Assembly: GCA_013003425.1 (NCBI GenBank)
Contig: JABDJB010000029.1
Span: 20,387-84,386, forward strand
Direction: 5' to 3'
DNA from: Gammaproteobacteria bacterium
GTDB taxonomy: Bacteria > Pseudomonadota > Gammaproteobacteria > Steroidobacterales > JABDKV01
Length of the DNA: 64,000 nucleotides
Shown here: positions 1 to 64,000 of the stretch, piece after piece
How positions within the stretch are numbered: the first letter of the stretch is position 1
Layout of the letters: each line of letters begins with the position of its first letter
Notes under the pieces: model-generated
What the model was told of the DNA's origin: nothing
What the model saw: the letters and a program-made list of their open reading frames with translations, nothing else
Database searches by the model: none
Translations under genes and position numbers: made by a program

Positions 1-675
1 CGCTACGATTCTTTCGCAGACATTCCGCCCAGTGACAAGAAAGACACGCTGCTACTGGCGCAATTCCTTACCCAGATCGGCATCGGTGAAATTTCGCTCG
101 AGCAAGCCGATGCCCTGAACGAACATCATAAGGATAGCCCGCGTCTGCGAGCCGATTCCGATACACTGCCGGGATTGCCTGGCGAGCTCGTGCGTGTAAC
201 CGGCAAAGGCCAGCTGCAAAAGACGACAGCAGGCCGGGCGCAGTGGACGAGACGCCTGGGATTGATTGGTCGCGCGTCGCTTTCGGCCGCGGGCGCCGTT
301 GTCGGCTCATGGATAATACTGACACTGCTGGGTGGGCAGGCGCCGCTCAACAGCGGTTGGGCGCCGCAGCTGGCTTTGGCTGGCATTTTGCCGGGGAATC
401 TTTCCAGAGCACCTCAACTGTCAGCCGACGCCGGCATGTATTTAATTTCAACCAGCGGTTCGCCACTCAATGTACGCGGCGAACCGAACACCGGCGCGCC
501 GATACTCACGAAGTTGCCAAACAGGTCGTCAGTATTTGTCTGTGGCGGGGCGGAAGGCTGGAAACAGGTGCTGACCAGCCGTCAGCGAGGGTGGGTTGCC
601 GCACGCTTTCTCAGGCCGGATATGACGCCGCTCACCCAGCAGCAGGTCACGATGCTCGCGAATCGATGTCCCTGA
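1..675 (+). CDS. Protein with C-terminal bacterial SH3 (SH3b) domain; 5' end outside window
   Basis: Frame 1 is open from nt 1 to the TGA at 673-675. The C-terminal segment 'SPLNVRGEPNTGAPILTKLPNRSSVFVCGGAEGWKQVLTSRQRGWVAARFL' fits the SH3b pattern. A hydrophobic stretch lies upstream of it. Confidence 0.7.
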   Translation, partial: RYDSFADIPPSDKKDTLLLAQFLTQIGIGEISLEQADALNEHHKDSPRLRADSDTLPGLPGELVRVTGKGQLQKTTAGRAQWTRRLGLIGRASLSAAGAVVGSWIILTLLGGQAPLNSGWAPQLALAGILPGNLSRAPQLSADAGMYLISTSGSPLNVRGEPNTGAPILTKLPNRSSVFVCGGAEGWKQVLTSRQRGWVAARFLRPDMTPLTQQQVTMLANRCP

Positions 676-740
676 CGGCTTATCCCTGCCGGATATGGTC
701 ACCATGAACTGCCACGGCATGCTGACTTCTCAGCCGGTGG

Positions 741-779
741 GTAGTAGGTCGGTGAAGCCGGGCCGACCGGCAGGCCAAG
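741..779. repeat. Relic duplicate of the abgT 3' terminus
   Basis: These 39 nt match 979..1017 (the last codons of abgT) at 38 of 39 positions. On the minus strand they still read LGLPVGPASPTYY, then diverge after a 1-nt indel. Confidence 0.8.
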
Positions 780-804
780 CGCGAAGTTCAAGGCGTTGCC
801 TTTT

Positions 805-944
805 GGGATTCGCGGCTGCAGCCGCTCCTACGGGCTGCCCGGGATTCCAACTTTTTGCGCTTGGGCTACTGTAGGAGCGGCTTTAGCCGCGAATCCCAAG
901 AGCAAGAACGCGATGAGTCATCGTGGGAGCCGCTTAGCCGCGAC
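805..944. repeat. Cluster of three REP-like palindromic units
   Basis: Units lie at 805..831 (gggattcgcggctgcagccgctcctac), 871..897 (gtaggagcggctttagccgcgaatccc, the inverted partner of unit 1 except for the loop) and 923..944 (gtgggagccgcttagccgcgac). Each unit can fold as agcggc-loop-gccgct. Confidence 0.85.
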
Positions 945-966
945 TCCCCTCCTGATAAGAGATTTT

Positions 967-2589
967 TCAGCCGGTAGAGTAGTAGGTCGGTGAAGCCGGG
1001 CCGACTGGCAGGCCAAGGACGAAGGTCCAGATAAAGAAGAACAGCGACCATAAAATGATGAAGGCCACCGAGTATGGCAGCATCATCGCAATCAGCGTGC
1101 CGACGCCGGCCTTTGGCACATACCTGGCGACGAAAGCCATGATGAGACCAAAGTAGCTCATCATCGGCGTGATGATGTTGGTGCTGGAATCGCCAATGCG
1201 ATAAGCGGCCTGGATCACCTCGGGCGAATAACCCAGCAGCATCAGCATCGGTACGAAGATCGGCGCCGTTACGGCCCACTGCGCCGAGGCCGAGCCCAGC
1301 ATCAGGTTGATGAAGGCGCACACGAGTATGAACAGGAAAAATATACCCGGACCGGTCAGTCCGATGGTTTGCAGAAAGTTTGCGCCGGCAACCGCGGTTA
1401 TCGAACCCAGGTTGGTCCAACCGAAAAACTTGACGAACTGCGCAGCGAAAAACACCAGCGCGATATAAAGGCCCAGCGTGCTCATGGCATGCGCCATAGC
1501 ATTGATGACATCGCGATCGTTGCGGATGGTCCCCACCACGCGGCCATAAACGATGCCGATCAGCAGGAAATACACAAAGATGATGGCGACGATGCCGCGC
1601 AGGAACGGCGAACCTGCGACCGCGCCGGTTTCCTGGTTACGCAGGATGCCGCCCTCGGGCACCACCATTGCCGCGATCACGCCGGCAAAGATCAGCGTTG
1701 CCCACAACGAGTGCCACAGGCCTTTTTTCTCCTGCGCGGAGAGCGGGTCCATGCGGTGGGCATCCTCGTCGTCGGCATCCTCGGGCTTGTCCGTGTACGG
1801 GCCCAGCGAAGGCTCGACCACCTTCAGGCTGATAAAGCTGCCGATCGCCGTAATTAAAAAGGTGCTGGCGATCATGAAAAACCAGTTGGCGCTGACGTCG
1901 ACTTCATAAACCGGGTCGATCAGGCGCGCCGCTTCGGTGGTAATACCGGACAGCAGCGGGTCGACGGTGCCGATCAGCAGGTTGGCGCTGTAGCCGCCCG
2001 ACACACCGGCAAAGGCGGCCGCCAGGCCGGCCAGCGGGTGCCGGCCGAGCGAGTAAAAAACCACGGCGGCCAGCGGCACCAGCACGACGTAACCCATTTC
2101 TGATGCGGTGTTGGACAACACACCGGCAAACACGATGATGATCGTCACCAGGCTCGGCGGTGCGTTCAATACCATGCCGCGGATCACCGCGGTGAGCCAG
2201 CCGGAACGTTCTGCCACGCCAACACCGAGCAACGCGACCAGTACAGTACCGAGCGGCGCGAACTCGACAAAGTTTCGCACCAGGTTGAGCACGATCATTC
2301 GCAGCCCTTCGGCATTCATCAGGCTGACGACTTCGATCATGCCGTTGGCGGCACGACCCTTGGCGCCTTCCGGGCGCGGGTCAATGACGGCAAGGTCAAA
2401 GAAGCCGAGTATTCCCGACAGCACGACCACGCCGGCCGCGAACAGGGCGAACAGCGATACCGGGTGCGGCAGTGCATTGCCCAGCCATTCCACGACGTGC
2501 AGGAACCGGGATAACCAGTTGTCTTCAGGGCGGTTCCGGGGTCGGGTTGTCATACGCGTGTGTCTTTGTCGGCGGAAAAGACGAAGCAA
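967..2589 (-). CDS. abgT: AbgT-family transporter (p-aminobenzoyl-glutamate transporter family)
   Basis: 540-aa polytopic membrane ORF. The N-terminal 'LSRFLHVVEWLGNALPHPVSLFALF' and the overall length and hydrophobic pattern are typical of AbgT/MtrF. An alternative start is Met13 at 2553. Confidence 0.85.
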   Translation of the reverse strand: MLRLFRRQRHTRMTTRPRNRPEDNWLSRFLHVVEWLGNALPHPVSLFALFAAGVVVLSGILGFFDLAVIDPRPEGAKGRAANGMIEVVSLMNAEGLRMIVLNLVRNFVEFAPLGTVLVALLGVGVAERSGWLTAVIRGMVLNAPPSLVTIIIVFAGVLSNTASEMGYVVLVPLAAVVFYSLGRHPLAGLAAAFAGVSGGYSANLLIGTVDPLLSGITTEAARLIDPVYEVDVSANWFFMIASTFLITAIGSFISLKVVEPSLGPYTDKPEDADDEDAHRMDPLSAQEKKGLWHSLWATLIFAGVIAAMVVPEGGILRNQETGAVAGSPFLRGIVAIIFVYFLLIGIVYGRVVGTIRNDRDVINAMAHAMSTLGLYIALVFFAAQFVKFFGWTNLGSITAVAGANFLQTIGLTGPGIFFLFILVCAFINLMLGSASAQWAVTAPIFVPMLMLLGYSPEVIQAAYRIGDSSTNIITPMMSYFGLIMAFVARYVPKAGVGTLIAMMLPYSVAFIILWSLFFFIWTFVLGLPVGPASPTYYSTG

Positions 2590-2878
2590 ACGCTAAACGG
2601 CATGGGCCGTCAATGCGACAGACGCAGGCGGCGGGCGAGGCGAACCACCGGCCCGCACCGGGGGCGGGCTGAACGGCCTGCTGACGGCCCCCGCCTTCCG
2701 CCGATGCTGAATCTGTTTTTCATTGTCATTCAACAGGTTGCCAGCGCTGGCGGATGGGTCGGATTACGATTGAGGACAATTTTTCGCTGGCCGCCGGCCT
2801 GCCATGGGCGTAAACTCGTCTTACATATTAAACCGGCCCCTGACTTAAGAAGCCGGTAATAATGAAAAGGAGAGGTCA

Positions 2879-3556
2879 ATGAAATTTCTGCTTAAGGCTC
2901 TGCTGGCGACCGGCCTGCTGTCGATGACGGCTGCCGTTAACGCAATGGTTCTGGATTTTGAAAGCATCGCTGCCGGCACCATCATCGATGATGAATTTCT
3001 CGCGTTCGGTATTACTGTCAGCGCCACTGGTGTTGGCGGTGCGCCTAACGCCGCGGTCATTTTCGATTCCAACAACCCGACCGGTGGTGACACCGACCTG
3101 GCCGCACCGTTCGCGCCGGGGCCGGGTAACACGCTGGGCGAACTGTCGCCGGGCAACCTGCTCATCCTGCAGGAAAACGATACCTGCGATGCCAACACCT
3201 GCGGCGACCCCGACGACCAGGGCGCACGGCCGGCCGGAACCATCCGCTTTGATTTCGCTAATGCAGTGCTGATCAACAGCCTGGATTTCTTCGATATCGA
3301 AGGCGCCGAGACCGGTGATGTCGTTCTTTACGGCACCAGCGGCGTACTCGCGGTTTTCGCTATTCCCTCCACCGGTGGCGACAGGCAGTGGCAGCGCCTG
3401 TTCATGAATGTCGGCGGCGTAACGGCCATGGACATCAACATGGGCGGCTCCGGTGCCATCGATAACCTGTCAGTGGTCATCCCGGTACCGGGCGCATTGC
3501 TGCTGATGCTGGGCGCGCTGGCACCGCTGGGCCTGTTCAGAAAACGGGCTGCATAG
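2879..3556 (+). CDS. Secreted protein with PEP-CTERM-type sorting signal
   Basis: SD 'aaaggagag' precedes the ATG. N-terminal signal peptide (MKFLLKALLATGLLSMTAAVNA). The C-terminus 'VIPVPGALLLMLGALAPLGLFRKRAA' is a P-x-P motif, a TM helix and a basic tail. Confidence 0.8.
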   Translation: MKFLLKALLATGLLSMTAAVNAMVLDFESIAAGTIIDDEFLAFGITVSATGVGGAPNAAVIFDSNNPTGGDTDLAAPFAPGPGNTLGELSPGNLLILQENDTCDANTCGDPDDQGARPAGTIRFDFANAVLINSLDFFDIEGAETGDVVLYGTSGVLAVFAIPSTGGDRQWQRLFMNVGGVTAMDINMGGSGAIDNLSVVIPVPGALLLMLGALAPLGLFRKRAA

Positions 3557-3581
3557 CCCTCATAAGGCATTGAAGATGAAC

Positions 3582-3609
3582 AGCCCCGCTTTACGCGGGG
3601 CTTTTTTTT
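3582..3609 (+). terminator. Rho-independent terminator
   Basis: Hairpin agccccgc-tttac-gcggggct followed by a T8 run. Confidence 0.85.
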
Positions 3610-3692
3610 GGCCGGGACAACACGCCTGACTTTGCAAAAGCCGGCGGGCCCACTAGGCTTGGGGAATAACGAGATACAACGGGGAGGGGGCT

Positions 3693-5369
3693 ATGACTTC
3701 CAGAACAACCGCCGTGCTGATCGGTTTAGGCACGCTGCTCGCCGCCGGCAGCGCCGGCGCTTTTCCGCAAACGCTGAATGCCTGGCAGGATCGCTATGCG
3801 GCAACGTCCGACTCGGGCAATAACGCCGGCTGCCAGCTGTGTCATGTGAATGGCAACGGTGGCAGCCCGTGGAATGGTTATGGCTGGAATATTCTCGAAG
3901 CACTCGCCGAGACCGGCTGCGATCTGAACGGTAACGGCATCGTTAGCAATGCCGAGGCCTTTTTTTGCGTCGAGCTGGAAAACTCCGACGGCACCGGCGT
4001 CGACAACATCATGGAAATCGGCGTGAGCACCCAGCCCGGCTGGACCGAAGGCCCGTTCAACACCTGGTATACGCGGAGCGGCACTGTCGATGGCAACCTG
4101 CCGCCAGATGTCATCGGCCCGCTCGATCCCGATGGCACTGAACCGCCGCCACCGCCACCACCCGAACCGCCAGACGACGATGCTGACCTGCCGCCGGGGC
4201 AGCTGAAACGCAAAACCATCGTGGTGAATCGAGGCCAATCGATCCAGCAGGCCATCGACCGCGCCCGGCCGGGCACACGTATCTATATCAAGGCCGGCAC
4301 CTACCGTGAGCTGCAAAACCCGACCAACGGGCTGGAAATCTCCAAGAGCGGCATCACGCTGGTGGGTCAACGCACACCAAACAAGAAAGTCATACTCGAA
4401 AATGCCGGCAACCAGCGTAACGGGATTGTTGTCGTACCCGAAGACCGAACCGCCTGCATGAGCTGTCATTCTGACCTTGCACCGCCCTTCCCCCTGCGCG
4501 TGCGTATGCAGGAAGGCATGCAGATGCGTGACCCGATGATGCATGGCATTGAAATACGCAATATCACCATCCAGGGTTTTCGCAACAATGGGCTGTTCAC
4601 CGAAAACGTTGATGGCTTTCGTATCATCGGTGTTGAATCGATCAACAACCGCAACTACGGAATATTCCCGACGCTGTCGAAGAACGGCCTGATCAGCCAC
4701 AGCAAGGCAGTCGGGTCTGACCTGGACAGTGGTATCTGGGTGGAAACCTCTGAAAACGTTGTGGTGCGAAACAGCGAAGTCAGCGGCAACGTCAACGGCC
4801 TCGAAGTTTCCAACAGTGACGACATCACGCTGGCCTACAACGAGTCGCACGACAATACGGTCGGTGCGGCTATTCTGCTGCTGCCGGATATCTTTGATGA
4901 TCGCCCCGGCGCCAATCGCATCGAACTGCGTGGCAACCATATTCACAGTAACAACAAGCCCAACACTGCCCGGCCCGGTTCAATCCTTTCCTTTGTACCG
5001 TCGGGAACCGGCGTTCTCTACCTGGGTGTCGACAACTCGACCATTACCAACAACCTGATCGAGAACAACGACTTTGTCGGCGTCGCCATCGCCGACTACT
5101 GTCTGACGGTAACGGCCACGCCGTTCGATTGTTTTGCCGGCATGGATTCGTCGATTACCCCGGAATTTCTTGCCGACCAGTCGGCAACCAATAACATGGT
5201 TATTGACAACGTTGTGCTCAACAACGGTACAAACGTCGATCCGGGTAATCCATTCGGTTTTGCGGCCGCCGACCTGTCACTGCTCTCGGTGGACCCTAGC
5301 AACTGTTACTCGGGCAATGTTTTCCAGACTGCGTTCTCGATTCTCGGAGTGTTACCGCCCTGCCCCTGA
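3693..5369 (+). CDS. Secreted right-handed parallel beta-helix (NosD/pectate-lyase-fold-like) protein with two CXXCH motifs
   Basis: Signal peptide. 'CQLCH' and 'CMSCH' motifs. Proline-rich linker 'EPPPPPPPEPPDDD'. 'GQSIQQAIDRARPGTRIYIKAGTYRE' followed by repeated 'N..I.GN....G' beta-helix turns. Confidence 0.75.
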   Translation: MTSRTTAVLIGLGTLLAAGSAGAFPQTLNAWQDRYAATSDSGNNAGCQLCHVNGNGGSPWNGYGWNILEALAETGCDLNGNGIVSNAEAFFCVELENSDGTGVDNIMEIGVSTQPGWTEGPFNTWYTRSGTVDGNLPPDVIGPLDPDGTEPPPPPPPEPPDDDADLPPGQLKRKTIVVNRGQSIQQAIDRARPGTRIYIKAGTYRELQNPTNGLEISKSGITLVGQRTPNKKVILENAGNQRNGIVVVPEDRTACMSCHSDLAPPFPLRVRMQEGMQMRDPMMHGIEIRNITIQGFRNNGLFTENVDGFRIIGVESINNRNYGIFPTLSKNGLISHSKAVGSDLDSGIWVETSENVVVRNSEVSGNVNGLEVSNSDDITLAYNESHDNTVGAAILLLPDIFDDRPGANRIELRGNHIHSNNKPNTARPGSILSFVPSGTGVLYLGVDNSTITNNLIENNDFVGVAIADYCLTVTATPFDCFAGMDSSITPEFLADQSATNNMVIDNVVLNNGTNVDPGNPFGFAAADLSLLSVDPSNCYSGNVFQTAFSILGVLPPCP

Positions 5370-5465
5370 ACCCGGGCCTGTAATCAAAAACGGCGGCAGG
5401 TCGAGAGTCTTGTGACAGTTGTTACAGCAAAATATCGATCTGGCCCCAATTTCGATTACCCAAAG

Positions 5466-5491
5466 AAAAGGGGCAGTTAACTGCCCCTTTT
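5466..5491. terminator. Bidirectional rho-independent terminator between convergent genes
   Basis: aaaaggggcag-ttaa-ctgcccctttt: a perfect stem flanked by an A-run and a T-run. Confidence 0.85.
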
Positions 5492-5524
5492 CTTCGACCT
5501 GCGGTCAAAACCGCTGTATCGGGA

Positions 5525-6259
5525 TCACTGCGTAGTGCTGGCCACTGCGACTTTTGCCGGGACGAAGCCAAGCGCGTCTGGAAGACGAGTCGTTGTAGCC
5601 GTATTTACCCATTCGTGCGTTGCGGCTTTTAACTTCGAAAGGTCGTTTGCTTCAACTTCTCGCGGCGATTTTTCGACCGCAATTTTTCCGCCAAGGCCAA
5701 ATGGCTCGGAGTAGAGCTGCTGCCCACTGCGCACGTCAAATACGATCAGCATTGAGGGGAGCATGAACTGCGGGCTGAACCCGGACACTTTCTGGACTCG
5801 ATAATGGGCGGCGCGCAACAGAATCAGGTGGTCGACACCCGCCTGTACAAACGCATCCCTGACTTCGGCATCCAGAGACATCGCTGTATTCATGCCGCTG
5901 GCATCCCGGGTGTTAAGGATGGACTGCTTGAATTTTGCGGCGAGTGATTGATCCGACAGGAACCTGCCTACAGGTTGCGCCGTCACGCCTACAGCGGACA
6001 GGCTCTGTGCGAAAGTGGTAGTTACTTCCTGATCGACATCCCAGGACCCTTCGAAAACGGACTCCTGCGAACGATTCTCATTCCAGAGTACTTTGTAAAC
6101 CAGTTCGTCATAGACAATTTTCTTGCCTTCAACAAAGAACGCGGCTGCCACATTGCCATTTTGCACGTCGCTGGCCACTTCCGGCGTCAGCTTTGCCGTT
6201 GAGGCACAGCCGCTGCAGATGACAGCGAGTGCTAATCCAAGTGTAAGTTTGTTAATCAT
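5525..6259 (-). CDS. Lipoprotein of unknown function
   Basis: Start chosen at 'MINKLTLGLALAVICSGC' (lipobox) with SD 'agagga' upstream. The longest ORF extends to 6295. Confidence 0.7.
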   Translation of the reverse strand: MINKLTLGLALAVICSGCASTAKLTPEVASDVQNGNVAAAFFVEGKKIVYDELVYKVLWNENRSQESVFEGSWDVDQEVTTTFAQSLSAVGVTAQPVGRFLSDQSLAAKFKQSILNTRDASGMNTAMSLDAEVRDAFVQAGVDHLILLRAAHYRVQKVSGFSPQFMLPSMLIVFDVRSGQQLYSEPFGLGGKIAVEKSPREVEANDLSKLKAATHEWVNTATTTRLPDALGFVPAKVAVASTTQ

Positions 6260-6269
6260 GATAAATCCT

Positions 6270-6647
6270 CTAGTCCTGGTCGCTTTCGAAAACACTGGTC
6301 AGTATTCCGTCGGCATCGAATGTATAAATCACGGCAACTGAATCCATCATTGTCGGGCCAGATGTCTTCGTAGCGGTGTAGGTGGTAACCGTATTTGAGC
6401 CGGTCGGCAGCGCGTAAACCAGGCCGGTCAGTTCAGGTTTCTGGCGATAGCCCCAGTATTCAAGCGAATCGTCAGTTTCACGATTGGCAGGAAATCCGAG
6501 CACGTTGGCAACTTCACTTTTATGAGTTGCCCCAACCCTGAATGTGGTTTGTTCCAGGTCCACCACGTTGCCAATAGTTGAAGCGCAGCCAACCAGGGCA
6601 ATAGTGAGTGTACTTATGGCAATTCGAATCGCCGAGCGTGTTGACAT
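6270..6647 (-). CDS. Small lipoprotein, BamE/SmpA-OmlA-like
   Basis: Lipobox 'IALVGCAS'. 'FRVGATHKSEVANVLGFPANRE...YWGY' resembles the SmpA/OmlA fold signature. It sits 10 nt upstream of the next lipoprotein gene. Confidence 0.6.
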   Translation of the reverse strand: MSTRSAIRIAISTLTIALVGCASTIGNVVDLEQTTFRVGATHKSEVANVLGFPANRETDDSLEYWGYRQKPELTGLVYALPTGSNTVTTYTATKTSGPTMMDSVAVIYTFDADGILTSVFESDQD

Positions 6648-6948
6648 GACAACCTGCCTCGTGAGGGTAAAAACGGTCTAACTCTATAATGACCGCTCAG
6701 CTGAAAATGTGACTCGAGTCCTGTTTCCGGGCCGCCGGCCCATTGGGAACAAGAGCAGAATGGCGAAGAGGGGGGTCAAACAAACATTCTGTAAAACACG
6801 TGTTGCATCGACTCTCGGTTCGACGCAGTTGCAACCGGTCTTTTTAGATTCTGTTTAGCTGCATGATCTTCGGCTTAAGACTGAGTCCGGCCTTGTAGAT
6901 TTCATACGCGATATACTCGGCCGGAACCCGCACCGGTGAGGTTACGTC

Positions 6949-7581
6949 ATGACGACGGAATGGCACATCAAGGGCCCGCAGTTTACCAACTGTAATTGCG
7001 ATTACGGCTGCCCCTGTCAATTCAACGCAATGCCAACCTCCGGTCGCTGTTATGCGATTGCTGCAGGCCGCATAGAGGACGGTCACTATGGAGATGTCAG
7101 CCTGGAAGGCCTGAAATGGGCATCAATCCTCAGCTGGCCCGGACCTATTCATGAAGGCCAGGGTTCGGTGCAAATCATTATTGACAAGAATGCGGATGAA
7201 CAACAGCGCGAGGCGTTGCTGGCGATCCTGTCCGGTGCGGATACCGAGCCCGGTGCAACCCACTTCAATGTTTTTGCCTCCACAATGACAACGTTGCACG
7301 ATCCGCTGTTTATGCCAATCGACATCAAAGTCGATGTGGACGGGCGCACCGCCACCGTTCGGGTAGAAGGCGTTATCGAGGCGCAAGGCGAACCGATCCG
7401 TAATCCGGTGACTGGCGCGGCACATCGTGCGCAGATCAGCATGCCCGAAGGCTTCGAGTACGTTACCGCGGAAATTGGCAGTGGCAAGACGACAACAACA
7501 GGTGCAATCCCATTGACGATGGACAGCACTCATGCCCACTGGGCGGTGCTGAACATGAACCAGAGCGGTGTGATTCGCTGA
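6949..7581 (+). CDS. DUF1326-family protein
   Basis: N-terminal 'W.IKGPQFTNCNCDYGCPCQF' is the characteristic Cys cluster of DUF1326. Length ~210 aa. Confidence 0.8.
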   Translation: MTTEWHIKGPQFTNCNCDYGCPCQFNAMPTSGRCYAIAAGRIEDGHYGDVSLEGLKWASILSWPGPIHEGQGSVQIIIDKNADEQQREALLAILSGADTEPGATHFNVFASTMTTLHDPLFMPIDIKVDVDGRTATVRVEGVIEAQGEPIRNPVTGAAHRAQISMPEGFEYVTAEIGSGKTTTTGAIPLTMDSTHAHWAVLNMNQSGVIR

Positions 7582-7588
7582 TAATTCA

Positions 7589-8395
7589 TTGGTGTCGCCC
7601 GACGCACTCGAGTCGCTGTTAAAGCGTGACAGGCTGATCGTTGCAGCAGGCCTGCTGGGTATCGTCCTGCTTGCCTGGATTTACACGCTGGCCGGCGTCG
7701 GCATGGGCATGAATGCCTGGGAAATGACGGCCATGACCCCGCTTCCCGGCCAGCAATCATCGATGATGATGCAGTCTGCCGTCTGGTCGTTCGGGTACGC
7801 GGCACTGATGGTTGCCATGTGGTGGGTGATGATGGTCGCCATGATGCTGCCCAGCGCGGCCCCGATGATTCTGCTGTTTGCACATGTGCATCGCCAAAAA
7901 CCGGACCAGACCTCTCCCGCCGTGCCGGTAGGCATTTTCGTGCTGGGTTACCTGGTTGTCTGGGCTTTATTCAGCGTGCTGGCAACGGGCCTGCAGTGGC
8001 TGCTGCAGCAAAGTGAATTGATTTCGCCGATGCTCAACAGCACCAGCCAGTTGCTTGGCGGCGGTTTGCTGATCGCGGCCGGCCTTTATCAGCTGACACC
8101 GCTAAAACAAGCCTGCCTCAAACACTGCCGTACGCCCTTCTCCTTTGTAATGCAGCACTGGCGTCAGGGTAATGCCGGCGCGTTTGTGATGGGGCTGGAA
8201 CACGGCGCGTTTTGCCTGGGCTGCTGCTGGATCCTGATGGCGCTGCTGTTTGTCGGCGGCGTGATGAACCTTTACTGGATCGCCGGCCTTGCGTTGTTTG
8301 TCCTGCTGGAGAAAACGATACCGCGTGGTCACCGGGTGGGCATGGCAACCGGCATCCTGCTGGTCATCTGGGGCGTAGTGCTTATCCGGATGTAG
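7589..8395 (+). CDS. DUF2182-family integral membrane protein (predicted metal-binding)
   Basis: Polytopic, Met-rich membrane ORF immediately downstream of DUF1326, a commonly seen pairing. The start is ambiguous (TTG 7589 or GTG 7592). Confidence 0.7.
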   Translation: MVSPDALESLLKRDRLIVAAGLLGIVLLAWIYTLAGVGMGMNAWEMTAMTPLPGQQSSMMMQSAVWSFGYAALMVAMWWVMMVAMMLPSAAPMILLFAHVHRQKPDQTSPAVPVGIFVLGYLVVWALFSVLATGLQWLLQQSELISPMLNSTSQLLGGGLLIAAGLYQLTPLKQACLKHCRTPFSFVMQHWRQGNAGAFVMGLEHGAFCLGCCWILMALLFVGGVMNLYWIAGLALFVLLEKTIPRGHRVGMATGILLVIWGVVLIRM

Positions 8396-8515
8396 CCAGT
8401 TTCGACTGCCCGCATCCTGCCCACTCGCCATGCACGTGCGTGAGACAACCACGTTGCCAGGGCGACTTTCCCCGGGGTGCCGGTATGAGCCGGCCTGTCG
8501 GTGCCCGGCCCGCGC

Positions 8516-8881
8516 CTATTTCTTCATGCGCACCAGCGGTTTGAAACCACCAAAGAACATGCGTTGCAGGTCGAACGGCAGTTTTTTTGCATCCTTGAAC
8601 TCCTGCAGACGCGGGTCTTCCATTACCAGTTGATTGATACGGTCGCGGGACTTGCGCGACCGGTACACAATCCAGGAGAACGCGGCCACTTCGGTGCGCT
8701 TGAGCTTGAGCGCCTGCGGGAAGGACGTGACTTTGCCCTTCTGCACGTCTTCCGCGATGCATTCGACATACTCGAGCGCGCCGTGCTCGAGCCAGATCTT
8801 GCCGGCCTTGCGCGCCATACGCCGGTATTCATCGACCCGCGCTTTCTTTACCGGTACCACGTAACCATCGACATAGGCCAT
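8516..8881 (-). CDS. DUF1428-family protein
   Basis: 'MAYVDGYVVPVKKARVDEYRRMARKAGKIWLEHGALEYVEC' is typical of DUF1428. SD 'gggggag' lies upstream of the ATG at 8881. Confidence 0.75.
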   Translation of the reverse strand: MAYVDGYVVPVKKARVDEYRRMARKAGKIWLEHGALEYVECIAEDVQKGKVTSFPQALKLKRTEVAAFSWIVYRSRKSRDRINQLVMEDPRLQEFKDAKKLPFDLQRMFFGGFKPLVRMKK

Positions 8882-8966
8882 CTCTATCTCCCCCAAACAA
8901 GACGCACGATCAACCTGACTTTAGCAGAGGCGGAAAGATTTGCTGCGAGAAACGCCCCGGCAGAAT

Positions 8967-9004
8967 GGGGACAGTACATGTACAGGCATACATGTACTGC
9001 CCCC
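8967..9004. repeat. Palindromic element (GGGACAGTACATGTA family), copy 1
   Basis: ggggacagtacatgta-caggca-tacatgtactgcccc. It lies in a divergent promoter region, and a second long copy is at 32333..32368. Confidence 0.8.
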
Positions 9005-9054
9005 AATATGCAGTAGACTGGCACTCTGTTTCACAGGCTTTCCACGGTGCCGTC

Positions 9055-10290
9055 ATGCTGGTTTTTGCTGTCGCTGTTTCTGTTGTCCTGGTAGTGAGCT
9101 TCATGTGCTCGATTTTCGAATCGGTGCTGCTGTCGATCAACCACGCCCAGATTGAATCGCTGGACACCAGGCACCCGACTGCCAGCCGGCTGCTTGCCGG
9201 GTTCAAGCGCGATATCGACACACCGATTGCGGCGATACTGATCGTCAACACCGCTGCTCATACCGTTGGTGCCGCGGTGGCTGGCGCCAGCTATTCCGAG
9301 GTGTTCAGCCCGCAGACGCTGTGGTTGTTCACAATCGTGTTTACTCTTGCCGTGCTGCTGCTAACCGAAATTGTGCCAAAGACTGCCGGCGTGGTGTTTA
9401 CCAAGGCACTGGCGATACCCGTTGCCCATGGCATTCGCGCATTGACGTTTGGCCTGGGCCCACTGGTCCATTTGAGTAGCTCGATTTCGCGTGCCCTGCG
9501 CGGCAGTCGCAAGCAGCCGGTGACCTCTATTGAGGAAATCCGCCTGATGGCCGCCGTCGGTCGCAACGAAGGCGTCGTCGGCGCGCAGACCGCCGGGATG
9601 ATCGTCGGGGCTACGCGACTGCGCCAGCTTACTGCGGCCGATGTCATGGTGCCGCGCTCGGCGATAACTTATATGACAGCAAGCCTTGGCCGCGACGAAG
9701 TAGCACAGATTATCGAAACATCGGGTTACAGCCGCTTCCCTTACACACCGACCGGCGACCTCGACCAGGTTGCGGGCACCGTCTATACCAAGGAAATCCT
9801 GCACTGGCTGCAGGCCAATCCCGACGTGGAGATTGACTGGCAGGACCTGGTGCACGAGCCGTTTATCATTCCCGAGGGCAAGGCGCTCGACCGGTTGCTG
9901 TGGAGTTTCCAGCAGATAAAGCGGCACCAGGCACTGGTGGTGGATGAGTACGGCGGCATGGAAGGACTGGTGACGCTGGAAGACATTCTCGAGGAAATCG
10001 TCGGCGAGATCGACGATGAAAGCGACCCGGTCACTGAACAGATCTGGCCACAGAGCGATGGCTCACTGCATGCTCACGCCTCGGTCGAACTGCGCAGCCT
10101 GTGCCGCCATCTGGGTATTCGCCGGACGCCCGGCATCGACGCCATCACGCTGGGCGGGTTGCTCAACGAACAACTTGGCCACCTGCCAAAGAAAGGCGAT
10201 GTGGTCGAGTGGCGCGACTATCGCTTTGAAGTACTCAGCGCCGGCCCGCGCCGCGCCGAGCGTGTCGAGATCCGCCGCATCATCTCGTGA
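9055..10290 (+). CDS. CNNM/CorC-HlyC family transporter (DUF21 + CBS pair + CorC_HlyC)
   Basis: N-terminal 4-TM DUF21 region, a central CBS region and a C-terminal 'GDVVEWRDYRFEVLSAGPRRAERVEIRR' CorC motif. The ATG at 9055 is preferred over the ORF start at 8965, which reads through the palindrome. Confidence 0.85.
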   Translation: MLVFAVAVSVVLVVSFMCSIFESVLLSINHAQIESLDTRHPTASRLLAGFKRDIDTPIAAILIVNTAAHTVGAAVAGASYSEVFSPQTLWLFTIVFTLAVLLLTEIVPKTAGVVFTKALAIPVAHGIRALTFGLGPLVHLSSSISRALRGSRKQPVTSIEEIRLMAAVGRNEGVVGAQTAGMIVGATRLRQLTAADVMVPRSAITYMTASLGRDEVAQIIETSGYSRFPYTPTGDLDQVAGTVYTKEILHWLQANPDVEIDWQDLVHEPFIIPEGKALDRLLWSFQQIKRHQALVVDEYGGMEGLVTLEDILEEIVGEIDDESDPVTEQIWPQSDGSLHAHASVELRSLCRHLGIRRTPGIDAITLGGLLNEQLGHLPKKGDVVEWRDYRFEVLSAGPRRAERVEIRRIIS

Positions 10291-10304
10291 CGCGGGCGCG
10301 CTGG

Positions 10305-10727
10305 TCAGCCGGCAGACCCTGCTCGCCTGCTTAGCCCCCAAATTGAAAGAACCACGGCGACAAACGAAGCCAGCGCAACGCTGCCAAGAAGGATCGCGAC
10401 CAGTGTTTCTGCCATCGCCGACCCCTTCGCTCCGGCGGACGCAACCGGCGTCGTCTTTCCGGCGCCCGCAAGGGCACCCACCAGGCAACCCAGCCAGTTG
10501 ATGTAACCGGAATACAACCATGACCAGAACATGATCTGGAGCTGACGCGGCGACAGATTGAATTCCTGCCAGATTGCACCGATAGCAATAAACAGGACGC
10601 CGCTCAGAATTCCTATCGTGTGAGCAGACAGTCCAAGCCGCGGTATTGGCATGGACGGGATAAACAACCCGGACATGAGCGCAAGCAGGATCAGGATGAA
10701 GCCATGCCTGATGATCGCTTTACTCAC
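10305..10727 (-). CDS. Small 4-TM membrane protein (HabA/HabB hydroxylaminobenzene-mutase-like family, tentative)
   Basis: 140 aa with four hydrophobic helices. 'RLGLSAHTIGILSGVLFIAIG' resembles that family from memory only. Confidence 0.45.
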   Translation of the reverse strand: MSKAIIRHGFILILLALMSGLFIPSMPIPRLGLSAHTIGILSGVLFIAIGAIWQEFNLSPRQLQIMFWSWLYSGYINWLGCLVGALAGAGKTTPVASAGAKGSAMAETLVAILLGSVALASFVAVVLSIWGLSRRAGSAG

Positions 10728-10774
10728 GAATTGCTCCTTTGAACAAAGTGATCAGCGCGCATGAAAAGCGTCGC

Positions 10775-11899
10775 TCAGGGGGTCAGCTTCAGCAAACGCC
10801 CGCCATCGCGGTCTTCCAGCAGCCACAGGGCGCCGCCCGGCCCCTGCTCCACTTCGCGAATTCGTTTGCCCATGCTGAAGCGCTCTGCCTCGTTTGCTTT
10901 TTCGCCATCAAACTCAATCCGGATCAGCGCCTGCGAGCGCAGGCCGCCAATGAACGCGGAACCTTGCCAGTCAGGGAACGTCTTGCCGGAATAAAACACC
11001 AGCCCGGCCGGCGCGATTGTCGGCACCCATGAGATGGCCGGCGCGGCAAATTCCGGCCGCGTGTCGTGATCGGGAATCGGTTCGCCGCTGTAGTGGTCGC
11101 CGTCGGAGACAATCGGGTAACCGTAGTTTTCTCCGGGGACGATCAGGTTCAGCTCATCGCCATGCAGCGGTCCCATTTCGTTGTTCCAAAGGCGCCCCTC
11201 GCTATCGAATGCCAGGCCCAGCGGGTTGCGGTGCCCCAGTGACCAGATCTGGGCTGTTACATCACCGCGATCGGCAAAGGGGTTGTCATCGGGCACAGAT
11301 CCATCATCGTGCAGACGCACAATCTTGCCGAGGTTTCCGGTCATATCCTGAGCCGGGTCAAACTTCTGCCGTTCACCGCTGGAAATAAACAGGTAGCCGT
11401 CCTTATCGAACGCCATGCGGTGACCGTAGTGACCATCGTCGGTTACCTTTGGAATCTGCCGCCACACCACCTCGACATCTTCCAGACGCCCGCGCATCCG
11501 CTTCGCGTCGTATACCAGCTGCGCGCGTGCGACTGCCGCACCACGCGTGTTGCCCACACCTGACTCGGCATAGCTGAGATAGATGAGGTTATTGTCATCG
11601 AACTGCGGATGCAGGATGACATCGCCGAGACCGCCCTGGCCGCGATAAGCTACATCGGGCACGTCTTCGATTGGCAACGACTTGCCGCCATCCTGCGTGA
11701 CGACAAACAGGCGGCCGCGCTTTTCCGTAACGAGCAGCTTGCCGTCCGGCATGAATGTCATCGCCCACGGTTCATTGAATTCGGCGACGGGTGTCACGGT
11801 AAATGGCAGGTTTGACGGCTGCTGTGCTGCTGCGCACGCAGCCAGGCCGGCTGCCAGTAATATGGCTGGGGTTCGATACATTAAATGCGTCCGTTTCAA
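10775..11899 (-). CDS. PQQ-dependent soluble sugar dehydrogenase (YliI/Asd-like beta-propeller)
   Basis: Signal peptide. '[41 protein letters not shown]' is a signature of the sGDH family. Confidence 0.85.
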
Positions 11900-11967
11900 G
11901 CTTGTTCCAGACTGGTCTTTTTACCGCAAAGTGGCTGGTATGACAAAGGGGCAGGCACGAACAGTTG

Positions 11968-13053
11968 CTATGGCAGGTCGAGCAGTATCCGCTCCAGGTC
12001 ACTGCCGTCGGTCTGAACGTACCACAGCTGACTGTAGTTTCTGGCGCCGCTCAACAAGTCATTCCTGATAAACAAAACACCGTCGCCGCGGTGCCGCCAG
12101 GTCGGCGAATCCAGATACGCATGCAGCCACACAATTTCTCTTGTCAGCAGTCGGCTTTTGGTGTCATTGACGTACAACCCGTAACCGGCCACCTCCTCCC
12201 ACCTTTGCTGCCCCGGCTTGTCCCGTTTGCCGCACGCTACCAGCAGCAGGCCGTCGCCGGAGACTTCGGACATCGGGTGAGGTGAGGTCCATGCGGCGAT
12301 CTCTCCGGTAATCCCCGCCTCCGGCGACAGCGTAAATGGCAGCGGCCCCTGGTAGGCGCCGCTTGCGATATCAACTACACCACCGTAGTAGTACAGCTCG
12401 CTTTCGTCACGGGAAACCGCGACGCCGTTGATTGCGTAGGCGTGCATTTGCGTGATCTTTCTAATGTCAGTGCCGTTGAGCTTCATTGAATAAAAATCCA
12501 CGTCATGCGGCCTTGCCGCGGCAACCGGCGAATAGGACCGGAATATGCCGGCACTGCTGTAGTAAATCCGCTGACCGTCAGCAGCGATGACGAAATCCAG
12601 CACGTTATTTGTGCCCGGCCCACCTGAGGTCACCGACTGCACGTTACTGCCGTCAACGTCCATCGCGTACAGGTAGCTCTTGTCACGCGACGAGCGCCTG
12701 ATGAAATAGATCTGCTGGTTGTCCGGGCTGAACACTACCCGTTGAAAAATTGCGTTGTCATCTGCGCGCCGGATCACCTTCACATCGTCGCCATCGATAC
12801 CCGAGGTGGCAACATAGGTATTGTCTTCGTCGCAATAGCTGAACAGCAGCATGCCGTCGTCAGAAGACACGTCAACGGACTGGATGCCGGGGAAATTGCA
12901 GCGCGCCTTTTTGCCGATGAACTGACCGGGAACACACGCGACCAGCAGCGACAGCAACACGAGTGTAAGCGAGCCGTGGCCGATAAGCCGACGGATTGCC
13001 GTACGATCAGTCGCCAGACGCATTGCGCCACCTCTACGCGGCTTTATGTTCAC
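11968..13053 (-). CDS. Membrane-anchored TolB/PD40-like beta-propeller protein
   Basis: N-terminal TM segment. Repeated 'FSPDNQQIYF / DG..IYY' PD40-type blades. GTG start. Confidence 0.65.
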   Translation of the reverse strand: MNIKPRRGGAMRLATDRTAIRRLIGHGSLTLVLLSLLVACVPGQFIGKKARCNFPGIQSVDVSSDDGMLLFSYCDEDNTYVATSGIDGDDVKVIRRADDNAIFQRVVFSPDNQQIYFIRRSSRDKSYLYAMDVDGSNVQSVTSGGPGTNNVLDFVIAADGQRIYYSSAGIFRSYSPVAAARPHDVDFYSMKLNGTDIRKITQMHAYAINGVAVSRDESELYYYGGVVDIASGAYQGPLPFTLSPEAGITGEIAAWTSPHPMSEVSGDGLLLVACGKRDKPGQQRWEEVAGYGLYVNDTKSRLLTREIVWLHAYLDSPTWRHRGDGVLFIRNDLLSGARNYSQLWYVQTDGSDLERILLDLP

Positions 13054-13078
13054 TCTTCTATAGTTATTGGGGCAAATA

Positions 13079-13157
13079 CAAAGGGGTCAAGTCTTCCCAT
13101 TTCCCATTCCCCCCGGGGGAAATGGGAAATGGGAAATGCGAAGACTTGACCCCTTTG
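13079..13157. repeat. ~79-bp near-perfect hairpin between two same-strand genes
   Basis: The outer arms caaaggggtcaagtcttc / gaagacttgacccctttg are perfect. The inner arms are built from ccatttc/gaaatgg heptads (2 vs 3 copies) around ccccccggggg. Confidence 0.85.
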
Positions 13158-13164
13158 TGCAGCT

Positions 13165-14871
13165 TCAGGTGGTGAGCCGGTCCAGGGTGCTGATGGCAAA
13201 GCCCGTGCCGGCCTCGGCAAAGAAGCTGTGCGTGACATCACAACCGGCTTCGGCCATTTTGTCGCGCTCCTCGGCATACAGGTAGGTGGCGCTGATTAAA
13301 CCCTCGAAGCCGCGCTTGCGTAACTGCCGGCAAGCGAACAGCTTCGCTTCGAGATCTGGTACGGCCAGCAGAATGGCGCTGATGTTTTCGGTATTGAGCA
13401 GTTCGTTAAAGTTTGGATCTTCCAGGTCACCGTAAATTACCCGCCGCCCGTCTGCTATGTGCCGCTCGATCTTTGCCGGATCATTATCGATGCCGACGAC
13501 GTGTTTGCCGTGTTCGTGCAGGTAAATATAGGCGCCCGTCCCGGTACGCCCCATTCCCATGATGACGATATCGGCATCACCGAGTGAGATCGGCGAGTCA
13601 TCAGGGTGACGGCGCTCGGATTCAAAACGCGTCAGCAAATGTTCGTAGCGTTCAAATATTTTGTGCGCGATCCGATTGAGTGGCGCGCTGATGGCAAACG
13701 ATAGAGCCACAATCAAAGCAGCAAAAACCAGCCACTGGCTGTCCAGCAGGCCGGCATTCGTGGCATTGCTGGCGACAATAAGGCCAAACTCGCTGTAGCT
13801 CGCCAGGCTTAGCGAAGCAATAAAGCTCGACCGTGCCCGCAAACCCACGCGCAGCAACAGCCAGAAAAACAACGCTGCCTTGACCGGCATCAGCAGCGTG
13901 GCCAGGCCGGCAAGCACCAAAACCTCGGTTGTCGGCGGACCACTCAGGCCGATGCTCAGGAAAAAGCCGATAAGCAGGAATTCTTTAAGTCCCCAGATTG
14001 CCTTGCTCAGCTCCTGCGCACGGCGGTGGTCCGACAGCAGCGTGCCAAGCACCAACGCACCCAGCTCGTTACCGAGCCCCAGCGTTTCGAAGGCCCAGCC
14101 GCCTGCGGCAAGCGCGAGCACGGCGCCGAACAGCACGAGTAACTCGTCGTGACCAACCAGGTCCAGTACGCGAGCGAGCAGCGGCCGCGCCAGCGGCAGC
14201 AACAAGACGAGCAGTGCGTATGGTGAAGGGCTGTGACCACTGGTTGCCGCGAGCAATGCCACCGCAACGACATCCTGTACGATGAGAATGCCTATCGAGA
14301 CCCGGCCATGGAAGGCACGCAGTTCGCGCCGCGATTCCAGCATCTTGGCGGCCAGCACGGTGCTGGAAAAACCCAATGCCGTGCCGAGAATCAGTGCGAT
14401 TGGCCAGTCCAGCCCGCCAACGTAGTGCAGCGATGCGCCGGCCACCAGCGCCATGACCGCGAGGTGCAGCAATGCCGTGCCCCAGACTTCGAAACGCACC
14501 AGGTTCCTGAAGCGTAGTTTGAGCCCGACAGCGAACAGCAGCAGCAGTACGCCGGCCTCGGAAAGCTCAAGCAGCATTGGCGTCGGCTCGATGCCGGCCG
14601 CACCAAAGGCAAAACCCGCGGCCAGAAAACCTACCAGCGGCGGCATACCAACCTGTTTAACCAGCACACCCATAGCGAATGCACCGGCCAGCCACAATGC
14701 GAGCACGCTAAACCTCCCTCTGCGTGCTTGCGAGAATATCACTTTACAAACCGGGCATACTATTTCCCGATGTGGGTTCAGCATTCCGCGGCTTGCGCGG
14801 ATAGCGCGGATAGCGATCAGGCGATCGACATGGAGCAATTGTTGCGAAACAACATGGACTGACACATACAA
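13165..14871 (-). CDS. CPA2-family cation:proton antiporter with C-terminal RCK/TrkA-N domain (KefB/YbaL-like)
   Basis: ~12 TM Na_H_exchanger-like region followed by the Rossmann motif 'IVIMGMGRTGTGAYIYL'. An alternative start is Met30 at 14784. Confidence 0.85.
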   Translation of the reverse strand: MYVSVHVVSQQLLHVDRLIAIRAIRASRGMLNPHREIVCPVCKVIFSQARRGRFSVLALWLAGAFAMGVLVKQVGMPPLVGFLAAGFAFGAAGIEPTPMLLELSEAGVLLLLFAVGLKLRFRNLVRFEVWGTALLHLAVMALVAGASLHYVGGLDWPIALILGTALGFSSTVLAAKMLESRRELRAFHGRVSIGILIVQDVVAVALLAATSGHSPSPYALLVLLLPLARPLLARVLDLVGHDELLVLFGAVLALAAGGWAFETLGLGNELGALVLGTLLSDHRRAQELSKAIWGLKEFLLIGFFLSIGLSGPPTTEVLVLAGLATLLMPVKAALFFWLLLRVGLRARSSFIASLSLASYSEFGLIVASNATNAGLLDSQWLVFAALIVALSFAISAPLNRIAHKIFERYEHLLTRFESERRHPDDSPISLGDADIVIMGMGRTGTGAYIYLHEHGKHVVGIDNDPAKIERHIADGRRVIYGDLEDPNFNELLNTENISAILLAVPDLEAKLFACRQLRKRGFEGLISATYLYAEERDKMAEAGCDVTHSFFAEAGTGFAISTLDRLTT

Positions 14872-14898
14872 AGTGATTCGCTGTAAACTGCATTCTCA

Positions 14899-15897
14899 AT
14901 GGCGACAAGAAACTCCAGGTTTTCCGGGCTGCGCATCTGCCTGCTTACCTGCCAGGAACTTGATGCAAAGCACTACCCGGAAGACGACTGGCCGTGCGAC
15001 CCGCGACCGCACCTGCCCGAAGCCGACTGGAGCCTGGTGACGCTGGAAGAAAAGCGCACCGCAGCACGCACCGTGCGCTCACTGGTCGAAAGCGACGAGT
15101 ACGACGTGTTTTTCAATATGTGCGACGCTTCAGCGGAGGAGGACGAGCCAGGTATTGGCGTGGTCAGGGCATTGGAGCGTCTCGGCGTGCCGTTTACCGG
15201 TGCTGCTTCCAACTGCTTCGAGCCCACGCGACGACAGATGAAGCGCGCCTGCCACGAACTTGGAATCGCCACACCGCGACACGTGTTTGCCCGAAAGAAA
15301 GCAGACCTGAAACGCGCAGCGGAAAAACTGCGTTTCCCGATGATCGTCAAACACCACAACAGCTATGCCAGTGTCGGACTGAGCCGGGCCTCGAAGGTGC
15401 AGACGCCGGCCGGGCTGCGAAGGCAGGCGAAAAAGATAATGTCACGCTACGGTGCCGCGCTTATCGAGGAGTATATCGACGGCATCGAATGCACCGTGCT
15501 GGTAGCAGAAAACCCGGGCAAGCCGGATGAACCGATCACTTACCCGGCCATGCAATATGGTTTTCCCGAGGGCGACAGCTTCAAGCACGAGGCGCTCAAG
15601 TGGGAAGACTTTGACGGCCTGACCTGCTTCCCGGTCAAAGACAGGAACCTGGGGCAACGCATGCGTGATGAGTCAGCGCAGTTTTTCCGTCATTTTGACG
15701 CGGCCGGTTTTGCACGCTGCGATATCCGTGTCGACCGGAACGGTACGCCCTACATGCTGGAGATCAACCCCAACTGCGGAATCTATTATCCGGATGACGC
15801 GCTGGCCAGCGCCGACCTTTGCATCATGCAGCATTCAGCTGGCCACGCCGGTTTCACCCGCCGGCTGGTGCGCGCCGCGCTGGTGCGTCACACCTGA
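14899..15897 (+). CDS. ATP-grasp domain protein (D-Ala-D-Ala-ligase-like)
   Basis: 'FPMIVKHHNSYASVG', 'ALIEEYIDGIECTVLV' and 'ARCDIRVDRNGTPYMLEINPNCG' match ATP-grasp core motifs. Confidence 0.8.
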   Translation: MATRNSRFSGLRICLLTCQELDAKHYPEDDWPCDPRPHLPEADWSLVTLEEKRTAARTVRSLVESDEYDVFFNMCDASAEEDEPGIGVVRALERLGVPFTGAASNCFEPTRRQMKRACHELGIATPRHVFARKKADLKRAAEKLRFPMIVKHHNSYASVGLSRASKVQTPAGLRRQAKKIMSRYGAALIEEYIDGIECTVLVAENPGKPDEPITYPAMQYGFPEGDSFKHEALKWEDFDGLTCFPVKDRNLGQRMRDESAQFFRHFDAAGFARCDIRVDRNGTPYMLEINPNCGIYYPDDALASADLCIMQHSAGHAGFTRRLVRAALVRHT

Positions 15898-15904
15898 ACA
15901 AGTA

Positions 15905-15932
15905 GGGAACAGGAACACGGGTTCCTGTTCCC
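15905..15932. terminator. Bidirectional terminator hairpin between convergent genes
   Basis: gggaacaggaac-acgg-gttcctgttccc, a perfect 12-bp stem. Confidence 0.75.
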
Positions 15933-15939
15933 TTACGGT

Positions 15940-16401
15940 TTAATCGTCCCCGGGCGCATCAGCGCAATGCCAGGCGATGAACTTCCAGCTCTTGCCGTCT
16001 TTCGCCAGGATGTCGGTGCATTTGCCGTGCGAGGTTTCGTGCTCGCCCTTGCGGTCCTCGGTAGCGTTCGAGTAGTAATAGTGCGCTACAGCCGTCGATC
16101 CATGCACGACAATGGCAGTTGGGCTGTATTCCGAAACATGGTTGCGCCCACCGGAGAAATTGTACTTGTCCCAACGCTGGATACTGTCGCGATTACGTGG
16201 CATCGGGTAGCTGCCCCACACCATGGCATCTGCAAAAACCCACTTCTTTGACCAGTTGGCATCACGCGCATCGATATCCTTATATGAATCGATAACAACC
16301 TGCCAGACCGCGCTCTGTTCCTTGGACCAGTCCTGTGCGGTCGCCACTCCGGTGATGAGCATCGCGCACACTAATGCCGCGATGAATTTACCTGTCGTCA
16401 T
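15940..16401 (-). CDS. Secreted SnoaL-like/DUF4440 (NTF2-fold) protein
   Basis: Start at 'MTTGKFIAALVCAMLITGVATA' with SD 'aagggga'. 'AIVVHGSTAVAHYYY...GKSWKFIAWH' is an NTF2-like pattern. Confidence 0.65.
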   Translation of the reverse strand: MTTGKFIAALVCAMLITGVATAQDWSKEQSAVWQVVIDSYKDIDARDANWSKKWVFADAMVWGSYPMPRNRDSIQRWDKYNFSGGRNHVSEYSPTAIVVHGSTAVAHYYYSNATEDRKGEHETSHGKCTDILAKDGKSWKFIAWHCADAPGDD

Positions 16402-16653
16402 ACCTGTATCCCCTTTATATGAAGTGCGCCGTCGTCTTTTTAGCGACAGCATGGTTGTTTTGAATGCGATGCAGCATGCATCACGCCTGTCAAGCATAGT
16501 CCACGCTGACAGAATTGCCAGCCGCAAGGCGGCTATCTGTTAACGCGCGCTTGTCTGCGAGGCTCTTTCTTGACCGTCAATACGCAGCGGGAGCAGACTC
16601 GGGTGACACGCATTCCTCAAGTCTTTGCGACCCGGGGTTGTTGAGGAATCAGC

Positions 16654-17019
16654 ATGACCAGCAAAGATACCTGTTGCACTCTCGCGCCATATTTCACTAT
16701 TCAAAAAGGCAAGATCGACGACTTCAAAACGCTGTGTGAGAGGTTTGTCGAACTGACGGAAACCGAGCCGAAGTGTATGTTTTATGGCTTCAGCTTTGAC
16801 GGGCAGAGCGCCCACTGCTGCGAAGGGTACATCGATGCTGATGGCATACTCGCGCATCTCGAAAATGTGGGGGACGCCCTGCAGGAAGCGTTACAGATTG
16901 CCGACCTGGAGCGGCTGGAGGTTCACGGCCCGGACAGTGAGCTGGCAAAACTGCAGGCGCCGCTCAGTGAGCTGAGCCCGCAATATTTCAGGCTGGAATA
17001 CGACTTCCGGCGCCACTGA
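16654..17019 (+). CDS. ABM (antibiotic-biosynthesis-monooxygenase-like) ferredoxin-fold protein
   Basis: 'FTIQKGKIDDFKTLCERFVELTETEPKCMFYGFSFDG...EGYIDADGILAHLENV' follows the ABM pattern. Confidence 0.55.
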   Translation: MTSKDTCCTLAPYFTIQKGKIDDFKTLCERFVELTETEPKCMFYGFSFDGQSAHCCEGYIDADGILAHLENVGDALQEALQIADLERLEVHGPDSELAKLQAPLSELSPQYFRLEYDFRRH

Positions 17020-17062
17020 CAGTCGAGCGGGCCGCGGCAGTGCTTGATAACTGCCGGCGTGC

Positions 17063-17749
17063 TTATTTAAGCCGGCTGCGGTCCATCTTGCGAACCCGGA
17101 GCAACTTTGGCGCGCGACGCTGCCGGCGGCGGGCGAGAAGACCGGTCATAACGAGCAGGCCGATAGCAATCAGCACAATCGACCCGGGTTCGGGGACGCT
17201 GGTCACCGCGGCGGTACGAAAATACGCCGACACGTGCGAGATATCCTTGGGGTTGCCCGAGGCAGCATTGATAAACGGCGTCAGGTAATCGCCAGCTGTG
17301 GTATTTGGCGTGATGAGATAGCCGACGTAAGAATCCGGCTCGCCATTGCCGCTCTTGAGCACCAGCATCAGGCTGCTGACACCCATGGTGTTCCAGATAT
17401 CATCGATCGACCACTGGCCGCTGATCGTGTCGCCGACGAGAGACAGACCAATGTCCATATCCTGGTCGCTGTCCATTGCTTTCGCCGCAAAAATCCAGTC
17501 ATCAAAACCAAACATCATGTCCTGGTTGACCTGGTATTGCGAAGCGTCGCCGCCCAACCGATCGTTGTTTGTCGAGCCAATCTGGCAGCCATCGCTGGCG
17601 CTGACGTTATCGTCTATCGACGGACTGTAACCAACATCTGCCGGACAAAACGCTGCGCTCGCGCCGGCCGTATTGGCGAATACGGTTACAGACACAATGG
17701 CGATCGCGAGTGTCGCAAATCTTGCAGCCTTTGAGGTTATGTTCAGCAT
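17063..17749 (-). CDS. Secreted protein with canonical PEP-CTERM sorting signal
   Basis: Signal peptide 'ATLAIAIVSVTVFANTAGASA'. The C-terminus 'VPEPGSIVLIAIGLLVMTGLLARRRQRR' is PEP, a TM helix and an Arg cluster. Confidence 0.85.
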   Translation of the reverse strand: MLNITSKAARFATLAIAIVSVTVFANTAGASAAFCPADVGYSPSIDDNVSASDGCQIGSTNNDRLGGDASQYQVNQDMMFGFDDWIFAAKAMDSDQDMDIGLSLVGDTISGQWSIDDIWNTMGVSSLMLVLKSGNGEPDSYVGYLITPNTTAGDYLTPFINAASGNPKDISHVSAYFRTAAVTSVPEPGSIVLIAIGLLVMTGLLARRRQRRAPKLLRVRKMDRSRLK

Positions 17750-17784
17750 CGTCGAATATTTACTCCTGTCTACCCGATAACAGT

Positions 17785-17800
17785 TGCAAGAAATATGCCG
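17785..17800 (-). promoter_or_regulatory. Candidate sigma-54 (-24/-12) promoter for the PEP-CTERM gene 17063..17749
   Basis: The minus strand reads CGGCATATTTCTTGCA, with GG and GC at consensus spacing and 9 of 12 consensus positions of TGGCACG-N4-TTGCW. It lies ~36 nt upstream of the ATG. Confidence 0.45.
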
Positions 17801-17878
17801 CAACGATAACTGTTTGACCCTGCGACTATTGTGGTTACCGTTACAACAACTGCTGTAAAAGAACCCGACGTTTAACCG

Positions 17879-17939
17879 TTGACATAACTTTTATGTTTGA
17901 CATAAACGACCTATTTACATAACAGCTGTTTTGACGCGA
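17879..17939. promoter_or_regulatory. Four direct repeats TTGACATAA-like at 17-18 bp spacing in a divergent intergenic region
   Basis: ttgacataa (17879), ttgacataa (17897), tttacataa (17914), ttgacgcga (17931). The array lies 80-140 bp upstream of the sigma-54-like element. Confidence 0.5.
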
Positions 17940-18040
17940 ACCAGCATCCCTGTTTTGTGCACCAGGCACTATAAATACTGCGCGCTCGCTGCGACGATGC
18001 TGCGTTAGTACGCAACCGGTGTTTGTTTACTCTGACCGTC

Positions 18041-20833
18041 ATGCTCCGCTCTGGATATTTAAAGCGATTATTTGCGATTCTGCTTGTGCAATGCGTGCTG
18101 GCCGGCTGTGGTGCGCCGGACCAGTCACAGGCATTTGACGCTGCCCGCGCGGCACTCGCTGCAGGGGACACCCGCACCGCACTCATTCACGTACACAACC
18201 TGCTGCGTAGTGACCCGGACCATATTGAAGGACGCCTGCTGCGCGCCGAAATTTCGCTGGCGATGGACGACGGCGCGCTGGCCGAGAAGGACCTGCAGCG
18301 CGTGCTGGATCTCGGCGTTTCATCAGACGATATCGTGATACGGCTTGGCGAGGCGATGCTGTTGCAAAACGCTTTCGGCCACCTGATCGCCGACATTCAC
18401 ACCGGCGCGACAAATGATGACTCAACCCGTGCGCGCATACTGCTGCTGCGGGGCGATGCGTATCTCGGCCTCGAACGCCTGGACAGCGCCGAACAGGCTT
18501 TTCGTGACGTCGCCGACATGGATCCTGGCTCGCCGCACGCGTTGGCCGGGCTGGGCCGCGTTGCATTTTCTCGTGGTCATCCGGACCTGGCCCTGGGGTT
18601 TTTATCGCGGGCACGAGCGATGGCGCCGGGCGACGTGGACATCCTGCGTGCCTACGCTCGCTTTCACCTTGAAGCCGGCAACCTCGACACTGCGAAGGAG
18701 GCATTCAACGAGGCATTAGCGGCGCGACCGGAAGGCCGGCTCGGGCAGCAGAATTTCGCCACACTCAGCGGGCTGTTTGAAACTCATATGCGCCTCGGCG
18801 AGGTCGATGCAGCAGGCGAACTGGCCGAACAGGCACTGGCCGGTTCACCGGGGCATCCCCTGGCGCATTACCTGATGGGCGAACATGCCGTGCGCACTGG
18901 CAACCCGCTCCAGGCGGCAGAACACCTGCAGCGCACCCTGTCGGCATTGCCGTATCACCTCGGCGCGCTGTCGCAACTTGGACTGTTATCACTGGAACAG
19001 CAAAGGTTCGACCTGGCTGAATCGTACCTGCGTCAGGCCCTGGCGCTGGATGAAGACAATGCCAATTTGCGCATGCAGCTGGCGCGAACACTGCTGGCGC
19101 AACGCGAAGGCGACACCGCACTGGAAATACTTGCGCCGATTACCCGGGATGCGAGCGAGTCTCCGGAAATGCAGGCATTGCTGGGTGGTGCTACCCGCCT
19201 GTCGCACAAACACTCCGGATGGCTCGACTACTTCGAACAGGCCGCGGCGTCGGACCCGGACAACACCTACTGGCAGCTGGAACTGGCCCGGGCCTATCTT
19301 GCTGCCGGCGAGCCTGACGAGGGCCTGGCTGTGCTGGCAACCATCCCGCGTTCAGTCGACATCGCCGACCCGCTGGACCGACTGCTGCTGGAGGCACACC
19401 GTCGCAGGGGCGATTTCCAGGCGGCGCTGGCGGCCGGCGTCGCGCTGCACAAACGCGACCCCGACAACAGCAGTCTGGAACTGTTGATTGGTGAAATACA
19501 TCTCGATGCCGGCAACCAGGCTGCCGCACGCAGCGTCATGGAACAGGTGATGGATTCCGGCCCCGCGGACGCCGAGACTCTGTTGTTTGCCGGGCAAGTG
19601 GAGCTTCGCAGCGGCGCCCATGATGCCGCGGAGCGCTATTTTCAAAGTGCCCATTCATTGCAGCCAGACAACCTGAAAGCAATTACCTCGCTGGCAGTTC
19701 TCGCGAGGCGTCAGGGAAACGTTGGACAGGCCATCAACATCTTTGAAGGTGCGCGTGAAACCAACCCGGGCTCGCTGCTGCCGCTGGTTGGTCTGGTGTC
19801 GCTGTACCTGCAGCAGGATAATGTTCAACGTGCCTACGAAACAGCGCAACAGGCGGTCCAACTTCATACCGATGACCCGCGCGCACTACTGGCGCTGGGC
19901 GCAACGCAAATGCGGCGTGAAGAATATCGCGACGCAATTGCGACCCTCGAGGACGCCTCGATACATGCCCGCGATGCTGCCCTGATACATGCCGCCCTGG
20001 CGCACGCGTTCCGCGCGGCGGATCGCGAACGCGATGCGCTGTTTTCCATGCAGCGTGCAATCAGGCTGGCACCGCACAAGATTGAGTATGCCGTTGTAGC
20101 AATTGAACTGAGCCTCACTCTCAAGAAATACGATGATGCAGAACAGCTTGCGCGGCAGGTTATTGCGGCCAACCCGGAAAGTGCAGAAGGGCATCGGCTG
20201 CTCGGCGAAACCCTGATGGCGCAAGGCAAATTTGTCGTTGCAGCGCAGGCTTTCGCCGCTGCTGCAACAGCTGATCCGAGCGAAGCAAATACAATCCGCC
20301 AGTTTCGCGCACTGGCCCGCGCAGGATCCGGCGATGCGGAAAGAGTCTTGCGCGATCGGCTGGAAGCCCACTCCGGCGACTGGCGGGTGCGGCAGGCACT
20401 GGCTGGCCTGCTCCACCGTAAAGGCGCATATGTCGAAGCCATCGAGCATTACCAGCAGATACTTCAGTTGGCCCCCGATAACGCAATGGTTATGAACAAC
20501 CTGGCCGTGCTGTACAAACTGACTGATGACGAACGGGCGCTGGAGATGGCGCAACGGGCCCATGACCACAGCCCGCACATCGGCAATTTCACCGATACGC
20601 TGGGCTGGCTGCTGGTGCAAAACGGCCAGACCACGCGCGGCAATGCGTTGCTGCGCAAGGCCGTACAACAGCTACCCACTGCCCCGGAAATTCGCTATCA
20701 CCTCGCTGCCGGACTGGCGCAAAGCGGGGAAGTGGATGAAGCCCGTGTGCTGCTCAGCTCCCTGGTCGCATCCGAACAGCCCTTCGATGAGATCACCGAG
20801 GCCCGCTCACTGCTGGAGCAGATCGGCCAGTAG
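18041..20833 (+). CDS. prsT: PEP-CTERM-system TPR-repeat lipoprotein (PrsT-like)
   Basis: Lipobox 'LVQCVLAGCG'. ~930 aa of consecutive TPR repeats. The size and architecture match the PrsT family that accompanies exosortase systems. ATG 18041 is preferred over TTG 18023. Confidence 0.75.
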   Translation: MLRSGYLKRLFAILLVQCVLAGCGAPDQSQAFDAARAALAAGDTRTALIHVHNLLRSDPDHIEGRLLRAEISLAMDDGALAEKDLQRVLDLGVSSDDIVIRLGEAMLLQNAFGHLIADIHTGATNDDSTRARILLLRGDAYLGLERLDSAEQAFRDVADMDPGSPHALAGLGRVAFSRGHPDLALGFLSRARAMAPGDVDILRAYARFHLEAGNLDTAKEAFNEALAARPEGRLGQQNFATLSGLFETHMRLGEVDAAGELAEQALAGSPGHPLAHYLMGEHAVRTGNPLQAAEHLQRTLSALPYHLGALSQLGLLSLEQQRFDLAESYLRQALALDEDNANLRMQLARTLLAQREGDTALEILAPITRDASESPEMQALLGGATRLSHKHSGWLDYFEQAAASDPDNTYWQLELARAYLAAGEPDEGLAVLATIPRSVDIADPLDRLLLEAHRRRGDFQAALAAGVALHKRDPDNSSLELLIGEIHLDAGNQAAARSVMEQVMDSGPADAETLLFAGQVELRSGAHDAAERYFQSAHSLQPDNLKAITSLAVLARRQGNVGQAINIFEGARETNPGSLLPLVGLVSLYLQQDNVQRAYETAQQAVQLHTDDPRALLALGATQMRREEYRDAIATLEDASIHARDAALIHAALAHAFRAADRERDALFSMQRAIRLAPHKIEYAVVAIELSLTLKKYDDAEQLARQVIAANPESAEGHRLLGETLMAQGKFVVAAQAFAAAATADPSEANTIRQFRALARAGSGDAERVLRDRLEAHSGDWRVRQALAGLLHRKGAYVEAIEHYQQILQLAPDNAMVMNNLAVLYKLTDDERALEMAQRAHDHSPHIGNFTDTLGWLLVQNGQTTRGNALLRKAVQQLPTAPEIRYHLAAGLAQSGEVDEARVLLSSLVASEQPFDEITEARSLLEQIGQ

Positions 20834-20902
20834 CCATTGGCTTTTTCGCGATCGCTGAAAAATAAGTAGACTGTTCCCTGCAGCCTTTGCGGAGACAGGG
20901 AA

Positions 20903-21367
20903 ATGGCATTGAAACAACAGCCGGTAGTCCGGCAGCAGATGCTTATTCGCAAGCCCGTCAGCGAGGTCTACGAAGCCTTCGTTGACCCGGCAATTACGAC
21001 GAAGTTCTGGTTTACCAGGAGCAGCGGCCGGCTCGAGCCGGGTGCCAATGTCACCTGGGAATGGGAGATGTATGGAGCCGTCGCGCCGGTCAGCGTGAAA
21101 GCGATGGAGACCAACGCGCGCATACTGATCGAATGGCATGATCCAGCCCACCCTGTCGAGTTCAGTTTTGACGGACGTGACGACGGCACGACGCTGGTCG
21201 CAATTAATGTCAGTGGCTTTCACGGCGACGACGAAGCGGTGGTGCCGATGGCAATGGACTCGATGGGCGGTTTTACCTTCCTGCTGGCGGCGGCAAAGGC
21301 CTGGCTCGAGCACGGCATTGAATTGAACGTGGTCGCAGACCATCACCCTGATGCACATGTGACCTAA
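20903..21367 (+). CDS. SRPBCC/AHSA1-domain protein
   Basis: 'IRKPVSEVYEAFVDPAITTKFWF...GANVTWEWEMYG' is typical of the Aha1/BPI-like SRPBCC family. Confidence 0.75.
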   Translation: MALKQQPVVRQQMLIRKPVSEVYEAFVDPAITTKFWFTRSSGRLEPGANVTWEWEMYGAVAPVSVKAMETNARILIEWHDPAHPVEFSFDGRDDGTTLVAINVSGFHGDDEAVVPMAMDSMGGFTFLLAAAKAWLEHGIELNVVADHHPDAHVT

Positions 21368-21432
21368 GCCAGCCGCGATCAAACCCCGCGCAATCCGAAA
21401 CCCGCCAACCCCGCGCGATCCGGAACCCTCCT

Positions 21433-21675
21433 GTAGGAGCGGCGTTAGCCGCGAACAAACCCCGCGTGCTGCATCATCAACAATCGTCGAACCGGCCCGG
21501 TCGGTTTGACTCCTTCTACCCTGCCAACCCACCATCAGCCGCGACGCTGCTGATTGCTGCGTCGAAGCATGGTCCCGGGCAATTCGCGGCTAAAGCCGCT
21601 CCCACGAGACATCGTCGCGAGGTGTCGCGGCTGGAAGCCGCTCCCACAGAGCCGCTCCCACAAAGCCGCTGCTAC
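21433..21675. repeat. Composite repeat: REP unit + ~57-bp head motif + REP units and half-units
   Basis: REP units at 21433..21456, 21582..21605 and 21624..21647, and half-units to 21675. The head at 21481..21537 is homologous to 28607..28661 and 40517..40565. The last half-unit contains the stop codon of the 21672..24704 gene. Confidence 0.85.
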
Positions 21676-24600
21676 AGGGAGTTGAGGAACGCGATGAGCG
21701 CGTCTTTTTCGCTCTGGCTCAAGCCCTCAAATGCTTGTTTTGACGCTTCGGCTTCACCACCGTGCCACAGGATAGCCTCGGTAAGATTTCTGGCCCGACC
21801 ATCGTGCAGATAGGCTTCGCCGCCACTGACACCGGCGGTCAGGCCGATACCCCACAGCGGCGCGGTGCGCCACTCGGCGCCGGATGCATCGCCTTCCGCC
21901 AGTGTTGCAGCCAGCCCGGGACCCATGTCGTGCAACAGCAGGTCCGTGTACGGATGAATGGTCTGGTCACGCAGTTCGGCGTGCGGGTGATACGGTGAGG
22001 TTTGCAGGTTGGCGGCATGGCATGCGGCACAACCGCTGCTGTTGAACAATGCCTCACCCTGCAATGCCTGCGTATCATCCAGGTCACGCCGCGCACTGAC
22101 ACCGAGCAGCGCTATATAGGCCGTTAGTTTTTCCAGGTACTCGTCTGCAAGTTCGCCGCCGGCCGGGCCGCAACCGCTTTGTGCTGAGCCACAGTCCGGG
22201 CTCGGCAGCAGCGACGTCATGACGCCGACATCGGTATTCAGCGCCGCGGCCACCTGGTGCTTCAATTTCGCCTGGCTTGCCTTCCAGCCAAAGCGGCCCA
22301 GCCGGGTCTGCCCGTTCTCAGGATCCGTTACCAGGTGCATGCGACCGGAAATTCCGTCGCCGTTGACATCATCCGGGTCAGCCATGGCTTCGATTTCGGT
22401 CTCCGGAATCGATTCCAGCAGGCCCAATCCAACGAGCTGCGGCGCGATGCGTGCGGAGAAATTGACTGGCGTGCCCGGCGTGAATGCGAAATTTGGCGAA
22501 CGCAGGCCGTTGCTTTCGGTCCAGCTGGCAATAGTCACGCTGCCCTCGGGGCTGCCGCTAGTCGACAAAGGTTGCAGTACGGCGCCGGTGAGCGGGTCCG
22601 GGTTGCCGCTGTCATCGCCGGTTCGAACCACGTACTGCCGCAACGGCTGGTTTATCGCCGGTGGCAGTGCGCGACCGTTCTTCGCGTGGCAGGACACACA
22701 CGAACGGTTGATGTAGTTGGTGCCGAGTAGTCCGGCCAGTTCGATAAAGCCGTCATTCTCCGGCGCTTCGTTGTGGGACCCATCACCAAAATCCGTGTGG
22801 TGCACGCGCCGGCCCTCGACGAAAACCTGGCCGTTAATGTTCGACAGGTTGGTCGGCATCTGCAGGAAATGATTGTCGGGCTCATCTGAATACTGATAGT
22901 TCAGCGTCGTGTCGCCACCGATCATTCCTGCCAGAGGCATGGGAAATGAATTCTGCGCTGCTCCCTGCGCCTCCCAGGGCACCACACCCTGGCCGACAAT
23001 ATAGAGGATGGCCGTGCCATAGTAATTGTCGCGCCCGTTCGGCGTTCCGGTCAGAAATTGACTGAGCTCGAACTCCATTCGATCGCCCACCTGCAAGGCT
23101 GAGCCCGTCAACGGGTTGAAGCCTGCGCTGCGGGTGTAGTGCCTGCGTGTTTCTCCCGGCACGTCGAGCTCGGGCACGGCACTCATGATGCCGTTGTCGG
23201 CGTACACGGCGGCTTGCAGGTGGAAAAAGCGCAACTCAGCTTCTGTGGGACTAAGTGGCCACTCGGTTGTGACATTAAAGGTAACGGTGTTGCCACCCCT
23301 GCCGACACTGTCAACAATTTCTATTTCGGCCGTGCGATGCTCCCAGTAAAACGACAGGTAGTGGTCGTAAGCCTGGAACTGCGCCTCGCGGGCATGCCGA
23401 TCGCGCGCACGGTCAGCCAGGCGCGTTATCAGAGCGGCAGGTGTGTCTTCCTGCAGCTCCGGCTCGAGCAATGTGGTTTCATCAAACAGCGGCAGAAACT
23501 GCTGGATGTATTCGACCAGCCACCAGACGCCGCCCAACCCCTGGCCATTGATATCGCCGGGGGCGGTATCGCCGGAATAGAAATACAGCGGCCTGCCTTC
23601 GAACGCAGCCTGGGATGTGCCGTCGCCACGTGTAATGGTCGACAGGCCGGGTACTCCGGACGCGGATCCATCAGCGACCAGCAGCGGCGGCCAGGTCGTC
23701 GCGCAGCCGCCGTTGCAGGTACTGCCGCCCGTACCCAGATCATTATCCAACACATAAAGTGCATAGCCGGGAAAGGCGGAGCCGGTGCCGCCGGTCAGTA
23801 TGCCGTCGACTACTGCGACCTCATTCATGTTTACCACGATTTCGCAGCCGCTTGAATCGACCGTCGCACCCGGTGGTGAGCCCGGGCACAGGTCTACGGA
23901 ATCAACCACCCCGTCGTCATCGACATCGACATCTATCTCGATGCCGGCGCCCGCGTCACCGAATACATCCATCTCCCAGATCGAATAGCCATAGATGTTA
24001 CCCGGGCTACGGCTCAGACCATTCATACGCAGGTAACGATAGGTGCCGTTGATGTCGACGATGTCGGTGCGATCACCAAACTGACCGCCGGTCTGGGTAG
24101 ACAGCGTATCCCACGACACGTTGTCGTTGGAGCCTTCAATATTGTAAGTGCCGGCGTTGGCTGCTTCCCAGAAAATCTCAACACGCGTCAATGGATAGCT
24201 TTGCGCCAGGTCGAGAACCAGGATGCCGGGATCAAGTCCATGTACCGTTTCCCAGCGCGTAAACATGTTTCCGTCTACCGCCAGGCTGGCCGGCTGCAGT
24301 TCCGAGTTTGAAGTTGCTGTCGCTGCCAGTTCGGTCGCGCTGTTGCAGGCCGTGAACCAGCCGCTGGGGCCGGGCGTGCCAAGGAACAACCCGCGCATGA
24401 TGGCAAGGTCGGCCAGCGAAACGGAACCATCGCCATCCAGATCGGCTTCCGCGTTACCGGTCAAAAATACCGACCGCATAAAACCCAGGTCCTGCAGGTC
24501 AACTACGCAGTCATTGTTGAAGTCGGCGTCGCAGGCGTTACCGATATTGTCGCCGTCGCTGTCCTGCTGAGCGGCATTGGCCACCAGCAGGCAATTGTCA

Positions 24601-24704
24601 CCGGCGTCGCTGACGCCGTCGCTGTCGCTGTCGGCTGCATTTGCTGTCGTCATGACCATTGTCAGCAGGGCGGCCAGAACTGGTGGCATTAGTCGCTCGT
24701 TCAT
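21672..24704 (-). CDS. Secreted multidomain protein: TSP3/dockerin-like Ca-binding repeats, discoidin (F5/8 type C) domain, COG4315-like repeat, C-terminal DUF1111 di-haem oxidoreductase
   Basis: Signal peptide. 'DSDGVSDAGDNC...DSDGDNIGNACD'. 'LAVDGNMFTRWET...' is discoidin-like. 'ITRGDGTSQAAFEGRPLYFYSGD' is present. 'CVSCHAKNG' and 'GCAACHAANL' plus 'EAILWHGGEA' are typical of DUF1111. Confidence 0.75.
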   Translation of the reverse strand: MNERLMPPVLAALLTMVMTTANAADSDSDGVSDAGDNCLLVANAAQQDSDGDNIGNACDADFNNDCVVDLQDLGFMRSVFLTGNAEADLDGDGSVSLADLAIMRGLFLGTPGPSGWFTACNSATELAATATSNSELQPASLAVDGNMFTRWETVHGLDPGILVLDLAQSYPLTRVEIFWEAANAGTYNIEGSNDNVSWDTLSTQTGGQFGDRTDIVDINGTYRYLRMNGLSRSPGNIYGYSIWEMDVFGDAGAGIEIDVDVDDDGVVDSVDLCPGSPPGATVDSSGCEIVVNMNEVAVVDGILTGGTGSAFPGYALYVLDNDLGTGGSTCNGGCATTWPPLLVADGSASGVPGLSTITRGDGTSQAAFEGRPLYFYSGDTAPGDINGQGLGGVWWLVEYIQQFLPLFDETTLLEPELQEDTPAALITRLADRARDRHAREAQFQAYDHYLSFYWEHRTAEIEIVDSVGRGGNTVTFNVTTEWPLSPTEAELRFFHLQAAVYADNGIMSAVPELDVPGETRRHYTRSAGFNPLTGSALQVGDRMEFELSQFLTGTPNGRDNYYGTAILYIVGQGVVPWEAQGAAQNSFPMPLAGMIGGDTTLNYQYSDEPDNHFLQMPTNLSNINGQVFVEGRRVHHTDFGDGSHNEAPENDGFIELAGLLGTNYINRSCVSCHAKNGRALPPAINQPLRQYVVRTGDDSGNPDPLTGAVLQPLSTSGSPEGSVTIASWTESNGLRSPNFAFTPGTPVNFSARIAPQLVGLGLLESIPETEIEAMADPDDVNGDGISGRMHLVTDPENGQTRLGRFGWKASQAKLKHQVAAALNTDVGVMTSLLPSPDCGSAQSGCGPAGGELADEYLEKLTAYIALLGVSARRDLDDTQALQGEALFNSSGCAACHAANLQTSPYHPHAELRDQTIHPYTDLLLHDMGPGLAATLAEGDASGAEWRTAPLWGIGLTAGVSGGEAYLHDGRARNLTEAILWHGGEAEASKQAFEGLSQSEKDALIAFLNSL

Positions 24705-25154
24705 CAGAGTCTCTTCGTTTCGCTACTCGAGCGCGCTATATTACGCAAAAGTGACAGCGCTGTCATTTTGTTCGCTTTTCCCTGTTTCTGTGGCTATAGC
24801 CTCGCCCTGCCCTGCTCAAACGTCCCGCAAAGACCGCGTCGCCGCGGGGCGGGTTTGTGCTGCGAGCATTGTTCAAAAGCTGACGGACCGGCGCGATGTT
24901 TTCGTCATCGCGACTCACGACATTCGTGCGTGCGGGGAGTCCTGATGCCGATGTGAATTGAGCCGGGCTTATTCTTTTTGTGTGGCCGAAAAAAAAGAAA
25001 CAGTCGTCGTCAGATATTGGGGCTGGCGCGGGTTATCTCAAGCTCATCTGAAATTCTGAGCATAAGTGCTTGCCCTCATTAGCGACCCAAAGCAGCAGCG
25101 CATACTGACTGGTGTGGAAGCACATTTTTGGAGGTTATAGAAAGGAGGCATATC

Positions 25155-27305
25155 ATGAAAACACAAAATGTCTTGAACCACAGCCCAGGCAGCCTGGGCC
25201 GCAGATGTGCGCAGAGGGCTGCATTGATACTTTGTGCAGCCGCGCTTGTAGCGCTACCGGGCATGGCAGTTGCGAAATCAGTCTATCTGATCGCTGATAT
25301 CAACAGCAGCCCCACCCCGATAGAAACCTACAACATCAACCCGGACGGCACGATTACCTTCCAGGCAACCGCGAATGTTCCGGCACTGGCTGGCGGCGCC
25401 GTTGGTATCGCGCTTGATTCGGTGTCAGAAACCCTGTTCATTACTTACGAGGTTTCGAATGTCATTCAGCTGGTTGACGCCAGGACTTTCGAAGTATTGA
25501 GCCAGGCCACGGCACCCGGTGCATCCAACCTGGCCGGCATTGCTTATGACGAGGAATTCGAGCTCGTTTACACGATAGATCGCAATACGCCGACACTGTA
25601 CGTCTATGAATGGGATGCGCTGAATACCACCCTGGCGCTCGCTGCCGGTTTCCCGATCGATCTGCCGGAAGCGGTCGCGCTATATGGCATCGCGCTCGAT
25701 GAAATCAATGACCTCCTTTACGTGGCAGACCCCTTTGCCAGCACACCGGCAAACAGGGGGCCCGCTGGCGGATTGGTGCATTACTACGATACGGCAACCT
25801 TCTCCAAGCAAGGCGATTTCATGCCAGCCCATCAACCGGTTGGAATCGCAGTAGATCCTCTGCGCGGGTTCGTCTACACCGGATCGATATTCGGCTCTGA
25901 CTTGCTGACCAAGTACGATGTCAACACCGATACTGAAGTCACGCAGAGCGTAAGCGACACCGGTGACGGCGTCGTAGGTCTGGCAGTTGATGCGGCAACC
26001 GGGCTGGTTTTCGCCAGTCGTGGTACCAGTTCTGCTACCGACGACCTGACCGTGTGGAATACCAGCAGCGAACCATTCGTATTGCTGGACGAGACCGACG
26101 CGCGCGGTGACGTGACCGGCGTCGTTATACCCTTCGGTGAAGTGTCGTTTAACCCGCTCAACCTGAGCAAGGATGACGGCTTGGACGAAGCGGCAGGCGA
26201 CTGCATCGTGATGAGCGGAAATGTCAGCTATGACGTCTGCTTCGACAATGCCAACGGGTTCGATGCGACCAACGTCATGATCGCCGATGAGTTTCCGGCT
26301 GATGCTATCTTTGTGTCGGCAACGGACGGCGGCACTGAGGTCTCGACCGGTCGCGTTGAATGGGCAATCACGACTCTTGCGGCTGGCTCTGCGGAACAGT
26401 GCTATCAGTTAACGTTGCAGTTGACCGGTGAGCCGCTTTCGATGATAACCAACAGCGTCACCATAGAAAGCGACCAGACACCGCCGACAACTACCAGTGA
26501 TGACACGAACGTCTGCGAGACGCCGCCTGTTACCTTTGTCGACTTGATTATCGAAGGTGAAGGTGAGGGCGGAGGCAGCCTCGGGCTTATCGAGCTACTG
26601 GCATTGATGACCACCGGCCTGACAAGCCTGATTCGACGCGTCGGACGCACAGCGAAGGCGCCGGGGATCCTTGGCGCAGCCATGATGGCGGCGCTACTGG
26701 TCATAATGATTCATCCGGCAGAGGCACAGAGCGGTGACTGGTATGCCGGCGCGAGTTTTGGCTGGTCCGATGGCGATTTTGATGCCGGCGACCTTAGCGC
26801 TGGCATGGCCGCGAAGGGCTGGACTATCAATATGGTCGATACAGACCATACCGATACCGGCATGAAACTGTTCGGTGGTTACAACTTCACGCCCAACTGG
26901 GCGGTGGAAGTTGCCTGGGTCGATCTCGGCGAGATCGAATCACGATTCGGCACCACCGTTGAAGACTCTGAAGTCAGCATGGTCGTTGCTGATACGGCAA
27001 TGGTGCATGGATACCTGGCGGAAGGTCTCGCCATCAGTGGTGTTGGGCGCTACCCGCTGAACGATAAAGGCTCGGTTTTTGCCAAAATCGGCTTCTTCTC
27101 CTGGGATGCCGATGCTGAAGCCAAGTTAATCAGCGGCGGCACCGGCAGCGCTGAAGTCAGCGACGATGGCACCGACATCACCTGGGGTGTAGGCGCCAGC
27201 TATGAGATCGCGCCAAACTGGTCGGTTCGTGGTGAATACGAAAGTTTCGCCATGTCCCGCAACGATGCAACGCTCTTTTCAATTGGCGTTGAGTTTGGTT
27301 TCTGA
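25155..27305 (+). CDS. Chimeric ORF: YVTN-type beta-propeller + DUF11-like domain + GlyGly-CTERM-like tag, fused in frame to a signal-peptide-bearing OmpA/OmpX-type 8-strand-like beta-barrel
   Basis: SD 'aaaggagg' precedes ATG 25155. 'GGGSLGLIELLALMTTGLTSLIRRVGR' is internal. It is followed by 'MTTGLTSLIRRVGRTAKAPGILGAAMMAALLVIMIHPAEA|QS', then 'DWYAGASFGW...' and a terminal 'FSIGVEFGF'. Confidence 0.7.
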   Translation: MKTQNVLNHSPGSLGRRCAQRAALILCAAALVALPGMAVAKSVYLIADINSSPTPIETYNINPDGTITFQATANVPALAGGAVGIALDSVSETLFITYEVSNVIQLVDARTFEVLSQATAPGASNLAGIAYDEEFELVYTIDRNTPTLYVYEWDALNTTLALAAGFPIDLPEAVALYGIALDEINDLLYVADPFASTPANRGPAGGLVHYYDTATFSKQGDFMPAHQPVGIAVDPLRGFVYTGSIFGSDLLTKYDVNTDTEVTQSVSDTGDGVVGLAVDAATGLVFASRGTSSATDDLTVWNTSSEPFVLLDETDARGDVTGVVIPFGEVSFNPLNLSKDDGLDEAAGDCIVMSGNVSYDVCFDNANGFDATNVMIADEFPADAIFVSATDGGTEVSTGRVEWAITTLAAGSAEQCYQLTLQLTGEPLSMITNSVTIESDQTPPTTTSDDTNVCETPPVTFVDLIIEGEGEGGGSLGLIELLALMTTGLTSLIRRVGRTAKAPGILGAAMMAALLVIMIHPAEAQSGDWYAGASFGWSDGDFDAGDLSAGMAAKGWTINMVDTDHTDTGMKLFGGYNFTPNWAVEVAWVDLGEIESRFGTTVEDSEVSMVVADTAMVHGYLAEGLAISGVGRYPLNDKGSVFAKIGFFSWDADAEAKLISGGTGSAEVSDDGTDITWGVGASYEIAPNWSVRGEYESFAMSRNDATLFSIGVEFGF

Positions 27306-27327
27306 CCGAATGACTGCAAGTGGTTTA

Positions 27328-27356
27328 GAAGCCCCGCAAAAGCGGGGCTTCTTTTA
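27328..27356 (+). terminator. Rho-independent terminator
   Basis: gaagccccgc-aaaa-gcggggcttc followed by tttt. Confidence 0.85.
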
Positions 27357-27491
27357 TCGTTGTCGTGAGCGGGCCTGCGGGGCGCTGCTGCGCAGCAGCA
27401 TAGGCAACTAATAACCATACTGGAGGCGCCAACAGGACAACTTCCGCTGTCAGGTATACTGGCGAAAGCCTTATTTTCGAGGGGGCCCGCC

Positions 27492-28580
27492 GTGTACCGT
27501 TACCTGACACTTGTAGTCTGGGTGTTGCTGCTGGCCGCGCCGGCTGCCGCGCGCATTGATCCGCCTGAGCTGCCCGGACCCTGGGCAGTCGGCCGCGTAA
27601 CCGAAACCGTCGTCGACAAGATGCGTAATCGCGAGTTGACCGTTGATGTCTGGTACCCGGTGGACGCTGCTGACGCCACCGGCACGCTGTCGGAATACAA
27701 CCTGGTTTTCGCTTCGCTGGCGTCGAACATCGCAATTGATTCTCCGCCCGTGTCGGTTGCCGGCACCCGGCCACTGGTGATTTTTTCGCACGGCTCGTTT
27801 GGCATTCGCTACCAGTCATTCTTTTTGATGGAGCACCTGGCAAGCCATGGCTTTATCGTGGTTTCACCCGATCATGCCGGCAATACCGCGGCCGACCTGG
27901 TTTTCGGCACCGAGGCGCCGTTCGAACAGATTGTTGTCGACAGGCCGCTCGATGTCATTTTCCTGATTGACTGGATGCTGACGCGCAACGCCTCGCCGGC
28001 TGATCGTTTTGACGGGCGCCTGGACCCGCAGCAGATCGCGGTTATGGGCCATTCTTTTGGCGGTTATACTGCCATTGCGGCCGCCGCAGGCACTGCAGTG
28101 ACGCCCGCCGATCCTCGCGTGCGCGTCATCGCGCCGATCGCACCGGCTTCCGGCCTGTTGTCGGACGATGAGCTCGCCGGTATCTCGATACCCGCTCTGA
28201 TCCTGGGCGGGACGGCCGATATCACGACGCCGGTCGAACCGCAGAGCGCGCGACCCTTCGAGCTGTTTGAAGGGCTGCGCTACCGCGTGGATATCGTTGA
28301 CGGCGGACACCAGTCGTTCACCAACATCTGTGTTTTTGCTGAAGTGCTGGTTGGCGCGGGCGTGCCGCCGTCGTTGATTGACTTTTTACTGGGTAATTCC
28401 GCGGAAGGCTGTGCGCCTGAACTGATCCCGATTGCTCAGGCGCATGCGCTGACCAATCTGTACGCCACGGCTTTTCTAAAGCGCGAGTTGCTGCGTGACG
28501 GCCGTTACCAACGCTACCTGAACCGTGGTTATGCGCAGAGCAACAGGCTGCCGGTATTATTCCGGCGGAAGAAGAACTGA
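27492..28580 (+). CDS. Secreted alpha/beta hydrolase (PAF-acetylhydrolase/lipase-like)
   Basis: GTG start, signal peptide, nucleophile elbow 'MGHSFGGYTA' and a late 'GGHQSF' His motif. Confidence 0.75.
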   Translation: MYRYLTLVVWVLLLAAPAAARIDPPELPGPWAVGRVTETVVDKMRNRELTVDVWYPVDAADATGTLSEYNLVFASLASNIAIDSPPVSVAGTRPLVIFSHGSFGIRYQSFFLMEHLASHGFIVVSPDHAGNTAADLVFGTEAPFEQIVVDRPLDVIFLIDWMLTRNASPADRFDGRLDPQQIAVMGHSFGGYTAIAAAAGTAVTPADPRVRVIAPIAPASGLLSDDELAGISIPALILGGTADITTPVEPQSARPFELFEGLRYRVDIVDGGHQSFTNICVFAEVLVGAGVPPSLIDFLLGNSAEGCAPELIPIAQAHALTNLYATAFLKRELLRDGRYQRYLNRGYAQSNRLPVLFRRKKN

Positions 28581-28606
28581 CGTTCGCGGCAAAATGCATC
28601 AAGGAA

Positions 28607-28872
28607 CAATCGTTGAAGCGGCCTGGCCGGTTCGACTCTTTTCACCGCCAACCCACCATCAACTGCGACGCTGACCGCGTTGACGAAAGATGATTGCACT
28701 CCATTCGCGGCTAAAGCCGCTCCTACGGGAACCCATCGCGAGTAGTCGCGGCTGGAAGCCGCTCCCACAGAGCCGCTCCTACACAGGTCGCAAGTAGTCG
28801 CGGCTGGAAGCCGCTCCCACAAAGCCGCTCCCACACAGGTCGCAAGTAGTCGCGGCTGGAAGCCGCTCCCAC
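28607..28872. repeat. Composite repeat: head motif + four REP units with half-units
   Basis: Head at 28607..28661. REP units at 28703..28726, 28745..28768, 28797..28820 and 28849..28872 (gtcgcggctggaagccgctcccac). The array ends exactly at the stop codon of the downstream minus-strand gene. Confidence 0.9.
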
Positions 28873-29460
28873 TTAGCGGCGACGCATCCAGCCAAGCAGG
28901 CCGAGGGCCGATGCAAACAGCCAGGCTGCCGCAGGAATCGGCACTACCGAAAACGCTCTCACGTTCGACAAGTCCGAAATATTGCCGCCTTCGTTGAGGA
29001 AATCGGCGAGGGTGTAGGGACGCGCATCCGGATTACAGATACCGGCCGGGCAGATAACCGACGAATAATCCGGTGTCCACATCGTGATGTCGCTGGACCA
29101 GTCACCGCTCGTCCCGGTTACTCTGCCGAGAATGAAATAGCCATTGGCTTTGAAGGCCAGGTGCGTTATCGAACTATCGGAGATCGACCACGTTCCGGAA
29201 TTCGTATTGTAGTCATTATCGGCCGAGCCATCCATGCCGTTTATGGTGTAGCCGCTCGTCACCTGGACCACCGAGTCGAGACCTACGCCCAGGATCAAAG
29301 CGACGTTGGCAACGGTCGCGTTGCCGGCGCTAAAACATTCGGCGTCTTCTTCGCCGGTCGGGCAGCCACCGACAAAAGTGAGGTTGGTCACGGCGGCCGA
29401 TACCGGGCCACTTATCAATGCAGCTGCGATAGCTACGCCGGCTAAAGTCCTGAGGTTCAT
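28873..29460 (-). CDS. Secreted protein with VPLPA-CTERM-like sorting signal
   Basis: Signal peptide 'AIAAALISGPVSA'. C-terminus 'VVPIPAAAWLFASALGLLGWMRRR'. Confidence 0.75.
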   Translation of the reverse strand: MNLRTLAGVAIAAALISGPVSAAVTNLTFVGGCPTGEEDAECFSAGNATVANVALILGVGLDSVVQVTSGYTINGMDGSADNDYNTNSGTWSISDSSITHLAFKANGYFILGRVTGTSGDWSSDITMWTPDYSSVICPAGICNPDARPYTLADFLNEGGNISDLSNVRAFSVVPIPAAAWLFASALGLLGWMRRR

Positions 29461-29623
29461 GTCTGGGTACTCTCTGTCTGTTCATTATTTGGCGCGCAGG
29501 TCACTTTTGCGACTGATCGCCTTATGTCGGATCAGTATCCCTTAAATGGCTGTGTCACGAAATGGGACGTACTGTCCCATATGTAGCAACTAATTGATAT
29601 TTCTGCGACTTGCCGGGCTCTCC

Positions 29624-30370
29624 TTACCGGTGACGCAGCAGCCGGCGGCGCGCCGGCAGCCCGAACAGCTCGATAAAACGGCCGAATATGGCCTGCCCCA
29701 GCTCGTGAGAGTCGGCGATATGCTGCACTGTCGCGCGGCGGATTTCGTCGGGGTCAATCAGCCCGCGCAGGTCTGCGAGCTCTTCCCGATGCACCGGCAC
29801 CTCGAGCCAGCGCTCAATGAGCGGCTGGTCAACTTCCAGATGAAACTGGAAGCCATAGGTTCTGTCGCCCAGGCGAAACGCCTGGTTGGCGCACAGCGGT
29901 GATGATGCGAGGTGTACCGCATCGGCAGGCAACTCCGCCGTATCCGCATGCCACTGGAAAATCTGTCGTTCCATGGTCAACGGCGCCAGGACCGGGTCCG
30001 CCGCAGCCTCGGCGGTGGGCGCGACTTCATACCAGCCTATTTCGGGCGCGGGCGCGGGAGTGACTGTCGCACCGCTGGCGCGAGCAATCAGCTGGGCACC
30101 GAGGCAGATGCCGAGCACCGGTATGCCGCAGTCCATTGCCCGGCGTATGGCCCTTATCTCAAATTCCAGGTGGGGAAACTGCTCGTGCTGGTCAACGTTC
30201 ATTGGCCCGCCGAGCACAATGAGGCCGTTGTATTTTTCTACGTCCGGCTGTGCATGGGGCGTGCGCGCGAAATTGACGTAGCGAATACGAAAACCACGGT
30301 CCTTCAGCATCGGGTGAAAGATGCCGAGGATCTCGAACGGTACGTGCTGGAATACCAGGAGGCGACGCAT
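29624..30370 (-). CDS. Class I glutamine amidotransferase (GATase1) domain protein
   Basis: 'MRRLLVFQHVPFE...GLIVLGGPMNV...PVLGICLGAQLIA' contains the nucleophile Cys motif. The start at 30370 is preferred to the Arg-rich extension of the longest ORF. Confidence 0.8.
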   Translation of the reverse strand: MRRLLVFQHVPFEILGIFHPMLKDRGFRIRYVNFARTPHAQPDVEKYNGLIVLGGPMNVDQHEQFPHLEFEIRAIRRAMDCGIPVLGICLGAQLIARASGATVTPAPAPEIGWYEVAPTAEAAADPVLAPLTMERQIFQWHADTAELPADAVHLASSPLCANQAFRLGDRTYGFQFHLEVDQPLIERWLEVPVHREELADLRGLIDPDEIRRATVQHIADSHELGQAIFGRFIELFGLPARRRLLRHR

Positions 30371-30576
30371 AGGCTCACGATAGCGCCGCCGGCTGCGACG
30401 CTCAAACCCTGCCGGCTGCCTTCTGCGCTGGCGATCCGCTGCTGGCATGCTCGAATGCAGGGAAACCATCGCAGAGGCAAGTATTTGCAGCCTTGTGTCG
30501 GCGCTTTCGTCCGCTGCCGCCGAAGCGGGCGGCAAAGTGGTTACACTATATCTCCGACGACTGGGAGCTCACGCCG

Positions 30577-32325
30577 ATGCTGCTGAATCCGCACCAACAC
30601 AACCGCCATTATCCCGACGAGATCTCGGCAGAGATCATGCGCAAGACCATCGAATTTTTCGAGAACAAGGGCCGGCGGCGCATCAAGGAAGACGACCACG
30701 AACGCGTGTGGTACGCCGATTTCATCGAGTTTGCCGGTCGTGAACAGCTGTTTGCAAAGCTGATGACACCAGGCCGTTACGCCAACGGCAGGGAAGGCGT
30801 TCGCTGGGACAGCTGGCGTAACTGTGAGTTTAACGAGATTCTCGGCTTTTATGGCCTGGCGTACTGGTACACCTGGCAGGTCAGCATGCTCGGGCTGGGA
30901 CCAATATGGATTTCAGATAACGAGGCGGTAAAGAAAAAGACCGTTCAGCTGTTGCGTGACGGCCACGTATTCGCATTCGGCCTGTCGGAGCAGGAGCACG
31001 GTGCCGATATTTATTCATCGGAGATGAAACTGGTCCCGCAGGACGACGGCAGCTACCTGGCGCGCGGCCGAAAATACTACATCGGCAATGCCAACGCGGC
31101 CGGCCTGGTGTCAACATTCGGCAAGATCGACGGCACCGACGATTACGTTTTCTTTGTCGTCGACCCGCGCCATGAAAAATACGAATGCGTGCAAAACGTG
31201 TGCAATTCGCAGAACTACGTGGCGGAGTTCGCGCTGCATAACTACCCCATCACCGAGGCAGACATCCTGTCGCGTGGCCAGGAAGCCTGGGATGCGTCGC
31301 TCAATACAATCAATTTCTGCAAGTACAACCTCGGCTGGGCGTCGATCGGCATCAGCACCCATGCATTTTACGAAGCCATCGACCACGCGGCTGGCCGCCA
31401 TCTGTTCAACAGCCAGGTCACTGACTTCCCGCACGTGCGTCAGCTGTTTGTCGATGGCTATGCGCGGCTGGTAGCAATGAAGCTGTTTGCGCTGCGTGCC
31501 TCGGACTACATGCGCGCAGCGTCGCCGGATGACCGCCGCTACCTGCTTTACAACCCGATGGTGAAAATGAAGGTGACAACGCAGGGCGAAGACGTAATAG
31601 ATCATCTGTGGGACGTCATCGCTGCCAAGGGTTTCGAAAGAAACATGTACTTCGAGATGGCAGCACGCGACATTCGCGCCCTGCCAAAACTGGAAGGCAC
31701 CGTGCATGTCAATATGGCGCTGATCATAAAGTTCATGGCCAACTACTTTTTCAAGCCGGGCGAGTTTCCCGAAGTGGGTCAGCGTGACGAGCCGGTGGAC
31801 GACGAGTTCCTGTTCAACCAGGGGCCAACGCGCGGACTAGGCAAGATTCGCTTTCATGACTACCGCAAGACTTACGCCAGCGTCAGTCTGCCGAATGTCG
31901 ATGTGTTCAAAAAGCAGATTCGCTACCTGAAAACCCTGCTGGCTGTGGCACGGCCGGACAAACAGCAGGCAAAGGACATCGACTTCCTGCTCAACCTGGG
32001 CGAGCTGTTCACCCTTGTTGTATATGGCCAGCTGATCATCGAGAACGCGGCGATATACGGCATTGATGACGAAGTGCTCGACCAGATCTTTGACGTGATG
32101 GTGCGCGACTTCTCCCGCTACGCGCTGCAGCTATACGGCAAACCGGAAACGACACGGCGGCAGCAAATGCTGCTGCGGCGAATGATCCGCCGCCCGGCCG
32201 TCGACCAGGCGCGTTTCAACCATGTCTGGGAAAAGCACGTATTCCCGCTGCATGGCACCTACCAGATGAATGAAGAGCCACGCGGTCCGGGCGAGGTACC
32301 GCTGGCCGCTACAGCCAAGGGCTGA
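30577..32325 (+). CDS. Acyl-CoA dehydrogenase family protein (long form)
   Basis: ~580 aa. 'FAFGLSEQEHGADIYSSEM', 'RKYYIGNANAA' and the C-terminal helical domain fit the ACAD fold. SD 'gggag' precedes ATG 30577. Confidence 0.7.
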   Translation: MLLNPHQHNRHYPDEISAEIMRKTIEFFENKGRRRIKEDDHERVWYADFIEFAGREQLFAKLMTPGRYANGREGVRWDSWRNCEFNEILGFYGLAYWYTWQVSMLGLGPIWISDNEAVKKKTVQLLRDGHVFAFGLSEQEHGADIYSSEMKLVPQDDGSYLARGRKYYIGNANAAGLVSTFGKIDGTDDYVFFVVDPRHEKYECVQNVCNSQNYVAEFALHNYPITEADILSRGQEAWDASLNTINFCKYNLGWASIGISTHAFYEAIDHAAGRHLFNSQVTDFPHVRQLFVDGYARLVAMKLFALRASDYMRAASPDDRRYLLYNPMVKMKVTTQGEDVIDHLWDVIAAKGFERNMYFEMAARDIRALPKLEGTVHVNMALIIKFMANYFFKPGEFPEVGQRDEPVDDEFLFNQGPTRGLGKIRFHDYRKTYASVSLPNVDVFKKQIRYLKTLLAVARPDKQQAKDIDFLLNLGELFTLVVYGQLIIENAAIYGIDDEVLDQIFDVMVRDFSRYALQLYGKPETTRRQQMLLRRMIRRPAVDQARFNHVWEKHVFPLHGTYQMNEEPRGPGEVPLAATAKG

Positions 32326-32332
32326 TATCGGA

Positions 32333-32368
32333 GGGACAGTGCATGTATATCGGTACATGTACTGTCCC
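32333..32368. repeat. Palindromic element (GGGACAGTACATGTA family), copy 2; probable bidirectional terminator here
   Basis: gggacagtgcatgta-tatcgg-tacatgtactgtccc, lying between convergent stop codons (32325 and 32375). Confidence 0.8.
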
Positions 32369-32374
32369 CGTTGC

Positions 32375-32767
32375 TTATCGCCTGTACTCCATGATCATGC
32401 CGTGGTTATCCATGGTAAAGGTGTCGCCGTCGACGCTGCCGTGGGTCACTCCGGCGCCTTCCCAGGTCATAGCTAGCCGGCCGTCTTCGACCACGTACTT
32501 CGCGTGTACTTCGCGCCGCATCGTGTCGCCACCCGGCGGAGCAAAATCTGTCACGCTCAGACAGGTGCCGTCGGCACTGATGATGAAGGTCCCGGACGAG
32601 ATAAACAGATCAACGCCGTCGTGCGTCACGTTGCCCGGAATGGGAGCACCGTCGACTGAAGTCAGGTAATAGATGCCCGTGACTGCGTCTGGCCTGACGC
32701 CTGCCTGGCAGGCGGCCAGCAGCAGCGCACAGGCAATAAGCAGGAAAACACAGCGTATGTACCTCAT
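32375..32767 (-). CDS. Lipoprotein of unknown function
   Basis: Lipobox 'ALLLAACQAG'. 130 aa with a beta-rich composition. Confidence 0.65.
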   Translation of the reverse strand: MRYIRCVFLLIACALLLAACQAGVRPDAVTGIYYLTSVDGAPIPGNVTHDGVDLFISSGTFIISADGTCLSVTDFAPPGGDTMRREVHAKYVVEDGRLAMTWEGAGVTHGSVDGDTFTMDNHGMIMEYRR

Positions 32768-32947
32768 GGCACTACCTCCTGTGTTGCTGTCCTGCCTTCA
32801 TGCTTCCACCAGCACACCACGGCGTTAATCAGGGCAACTACCTAGCGGGCAACCGCTTGATTGCGCGACGGGTTTTTGCCGCGACAGGCCCCGGAAAGTA
32901 CAGCTATGCTTCTGGTTCAGGCAAACGTCACAGGGGCGGGCAGAACG

Positions 32948-33640
32948 ATGGCAGAGTTGAAATACCCCAATGAGAGCGTGGAGTATCGCGCGGCTCGCGA
33001 CGCGCTGCTGGAAGCCGAGAAGTCGCTGGCGGCACAGGTCAAGGCCGTTGCGTCGCAGCGCCGTGAACTGCCGCGTGGCGGAAAGATCACGGAGGACTAT
33101 GTTTTTGTCAGCGCCAATGACCCCGCGCCGGGCAAGGACATACGGCTGTCCGAGCTGTTTGGTGACAAGAACACACTCCTTTTATACAGCTACATGTTTG
33201 GACCCAACTGGGACAAGCCATGCCTGTCATGCACATCTATTGTTGACGGCTTCGAGCGTGCCGCAATGTCGGTGACGCACGATGCAGCTTTTGCCGTGGT
33301 AACCGCGGCGACCCACGGCCAGCTGAATGACTGGGCGCGTTCGCGCGGCTGGCAGCACCTGACGCTGGTTTCAGCGGAAAAGACGCGCTACCTGCGCGAC
33401 TATCACTGCCAGACGCGCGATGACGACAAGTCGCTATGGCCGGTAATGCATGTGTTCACCAAACGCGACGACGGCATCTATCATTTCTGGGGCACCGAGA
33501 TGCAGGGCAACAGCATGGACATGGTGTGGGCGTACTGGAACCTGATGGATATGACGCCCGACGGCCGGCCGGACCGCATGACGCCGCCGCAGGACTTCCG
33601 CTCGAAATACCTTGAAGAGCATTACCTGCCAAAAGACTGA
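32948..33640 (+). CDS. DUF899 thioredoxin-fold protein
   Basis: 'KYPNESVEYRAARDALLEAEKSLAAQVKAVASQRRELP' and 'YSYMFGPNWDKPCLSCTS' are characteristic of DUF899. Confidence 0.8.
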   Translation: MAELKYPNESVEYRAARDALLEAEKSLAAQVKAVASQRRELPRGGKITEDYVFVSANDPAPGKDIRLSELFGDKNTLLLYSYMFGPNWDKPCLSCTSIVDGFERAAMSVTHDAAFAVVTAATHGQLNDWARSRGWQHLTLVSAEKTRYLRDYHCQTRDDDKSLWPVMHVFTKRDDGIYHFWGTEMQGNSMDMVWAYWNLMDMTPDGRPDRMTPPQDFRSKYLEEHYLPKD

Positions 33641-33666
33641 CAGGAAAAGCAGCAGCGGCCCTGCGC

Positions 33667-34767
33667 TTATTCAACGAGGCGAAAGGCAAGAACCTGGGTG
33701 AGCTGGAGCTGGTTGAAGTTGTTGTCCGACACCAGGATCAGCGTGCGCGAGCCGTCCGGCAGTGGCGCACCGAGCGACATACCCTCGATGTTGTCGAGCC
33801 TGACGCCGAGCTCGTCGAGGTCCAGTAGCAGCTGTTTTGGCATCGTCCTGATGTCGTGACCGGCGATCGACTTCAGCCCGGCAACATCGACAGCCGAATC
33901 TGTATCGGTAAGAAACAACCGGATCCTGTTGCCGCGGCTGCGTGAAAAAGAGCGCTCCAGCGCGATTAATTGGCGGTCGTCGATTGCCAGCAGCTCCACC
34001 AGCCCGTTGGTGGCAAAACCATTGGCCGGCCGCGGCGCTTCGGCGACCGGATCGGTGACATAAATATATTCTGCCTGGCGCCTGCCGCTGGCGTTGTCCA
34101 GGACCAACAGCCGTACCGGACTGCCATTTTCCAGTGTTGCAGCGGGCCCATCCTGTTTAAGAGCATTCTCAGTCGCGGCCAGCATCCGCTTGCCGCCCAG
34201 ACTCAGCGCAAGGCTTTCAAAGGCCTTGTTTTCGCGCGTACCGGTTCTTGCGCCGGGCGTGTAGTACGGCGGCGGCAGGTGCTCGGCGATAAACTCGCCA
34301 GTGCGGCGCATCTGCCGCACAAACGGTGCGCTGCGGCCATCGCCCTCGCTGACCCAGAGCAGCGAACCGTCCGGGGCGACGCGCACAGCCTCCGGATCAA
34401 CAGCACCCACTGCGAATGACTGCCCGTCCCGGTCCTGGATTGACGTTACGCCGCTGAATACGACATCGCCCTCTTCCAGGCTGCCATCGGCCAGGTCGAT
34501 GGTGACTTCATAGAAACGCACCGGACCACGTGCTGCGCGGTCGTCGCTGATAACAACATAGCTGTTGCTTGCCGGATCGTAGTCAATTCCGGACAGCCCG
34601 CCGACGGCTGTGCCCTTGTATTCGTAGCCGGTCGGGAACGTCGCCTGCCCGAGATATTCGAGCCTGATCCCGTTGCCCTGATCAGTCACCGGATGCGCGC
34701 AACCGGTACAGACAAGCAGCAAAACAAGCCAGCAGCCCGGTCGCGACGACATCGGTTGATTATCCAT
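33667..34767 (-). CDS. Lipoprotein, phytase-like esterase domain (PF13449-like)
   Basis: Lipobox 'LLLVCTGCAH'. 'LSGIDYDPASNSYVVISDDR' and 'NIEGMSL...LILVSDNNF' match the esterase-like activity of phytase family. Confidence 0.7.
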   Translation of the reverse strand: MDNQPMSSRPGCWLVLLLVCTGCAHPVTDQGNGIRLEYLGQATFPTGYEYKGTAVGGLSGIDYDPASNSYVVISDDRAARGPVRFYEVTIDLADGSLEEGDVVFSGVTSIQDRDGQSFAVGAVDPEAVRVAPDGSLLWVSEGDGRSAPFVRQMRRTGEFIAEHLPPPYYTPGARTGTRENKAFESLALSLGGKRMLAATENALKQDGPAATLENGSPVRLLVLDNASGRRQAEYIYVTDPVAEAPRPANGFATNGLVELLAIDDRQLIALERSFSRSRGNRIRLFLTDTDSAVDVAGLKSIAGHDIRTMPKQLLLDLDELGVRLDNIEGMSLGAPLPDGSRTLILVSDNNFNQLQLTQVLAFRLVE

Positions 34768-35078
34768 TGCGCTGTTCCCCGTCAGCCGGTATTGCCAGCA
34801 CAGTCTACTTTGTTGTGCCGGCCCGCTGGCCGCTCTCTCAAGCCCGCCAGCCTGCAACAACGGCCATGCCCGGGGACCAGCAAAAATATAGGTAAATAAG
34901 GGGTTTATTTGCCCCTGCTTCTGTTATAGTCCGCCGCGTCCTGGCGCACTTCGGTCTGCGCCATTACTCAGGCGCCGCAATTCTGTGCTGCCCGAGCCAT
35001 TTAAGAATACCCAGCCTGGACCGAGCCCCCGGCGCGCAAGCGCGGTGCGGATCAGGCGATCCCGGAGTCCAACTCAAA

Positions 35079-36368
35079 ATGTTATTTAATGAACTCGGCC
35101 TGTCGGCCGAACTTCTGCGTGCGGTCGAAAAACAGGGTTACCTCGAGGCAACCCCCATCCAGCAGCAGGCAATCCCGCCGATCCTTGCGGGCAAAGATGT
35201 ACTCGCTGCCGCGCAGACCGGCACCGGCAAGACAGCCGGCTTTACGCTGCCGCTATTGCAGCGTTTACAGTCAGGGAAACCCGGCGGCCGCGGTGCGCCG
35301 GTACGCGCCCTGATCCTGGTGCCGACGCGCGAGCTGGCTGCGCAGGTTAATGAGAGCGTACGCACTTATGGTGCCCACCTGCCATTCAAGACCGCGGTGA
35401 TTTTTGGCGGGGTGAGCATCAACCCGCAGATTTCCAGGCTGCGCAAAGGCGCCGATATAGTCGTCGCAACGCCCGGCCGGCTGCTGGATCATGCGCAACA
35501 GAACACTATCGACCTGAGCCGCGTTGAAACGCTGGTTCTTGACGAAGCCGATCGCATGCTCGATATGGGTTTTATTCGTGATATCCGCAAGGTGCTGAAG
35601 CTGCTGCCGCAACGACGCCAGAACCTGCTGTTCTCAGCGACCTTCTCGAAGGAAATCCGCAGCCTTGCAGCCAACCTGCTCGACTCGCCGACCGAAATCC
35701 AGGTGGCATCTGAAAACTCAACCGCCGATCGCGTCAAACAGGTCGTGCACCCGGTGGACAAGAGCCGCAAGCGCGAGCTGTTGTCACAACAGATTGGCGC
35801 CGGGAACTGGCGCCAGGTGCTGGTATTTACCCGCACAAAGCACGGCGCCAACCGCCTGGCAAAGCAACTTACAAGTGACGGGCTGACAGCTGCGGCCATT
35901 CATGGCAACAAGTCGCAGGGCGCACGCACGCGGGCACTGGCGGATTTCAAATCCGGAACAATCCGGGTGCTGGTTGCCACCGATGTCGCCTCTCGTGGAC
36001 TGGACATCGACCGCTTGCCGCATGTTGTTAACTTCGAATTGCCCAACGTGCCGGAGGACTATGTGCACCGCATTGGCCGCACCGCTCGTGCCGGCCAGGA
36101 CGGCGAAGCCATATCGCTGGTCTGTGTTGACGAACTGAAACTGCTGAGCGATATCGAGAGGCTGCTGAAAACGAAAATCGAGCAGCGCCTGATTCCCGGC
36201 TATGAACCCGACCCGCGAATCAAGGCCGAACCGATAAAAAATGGCGGCCGGAATAAACCAGCCAGGCATCGCGCCGGTCCACGCAACAACAGGAACAACG
36301 GCCCGAAAGGAAATCGCAGCGGGGCAGCACCGCGACGCTCCTCGCGCGCCCGGCGTCGCGCCGGCTAG
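35079..36368 (+). CDS. rhlE: ATP-dependent DEAD-box RNA helicase RhlE
   Basis: Q-motif, 'AQTGTGKT', 'DEAD', 'SAT' and '[10 protein letters not shown]' motifs, plus a basic Arg/Asn-rich C-terminal tail. Confidence 0.92.
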
Positions 36369-36475
36369 ATAAAAGGGCTCTTTTTGCCAGCCGCACCGGC
36401 GTCGCTGTCACTTGATGACGGTCGGCCTAGTTTTATCGCTACAATTGCGCCCGGGGAACACAGCGGAGACTGACA

Positions 36476-36865
36476 ATGACACCGGAGCTTAAATACCTGG
36501 CGCTGGCGGCCGCATGGAACGCCGTTATCTGGCTGCCGTACATACTCAATATGATCTCGGTGCGCGGCCTGAAAGACGCGGTCAGCTACCCGGAGAACCC
36601 GCCACCGCTGGCGGGCTGGGCACAGCGGCTCAAGGCGGCCCACTATAACTCGGTGGAAAACCTGGTGGTGTTCGCCTCGGCGATACTGGTGGCACACCTG
36701 GCCGGGGCAAACAACGAAGCAACGGCTATGTGCGCCATGGTGTACTTCTACGCCCGCATCCTGCACACGGTGGTTTACGCGCTGGCCGTGCCGTGGCTGC
36801 GGACGTTGTTGTTTGCTGTCGCCTGGCTTGCAACGCTGTGCATCCTGGCGCAGATACTGCTGTAA
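36476..36865 (+). CDS. MAPEG-family membrane protein
   Basis: 129 aa, 4 TM. 'RLKAAHYNSVENLVVFA' is a MAPEG signature. Confidence 0.8.
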   Translation: MTPELKYLALAAAWNAVIWLPYILNMISVRGLKDAVSYPENPPPLAGWAQRLKAAHYNSVENLVVFASAILVAHLAGANNEATAMCAMVYFYARILHTVVYALAVPWLRTLLFAVAWLATLCILAQILL

Positions 36866-37014
36866 ATTCGTCAGGCAGAAGCCTGCAACAGTCTCTTCGT
36901 TTACTTCACACACATACCTGTGTGTTAAGTGTTGTTACGCTTTACAAATCGAGACAGCGGGGGCCGCTGGCACGCGACACAATGGCGCCTGACTTGTTCC
37001 GGAGACACCTTGTG

Positions 37015-37509
37015 ATGAACAAACACTTTGGTCGCGCAGGCGGCAAATCGTTGATTGCCGCATTAACAGTTTTTGCTTGCGGGCTGTTGGCGTCTCAGGC
37101 CACCTTTGCCGCGGACTGCAAAGGCAAGAGCCAATCGGCCTGCACAACTGACACTTCATGCTCGTGGGTCGGCAGCTACACGACCAAAAAGGGCACAAAG
37201 GTCAGCGCCTTCTGTCGCGCCAAGCCTGGCAAAGGCAAGAGCAAGGCTGCGAAGAAGAAAGCATCATCGACTGACAGCAAGTCGAAAACGGCAGCATCGA
37301 CGTCGAAGAAGAGCACAGCTGTTAAATCGAAGGACACCGGCGGCACGAAGAAATCGAGCTCGAAGAAAAGCGCGAGTACCAAATCTAATAAAGCCGACAG
37401 CAAGAAGAAATCGGGCTCGAAAAAGAGCTCCAGCAGCAAGTCAAAGAGCAGCAGCAAAAAATCTTCCGGCAGCTCAAAGAGCAAAACCGGCAAAAAGAAA
37501 GACAGCTGA
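37015..37509 (+). CDS. Secreted Lys/Ser-rich low-complexity protein with a small 4-Cys N-terminal module
   Basis: Signal peptide 'SLIAALTVFACGLLASQATFA'. 'DCKGKSQSACTTDTSCSWVGSYTTKKGTKVSAFC' is followed by ~110 aa of K/S repeats. ATG 37015 is chosen because the longest ORF (36730) overlaps the MAPEG gene. Confidence 0.7.
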   Translation: MNKHFGRAGGKSLIAALTVFACGLLASQATFAADCKGKSQSACTTDTSCSWVGSYTTKKGTKVSAFCRAKPGKGKSKAAKKKASSTDSKSKTAASTSKKSTAVKSKDTGGTKKSSSKKSASTKSNKADSKKKSGSKKSSSSKSKSSSKKSSGSSKSKTGKKKDS

Positions 37510-37525
37510 ATACGGCTTTGAAACA

Positions 37526-37559
37526 GGGACAGGAACCCGGCAGGTTCCTGTCCCTTTTT
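37526..37559. terminator. Terminator hairpin between convergent genes
   Basis: gggacaggaac-ccggcag-gttcctgtccc followed by ttttt. Confidence 0.8.
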
Positions 37560-37561
37560 CG

Positions 37562-37822
37562 TCAGCTTATGCGAACGTTGTTGATAATGGTGTTAACGCC
37601 CGGCAACTTTGCCATTTCGATGACGACCTGGTCAGCAACGGAATAATCGCTCACCTTGCCGTCGATGACGATGGTGTCTCCGCGTACGTCGGCTTCAAGC
37701 TGGGCTGGATGGGCCTCAAGCACGGCTGACACCTGGCTGGTCAGTTGTTCACCAGCCATTGCGACCGGGGCAAACAGCAGGCCGGCAGCGATTACGGTTA
37801 CGGTCTTGATAGTTGCAGTCAT
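37562..37822 (-). CDS. Periplasmic BON-domain protein
   Basis: Strong SD 'gaaggagg' 5 nt upstream of ATG 37822. Signal peptide. 'DVRGDTIVIDGKVSDYSVADQVVIEMAKLPGVNTIINNV' matches the BON pattern. Confidence 0.8.
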   Translation of the reverse strand: MTATIKTVTVIAAGLLFAPVAMAGEQLTSQVSAVLEAHPAQLEADVRGDTIVIDGKVSDYSVADQVVIEMAKLPGVNTIINNVRIS

Positions 37823-37896
37823 GATGTCCTCCTTCGGATTTACGGCTGAAACGGGGCGACGCCCGCCCGCGGCGGGCGTCACGCGGCAGATGGCTG

Positions 37897-38337
37897 TCAG
37901 GCCGCTACCTTGATGCGACGCGGCAGCGCTTTGGCCTGCTTCGGAATCGTGATTTCCAACACACCATGGGTATCGCGCGCTTTTACGTTTTCCGCATCGA
38001 CGGTATTGGGCAGGATGAAGCGCCGGTGGAAGCGACCCTGACCGCGTTCAACGCGACGGCGCACGATGTCTTCATCGTCGACATTTTTCATGCCGCGCCG
38101 CTCGCCGGTGAGCGTTAGCACGCTGTCCTGCAGGGTGATCTCGACGTCCTTGGGATCGACGCCGGGCAGATCAACATACAGCTCGAAGCGATCGTTCAGC
38201 TCGTGGATATCAACCGTAGGCGTCCAGTCGGCGGTAGCACCACTGGAATCGGAATCACGCCACTGGTCCAGCAGCCGGTTGAGCTCCAGCTGGAACTGGG
38301 GGACAAAACTCATGGCATCGTACTTCATCGGGATCAT
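37897..38337 (-). CDS. Small heat-shock protein (Hsp20/alpha-crystallin family)
   Basis: 'WTPTVDIHELNDRFELYVDLPGVDPKDVEITLQDSVLTLTGER...GVLEITIPK' is a canonical ACD. Confidence 0.92.
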   Translation of the reverse strand: MIPMKYDAMSFVPQFQLELNRLLDQWRDSDSSGATADWTPTVDIHELNDRFELYVDLPGVDPKDVEITLQDSVLTLTGERRGMKNVDDEDIVRRRVERGQGRFHRRFILPNTVDAENVKARDTHGVLEITIPKQAKALPRRIKVAA

Positions 38338-38400
38338 TGCTTTACCTCCTATGACTGTGACCCTGAATCAGCGAATTGCCCCTGTTTCGGAGCATTTTTG

Positions 38401-38430
38401 ACGCTGGGGACGGCTGTCTGTGATTTCAAG
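38401..38430 (-). promoter_or_regulatory. Sigma-32-like heat-shock promoter upstream of hsp20
   Basis: The minus strand reads CCCCTTGAAA-N14-CCCCAGCGT, against the consensus CCCTTGAA-N13-17-CCCCATNT. It lies ~65 nt upstream of the ATG. Confidence 0.55.
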
Positions 38431-38471
38431 GGGCCGTGAGCTGCCATGCTGCAGCGCAAAAATGGCGCGTG

Positions 38472-39449
38472 TCAGGAGCCCGGTCCGGTCATCCGGATAA
38501 AGATATAGCCGACGTAGATGATCAGCAGCAGGGATGCCTCCGGCCGTTGCACACCGCGGCGCGATACGTAGAGGAACAGCAGCACCAGTACAGTGACCAG
38601 CAGCTGCGTCGGTAAGTCGATCAGCAACACGGCTGCGGGCACGGCAAGCGGCGAAATCGTCGCAGCTATCCCGGGCACAAGCAGCGTGTCGAGGATGTTA
38701 CTGCCAAGGAGATTGCCGGCAGACAGACTCCCACGATTCTTCAGCAATGCATTCAACGAAACGGAAAGTTCCGGCAGGCTGCTGCCCAGCCCGATGATGA
38801 TCGCCGAAACGGCGATTTCACTTAGCCCCACAACCCGGGCAAAACCGGTGGCCGACAGCACCGTGAGTTCAGCTGCCAGCAACAGCAGAACCAGCCCCGC
38901 CGCCAGCATCAGCCAGGCACGGTAAGATGTTTCACCTGTATTGTTTACGCGCGCGTCCGGACTGGCAGCGCGCCGGGCGATAACAACGGTAAGGTAAAGA
39001 ATATAGAACAGCGCGAGTAACATTCCCTCGATGCGCGTTATTCTGCCGTCCAGAGAAGCCAGGAAAAGCGCGGCAATGCTGCCAAGCAGGAAAAACGTGT
39101 TGCGCGGCAGGAAGCGGCGACGCATTGCTTCAAAGCCAATAAAACCGGCAACGCCGAAAACCAGGCCAAACTGGCCGATACTGCTGCCGATCGCGCTGCC
39201 GACCACGATACCGGACAGATTGGCGCCACTGAGGCTGCGCCACGATGCATCGAAGGCGATAAACAGCTCCGGCAAATCCGTGCCTATTGCCAGTACGATC
39301 ATGCCAAAGGCGGCATCCGACAACAGGTAACGATCGGTGATCGAGGTGGCGCTACGGACAAGCACCTCGGAACCCAGCCACAGGCCGGCCATTCCTACGA
39401 TCAAAAGCAGTAACTGCGACAATATTTTTGCTTGGTTATGTCCAGCCAA
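38472..39449 (-). CDS. Ca2+:cation antiporter (CaCA, YrbG-like sodium/calcium exchanger)
   Basis: Two internal repeats with alpha-motifs 'AIGTDLPELF' and 'GLGSSLPELSVS'. ~10 TM. Confidence 0.85.
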   Translation of the reverse strand: MAGHNQAKILSQLLLLIVGMAGLWLGSEVLVRSATSITDRYLLSDAAFGMIVLAIGTDLPELFIAFDASWRSLSGANLSGIVVGSAIGSSIGQFGLVFGVAGFIGFEAMRRRFLPRNTFFLLGSIAALFLASLDGRITRIEGMLLALFYILYLTVVIARRAASPDARVNNTGETSYRAWLMLAAGLVLLLLAAELTVLSATGFARVVGLSEIAVSAIIIGLGSSLPELSVSLNALLKNRGSLSAGNLLGSNILDTLLVPGIAATISPLAVPAAVLLIDLPTQLLVTVLVLLFLYVSRRGVQRPEASLLLIIYVGYIFIRMTGPGS

Positions 39450-39525
39450 CCCGGCTGCGGGGGTACGTTAGCACAGCGCTGCCGGGCGTTGGCGCGGCGC
39501 TGTTTGAAAGGCATACTGATACCCC

Positions 39526-40509
39526 ATGGCCAGAGTAGCAATAATCGGGGCAGGTATAGCCGGCCTGGTCACCGCGCGTGAACTGGCAGCACGGCATGAC
39601 GTGGTGGTTTTTGAAAAATCCCGCGGCGTGGGCGGACGCATGACCACGCGCTATGCCGACAACTACGTATTTGATCACGGCGCACAGTTTTTCACGGCAC
39701 GTACGCCTGAATTCCAGCTGTATTTGCGGCCGCTGGTCGATGCCGGCATCGTTGCAAGCTGGAATTGCCGCTTTGCCGAATACGAGCGCGACGAACAGAC
39801 GGGAACGCGGCAGTGGGGCTCGGACCTGCCGCACTATGTTGGCGTGCCAGGCATGAATGCCATCGGCAAATGGCTCGCCAAAGACCTCGACGTGAGACTC
39901 GAAACACGGGTTGGCAGCCTGCAAAAACCCGCCGGCGGCTGGCAACTGATCGACGATAATGGTGGTGACCTGGGCATATTCGACTGGGTGATTCTCGCCG
40001 CCCCGGCGGCGCAGACTACAGCGCTGTTGCCAGCCGACTGCAGGATTCGCAGGTTAAGCGAGCCTGCCGTAATGCTCGGCTGCTATTCGCTGATGCTGGC
40101 CGATCCCAGGCCCCTGGCGCTCGAGTGGGATGCGGCGCTGGTACGCGATGCCGATATCAGCTGGATTTCCGTGGATAGCAGCAAGCCGGGACGTCCAGAC
40201 GAAGGCTTCTGCATGCTGGTGCATTCGACAAACGAGTGGGCCGACGCTTATCTCGATGCCGATGACGACTGGGTAATGCAGCACCTGCTGGCTGAGACTT
40301 CGGTAGTTCTGGGTGTCGACGCGCGATCGGCAGCCCATTGCACGCTGCATCGCTGGCGCTACGCCAACATGGACCTGCGCAATACGCCGGGTTTTTCAAT
40401 CGATGAAGACCAGCAGCTGGGCGCCTGTGGCGACTGGTTTATTCGCGGTCGCGTGGAGGCCGCGTTTACCAGCGCAACCGGGCTGCTCAAGGCGCTGCCG
40501 TTCTCATAG
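39526..40509 (+). CDS. FAD/NAD(P)-dependent oxidoreductase (renalase-like, COG3380)
   Basis: 'VAIIGAGIAGLVTARELA...VVVFEKSRGVGGRM' dinucleotide-binding motif. ~327 aa. Confidence 0.8.
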   Translation: MARVAIIGAGIAGLVTARELAARHDVVVFEKSRGVGGRMTTRYADNYVFDHGAQFFTARTPEFQLYLRPLVDAGIVASWNCRFAEYERDEQTGTRQWGSDLPHYVGVPGMNAIGKWLAKDLDVRLETRVGSLQKPAGGWQLIDDNGGDLGIFDWVILAAPAAQTTALLPADCRIRRLSEPAVMLGCYSLMLADPRPLALEWDAALVRDADISWISVDSSKPGRPDEGFCMLVHSTNEWADAYLDADDDWVMQHLLAETSVVLGVDARSAAHCTLHRWRYANMDLRNTPGFSIDEDQQLGACGDWFIRGRVEAAFTSATGLLKALPFS

Positions 40510-40516
40510 ATTTGTG

Positions 40517-40761
40517 GAACCGGCCCGGCCGGGTCGACTCCTTTTACCCTGCCAACCTACCATCAGTGGGAGCCGCTTCCACAACAGGTCGCAAGTCGTC
40601 GCGGCTGGAAGCCGTTCCCACAACAGGTCGCAAGTCGTCGCGGCTGGAAGCCGCTCCCACAACAGGTCGCAAGTCGTCGCGGCTGGAAGCCGCTCCCACA
40701 GGTCGCAAGTAGTCGCGGCTGGAAGCCGCTCCCACAGGTCGCAAGTCGTCGCGGCTCCTAC
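40517..40761. repeat. Composite repeat: head motif + tandem array of five 39/36-bp REP-containing units
   Basis: Head at 40517..40565. Units at 40583..40621, 40622..40660, 40661..40699, 40700..40735 and 40736..40761 (truncated). The unit is aacaggtcgcaagtcgtcgcggctggaagccgctcccac. The last unit supplies the stop codon of 40758..41744. Confidence 0.9.
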
Positions 40762-41744
40762 TGGACGGACGCGGGAAGTCCGGACCTTATTTGTCGCGCT
40801 GCAGCTATGCACACCGTGTTGCGGCCCGCGGCCTTGGCCTGGTAAGCCGCGGCATCGGCACGGGCGATCAGCGTTTCACGGTTCCCGCCGGGGTCAAGCG
40901 TGGCCACTCCGACGCTGATCGTTACTGAGCCGTGCGGCTGCGTTGCGCCACCTGCAAATGGATGGTTAGCGACCGCTACGCGCAGGCGTTCGCCGAAAAT
41001 CCCGGCGCTCTCACCCGGTGTTTCCGGTGCCAGCACGACAAATTCCTCGCCACCCCAGCGCGCAACGATATCGCTGTCTCGTGCCTCGTGGAGCAGGATT
41101 TTTGCAATGCCACGCAGCACTTCATCACCGGCCGGATGACCGTGTGTGTCGTTGTACTGCTTGAACTTGTCGACGTCGATAAACAGCATCGAAAGGTCGC
41201 GCCTGTAACGCTTGCTGCGCTCAATCTCGGCTGTGACCGCCTCCTGGAAATGACGGTGATTGAACAGGTTGGTAAGCCCGTCACGCACGGCAAGCTCACG
41301 AAAGAAGTTGTTCAACTGCTCCAGTTCGGAGTTGGTGCGCGTCAGGGTGGCGACCAGCAGCTCGCGTTCGCGCGTCATGCGCACAACCTCGAGTGCCCGC
41401 TTTACGGTCTCAGAAACCACCGCAAGGCTTTCAAACGGCTTGTTAAGGAAATCGTAAGCGCCGCCCTTAAGCGCCGCAATGGCATTATCCATCGACCCAT
41501 AGCTGGTCATGACAACCGCCTGTACCGGCTCATAGTTGGCACGTACTTCACGCAACAGGTCGAGGCCATCGCCATTGGCCATGCGCAGGTCGGTAACCAC
41601 GACATCGATGCCGCCGCGCTGCAGACAGGTCAATGCTTCGCTGCCGCTGCCGGCCTCATGCACGGTATGGCCGTCATCACGCAGCACTTCTCCAACCATG
41701 CTGCGCACGGCTGCGTCATCGTCCACTACCAGCACCTGGTACAT
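40758..41744 (-). CDS. Response regulator with REC + GGDEF (diguanylate cyclase) domains
   Basis: 'VLVVDDD...DVVVTDLRM' includes the phospho-acceptor Asp. 'RDSDIVARWGGEEF' is an RxxD I-site plus a GGEEF active site. Confidence 0.9.
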   Translation of the reverse strand: MYQVLVVDDDAAVRSMVGEVLRDDGHTVHEAGSGSEALTCLQRGGIDVVVTDLRMANGDGLDLLREVRANYEPVQAVVMTSYGSMDNAIAALKGGAYDFLNKPFESLAVVSETVKRALEVVRMTRERELLVATLTRTNSELEQLNNFFRELAVRDGLTNLFNHRHFQEAVTAEIERSKRYRRDLSMLFIDVDKFKQYNDTHGHPAGDEVLRGIAKILLHEARDSDIVARWGGEEFVVLAPETPGESAGIFGERLRVAVANHPFAGGATQPHGSVTISVGVATLDPGGNRETLIARADAAAYQAKAAGRNTVCIAAARQIRSGLPASVQ

Positions 41745-41823
41745 CCGCCGCAGAGTCCTGTGTTATGTCAAATTCAATTGACGGGTTCTACCCCCTGTGT
41801 ATCGGTCGTGAAACGGGATGCTT

Positions 41824-41872
<49 letters not shown>

Positions 41873-41911
41873 CCCGAGTGTTCACCCCGGGCCAGGACAG
41901 TCAGTATTGCC

Positions 41912-42892
41912 TCAGGCGGGCTGGCTCATCAGCACTGCAGGCCCGGCGGCGGCGACACGCACGGCGTTGCGGCCGGCAGCCTTGGCCTCGTAAACGGCCG
42001 TGTCGGCACGCGCGACGATTGACTCATGTGACCCTGCCGGGTCGAGCGTGGCAACACCGATACTGACCGTTATCAAACCCTTTGGCTGGGTTTCACGACC
42101 CTGGAAAGGATAGGCCGCGACCGCGGCACGAATCCGTTCGGCCAGCTCACTTGCTTTGTCGACGCTGGTTTCCGGTGCCAGCAGGACGAACTCCTCGCCG
42201 CCCCAGCGCGCCACGGTATCAGTATCGCGGGCATGCTCCAGCAGCATCTTGGCAATGCCACGCAACACTTCATCGCCGGCCGGATGCCCCTGGGTGTCGT
42301 TGTAGGTCTTGAAGTGATCGACATCAATAAACAAGACCGATACGTCACGCTGGTAACGCTTGGAACGTTCAACTTCAGCCGTCAGCGCTTCCTGGAAATG
42401 CCGGTGGTTATAGAGATTGGTCAGCCCGTCCTTGATCGCCAGGTCGCGGAAAAAGTTGTTCATCCGCTCCAGTTCGACATTGTTGCGGGTCAGAGTTGCG
42501 ACCAGCAGGTCGCGTTCCCGTGACATACGCACGGCATCAAGCGCGCGCTTTGCTGTTTCTGTGATTACATCGAGATTTTCAAATGGCTTGGTCAGAAAAT
42601 CGTACGCGCCGGCCTTGAGCGCACTGACTGCGGCATCCATCGAAGCGTGACTGGTCATGATAATGACCTGGATCGCGGTATCCCTGCGGCGTATTTCACG
42701 CAGCAGGCCGATGCCATCCATGCCGGCCATGCGAATGTCCGTGATGACAAGGTCGATGCCGCCCGACTCGAGACGCTTGAGCGCCGCCTCGGCACTTTCC
42801 GCCTCTTCCACGTCATGGCCATCATCGCTGAGGACCTCTGCGACTATGCCGCGAATAGCGGTGTCATCATCAACTACCAATATGTGATACAT
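41912..42892 (-). CDS. Response regulator with REC + GGDEF domains (paralog of 40758..41744)
   Basis: Colinear with the downstream paralog over its whole length. 'RDTDTVARWGGEEF'. Confidence 0.9.
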   Translation of the reverse strand: MYHILVVDDDTAIRGIVAEVLSDDGHDVEEAESAEAALKRLESGGIDLVITDIRMAGMDGIGLLREIRRRDTAIQVIIMTSHASMDAAVSALKAGAYDFLTKPFENLDVITETAKRALDAVRMSRERDLLVATLTRNNVELERMNNFFRDLAIKDGLTNLYNHRHFQEALTAEVERSKRYQRDVSVLFIDVDHFKTYNDTQGHPAGDEVLRGIAKMLLEHARDTDTVARWGGEEFVLLAPETSVDKASELAERIRAAVAAYPFQGRETQPKGLITVSIGVATLDPAGSHESIVARADTAVYEAKAAGRNAVRVAAAGPAVLMSQPA

Positions 42893-42982
42893 GGACTCCG
42901 GCTTCCTGCCTTATGTAAAAAAACCTGACTATGCGTCCTGTGTCACTATATCGGCCGGTTCCGGCCCAGGCTTTGAGCGAGG

Positions 42983-44836
42983 TCACACTACCGCCTTCTG
43001 TTCAGCGGGTTCAGCCAGGGTCGCCATGGCCACCGGCAGGGTGATGACGAAGGTCGTGCCTTTGCCCGGCTCGCTCTCTACCACGATATCGCCACCATGG
43101 TCGCGAATAATGCCGTAGGACACCGACAGCCCCAGGCCGGTCCCCTGACCGGCCGGCTTGGTCGTAAAGAACGGCTCGAAGATCTTGTCGCGAATTTCAG
43201 CAGGCATACCCGGACCGGTGTCTGCCACTCGCATCTCTATACGCTTGTCGTCCAGCAAGCGGGTGGCAATGCTGAACGAGCCCGGCGTGCCGGCCATAGC
43301 CTGCTGCGCATTGACTGCGAAGTTCATCAGCACCTGCTGCAGCTGGTTGGCGTTGGCGTAGACCCGCGGCAGGTCGGGAGTGAGATTCTTCTGGATACTG
43401 ACCTGGTTGATTTTCAACTGGTGATCGACGATGTCCAGCGAGTCTTCAACAACCGAGTTGATGTCGATGCGCTTCTGTTCCGCTTTTTCCTGGCGAGCGA
43501 ACTTGAGCAGGTTTGAAATGATCTCGGTGCAGCGCCGCGTTTCTTTTTCAATAACTTCCAGATGCTTGCGCAGCGGGCTGGCCTCATCGACCTTGCGCAG
43601 CGCCAGCTGGGCGTAACCGAGGATCCCGGCCAGCGGATTTTTAACTTCATGCGCGATACCGGCACCGAGCTGACCGAAAGCCGCCATCTTTTCCGACTGG
43701 ACCAGCGCATTGTTGGCGCGTTCCAGCTCATGGTCGCGATCCTTGAGCTCTCCGGTCATCTGGTTGAACGACTCGGCCAGCAGACCCAGCTCGTCGCGCG
43801 TACCGGCATTCACGTTGACATCAAAGTCGCCTTTACCGATGTCCTGGGCTGCCTGGGTCAGGCTTTCCAGCGGCCGGGTAAGTGCCTGCGCCATGAACAG
43901 GGTCACCAGCGTAGCGGCACCAAACAGCACCAGCGCAATTACCACCAGGCTGCCAAGCAGATTACGTGCAGTCAGATAGGCGGCGCTGCGCGGGATTTCT
44001 ATACCGGCATTCATGCCGCCAAAACGGGCATGCGCAAACCCGCCAATATACTGCTCACCGTCGCGTTCGAAATCCAGGGTCGTACTAAGCGCATGTTCAT
44101 AGGTGCCGAGTTCGACCGGGTCACCGACGGCTTCGCGCTTCAGGTTACGCAACACCCTGGCCTTGTCACTATGCGCGACAAAGTGACCATCACTGTCGGT
44201 AATCCAGGTCTCGAAGGCATCGGAGCGTCCGGCCAGCTCCATTAGCCGGTCGAGCCGCACAAAGCCGACAATGGCCGTACGCGGCGGCGTTGCTTCGCTC
44301 GTATCAGTCGACTGGCCTGACACATCGTAAGCAATCGCAATCGACATCATCGGCAGGGCGTTGTTGAACGTGACATTGCGTACATACACTTCCCCGGCTG
44401 CCAGCTGGTCGTACGGCGGCGGATTCTCTGCCTGCAGATTCAGCATCACCTGGGTGGCGATCGAGGCCTGCTGCAGCGTTGCCGCGTCATAAACCATAAC
44501 CGGGTCAGCGTTCTCTCGGATGACACTCACTGCGACAAACTCGCTGAAGCTGCCGAACAGGCTCTGGATCAGATTCTGTTTCTGGCTGGCACCAAGCTCA
44601 GTATCAAACAATGTATTGGCAAAGATCGACAGATTTTCGGTGTAGCTTTGCACCATCACATTGGTTTCACGCGACATCTGAACTGCCATGATGGACGTGA
44701 GATCACGAATGTAGGTGGTCTTGTCCTCGTGAAACAGGTTTGCCATCGATGCGGTAATTAAAGCCACAACAAGCATGACAATCGCCAGCACGGCGAACAG
44801 CAGCTTGACCCGGATGGGGGTACCTCGGCGATTCAT
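42983..44836 (-). CDS. Sensor histidine kinase (TM - Cache-like periplasmic domain - TM - HAMP - HisKA - HATPase_c)
   Basis: Two TM segments flank a ~270-aa extracytoplasmic region. HAMP, H-box '[10 protein letters not shown]', and N/G1/G2 boxes ('DTGPGMP', 'GTGLGLS'). Confidence 0.9.
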
Positions 44837-46152
44837 TTTCCGCCTCCGTTAATAAAGGTGGTGGTGTTAAACATTTGTGATTGGTACGTGACGTTTCCGG
44901 CGCTATCAACGGCCTCGACCACGATCAGGTTGGCGCCCAGGACTACCGGCACGTCGTGCCGGAAGCGACCGGAATTTGTTGCCACTTCCTCGCCCTGTAC
45001 GTAGACACGTGCGGCGTCGGTGCTGCCGCTGAGCGTCACAAACTGCTGGCCGGCCTGGTGCACAAACGGCTGCAGAACAAGTTGTGGCGGCTGCTCGTCA
45101 CGCACCAGTCTCAGCAGGTGGGGAGCGGAAGCCGGACCCTCCATGAAGCCATTCATCCCGCTGACCTGCCAGTAATAGGTGCCATGCTGCAGCCCGCCAT
45201 AGGAGAACTTCAGTTCGCCCAGCCCCTGATCGACGACCAGGTCACTCATTTGTGGATCACGAGCAACTTTGAGCCTGTAAGCATCAACGTCGACTACCGC
45301 ATTCCAGGCAAACACTATCTCCGGCGGTAGCGAGCGGTATTCATATGTGCTCCGGTTTCGCGGCCGGATGCCATCCGGCGTTCCGGGCAATTTGCCACGC
45401 TCGAGCACCTCGCCGTTGATGCTGATGGTGATGCCATGCTCGGCGTCGACAGTCTGGGTCTGGCCGGCTACCGTCACCACACTGCTTCCTGCCATAACAG
45501 ACACTGAGGACGACAGGTCAGGATTGACGTTGATGTTGAAAGCGACTGCTGCATCATCATCGCCCGGGATAAAACGAGCCAGACCATTCGGCAGCGCTAC
45601 CTCAAGATGTCGCGGATCGCTCGGCGATGACACAAACTGGGCGCCCAGGCTGCCCTCCATCATGACTATGGAATTGGTATGCCGTGGCGTGAACAGGTCG
45701 GTGACCCCACCCTGAAAGACAATGAGCGAATTGGCGCCGATCCTGACAACGCTTTCGTCGTCGAGCCTGACAGTGGCACTGGAATTGCGCTGGGTTTGCA
45801 ACGAATCCTGCTCTGCCAGCGTGACTCCTTCCTGTGCCGGACGCCACGCCAGCTCATTGCGTCCTTTGAGTTTTACATCGCGGCGCACCGTCAGTATCTC
45901 CGCCACGGCTGCTGCGCCACCGGCATGCCCGTGCGAATAGCTCAGCTCGCGTCCACCTGCCGAATCGCGTGCGTCACTTGCCTGGCCGAGGCTCTGCTCA
46001 TTGAGTGCAACGCCGGTCGGAAACAACACACGAATCAGGAAGTACATAAACACGCCGAACAACGCCAGCGCCGCCAGTGCGACCTTGACGTCGAGTGAGC
46101 GGCCGGCCAGTCGCGGTCGGGTTTGCTCTATATTCTGCTGCTCTTCGGGCAT
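44833..46152 (-). CDS. Membrane-anchored FecR-domain protein with C-terminal Ig-like modules
   Basis: N-terminal TM. 'SATVRLDDESVVRIGANSLIVF' is a FecR-type motif. The stop codon overlaps the kinase start (ATGA). Confidence 0.7.
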   Translation of the reverse strand: MPEEQQNIEQTRPRLAGRSLDVKVALAALALFGVFMYFLIRVLFPTGVALNEQSLGQASDARDSAGGRELSYSHGHAGGAAAVAEILTVRRDVKLKGRNELAWRPAQEGVTLAEQDSLQTQRNSSATVRLDDESVVRIGANSLIVFQGGVTDLFTPRHTNSIVMMEGSLGAQFVSSPSDPRHLEVALPNGLARFIPGDDDAAVAFNINVNPDLSSSVSVMAGSSVVTVAGQTQTVDAEHGITISINGEVLERGKLPGTPDGIRPRNRSTYEYRSLPPEIVFAWNAVVDVDAYRLKVARDPQMSDLVVDQGLGELKFSYGGLQHGTYYWQVSGMNGFMEGPASAPHLLRLVRDEQPPQLVLQPFVHQAGQQFVTLSGSTDAARVYVQGEEVATNSGRFRHDVPVVLGANLIVVEAVDSAGNVTYQSQMFNTTTFINGGGK

Positions 46153-46161
46153 TTCCGTTTC

Positions 46162-49100
46162 CTAGTACTTGCCCTGCAATCGCAGGAACCAGCCATACTC
46201 CGAGTAGTCGTGATCAGAGAACTCGTCGTCGGTGAAATCTGTAAAATTGAAGCCCACGCCAAGCCGCAGGTGCTGAAAGTGATCCCACATCACCTCTGCC
46301 AGCCAGCCGCTGCGCGCGGTGCCTGTTTCATCCTGGTCAAGACGGCGGTATTCCACGCCTACAGCAAACTCGCGTAACAGGCTCACGTTGACGCGCTGTA
46401 TCGAAAGCTGTGTCGTGGTGGTGAAAGCCTCGAGGCTGTTGTCGCCGGATTCCTTCACACGCATCGCCTGCTTGCCGACCCATTCCAGCCGTTTGCTGAT
46501 GTCGTACGACCAGTCGGCGGAGAACACCTGGCTGTCGTACGGTGCCCGGCCGGCAGCGCGTTCGAGTGGTTCTTCTGACAACAACGTGATGCGCGCCAGC
46601 GCGTTGAAACGGTCAGTCTCCGCTGGCCGGTAGGCCAGCCCGATACTCTGCTCATGGAATGAAGCGCCGGAGTCTGTATTGGTTGCATCGGTGCGGCTGA
46701 GCCGGAACTTGCCCTGCAGCGTGAAACTGTCGTTCAGGCTCAACTCGGCGAAGGTATCGGTAATAAACTGGCTGCGCTCGGCCAGCCCGCGGTCGCGCCG
46801 CCATTCGTTGAGACTGCGCGCACGCAACACGCCATCGTTATCGTAATTTAGCCCTAGAGCAAAGGTATATCGGCCGCTGTTATCCGTGCTCATGTCGAGC
46901 TGGCTGTGTTCGCCGGCGACCAGCAGGTTGAAGCCTTCGCCGAAATACCAGCGCCGCCGCATACCTACCAGCGACTGCAATCGTGAACCCTCGCCCACCG
47001 AGCCCCACTGGTATTCGCTGTAGACGCGGCCGCTCTCGCCATACGGCGCCTCCGCGCCGAACACGGTGGCATTTTCACTGCGACCACCTTCAAACGTGCG
47101 TCGCCGTGTCGCGTATATCTGTTTGCCGTCCAGGTTGGCACGCGCACCGAATTCGCTGGCGTGGCCACGCGTGCCGATGCTGGCGCGCCCGAGCAGCGTG
47201 ATCGACTCACCGATACGGTAATCCAGTCCGGCTGTGGTCTGCTGGTTCTCCTCACCGCGCAGCGCCTGCTGGTATTCCAGCGTCGTAGACAGCTTGCCGG
47301 TCCAGGCCATCTTCGCCTGTCCGGCGACCGCAGTTTCCTGGCGCCGGCTCGTCGTATCACGCATGGTGCGATCCTGCAGCTCCAGCGTCAGCTTGAGCCG
47401 GTCTGAATAACGGTTCCACTGGACTGTGGTCTGGACGTCCGCATTGTCACCGACTATCTGGCGCTGGCGATCGTGCCGTGCGAGCAATGACGAGCGTTCC
47501 GTCATTTTCCAGGCAAAATGCAGACCCATTTTCTCGGTACCGTGCTCGGCGGCGTTGCCGGCCGAACGGAAACCATCATCAAGCCGCTTGAAGTAGGCGC
47601 CTGCCTGCATCTCGTCAGGTGCCTTGCCACGAATCGCGCCTATGTCCAGCTCTGTTGCAAGCTTCAGAGCCTTGCCCGAGTTATCGCTGTCCTGTGCTAC
47701 TGCCGTGTAGTTGAGACCGCCATCGGTGCTGATAAAGTTGATCGAATCGTTGCCCGAACTGCCGGCGAGTTCGGCGACGATGCGGGCATGCTCGTTGAGG
47801 CGCAATTCGGCATCGACACCGGCCAGGCTGTACTCACTCGTCAGCTGCTTGTCGGTGACATAGCTGCCGCCCACCGTCAGGCCGTTGCCGATGCGTCGCT
47901 GCACACGGCCGCCGCTGATGGACTGACGCATGCCGTTGCTGCGGGTTTCGTAATCAACCTCGAGCGACATCGGGTTACCACCGAGCAGGTCCTGCGCAAT
48001 GATGGTGGAATCGGTATCCATGCTCGACAGCGGCTGCCGGAACAGCAGTCTGCCCTCGGCGTACTTGATGCTGTAATCAACGTTGCGTGCCTGTGGGATA
48101 CGCCGCAGCACCACGCCGGTATGCTGATCACGTACAACCAGCGTGACCTGCTCGCTACCCTCAATCACCTCGTCCTGGCTCAGGTAGTAAAGCGTGCCGC
48201 CGGTGGTCGCAATGACGTCATGCACCGGCTGCTGGCGCACTGATGAAGTGAATACCGTTGCCGTGGTTACCGGCTTGTCGCCATCGTCGGAGCGCCACTT
48301 GACGCGGGCACCGTCGAGCGTGCGGCGATAACCGGCCAGTTCTGTATCGCCCAGGTTTAACGCGTAAGCACCGATGCGTACGTCGAGCAGATCGCTCTCG
48401 ACTGCCAGGTAGAACTTGCCTGTACGCTCGGTATCGTAGACGACCGTGCTCGAATCACCATAAACCGGGTAATGCTGGTCAGGGTCGATATTGGTCAGCA
48501 AGCGGCGGCTGTCGGTATCGTCGAGGTCAGCAAAGACGCCGCCAGCTTCATGCCGGCCGGAATCAAATGCCGAAGTCACGAGGTATTTACCCTTGACCCA
48601 GCCCTTGAGGTAGTAGCTGACGCGACCGTCGACCCGAATTTCGCTGCCCTCATTTGCTCCGGCCGCCCGCAGGTTGCCAGTGGTTTGCATCGATGCGATG
48701 CGGGCATCGGCAAAAGCCATCAGGAACATCGATTTGGCTCGATAATCGACCTCACGCTCGATACGACCCTGATAGCCCTCAGTATCCGTGACTTCCGCAA
48801 CAATCCTGTTGCTGCCTTCTGTCAGCTCCATGGTGGCGGCGAAGTAACCCTCGTCGTCCACCGGTACAGGCGCATCGTTTATGACGACCCGGTTGCCCGG
48901 CTTTGTCAGGCCAGGAATGACCAGCTGCGAATGACGCAGCTCGAGGCCGGCCGGCGGCAACTGGAGCACCAGCTCGGGGATCGGCTCGATATACATTACG
49001 CGACCGTTGCTGTCGTGATCGAGTACCAGTGCCCGCAGGTTTACGATGCGGGCGACGCCATCGGCATTTCGCGCGATGACGCCAACCGCGTTCTCGCCGG

Positions 49101-51948
49101 GGGCGAAGCTCAGCGTGCCGCGGAAGCTTCCGTCTGCAGCGACGTTGAGCTGCCGGCCATTCATCTCGACGTGGTTACCCGGCTCAGTGCGACCTTGCAG
49201 CGTATGCTCGGCAGTTGCGCCATCCGGAACCCGGTTCTGCCCGACCGGGCTGGTGATTTCGAGTGTCGGTATTGCCACGCTGGTTGTGACTGAACGTGCA
49301 TCGGCGGTGGTTATCGACACGTCAATACGATCCACAGCCGGGTCGTCAATCACGGTGCTGAAGCGACCGTCCCTGCCAACGGGCAGTGCCTCGTCGCCTA
49401 TGATCACTTCCGGCTGGAGCCGCTGGCGCTGCGAGATCAGCGCGCGCTGCACATCAGCGAATTCGCCGCGTACCTCGACCCTGCGGTTGAGTTCCCGGCC
49501 ACGGGCTGTTGTGTTGCTGGCGCGCGGGCGCGTTTCACCGAAGCCATACAGCATGAAGCGGTCGCGCGAGAGTTTCTCGATCTCGACCAGATGTTTCAGC
49601 GCGGCACGTGCACGCTGTTCAGACAGCTGCTGGTTGGACGCGGCGCTGCCGACAGAATCGGTGTGACCGGCGATAACAATTTTCTCGTCAGGTTTACTGC
49701 GAATAGTCTGCGCGGTCTCGTGCAGCAACTCTTTCGCTTCGCGCGTCAGCTCGTGCGAGCCTGACACGAAGGCACCACCGGATAGCTCCAGCTGGATCGT
49801 ACTCTTGCGATTTACCCCGAACAGCCGACGCTCACCGGCACTGTCGCTGCCGTTAGCGTATTGCACTTCCAGCTGGTACTGGTACACGCCGCCACCGACG
49901 ACCAGTTTGCCGTTGCGGCCGCGGCCGTCCCATGTCAGCTGTCGGGGTGGCGGCCCATCGCCGCTGCGGCTGAAGATCGCCCGGTCCTCGAAATCGAACA
50001 CGCGCAGTCGCCAGCTGCGGGTATCTTCACTGACATTGAGAAAGCGGAACAACACAGGCTCACTGAGGGCACCATTTTCGATGCGCAACTCGTCGTCGAG
50101 GTCACGCATTGTCAGGCGCACATCGGTCAGGTTGAGGGCAATTGGCCTGCCATTTACTACTATGCTGGGCATGCGGGCGCTACCGGCAACACGCACTGGC
50201 GCGGCATCAGCTTCGCTGGCAATGAGCAGGCCGGGCTGGCCCTCGCGACCAATACGCTGCGCATCGTAGGAATAGCGCAGGCCGAAGTTGACCTTGCCCA
50301 TGAGACCCGGCGTGACATTTACAACACTGGCACGATCAGTGGTCATTTCGACCGCCCGGTTGAGCTGGTCAGTGTTGATCTTCAGCATGCGATGACCGGG
50401 CGCGACCATCGGAAAGTGATAGCGACCGTAGGGATCTGTCAACGCATAAGTGCCATCATCGAGAACCACCATGGCACCCTCGATGCCCTGCTCACCCTTG
50501 TCCTGGCGACCATCGCCATTGGTATCGTTAAATACCTTGCCAATGATCGTGCCAAGGTCGAACAGTGGATCAAGCGTAATTGCGATGCTGGCCTCTGTCT
50601 GCTCAGCAATCAGGCAGGTATCACACACGTCGACGGCATGTACGTAGTTACTGTAATCAGAAGGCCGGGCGCCGGCGCCAACAATCATCTGGTAGCTCAG
50701 TACGCGGTAACCGGGTTCCTGCGGATCAGCGCTGCCGCTGCCGTTACTGTCGACCAGGCCGGCAACGTCGCCTATAGCAAACACAAGTAGGTCATTTGCG
50801 GACGGATCTGGCAGCACAAGGCCATCGAGTCGTGCGCTGCCGGCACGATAACGCAGCACCGGTGACGGGGAGTCGATCAGCCGCACCTGCTCAACCAGGT
50901 CCGGCGTACGGTTGCGGATCTCGACCTTGTAGGTCAAAACATCGCCAACCTGGGCAGTTTCGCGGTCAATACTCTTGGCCAGGTCGAGCACCAGGCCCTG
51001 AGTGAAAGTGACCAGCGGCTGGTCGGGCAGCACATACCCGCTGGCGACATCCGTCGCGATGATGGTTGCCGGGCCTGCAGCATTTGAGCTGATCGTGGCA
51101 ACAAACTCACCGTTGGCATCGGTGATACCGCTGACCGGACTGATTGTATCGAGCGCACCGCGGTCGGTGGCCAGGCTTACAGTGCGACCTGCCAGCGCCA
51201 TGCCAGCGGCGTCGCGCAGGCGCACGGTAATGGTGCCGGTTGCAACACCGTCGGCAATGATAAAGTCCGGCTCGGCCAGCACTTCGGAATTAGCGCCGTC
51301 GACAACTGGTGCAACGATGTTGACTGTCAGGCTGTCGCCATCAGCAGGGTCACCGTCGGCATCGCCGGCGATTGCTGTCTGGCTGACACCCGTGGCTGTA
51401 TCAACTGCCCGGGCAATAAACGCTGCGCTGCCGGGAGCCGCCGGCGTGAGCGCGCGGAAACCCGCTCGAACTATAGTAGTCGCCGCATCGAGCGTGACGG
51501 CCAATGAAATATTGAAAGTTGTACCGCTGACTGTCGCGCAGTAGTCGGTCGAACCGACTGCCGGGCAGCCTGGGGTAAAGCCGACGCCATTGACCGTGAG
51601 GGCGTCGAACATGAGATTCGTGTAGCCGGCCGGTGCCGTGATATCGACAGCATCAAAGCCGGTGTTGGTTGGCAATATGCTGGCCAGCAGGTCCAGCTCG
51701 AAAGCCGATTCATTCGCGGTGACACCAGTAAGCGGCGTGACCTCTGCGATAACGCTGTCAGCTACGCCTGCCACGCGGGTCAAGGTCACTGTGGCCTGGC
51801 CCAGGTTGAGCGTCGCGCCATCGAGGTTGGCAGTGGCGGTATTCTCGATCGCGTGCGCGGGTGCACCAGCAGCAATGATTGCCATCACGTACAGCGGCCG
51901 CCATATCTGGCGCCGCGCGTAGCGATAGGTTCGTTTCATCCACATCAT
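46162..51948 (-). CDS. 1928-aa envelope protein: signal peptide, Ig-like (Big_1-like), DUF11-like, SdrD-B/Cna-B-like and FlgD-Ig-like modules, an OmpA_C-like peptidoglycan-binding domain, two further Ig-like modules, ~860-aa C-terminal beta-barrel
   Basis: 'AGAPAHA|IEN' signal. 'GTITVRLRDAAGMALAGRTVSLATD...' 'LDLAKSIDRETAQVGDVLTYKVEIRN' 'GKVFNDTNGDGRQDKGEQGIEG'. The OmpA-like core 'VIAGHTDSVGSAASNQQLSEQRA...NRRVEV' maps to nt 49465..49806. An alternating amphipathic pattern runs to the terminal 'GWFLRLQGKY'. Confidence 0.8.
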   Translation of the reverse strand: MMWMKRTYRYARRQIWRPLYVMAIIAAGAPAHAIENTATANLDGATLNLGQATVTLTRVAGVADSVIAEVTPLTGVTANESAFELDLLASILPTNTGFDAVDITAPAGYTNLMFDALTVNGVGFTPGCPAVGSTDYCATVSGTTFNISLAVTLDAATTIVRAGFRALTPAAPGSAAFIARAVDTATGVSQTAIAGDADGDPADGDSLTVNIVAPVVDGANSEVLAEPDFIIADGVATGTITVRLRDAAGMALAGRTVSLATDRGALDTISPVSGITDANGEFVATISSNAAGPATIIATDVASGYVLPDQPLVTFTQGLVLDLAKSIDRETAQVGDVLTYKVEIRNRTPDLVEQVRLIDSPSPVLRYRAGSARLDGLVLPDPSANDLLVFAIGDVAGLVDSNGSGSADPQEPGYRVLSYQMIVGAGARPSDYSNYVHAVDVCDTCLIAEQTEASIAITLDPLFDLGTIIGKVFNDTNGDGRQDKGEQGIEGAMVVLDDGTYALTDPYGRYHFPMVAPGHRMLKINTDQLNRAVEMTTDRASVVNVTPGLMGKVNFGLRYSYDAQRIGREGQPGLLIASEADAAPVRVAGSARMPSIVVNGRPIALNLTDVRLTMRDLDDELRIENGALSEPVLFRFLNVSEDTRSWRLRVFDFEDRAIFSRSGDGPPPRQLTWDGRGRNGKLVVGGGVYQYQLEVQYANGSDSAGERRLFGVNRKSTIQLELSGGAFVSGSHELTREAKELLHETAQTIRSKPDEKIVIAGHTDSVGSAASNQQLSEQRARAALKHLVEIEKLSRDRFMLYGFGETRPRASNTTARGRELNRRVEVRGEFADVQRALISQRQRLQPEVIIGDEALPVGRDGRFSTVIDDPAVDRIDVSITTADARSVTTSVAIPTLEITSPVGQNRVPDGATAEHTLQGRTEPGNHVEMNGRQLNVAADGSFRGTLSFAPGENAVGVIARNADGVARIVNLRALVLDHDSNGRVMYIEPIPELVLQLPPAGLELRHSQLVIPGLTKPGNRVVINDAPVPVDDEGYFAATMELTEGSNRIVAEVTDTEGYQGRIEREVDYRAKSMFLMAFADARIASMQTTGNLRAAGANEGSEIRVDGRVSYYLKGWVKGKYLVTSAFDSGRHEAGGVFADLDDTDSRRLLTNIDPDQHYPVYGDSSTVVYDTERTGKFYLAVESDLLDVRIGAYALNLGDTELAGYRRTLDGARVKWRSDDGDKPVTTATVFTSSVRQQPVHDVIATTGGTLYYLSQDEVIEGSEQVTLVVRDQHTGVVLRRIPQARNVDYSIKYAEGRLLFRQPLSSMDTDSTIIAQDLLGGNPMSLEVDYETRSNGMRQSISGGRVQRRIGNGLTVGGSYVTDKQLTSEYSLAGVDAELRLNEHARIVAELAGSSGNDSINFISTDGGLNYTAVAQDSDNSGKALKLATELDIGAIRGKAPDEMQAGAYFKRLDDGFRSAGNAAEHGTEKMGLHFAWKMTERSSLLARHDRQRQIVGDNADVQTTVQWNRYSDRLKLTLELQDRTMRDTTSRRQETAVAGQAKMAWTGKLSTTLEYQQALRGEENQQTTAGLDYRIGESITLLGRASIGTRGHASEFGARANLDGKQIYATRRRTFEGGRSENATVFGAEAPYGESGRVYSEYQWGSVGEGSRLQSLVGMRRRWYFGEGFNLLVAGEHSQLDMSTDNSGRYTFALGLNYDNDGVLRARSLNEWRRDRGLAERSQFITDTFAELSLNDSFTLQGKFRLSRTDATNTDSGASFHEQSIGLAYRPAETDRFNALARITLLSEEPLERAAGRAPYDSQVFSADWSYDISKRLEWVGKQAMRVKESGDNSLEAFTTTTQLSIQRVNVSLLREFAVGVEYRRLDQDETGTARSGWLAEVMWDHFQHLRLGVGFNFTDFTDDEFSDHDYSEYGWFLRLQGKY

Positions 51949-51950
51949 GG

Positions 51951-52553
51951 CTAATTCACCGTGACACGGAAGCGAACCGCCAGGATCGTGTTGGCGGGAA
52001 TGGAAACGGGGGCATTCATCTGCCCGGTGACTGCGCCGACGGTAAGCGATTCGGCCTGTGGCGGCCCACCGCTGTCGGTGATAGAGGCTATGTCATCCGG
52101 GGCGCCGACAGCATCGGTCAACGACGACCACGTGCCGGACCAGATCGTAGCGTCATCTGATCCACTGGCCACTGTGGCGGTTTCGATACTGTCGGGAACG
52201 TAGGTGAACTCCGACTCGTTGAGTATGTCGCTGATGCGGATACCCGCAGCCGGGAAGCTGGTGACATTGTCGATAAGCAGCACAAACCAGATCGGCTGCC
52301 CGGGTGAAACATCCGCTCCGGCCGCAAGCACATTGCCTGCAGCGTCGCGCGCCTGTTTGACCAGGGACAATTGAACTGAGTTGAGCTCTATAGCCGCTTC
52401 GCCGCTGCCGTCGCCACCCTCAAGGGTGCCGTTGGCAATACTGCCGAACGCGCGATTTGTCGCAGCGTTGGCATTGGGCGGGCCGAGCGCCATCGTCCAG
52501 CCCAGCAGGGCTGACATCAATAGCAGCGCGGTACGGCGTACACGCTCGCTCAT
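51951..52553 (-). CDS. Small secreted single-domain protein (DUF11-like beta-sandwich, tentative), paralog B
   Basis: Signal peptide 'RRTALLLMSALLGWTMALGPPNANA'. 'LSLVKQARDAAGNVL...PGQPIWFVLLIDN'. The stop lies 2 nt from the giant gene start. Start at Met24 of the longest ORF. Confidence 0.7.
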   Translation of the reverse strand: MSERVRRTALLLMSALLGWTMALGPPNANAATNRAFGSIANGTLEGGDGSGEAAIELNSVQLSLVKQARDAAGNVLAAGADVSPGQPIWFVLLIDNVTSFPAAGIRISDILNESEFTYVPDSIETATVASGSDDATIWSGTWSSLTDAVGAPDDIASITDSGGPPQAESLTVGAVTGQMNAPVSIPANTILAVRFRVTVN

Positions 52554-52695
52554 GCTGTAACCAGTAGTCACCAGTGTTGACTTCACACTGCTACCACTCG
52601 ACGGCAGCAGAACTGCCGGCAAACACGCTGCAGGGTGCGTCGCAACCAGCGACGCACCCGCGGCGTAAACGGTAGATCAGTGATTCATCGACGCT

Positions 52696-53295
52696 TTACT
52701 GCATGCGTACGCTGAATACGAGCGCCAGAACCGAGTCGGCCGCCGCATTCATCTGTGCGTTGGCTACGTTCTGGTTACCCGCATCGACGGTAACACCGGC
52801 AATACTTGCAACATCAGCATCGACTGCATCTGAAAGCGCAGCGCTGCCATCGGCTGCGGCAAAGATCGTGGCCTCTTCAGCAGGCGTACAGGCAACGGCC
52901 GCACACTTGGCTACTGAATTGTCGACCTTGATCGTACCGGCCTGGTACAGGAACAGCGGATCGAGCACGTCGCGCATACTCACGTCACTGATCTGGATCG
53001 AACTGGTGTTGTTCACGTAAATCATGAACTTCACCACCGTACCGGTTGGCAGCGTCGAACCCGTGGTTATCGGCGTACCGTCAGCGAGAAATGCGCGCTT
53101 GACCAAAGTCAGCGCCGCACCGGTGCTCAACAGGTTGAACACGTTCGAATCCACCAGCGCTGCGCCATCTCCGGCGACATCACCAGTACCCTGGTTGGGC
53201 GCGGCGAGTGCCGCACCTGAAACAAACAGGGCGCTAAGCCCCGTGACAATCAGGCCTTGAAAAAACCCGCGTAACTTACTCTTCCAAAGTCTCAT
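52696..53295 (-). CDS. Small secreted single-domain protein (DUF11-like beta-sandwich, tentative), paralog A
   Basis: SD 'aaggag' precedes ATG 53295. Signal peptide 'GLIVTGLSALFVSGAALA'. 'LTLVKRAFLADGTPI...TGTVVKFMIYVNN'. Confidence 0.75.
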   Translation of the reverse strand: MRLWKSKLRGFFQGLIVTGLSALFVSGAALAAPNQGTGDVAGDGAALVDSNVFNLLSTGAALTLVKRAFLADGTPITTGSTLPTGTVVKFMIYVNNTSSIQISDVSMRDVLDPLFLYQAGTIKVDNSVAKCAAVACTPAEEATIFAAADGSAALSDAVDADVASIAGVTVDAGNQNVANAQMNAAADSVLALVFSVRMQ

Positions 53296-53726
53296 CACTG
53301 ATCTCCTTTGTAGTGAAAATTGAGCATCGCGCGACTGCGCCTGCTCTCTACCGTTGTGCCTGCCGGCACTGCTCGCGAAGCAATACACGCAACAACATCG
53401 GCGATCCCGGCTGGGCCGATACCACTGAAGTCATGTCGCACATCTCGCATCACAAAACTCCCGGGTGCATGGCAGCGCATGCGATCGCCTGAGCAGCGCT
53501 CGCACACGCAGAGGCGGGCACCGGGTACCGCCCAGGCCGCATCCATGCACCTATTTATGCAAAAAGCATTCTGACCGGGTGGTGCGCGAGGCGCCGGTAC
53601 GGTTTCACAAAACGCTGTGGCAGCTGCGTCGTTTGAAATCCAATTGCCGATCAGGTGGGGATAATGTGAAGTCGGTCACAAAACGGGGGTGGCGATAAGC
53701 GTGATGTTAAATGGCGGGACACGGGC

Positions 53727-53754
53727 AAAAAAAAAGCCCGCGCAATGCGCGGGC
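53727..53754 (-). terminator. Rho-independent terminator of the PEP-CTERM gene 53784..54290
   Basis: The minus strand reads gcccgcgc-att-gcgcgggc followed by T9. Confidence 0.85.
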
Positions 53755-53783
53755 CGTGACTTGGGGGAAAAATCTTATTGTGA

Positions 53784-54290
53784 TTATTGACGTCTACGGG
53801 ACGTGCCGATGGCGGCCAGCCCCAAACCTATCAGCAGCAAAATGCCTGGTTCATTCACTGTAAGCACCCGGCTGTCTTGCGGCTGGCGCATCTGGGTGGC
53901 GGCATCCACCTGCCAGTTGATGGTCATACTTTCATCGCTGCCTGAAATGAGCGCGTCGAACGCGAGTTCGACCATCGAATCGCCTGCTGGCAGCGCTGCC
54001 GTGTACTCCTGCCAGGTGTTGGTAATCGACAACCCGCTGAGGATTGCACCGCCGTCAGCCGACACATCGAGACAATCGCCAATGACGTTTCGTCCGCAGT
54101 AGTCGATGGTACCGCCACCCAGTGCCAGGATAGACAGGCTCAGGTCAGCATAACCTGACGCATCGATCTGGAAGATTCGTGAGCTGTTTTCACGATCCAG
54201 GTAGGCAGAGCCTGCGTCAATTGCAACCGCATGGGACCCGACTGGAATCAGGATCGCCAGAAAACTCGCCAACAAAGTAATTTTTTTCAT
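53784..54290 (-). CDS. Secreted protein with PEP-CTERM-type sorting signal
   Basis: Signal peptide 'MKKITLLASFLAILIPVGSHA'. C-terminus 'VNEPGILLLIGLGLAAIGTSRRRQ'. Confidence 0.8.
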   Translation of the reverse strand: MKKITLLASFLAILIPVGSHAVAIDAGSAYLDRENSSRIFQIDASGYADLSLSILALGGGTIDYCGRNVIGDCLDVSADGGAILSGLSITNTWQEYTAALPAGDSMVELAFDALISGSDESMTINWQVDAATQMRQPQDSRVLTVNEPGILLLIGLGLAAIGTSRRRQ

Positions 54291-54373
54291 GTCTTGCTGT
54301 CCTTCCGGAATTTACAGAACGCCTGATGCTATTTTGCATTTTGACGCGTACTTCAAGCTTGTGCTGAGTTAGT

Positions 54374-54389
54374 TGCAAAAACCGGACCA
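54374..54389 (-). promoter_or_regulatory. Candidate sigma-54 (-24/-12) promoter for the PEP-CTERM gene 53784..54290
   Basis: The minus strand reads TGGTCCGGTTTTTGCA, matching 10 of 12 consensus positions of TGGCACG-N4-TTGCW with exact GG/GC spacing. It lies ~85 nt upstream of the ATG and shares TTGCAACT with the element at 17785..17800. Confidence 0.5.
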
Positions 54390-54679
54390 AGGTTCGTATC
54401 GGACTGCAAAATAGGCTGGAATTGACCATAAGGGATACGAAAGTGTGACCTGCATCACAATTTTTACCCTGATTGTTTAGCTTATCCGACGACATTTACA
54501 GTTGTTAATAACAGTCGAATCGTCAAGGATCTATAACTTGTAAAGTATGTCGACACGAAAACAGCGACGACTTAACAATAGCTGACAACCGTTGTAGCCA
54601 GATGTGTGACGGCCACACGCCACCGGCAACGACCACACGGGTACCTTTCCATCCAGGCTTACGTTTGGACTCTTTTGTG

Positions 54680-55606
54680 ATGTACCGGGTACTGGTCGTT
54701 GACGACAATGTTGATATGCAGACCATGCTGTCGCGGATTCTCACGGACATGGGTTTTGTCGTCGATACCGCTGACAGCGCCAATGCCGCCTTAGGTCAGC
54801 TGGCAAAGCAGCGGCCGGATCTCGTAATTACCGATATCCGGATGGACGGTATGGACGGTCTCAGCCTGGTTGGCCTGATCAGCGAGCGCGACCCGGATAT
54901 CCCAACGGTCGTCATGACGGGCTATGCCTCGATGGAAACCGCCATCGCCGCCATTCGGACTGGCGCATGCGATTACCTGGTCAAGCCCTTTGAGTCGTTT
55001 GATTACGTGCGCGACACCGTTAACCGCGCGCTGCAAACCACCCGGGCCGCGAGAGAGCGAGACGAACTCATCGAAAACCTGAAGAAGCAGAATGAAGAGC
55101 TGCATGACCTCGCAATTCGCGATGGTCTGACGGGTTTGTATAACCAGCGCCATATTTCAGAGCTATTGGCTGCGGAGTTTGAACGCGCCGTCCGCTACCA
55201 CCGGGAGCTCTCGGTACTTTTTATCGATGTCGACCACTTCAAGGACTATAACGACCGCAACGGGCATCCGCGCGGCGATGAGGCTCTGCGGGCCATCGCC
55301 GGAATCCTGCAGGAAAATACACGCAAGAGCGACGCTGTTGCGCGCTGGGGCGGCGAGGAATTTCTGGTGCTTGCGCCGGAGACCTCGCCTGAAGCGGCTG
55401 CCAACCTGGCGGAGAAGCTGCGTGCCAGCGTCGCGCAACATGCCTTTCCTGGCCGTGAATCACAGCCTGCCGGCTGCGTTTCCATCAGCGTCGGTATCGC
55501 CAATCTGAGTGGCGGCGATTCGTTCGAAAAACTGATTGCTCGTGCGGATGAGGCGCTGTATGCCGCCAAGTCCGCCGGTCGAAACACGGTGAAAAACGCC
55601 GCCTGA
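54680..55606 (+). CDS. Response regulator with REC + GGDEF domains (third paralog)
   Basis: 'MYRVLVVDDN...DLVITDIRM'. 'RKSDAVARWGGEEF'. ATG 54680 is preferred to the longest ORF start at 54602. Confidence 0.9.
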   Translation: MYRVLVVDDNVDMQTMLSRILTDMGFVVDTADSANAALGQLAKQRPDLVITDIRMDGMDGLSLVGLISERDPDIPTVVMTGYASMETAIAAIRTGACDYLVKPFESFDYVRDTVNRALQTTRAARERDELIENLKKQNEELHDLAIRDGLTGLYNQRHISELLAAEFERAVRYHRELSVLFIDVDHFKDYNDRNGHPRGDEALRAIAGILQENTRKSDAVARWGGEEFLVLAPETSPEAAANLAEKLRASVAQHAFPGRESQPAGCVSISVGIANLSGGDSFEKLIARADEALYAAKSAGRNTVKNAA

Positions 55607-55706
55607 CAGGCTTTTGCGCCGCTTCCGGCTGCTAGGCACAAGTACTGATTTACACTTGCTGTGACGACACGCATCAATAGTGTCGAGGTTGCCGCAGGAG
55701 TGCATC

Positions 55707-56315
55707 ATGGCCGCAACGACGCCCGAACATACTGTTCGTCTCGATGTCGACGATCCTATCTGGGAGCGTTTCTTTACAGTAGCCCCTCTGGTGCTGGTGG
55801 GCACAGTTGATAGCGACGGTGAACCAGACCTGGCGCCGAAGCATATGGTCACGCCACTGGGGTGGGATAACTACTTCGGTTTTGTGTGTACACCGGAGCA
55901 CACGACCTGGCGAAATATTGAAACAACAGAACGCTTCGCCATAAGTTACCCGCGTCCCGATCAACTCCTCTTTACCAGCCTGGCAGCTTCGCCACGCTGT
56001 AATGACAACAGCAAGCCCGTGCTATCAGCACTGGATACTTTTACCGCTCCTGACAGCGGAATGCCCTGCCTGTCAAATTCCTATTTGTGGCTGGAATGCT
56101 CGCTGCAGCAAATTGTTCCCGGGTTTGGCGAAAACGGACTGATTACGGGAAAAATCATCGCGGCTCATGCGGCCGAAAATGCCATGCTGCACTCAGATAT
56201 GAGCACTAACGCGCAGCTGGCCGAAGCGCCGCTGTTTGCCTACGTGCACCCCGGTCGTTTCGCTGTTATTGATTCGACGTTTTCATTTCCATTCCCGGCC
56301 GGCATGAAGAAATGA
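55707..56315 (+). CDS. Flavin-reductase-like (FMN-binding split-barrel) domain protein
   Basis: SD 'aggag' precedes ATG 55707. 'FFTVAPLVLVGTVDSDGEPDLAPKHMVTPLG' is a split-barrel pattern. Confidence 0.6.
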   Translation: MAATTPEHTVRLDVDDPIWERFFTVAPLVLVGTVDSDGEPDLAPKHMVTPLGWDNYFGFVCTPEHTTWRNIETTERFAISYPRPDQLLFTSLAASPRCNDNSKPVLSALDTFTAPDSGMPCLSNSYLWLECSLQQIVPGFGENGLITGKIIAAHAAENAMLHSDMSTNAQLAEAPLFAYVHPGRFAVIDSTFSFPFPAGMKK

Positions 56316-57469
56316 GCGCTGAGAACGGTCCGGCGCTGCTCTCACACCTGCGTGAACAAAAGCCACGCATGATCGAGTTCCTGCACGACCTGACCGTAAC
56401 AGAGTCCCCGTCATCGTCGCAGGATGCACTGCGGCTGGCCAGCGGCGTGCTGGCCAACCGTTTCGAGCAGCTCGGTTACCACACTTTGCGCGCAGCCTCG
56501 CTGCATTTGTATGCACGGCCACGCACCCGCCAACGCGAGCGGCCCGTGCAATTGCTTATCGGCCACTACGATACTGTGTGGCCACTCGGTACGCTGCACG
56601 AGATGCCCTTCTCGGTTGACGGCAGCATCGTACGCGGTCCGGGCGTATTCGACATGAAGGGCGGGTTGACGCAAATCTTTTTTGCGCTGGAAGCGCTGCA
56701 GACGCTGCAGCTCGAACCATCATTGACGCCAGTGATCTTCGTCAATGCCGACGAAGAAATTGGCAGCCGTACCTCGACACGCTACATCACCAAGCTGGCA
56801 AAACTGGCGCAGCGGGCGTACGTGCTGGAACCGTCGCTCGGTCCGGAAGGCAAGCTCAAAACCCGACGCAAGGGTATCGGCCGTTACACGATAACGGTAT
56901 TCGGCAAAGCGGCACACGCTGGCCTGGACCCGACCGGTGGCGCCAGCGCGATTCTCGAGCTGTCGCACCAGATCCAGTCGCTGTTTGCATTAAACGACCT
57001 CGAGCGCGGAATCACTGTCAACGTCGGTACCGTTGACGGCGGAGTGCAGCCCAATGTCATCGCACCACACAGCGAAGCAGTGGTTGATGTGCGCGTTGCG
57101 ACAGCCGAGGATGCTGAATACGTCGATAATGCGATCCGCAATCTCAAGCCGGCAACGGATGGCGTACGGGTTCATGCCGAAGGCGGTATCGGCCGCCCGG
57201 CTCTCGAGCAGACGCCCCGTAATCATGCTCTGCTGCAAATGGCGCGCCAGCTCGGCGCCGGCATCGGTCTCGACATCGAAGAGGGTATGGCCGGGGGCGG
57301 CTCGGATGGCAATACAACGAGCCTGTACACCGCCACGCTGGATGGGCTGGGCCCGGTCGGTGACGGCGCGCATGCCCGGCACGAATTTCTCGACATTGAC
57401 AAGACGATCGAGCGTGCCGCACTGCTGGCATTGCTGATCCAGGCCGGGCCCGAACTGCAAGAGGTGTGA
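56312..57469 (+). CDS. M20-family metallopeptidase (carboxypeptidase G2-like)
   Basis: 'LLIGHYDTVWP', 'GPGVFDMKGG', 'NADEEIGS' and 'GGGSDGN' are M20 metal-binding and catalytic motifs. The start overlaps the upstream stop (ATGA). Confidence 0.85.
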   Translation: MSAENGPALLSHLREQKPRMIEFLHDLTVTESPSSSQDALRLASGVLANRFEQLGYHTLRAASLHLYARPRTRQRERPVQLLIGHYDTVWPLGTLHEMPFSVDGSIVRGPGVFDMKGGLTQIFFALEALQTLQLEPSLTPVIFVNADEEIGSRTSTRYITKLAKLAQRAYVLEPSLGPEGKLKTRRKGIGRYTITVFGKAAHAGLDPTGGASAILELSHQIQSLFALNDLERGITVNVGTVDGGVQPNVIAPHSEAVVDVRVATAEDAEYVDNAIRNLKPATDGVRVHAEGGIGRPALEQTPRNHALLQMARQLGAGIGLDIEEGMAGGGSDGNTTSLYTATLDGLGPVGDGAHARHEFLDIDKTIERAALLALLIQAGPELQEV

Positions 57470-58497
57470 CCATGGAGCCACGCTACATCACAACCTCCCT
57501 CACCCGCATCGCAGACCTGGAGCAGGTGCCATTCACTGTCGAACCCTGCCCGCGTGAGCAATGGAGCGAAGGCGACTACACCGCCGTCAGGGTTAGCGGC
57601 GCCCCCACTGACCTGTATCGCCTTGAAACCTGCTCGGGCCGTCGCGTTGACGTGATGCCTGGCGACTACGCCATCAGCGCATTGGGCACCCGCGCCGCGA
57701 CGCTGGAAGGCGCCGGGACCTGGCGCGAGGTCGGCAAAGATAACGTGATGCACTCGCTCACCGGCGCCGGGCTGCTTGGAAAGATGACATCGGCATCGCG
57801 CATGCTGCCAAGGTTCATGACGGTCGACTATATCGGCCATATCGTACGCAATGGCGCACGATTGAATATGAAGGACTTTGTCAGCCCGGTCGAGGATGCC
57901 GTGCTGGCAGTTCCGGTAATCCTGCTGGTCGGCACATCGATGTCAGCCGGCAAGACATCTACCGGCCGTCTCATTATTCACGAGCTGAAACGCTGCGGCC
58001 TGCGCGTTGGCGGTGCAAAGTTTACCGGTGCCGCGCGCTATCACGACATCCTGTCGTTTGCCGACGCCGGTGCCGACCATATTCTCGACTTTGTCGATGT
58101 CGGCCTGCCGTCGACCGTCGTAAGTCCGAATGACTTCCGTCATTCGATGCAACAGATGATCGCGCGCGTGGCGGCGCTGGATATTGATGTGCTGGTTGCC
58201 GAGGCCGGCGCCTCACCGCTGGAACCCTACAACGGGGCTGTTGCAGTGGAAATGCTGCTTCCCTGCGTGAAGTTCACGGTGCTGTGTGCGTTTGATCCCT
58301 ACTCGGTGGTTGGCGTGATGAAGGCTTTTGGCCTGCAGCCCGACCTCGTTGCCGGCCCGGCTGCTGCGACTGCGGCAGCGGTCGACCTGGTCAGCGCGCT
58401 GACCGGACTGCCTGCGCTGGACAACCTTGACCCCGACGCCGGTGAACCGATGCAGCAGCACCTGCGCAAGGCGATACCGGAGTTGTTCAGCCGCTGA
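57466..58497 (+). CDS. P-loop protein, DUF1611-like (tentative)
   Basis: Walker-A-like 'LLVGTSMSAGKTSTG' in the C-terminal half. ~340 aa. The GTG start overlaps the M20 stop (GTGA); an alternative ATG is at 57472. Confidence 0.45.
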   Translation: MTMEPRYITTSLTRIADLEQVPFTVEPCPREQWSEGDYTAVRVSGAPTDLYRLETCSGRRVDVMPGDYAISALGTRAATLEGAGTWREVGKDNVMHSLTGAGLLGKMTSASRMLPRFMTVDYIGHIVRNGARLNMKDFVSPVEDAVLAVPVILLVGTSMSAGKTSTGRLIIHELKRCGLRVGGAKFTGAARYHDILSFADAGADHILDFVDVGLPSTVVSPNDFRHSMQQMIARVAALDIDVLVAEAGASPLEPYNGAVAVEMLLPCVKFTVLCAFDPYSVVGVMKAFGLQPDLVAGPAAATAAAVDLVSALTGLPALDNLDPDAGEPMQQHLRKAIPELFSR

Positions 58498-59545
58498 TGC
58501 CGGCCAGCAGCTCGTCGAGCCTGGCATTGACCTCGCTGACGGTGATCAGATCCATCGCTTCCGGGTTACGCACCCTTGTGCCCCAGCGCAGGTCCTCTAC
58601 CTTTTTGCCGAACTCTGCCGCGACTGCCTGCGGGTACTTGTCTACTACCCACTGGCGGCTGAGGTAAGGGCCGGTGCGGCCGGGATTCGAGGTTGCGTAC
58701 AGACCAATAACCGGAGTCCCGGCAGCAGTCGCCATATGCGCAGGACCTGAATCCGGGCACAACACAGCCTGCGCCCGCTCCAGCAATGCCAGCAGCTGCT
58801 TCAACGACGTCTTGCCCACGAGGTTCGAGATGTTTGCAGGATCAGCTGCGCACATCTGCCTGCCGTAGTCATGTTCCAGTTCGGTGTTGCCGCCGCTGAC
58901 CGCCACCTGCATGCCATAACGACCGATCGCATGCCGGGCGACTTCGATGTACCGGTCAACATGCCAGTTGCGAAAGTTGCGTAGCCGCTGGCTGCTGCAG
59001 GGACTGATCACCAGCAACGGGCGATCGTTATCGACCATTGCCGCCATTGCTGCCCGGTCTGCCGTGCTGACAGGTATTTCCCAGCGCAGATCCCGATCAG
59101 TTATTCCCAGATGCTCGGCAAACCCGAACAGGCCATCGAGCACGTGCTGGCGGGGACGTTGTGCAATCCGTTCATTGGTGAAAATCCACTGACGGTCACG
59201 GGCGCGGGAGCGGTCAAAACCCAGCCGGCGCGGCGACTTCACCAGCAGGCTGACCAGGTTGGCACGCATGGAGGCATGCATGTGCAGCAGCAGATCGAAG
59301 CGCCGCCCCTGCAGCTTGCGTCGTAGCGCCGCGTAACCGCGCCAACCGGCGCCCTTGTCCAGCACTACAAACTCGATACCCGGTATATCCCCCACCAGCG
59401 AGGCTTCGACTTTGCCCACAATCCAGGTCAGCCTGGCCTGCGGCCAGGCTCGACGCAGCGTGTTGACCACCGGCACCACGTGGCAACAGTCGCCGATGGC
59501 TGACAGCCGGAGGATGCATATTTCTTTTGGTACGGTGGCTGCCAT
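58487..59545 (-). CDS. Glycosyltransferase family 9 (LPS heptosyltransferase-like)
   Basis: 'ICILRLSAIGDCCHVVPVVNTLRRAWPQARLTWIV' and 'CPDSGPAHMATAAGTPVIGLY' are GT9 hallmarks. Confidence 0.85.
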   Translation of the reverse strand: MAATVPKEICILRLSAIGDCCHVVPVVNTLRRAWPQARLTWIVGKVEASLVGDIPGIEFVVLDKGAGWRGYAALRRKLQGRRFDLLLHMHASMRANLVSLLVKSPRRLGFDRSRARDRQWIFTNERIAQRPRQHVLDGLFGFAEHLGITDRDLRWEIPVSTADRAAMAAMVDNDRPLLVISPCSSQRLRNFRNWHVDRYIEVARHAIGRYGMQVAVSGGNTELEHDYGRQMCAADPANISNLVGKTSLKQLLALLERAQAVLCPDSGPAHMATAAGTPVIGLYATSNPGRTGPYLSRQWVVDKYPQAVAAEFGKKVEDLRWGTRVRNPEAMDLITVSEVNARLDELLAGISG

Positions 59546-59638
59546 AGGAACCCCTGCGTCCGGTAGCCTACGTGCACCGGGCCGCTGACGCCACACCGGC
59601 TGATGTGAAAACCAACCGTGGTGGGCTATTCTAGCCGG

Positions 59639-60223
59639 ATGTCACATCGCACCGAACACCTGCCGGAGGTATCCGGACTGCGCCACGTCGTGCGCGAAAT
59701 GCGTCACAAGGAATCAGCGCGTCAGATACTGGGCTTCGTATTTGTCCTGCTTGTAACGGCGCTGGGAACACCACAACTGCCGCTGGCCTACGCCGGGATA
59801 CCCCTGATCCTCGCCGGGGTGGTCGTTCGTATGTGGGCGTCCGGTCACATCATGAAAAACAGCGTGCTGGCCACCAATGGCCCGTATTCGCTGGTACGTC
59901 ACCCACTTTACACCGGCAATATCCTGCTGCTCGTCGGTTTTGCAATTGTCGCCTCACAACTCTGGGGTTACCTGCTGCTGGCAGCTTTCCTGCTGTTCTA
60001 TTACCCGACCGCAATCCGCTACGAAGACTACAAGCTCGAGCAGCTGTTTGCCGATCAATGGCGTGCGTGGTCTGCCAATACTCCTGCACTGCTGCCGCGC
60101 CGGTTGTGGTCTAAAGACATCACGAATGCCGAATGGTCGCTGATAAATTCGATGGATCGCAACAAGGAACCGGTTATCGCCATCGTTTTGCTGACCTGTC
60201 TCGTCGTTCTGTTCCTGAAATAA
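59639..60223 (+). CDS. ICMT/PEMT-family membrane methyltransferase
   Basis: 'LATNGPYSLVRHPLYTGNILLLVGFAI' is the family signature. 4-5 TM. Confidence 0.75.
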   Translation: MSHRTEHLPEVSGLRHVVREMRHKESARQILGFVFVLLVTALGTPQLPLAYAGIPLILAGVVVRMWASGHIMKNSVLATNGPYSLVRHPLYTGNILLLVGFAIVASQLWGYLLLAAFLLFYYPTAIRYEDYKLEQLFADQWRAWSANTPALLPRRLWSKDITNAEWSLINSMDRNKEPVIAIVLLTCLVVLFLK

Positions 60224-60226
60224 GAC

Positions 60227-60928
60227 GTGTCGCTATCGCAGGAAGTTTCCCGGCTGACTTCGACGCAGATCGAAGAGCTGATTGCACAATCAGCCGACAT
60301 TGACCAGCCCGAATCCGGCTACCAGGGCTCGGTCTGCATTGTGCATGTCGCCGGTCAACCACTGGTTGTTAAATCGACCGCCGGCCAGGGCGCGCTGTCG
60401 CGACTGCGCCGTCATATGCTGGGTAATGAGTTCAGGGTTTACCAGAAGCTGGCCGGTGTTCCAGGCATTCCGCAGTGCCATGGACTGGTGGACGGACAAT
60501 ATCTGCTGTTGCAACACATCGAAGGCACAGCTTTTCGTGAAATTGAATTCACCACGGACGATGACGTGCATGACAAGCTGCTGCGCCTGATCGAGAACCT
60601 GCACAGCAACCACGTGGCACATGCCGACCTGAAGCGTCGCGACAACCTGATTCTGCGGCGCGACGGGGAGCCCTACCTGGTCGATTTTGGCACCGCTATC
60701 GTCCGCAAGCCCGGTTTTCGCCCGGTCAATCACCTGCTGTTCCGCATTGCCCGCCAGCTTGATTATCACGGCTGGTACAAGAACAAGTACCGCGACCGCG
60801 ATGCGCCACGCGACCCGGCGGATGCGCAGTACTACAAGCCGATGCGAACCGAGCGCGCCGCGCGCTGGGTGCGGCGGGTATTCCGGCGACCGCTCGAGGC
60901 ATTACGAGAGCGGCTGGCGCCCCGCTGA
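60227..60928 (+). CDS. Lipopolysaccharide kinase (Kdo/WaaP)-family / RIO-like protein kinase
   Basis: 'VKS' Lys region. Catalytic loop 'HADLKRRDNLIL' and 'LVDFGTA' (DFG). GTG start 4 nt after the upstream stop. Confidence 0.7.
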   Translation: MSLSQEVSRLTSTQIEELIAQSADIDQPESGYQGSVCIVHVAGQPLVVKSTAGQGALSRLRRHMLGNEFRVYQKLAGVPGIPQCHGLVDGQYLLLQHIEGTAFREIEFTTDDDVHDKLLRLIENLHSNHVAHADLKRRDNLILRRDGEPYLVDFGTAIVRKPGFRPVNHLLFRIARQLDYHGWYKNKYRDRDAPRDPADAQYYKPMRTERAARWVRRVFRRPLEALRERLAPR

Positions 60929-61843
60929 TCAGGCCAGCCGGTCGCGGGTCCAAAGGTACTGCGACGGATCGCGCCGAATGTACTCTTCCAGCAGGTCATT
61001 GATGCGTTTCTGGTCGGCCACCCGGTCGCCCGAAGGGATGCCCTCCATCGCCGGCAGTATCTCTATCTTGTAACGGCCGCCGGGCAGCCGCTGTGGTATG
61101 TAGGGAACTATCCTGGCACCGGTCATCGCCGACAGGTCAATTGCACCACTGTGAAACAGCGTCGGCACGCCAAAAAACGGCAGCTCGATACAGCGTTTAC
61201 CGCGCCGGACTATAAGGTCGCCGGCGAAGAAAACCACTTCTTTCTGCCGCAGCCGGCGCGCCACCCGGCGCAGGTCCTGCCTGTCGATGAGCTCTTTCAC
61301 CACCCGACTGCGTGAACGCCGCGTAAACTCGTCGGCCAGAGGGTTCTTCCGGTAAGGACGATAAACGACAATCAGGTCCGGAAACTGATGACACATTACG
61401 AAGCCGCATGACTCAACCGTGGTGAAGTGAAAGCTCAGTAGCAGTACGCCGTGCCCCTGCGCCCGGGCTGCGGCGATGTGCTCGAGCCCGGTTATGCTGT
61501 AACGGCGCAGCAACTTCTCATGCGGCGTCCACCAGGTGTACGGCACCTCGGTTATGGTCATACCCAGCGACATGAAGCTGCGCTTTTCCAGCTCACAACG
61601 CTGCGCTTCCGACAGATCCGAAAAATACGCATCGATGTTTCGCCGCACGATGCGGCGTGGTTTTGCGGCAAAACGCCAGGTCAACCAGCCCATCACACGC
61701 CCAACCCACATCTGCACAGCAAAAGGCAGGATTAACAGGGACCGCAGGAATGCGAGCCCGGCAAGTGTCAACCAGAAACGAAGGCCGGAACTGCGCGCAT
61801 AACCGCGCCAGCGCTTCAGCCGCTGACGCAGCGTGTCGTCCAT
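60929..61843 (-). CDS. Lipid A biosynthesis (Kdo)2-lipid IVA acyltransferase family protein (LpxL/HtrB-like)
   Basis: N-terminal TM. 'VLLLSFHFTTVE' is the H(X)4[D/E] acyltransferase motif. ~300 aa from ATG 61843. Confidence 0.75.
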   Translation of the reverse strand: MDDTLRQRLKRWRGYARSSGLRFWLTLAGLAFLRSLLILPFAVQMWVGRVMGWLTWRFAAKPRRIVRRNIDAYFSDLSEAQRCELEKRSFMSLGMTITEVPYTWWTPHEKLLRRYSITGLEHIAAARAQGHGVLLLSFHFTTVESCGFVMCHQFPDLIVVYRPYRKNPLADEFTRRSRSRVVKELIDRQDLRRVARRLRQKEVVFFAGDLIVRRGKRCIELPFFGVPTLFHSGAIDLSAMTGARIVPYIPQRLPGGRYKIEILPAMEGIPSGDRVADQKRINDLLEEYIRRDPSQYLWTRDRLA

Positions 61844-61928
61844 TGATTCAGAGTTGTCAGTCTGGCTCGACAAACTGTGCTCCTTCAGCGTGTATGAGGG
61901 CAGATCGCCAATGCAACCGAGGCACAAA

Positions 61929-62612
61929 TCAATACAGGCTGCACTGCTGCAATCCGCCGATGGTTTGTCGCAGGTCGGTTGCAAGATTCAACTGCAGATC
62001 CTGCGGATGAATGGACACGCGCAGCCTTCCCCTCGCTGCCAGCAGACGATTGCACGTGTTGGACAGCCGGACGAAGGCGGCACGAAAAGCGGTATCCGCC
62101 TCGTACCCGAGCAGCGGCACACGGTCGAAGTGACCGGTCTGGCTATCGTAAATGCCGCTGAGCGTTTCGTAGCGGGCAAATGGCAGTTTGTTCAGGTAAC
62201 GCCGCGAAATCCCACCCATCGCCCAGGCCGGCGGTACGTAGAGTTGCGGTGGCTCGAGATTAGCTTCTGCGAACCAGTCAAAACAGCGACTGATCAGCGC
62301 AGCAATTCCGGATTCATCCAGTGCAAGGTGCTCAGCGACACCGCGGGAAAAAAACGCGCGGTGCAGCCGGTCATAAATACCGCGCGGCGGCCCGGCACGA
62401 TGCGCCCAGCCGTGACCGGCCAGCTGGTCACCACGCGCCTGCCGCGATCGCAGCCACTCGACTTGCTGGTCTGACCAGCTTGCGCCTGGCACAACGAGGT
62501 AAGTAAGCGGGGCGATATCTTCATCGTCAAGCCAGTCCGCTATGTCACGTACCGCATGCATGGTTTGCGGCATGACGTCATGCACCGAGACCAGCGCGAC
62601 CGGCTCAGCCAT
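61929..62612 (-). CDS. Polysaccharide-deacetylase-like protein (DUF2334-like)
   Basis: 'LVSVHDVMPQT...LVVPG...GHGWAH' pattern. The start overlaps the stop of the upstream GT gene by 8 nt. Confidence 0.6.
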   Translation of the reverse strand: MAEPVALVSVHDVMPQTMHAVRDIADWLDDEDIAPLTYLVVPGASWSDQQVEWLRSRQARGDQLAGHGWAHRAGPPRGIYDRLHRAFFSRGVAEHLALDESGIAALISRCFDWFAEANLEPPQLYVPPAWAMGGISRRYLNKLPFARYETLSGIYDSQTGHFDRVPLLGYEADTAFRAAFVRLSNTCNRLLAARGRLRVSIHPQDLQLNLATDLRQTIGGLQQCSLY

Positions 62613-63732
62613 GTTCCACGGTCCGGCCGGCAGCGGGCATCAGCACTTTTATCCAGTGATTGACAGTCCATTCATTCAGCGCCAGCGCGGCCTGCCGACC
62701 CAGTTCGGCTTTTTGTCGCCGCAGCGCGGGATCCAGGCTGGCAACACGCGCAATAGCGGCATGCAGCTCCTCATCGGCACCAATGCGGAACAGACCAGGA
62801 CTCAGCTGCGGCCACTGGGTAATGCCGCAGTCCGCTGAAACCAGCACGGTGCGGCCGCGGGTCATGGCCTCAAGTGCAATCGTGCCGAAGGACTCGACCT
62901 GCGACGGCAGCACCAGCATATCGCCATCATCGATCACTTGCGGCATCTGCTCACGTGCTACCCAGCCCGCATACGTCAGGTTTTCCATACGGCCGGCTGC
63001 CGCTGCAACCAGTTCATGCTGTGGTCCGTCGCCGACTATCCTGAAACATATTTGCGGCAGCGCTGCGGCAGCGGCAATCACGTGCTCAATGTTCTTCTCC
63101 GCCGCGAGCCGCCCGGCAAAAACTACCGTCTGCAGCTTTTCCCGCAACGGCGAAACCGGTCGTTGCACGAAAGGATGCGCAATGGTCGTGCCCATTAGCT
63201 CCGGGTCACGCGCACCGATGCGGCGCGCTATTTCTACCATTTCCCCGGAGTTGGCCAACACCTTGCCCGCATGCCTGAACATCATGCGATGCATACCCTC
63301 GAGGTAACGCCTGAACAGGCGTCCGGTATAGCGGGAATCTTTCCAATACAGGTCGGTGAGTTTCTCAAAATGCGTGTGGAAGCCAAACACAACGGGCAAA
63401 TCGTGCTTTCGTGCCAGCCGCAAACCGATCAGTCCATACGGCGCCGGAGTGGACAACACGATCGCGTGCGGCTGCAACTCTGCAAAGCGCCGATAAATCT
63501 CACGCGGATTGGGGATACAGACTTTCTGCGTCGCATCACCAGGTAGCGGCAGGCGGATCGGGTCTCGCCAGCCATCCGGGGTGACTTGCGGGCAGAACAG
63601 CTCGACACGCTCAATCCTGTCGGCAAGATGATCGCAGAGATCCTTGTAATAGGTACCAACACCGTTACGGTCCGGCACCGCATCGGAGAAAAAAGCGGCA
63701 CGCAGTGTCGCGCTGCTCTGCGGGCTGTTCAT
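62605..63732 (-). CDS. Glycosyltransferase family 4 (GT-B, group 1)
   Basis: 'GVGTYYKDL' in the N-terminal domain. 'LVLPSQVESFGTIALEAMTRGRTVLVS' is the E(X)7E motif region. Confidence 0.85.
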   Translation of the reverse strand: MNSPQSSATLRAAFFSDAVPDRNGVGTYYKDLCDHLADRIERVELFCPQVTPDGWRDPIRLPLPGDATQKVCIPNPREIYRRFAELQPHAIVLSTPAPYGLIGLRLARKHDLPVVFGFHTHFEKLTDLYWKDSRYTGRLFRRYLEGMHRMMFRHAGKVLANSGEMVEIARRIGARDPELMGTTIAHPFVQRPVSPLREKLQTVVFAGRLAAEKNIEHVIAAAAALPQICFRIVGDGPQHELVAAAAGRMENLTYAGWVAREQMPQVIDDGDMLVLPSQVESFGTIALEAMTRGRTVLVSADCGITQWPQLSPGLFRIGADEELHAAIARVASLDPALRRQKAELGRQAALALNEWTVNHWIKVLMPAAGRTVEHG

Positions 63733-64000
63733 GAAAAAGTCTCGCTGTTGGCACGCTCGTAGTCGAGCCCTGCCGTGCTGTGTTCAAACCGTTCCCGCAG
63801 AGTTTTCGCATCGAGGCCAAATTCGCCCAGGTTGTAGCGATGTCCGCTTGTATACTGGCGTGCAGAACTACCCATTTGTTCAAGTTGGCCACGAAACTGA
63901 TCGTTCAGTTCAATATCCAGACTGGTGTAGATGGCCTCCACGCTTGCCTCCAACTCTGTCTGGAACTGTCGCATCGTCACCCACTCGCGCTGCAGGTCGG
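63729..64000 (-). CDS. Hypothetical protein, C-terminal part only (5' end outside window)
   Basis: The frame stays open to the window edge, and the stop overlaps the start of the GT4 gene (ATGA). I recognised no motif. Confidence 0.5.
   Translation of the reverse strand, partial: DLQREWVTMRQFQTELEASVEAIYTSLDIELNDQFRGQLEQMGSSARQYTSGHRYNLGEFGLDAKTLRERFEHSTAGLDYERANSETFS

Follow-up and report, generated by a model that had tools for sequence, protein, structure and literature searches.

The window analysed here, a stretch of 64,000 nucleotides, carries on its forward strand an uninterrupted reading frame that runs from an ATG at 25155 to a stop codon at 27303-27305 and encodes, in order, a signal peptide, a YVTN-type β-propeller, a DUF11 domain, a GlyGly-CTERM-like tag, a second hydrophobic stretch, and an OmpA-like β-barrel (Table 1). 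Placement of the start at 25155, and not at the TTG at 25128, is supported by the Shine-Dalgarno motif listed in the table; an exact look-up returned no identical protein for the 716-aa form or for a longer 725-aa form. The two halves of the frame are not separated by a stop codon, a terminator, or a promoter-like site, and no single NCBIfam model spans the whole 716-aa protein. PEP-CTERM proteins are encoded near this gene. The first-pass annotation of this DNA had reported an in-frame joining of a tagged surface protein to a barrel precursor; the single frame and the presence of the strings quoted there confirm that the joining is real, and the anatomy (YVTN propeller plus DUF11, tag, signal-like segment with the Arg cluster as its n-region, and OmpA-type barrel) had been read correctly.

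Table 1. Features of the gene and its immediate flanks, in window positions (a slash marks a predicted cleavage site)
Feature	Position (nt)	Strand	Residues (aa)	Evidence
Shine-Dalgarno AAGGAGG, 6 nt upstream of the ATG	25142-25148	+		direct sequence reading
Whole coding sequence, 716 aa plus stop	25155-27305	+	1-716	ORF list, sequence
N-terminal Sec signal peptide, AVA/KS	25155-25274	+	1-40	AlphaFold helix at aa 14-33
YVTN-type β-propeller	25275-26126	+	41-324	AlphaFold, Foldseek
DUF11-type β-sandwich region	26160-26567	+	336-471	Pfam, AlphaFold strands
GlyGly-CTERM-like tripartite tag: GEGEGGGSLG, helix LGLIELLALMTTGLTSLI, RRVGRTAK	26556-26657	+	468-501	sequence; 28/28 homologues
Internal signal-peptide-like segment: n-region RRVGRTAK (shared with the tag), h-region APGILGAAMMAALLVIMI, c-region HPAEA	26634-26726	+	494-524	alignment
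8-stranded OmpA-like outer-membrane β-barrel, C-terminal VEFGF	26727-27302	+	525-716	Pfam, AlphaFold, Foldseek
Strong intrinsic terminator: 11-bp stem with 8 GC pairs (27327-27352), then T-rich tail	27327-27362	+		terminator scan

We infer that the N-terminal signal peptide is removed at AVA/KS; residues A40, K41, and S42 are nearly invariant in our alignment (A4). The passenger that follows begins with the propeller, modelled by AlphaFold at a pLDDT of about 80-95 over aa 41-324. Foldseek matches this N part (E 2e-14) to 1l0q, an archaeal S-layer protein fragment that comprises a YVTN propeller and PKD, and in NCBIfam the propeller draws a weak match to YncE. Pfam places DUF11 at aa 354-450 (40.8 bits; cut-off, 24.6).

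At the other end of the polypeptide, the barrel is recognized by two Pfam families, namely OmpA_membrane (PF01389; aa 525-696, 71.6 bits against a cut-off of 21, 9e-20) and OMP_b-brl (PF13505; aa 511-716, 64.6 bits against a cut-off of 28.7, 1.7e-17). AlphaFold models it at aa 529-715 with a pLDDT of about 88 and eight readable strands, Foldseek pairs the C part with 9fzd_A, the membrane domain of OmpA (TM 0.78), and the chain terminates in the aromatic signal VEFGF with its final Phe. Pfam detected no OmpA peptidoglycan-binding domain (PF00691) in the barrel. Assignment as the porin OmpA proper (NF008071) was rejected on the lack of this domain and on a score of 40.3 bits against an equivalog score of at least 277; so was an autotransporter identity, for which the barrel is of the wrong type and the scores lie below the cut-offs (PF03797, 18.9 bits against 26, E 0.0014, last strands only; TIGR01414 in NCBIfam, 12 bits against 16).

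Between these folded parts lie GGGSLG (aa 472-477), a hydrophobic stretch (aa 476-493), and RRVGRTAK (aa 494-501), i.e., the tripartite GlyGly-CTERM layout of Gly motif, hydrophobic helix, and basic cluster. The tag is internal and not at the extreme C-terminus, with 222 residues (aa 495-716) following the first Arg, and all homologues are alike in this respect. When cut after its basic cluster, the window tag matched only the tag end of SVAGG (NF038115), weakly (E 0.06-0.08), and did not reach the GlyGly-CTERM model TIGR03501. Across 29 tags every match was weak, with TIGR03501 found by 6/29 (best E 0.16), SVAGG by 7/29, and MYXO-CTERM by 8/29; the families matched by at least two tags were nearly all models of C-terminal sorting signals or of rhombosortase targets, again weakly. 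An exosortase acting on the window tag was considered and rejected, as the tag contains no PEP motif and the homologues adjoin rhombosortase genes.

The basic cluster of the tag also opens a second segment (aa 494-524) with the layout of a signal peptidase I (SPase I) substrate: a basic n-region, an h-region formed by the second hydrophobic stretch (aa 502-521), and small residues at -3/-1 in AEA/Q (aa 522-524/525), from which a cut after A524 (between 26726 and 26727) is predicted. This segment begins at aa 494 and is not N-terminal in the chain; to our knowledge, bacteria seldom have natural signal-peptidase sites at internal positions. Small residues at -3/-1 are kept across 29 aligned sequences, and in an alignment with stand-alone barrels (176-205 aa) the second helix falls column for column on their N-terminal signal peptides, ALA/Q sites included. 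In a profile search of a database of 1.84 billion representatives, stand-alone barrels align from profile position about 37-45, at their own residue 3-10, and long proteins align from position 1-4, at their own extreme C-terminus. AlphaFold leaves the helices isolated at aa 473-526, with a pLDDT <50 and outside both folded domains. Mean Kyte-Doolittle hydropathy over 13 residues is 1.8 and 2.7 for the two stretches, and the distribution of charges, as read from the sequence, is compatible with a hairpin whose basic loop is cytoplasmic.

Full-length homologues (679-711 aa) cover 94-98% of the window protein. The arrangement of tag, loop, and signal-like segment recurs in each of the 28 barrel-bearing homologues (38-65% identity), although the residues have diverged: G-x-G-x-GG is followed by ~17 hydrophobic residues, an R/K cluster, a further hydrophobic stretch, and small residues at -3/-1 immediately ahead of the barrel. 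The frame is uninterrupted in more than 12 loci that are independent and stem from different projects. The locus search used the full-length alignment A4, and many relatives lacking the tag-signal-barrel cassette were also recovered. At least 63 other cluster representatives (273-2890 aa) end in this cassette, on passengers that are unrelated and adhesin-like (PKD, cadherin, Ig, Calx-beta, β-helix); this figure stems from an automated five-criterion count (63/103) that is conservative, several of the failures being parsing errors (P0016-P0019 clearly have AQA/A). A few cassette relatives (P0211, P0232, P0157) bear GGGGC or GGC tags. In two others (P0166, P0176), only one hydrophobic stretch separates the Gly motif from the A-x-A site and the basic cluster is missing, so that a hairpin model fails for them.

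As to origin, an old fusion of a tagged protein and a barrel precursor is likely, given how the internal signal lines up with the signals at the N-terminus of stand-alone barrels. No split ancestor, i.e., a tagged gene with a distinct barrel gene downstream, was found at three stand-alone barrel loci (L078-L080); at L079 a divergent DUF11 gene is present, with a different C-terminal region. The comparison with orthologues had been proposed earlier as one that might reveal the same uninterrupted architecture devoid of tag-like or signal-like features: the architecture was indeed recovered, but both sets of features are kept.

Rhombosortase genes (TIGR03902; 145-155 bits, cut-off 84) directly adjoin the homologous gene in L001, L004, and L005, and rhombosortase homologues identified by tblastn or Pfam Rhomboid do so in L008, L009, L012, L036, and L081, for a total of 8 independent gammaproteobacterial loci with a directly adjacent rhombosortase. 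Among loci of cassette-less relatives, the count was 0/22. No adjacent rhombosortase was seen at four or five informative homologous loci (L006, L007, L010, L034, and L018, the last being cut by a contig end), and tblastn found no rhombosortase gene within the 64-kb window.

With a conserved layout that often lies beside the gene for a tag-cutting protease, the precursor is probably cut into two proteins. Our preferred reading, to which we assign a probability of roughly 60%, is that of a polyprotein-like precursor with a membrane hairpin that would be cut on one side by rhombosortase and on the other by SPase I, the products being a surface protein anchored by lipid and a barrel set free. The N-terminal signal peptide would direct the chain to Sec, and the propeller and DUF11 part would fold in the periplasm. 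The tag helix (aa 476-493) would then act as a stop-transfer sequence, with the RRVGRTAK loop remaining cytoplasmic, and the second stretch (aa 502-521) would serve as an internal signal peptide that re-initiates translocation; the barrel domain would thus also reach the periplasm. Cleavage by SPase I between A524 and Q525, after AEA, would free the barrel for insertion in the outer membrane (OM) by BAM, rhombosortase would cut at the Gly-Gly motif, and a hairpin of roughly 50 residues would be discarded. The in-frame link would afford passenger and barrel at 1:1 at the same translocon. By analogy with TraB for TraA in Myxococcus, the barrel would probably be the OM partner of the anchored passenger.

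The two products probably arise by this proteolysis and not from a second start; the latter had been one suggestion of the first-pass annotation, which saw in the Met at 26607 a possible internal start giving two products. Such a nested gene, in which translation of the barrel precursor begins internally, at Met485 (26607) or a codon close by, and the long frame additionally gives the tagged protein, would make an internal signal-peptidase step unneeded. The window does read as a signal peptide from Met485 on, a Met stands just ahead of the basic n-region in P0001, P0002, and L010, and the loop of L008 offers AGGAG plus ATG. However, a Shine-Dalgarno motif and a start are combined in only 1/9 loci, none of the in-frame ATG, GTG, or TTG codons of the window linker has such a motif ahead of it, L004 and L005 are without an in-frame start codon between the two helices, and P0004, P0005, and P0006 are without a Met there; moreover, the full-length product would still bear the barrel and hence pose the same topology problem. 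Lacking a Shine-Dalgarno motif and not being conserved, the Met at 26607 does not hold up as a second start, and we regard a nested gene as improbable. We also think it unlikely that the two stretches remain uncut and do not span the membrane, leaving one mature protein whose passenger stays on the barrel, either autotransporter-like or anchored in the periplasm. The order of N-terminal passenger and C-terminal barrel resembles type V secretion, the last strands give the weak Autotransporter match (E 0.0014), and the single-stretch variants P0166 and P0176 argue against a strict hairpin; yet that match, at 18.9 bits, is below its cut-off of 26, and an 8-stranded OmpA-type barrel has no pore for a linker. 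Two stretches with hydropathies of 1.8 and 2.7 and an Arg cluster between them would presumably become arrested in the inner membrane, only 5 residues lie between the second of them and the start of the barrel, and the conserved A-x-A site, Gly-Gly motif, and rhombosortase neighbour would all be left purposeless.

Excision of the hairpin could conceivably be coupled to ligation, with rhombosortase passing the C-terminal Gly of the passenger to the new N-terminal α-amine of the barrel exposed by signal peptidase, but we hold this to be very improbable. In VesB, the rhombosortase acyl intermediate is resolved by an amine (ethanolamine), a hairpin would keep donor and acceptor a few residues from the same membrane face, and tag and signal always occur together as a single cassette; the scheme is nonetheless purely inferential, and we know of no precedent for it, which counts against it. 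Furthermore, both termini of an 8-stranded barrel are periplasmic, and ligated adhesin-like or S-layer-like passengers would therefore end up inside the cell envelope. Highly doubtful as well is the broader proposal that the cassette constitutes a general, undescribed gammaproteobacterial surface-display device in which rhombosortase splices out the hairpin and joins passenger to barrel, which would amount to a natural ligation of two periplasmic protein domains; its milder version, which falls within our preferred reading, is that the two separate products would form an obligate 1:1 adhesin-dock pair. Finally, the first-pass annotation had allowed for a sequencing or frame artefact, or for a recent fusion through loss of a stop codon. 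Nothing other than the unusual look of the junction speaks for an assembly or sequencing artefact or for a very recent stop-codon loss uniting two ordinary genes, and the chance of either is practically negligible: the same uninterrupted frame is present in 28 homologues, on dozens of independent contigs, in more than 12 independent loci, and down to 38% identity, with the cassette on unrelated passenger families.

GlyGly-CTERM signals lie by definition at the protein end; here, a whole family has the tag internally, fused to a complete barrel precursor. Models expecting the tag at the C-terminus would miss cassette proteins, and annotation is affected, with the source names ('outer membrane beta-barrel protein', 'OOP family OmpA-OmpF porin', 'uncharacterized repeat protein (TIGR01451 family)') leaving the sorting signal unmentioned. 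Internal signal peptides in polyproteins are familiar from viruses and rare in bacteria; if cleavage by the two proteases is correct, the window protein would be a natural bacterial polyprotein using an internal Sec signal peptide. Rhombosortase sorting would likewise be tied to a dedicated OM partner, as TraA/TraB suggests for myxosortase. The cassette may matter for the surface delivery of giant adhesin-like proteins, since it occurs on examples as long as 2890 aa. Cassette proteins would also be candidate targets for the genomes that Haft and Varghese (2011) recorded as having 'rhombosortase but no GlyGly-CTERM', among them Thioalkalivibrio sulfidophilus HL-EbGr7, gamma proteobacterium HTCC5015, and Verrucomicrobiae DG1235. 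Our literature search returned nothing relevant on bacterial polyproteins with internal signal peptides or on rhomboid and barrel fusions, and neither of the two Haft papers mentions a barrel downstream of the tag.

Among known systems, the closest in the tag itself is GlyGly-CTERM/rhombosortase (TIGR03501/TIGR03902; VesB and RssP of Vibrio cholerae), in which a GG motif, helix, and basic cluster likewise follow a secreted domain with its own signal peptide. For VesB, rhombosortase cleavage at GG, attachment of glycerophosphoethanolamine, and T2SS-dependent surface display are established, and by analogy the same chemistry, i.e., GG cleavage and a glycerophosphoethanolamine-containing lipid, would be expected here. 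Unlike in GlyGly-CTERM proteins, the tag is internal and its basic cluster serves at the same time as n-region to a second signal peptide; the motif is followed by a conserved Glu (x-E-L-L), and TIGR03501 is unmatched by the window protein. The homologous loci in which a rhombosortase gene adjoins its presumptive target resemble the dedicated single-target rhombosortase systems, for which such adjacency is typical (16/21 genomes; Haft and Varghese 2011).

Type Va autotransporters share with the window protein a signal peptide, a passenger, and a C-terminal OM barrel on a single polypeptide, but their barrel has 12 strands and a pore that holds a linker helix, and nothing that spans the inner membrane separates it from the passenger. 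FbcH of Bradyrhizobium japonicum is reportedly a cytochrome b/c1 polyprotein with an internal signal peptide that is split in two, and would thus be another bacterial membrane precursor divided at an internal signal-peptide-like segment; the proteins are unrelated, however, and both FbcH products are said to reside in the inner membrane, with no sorting tag or second protease. Recognition of a tripartite signal despite polypeptide after it is reported for LPXTG, functional mid-protein (Navarre and Schneewind 1994), and for a Haloferax ArtA substrate whose tripartite structure is not terminal, its PGF tag working mid-protein (Abdul Halim et al. 2017); these cases involve other enzymes and envelopes and are not known to have a downstream signal peptide or barrel.

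Closest in overall design, when compared by published description, is Myxococcus xanthus MXAN_5598, which has the same domain order in one reading frame: a large adhesin-like N part, an internal MYXO-CTERM, and an OM barrel, with processing and surface anchoring of the N part proposed (PMC11980579). The tagged TraA and the barrel TraB represent the split version of this arrangement, encoded by overlapping ORFs (PMC11980579). The MXAN_5598 tag has an invariant Cys and is cut by myxosortase, of another protease family, whereas the window tag has Gly-Gly and no Cys and its putative protease is rhombosortase, and the barrels of MXAN_5598/TraAB carry the OmpA peptidoglycan-binding domain that is absent here. 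Unlike MXAN_5598, a single gene mentioned in passing, the cassette found here recurs on many passengers.

The first-pass annotation described the window gene as a tagged surface protein fused in frame to a complete outer-membrane barrel precursor, and this anatomy proved correct: the domains, the fold matches and the junction string are all present, and the original coordinates stand. The two halves of the reading frame are not separated by any stop codon, terminator or promoter-like site. The AlphaFold model, for which 15 homologues served as input, has a mean pLDDT of 80; by Foldseek, its N part resembles 1l0q, an archaeal S-layer protein fragment made up of a YVTN propeller and a PKD domain (E 2e-14), and its C part resembles the OmpA membrane domain (9fzd_A, TM 0.78). 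The junction reads EGEGEGGGSLG-LIELLALMTTGLTSLI-RRVGRTAK-APGILGAAMMAALLVIMI-HPAEA, followed across the predicted cut site by QSGDWYAG.

Coordinates of the fused gene, the domains of its product, and the di-haem peroxidase genes adjoining its homologues
Feature	Position	Strand	Basis
Window ORF	ATG 25155 to stop 27303-27305	+	ORF reading
Shine-Dalgarno AAGGAGG (consensus)	6 nt 5' of ATG 25155	+	Sequence
Intrinsic terminator, 11-bp stem	27327-27352	+	Terminator scan
DUF11	aa 354-450		Pfam
OmpA_membrane	aa 525-696		Pfam, 71.6 bits (cut-off 21)
OMP_b-brl	aa 511-716		Pfam, 64.6 bits (cut-off 28.7)
Signal-peptide helix	aa 14-33		AlphaFold
Beta-propeller	aa 41-324		AlphaFold
Beta-sandwiches	aa 336-471		AlphaFold
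Two isolated helices	aa 478-495, 505-517		AlphaFold; within aa 473-526, pLDDT <50
Barrel, confident, read as 8 strands	aa 529-715		AlphaFold
Di-haem peroxidase	L001:12214-13338, L004:12107-13237, L007:12165-13217, L009:12627-13586, L034:2356-3480, L081:892-2025		

Many full-length relatives (679-711 aa; query coverage 94-98%, identity 38-44%) emerged when 5.8 billion proteins were searched, as did longer ones (818-940 aa) with additional DUF11 repeats; DUF11 and the barrel are common to all of them. Across 28 barrel-bearing homologues whose junctions were read and aligned, the order of elements is kept in every case while individual residues drift: G-x-G-x-G-G-(G/S)-x-G-(P/L)-x-E-L-L is followed by ~17 hydrophobic residues and an R/K cluster, after which come a second hydrophobic stretch with small residues at -3/-1 (AxA, VxA, SxA) and, directly thereafter, the first barrel strand, (W/F)Y(A/V)G. 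P0018 (L005:10001-12124) and P0006, two of the homologues, carry the IPTL/PEP-like string LCANLIPVG(G/E)PH(A/T)AW where others have the GGGS motif; a rhombosortase gene nonetheless lies immediately downstream of P0018. Barrel-less relatives of the propeller and DUF11 part, from Planctomycetota, Chloroflexota and archaea, terminate instead in PEP-CTERM, PEF-CTERM, IPTL-CTERM or T9SS domains, a variety which argues that the N part is a cell-surface module using its host's own sorting system.

These comparisons bear on the explanations initially proposed for the fusion; the first-pass interpretation as a whole is partly supported. A sequencing artefact or a recent loss of a stop codon is ruled out by the junction pattern, since an uninterrupted architecture conserved in 28 of 28 homologues is neither an error nor a recent accident; we consider the fused architecture real and conserved with a probability of about 95%. 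The other option, an internal start giving two products, finds an AGGAG paired with an ATG at one of the nine loci whose junction DNA was compared (L008). Against it, the window linker has no Shine-Dalgarno-like motif 5' of any in-frame ATG, GTG or TTG, the stretch joining the two helices contains no in-frame start codon in L004 and L005, and no Met in the proteins P0004, P0005 and P0006; internal initiation is therefore unlikely to be the mechanism.

The conserved fusion is an old event, and the second hydrophobic stretch points to its likely origin. Searching with the junction and barrel as query recovered stand-alone barrels of 176-205 aa (e.g., from Seongchinamella and Marinobacterium), whose N-terminal signal peptides, such as MNKTKLIGAILLTLGMTGTALA followed by QNGFYAGAS, align exactly with the window's GILGAAMMAALLVIMIHPAEA followed by QSGDWYAGAS, the predicted cut sites coinciding. 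When a profile of the cassette (tag, signal-like segment and barrel) was run against 1.84 billion representatives, matches to stand-alone barrels began at profile position ~37-45, corresponding to their own residue 3-10, whereas those to long proteins began at position 1-4 and lay at the extreme C-terminus. By its position, the second stretch is a predicted signal peptide; the agreement of alignment and profile suggests that a tagged protein was likely joined to an entire barrel precursor that brought its own signal peptide. In Seongchinamella unica, a gene for a 393-aa DUF11 protein (L079:1854-3035, minus strand) is divergent from an adjoining stand-alone barrel (P0128); its C-terminal region, GGGGSGGAASCFIATAAYGS and then hydrophobic stretches, is a different, Cys-containing element.

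When the best 150 representatives from the profile search were parsed, 64 showed a pair of hydrophobic stretches ahead of a barrel at the C-terminus, the remainder being 63 stand-alone barrels and 23 others. A stricter five-criterion script passed 63 of 103 barrel-bearing candidates (the 63 spanning 273-2890 aa), with mutually unrelated passengers (PKD/REJ, cadherin-like/Big_9, Ig-like, Calx-beta/SBBP, beta-helix with DUF11/CARDB) and, in a few, MYXO-CTERM-like tags (GGGGC or GGC). The cassette is thus a module.

In an NCBIfam scan of the window tag, truncated behind its basic cluster, the sole match was a weak one to the SVAGG GlyGly-CTERM family, at that model's tag end (E 0.06). Over all 29 tags scanned, the families matched by at least two were nearly all C-terminal sorting-signal or rhombosortase-target models, all weakly (MYXO-CTERM 8, SVAGG 7, TIGR03501 6), so that model scores by themselves do not establish the window tag as a GlyGly-CTERM member. 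Gene context is much stronger evidence than model score for a tie to rhombosortase. The homologue P0026 has a divergent 200-aa gene scoring 154.8 bits with the rhombosortase model TIGR03902 (cut-off 84), on which genes next to P0035 and P0018 reach 147.7 and 145.2 bits; tblastn with these three rhombosortases as queries showed one further adjacent copy each in L009 (a Gammaproteobacteria MAG), L008 (a Chromatiales MAG), L012 and L036, and sampling in reverse, from rhombosortase, gave one of three loci (L081) with a 710-aa fused gene as divergent neighbour, for eight independent loci in total. None of 22 loci of cassette-less relatives has a rhombosortase. Nor was one within reach in four or five informative loci (L006, L007, L010, L034 and the truncated L018), or anywhere in the 64-kb window. 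Haft and Varghese found target and rhombosortase adjacent in 16 of 21 genomes with a single GlyGly-CTERM target, and reported three genomes in which no target could be detected for the rhombosortase; for these, internal tags like the present ones are obvious candidates. At L083 (Gammaproteobacteria, GCA_945788625.1), a rhombosortase gene is divergent from a T2SS operon, GspG to GspN (85-4847, 5001-5549), an arrangement fitting the reported T2SS dependence of rhombosortase substrates.

One other neighbour recurs. A MauG/MbnH-like di-haem peroxidase gene (PF03150; TIGR04039 147 bits, below cut-off) adjoins the fused gene in several loci, is in two broken pieces in L008, and forms a three-gene cluster with rhombosortase and the fused gene in L001, L004, L009 and L081. 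In the window, the divergent neighbour (21672-24704, minus strand) instead encodes a secreted protein of 1010 aa that carries TSP3, F5/8 type C and Lipoprotein_15 domains together with DHOR (PF06537), a di-haem domain different from PF03150. Such neighbours may point to redox modification of, or partnership with, the propeller protein. Elsewhere in the window, 46162-51948 (minus) encodes a 1928-aa protein with Big_1/Invasin_D3, SdrD_B and Glucodextran_B domains and an OmpA peptidoglycan-binding domain mid-protein (aa 727-822); on its low-coordinate side (40758-46152, minus) lie genes for a 439-aa Glucodextran_B protein, a HAMP histidine kinase and two response-regulator-GGDEF proteins. A 195-aa secreted protein without Pfam match (28873-29460, minus) ends in VPIPAAAWLFASALGLLGWMRRR, a PEP-CTERM-like or VPxxA-type tag, near genes for a PF07589 PEP-CTERM protein (17063-17803, minus) and a 936-aa TPR protein (18023-20833, plus). 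Given these tags, an exosortase-type sorting system is probably also present in the source organism.

The charge pattern at the junction fits a hairpin in which the passenger (the part upstream of the tag) would be periplasmic, the basic loop between the two spans cytoplasmic, and the barrel again periplasmic. As the barrel starts 5 residues after the second span, it could not reach the outer membrane unless cut off, and signal peptidase I would be the natural candidate for this cut, the conserved A-x-A being homologous to a real signal-peptidase site. The Gly-Gly motif and neighbouring rhombosortase point to the pathway of VesB, for which the cut leaves the second Gly exposed, a moiety containing glycerophosphoethanolamine is added, and the T2SS is needed for display at the surface; the passenger may be cleaved and anchored via a similar route. 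By analogy with TraA/TraB, the barrel could then serve as outer-membrane partner of the anchored passenger, with the in-frame link yielding equal amounts, although this suggested purpose is where the model is weakest. We infer every step for this family, and hold a polyprotein processed by two proteases to be somewhat favoured. The topology of two cassette proteins, P0166 and P0176, is incompatible with the hairpin: from GGGSGS to the A-x-A site preceding Gln they show just one hydrophobic stretch, ~20 residues long, and they lack an Arg/Lys cluster there.

In the literature that we searched, neither an internal GlyGly-CTERM, nor the overlap of such a tag with a signal peptide, nor the cassette itself was described, coverage being incomplete and absence thus not proof. 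The components and the general idea of the design are already known: LPXTG and PGF tags are functional mid-protein, according to work as cited in the 2025 myxosortase paper (PMC11980579), and the nearest precedent is that paper's MXAN_5598 of Myxococcus xanthus, the N part of which is proposed to be processed. What appears to be new here is the rhombosortase version, the sharing of one basic cluster by tag and signal, and the spread of the cassette over many passengers.
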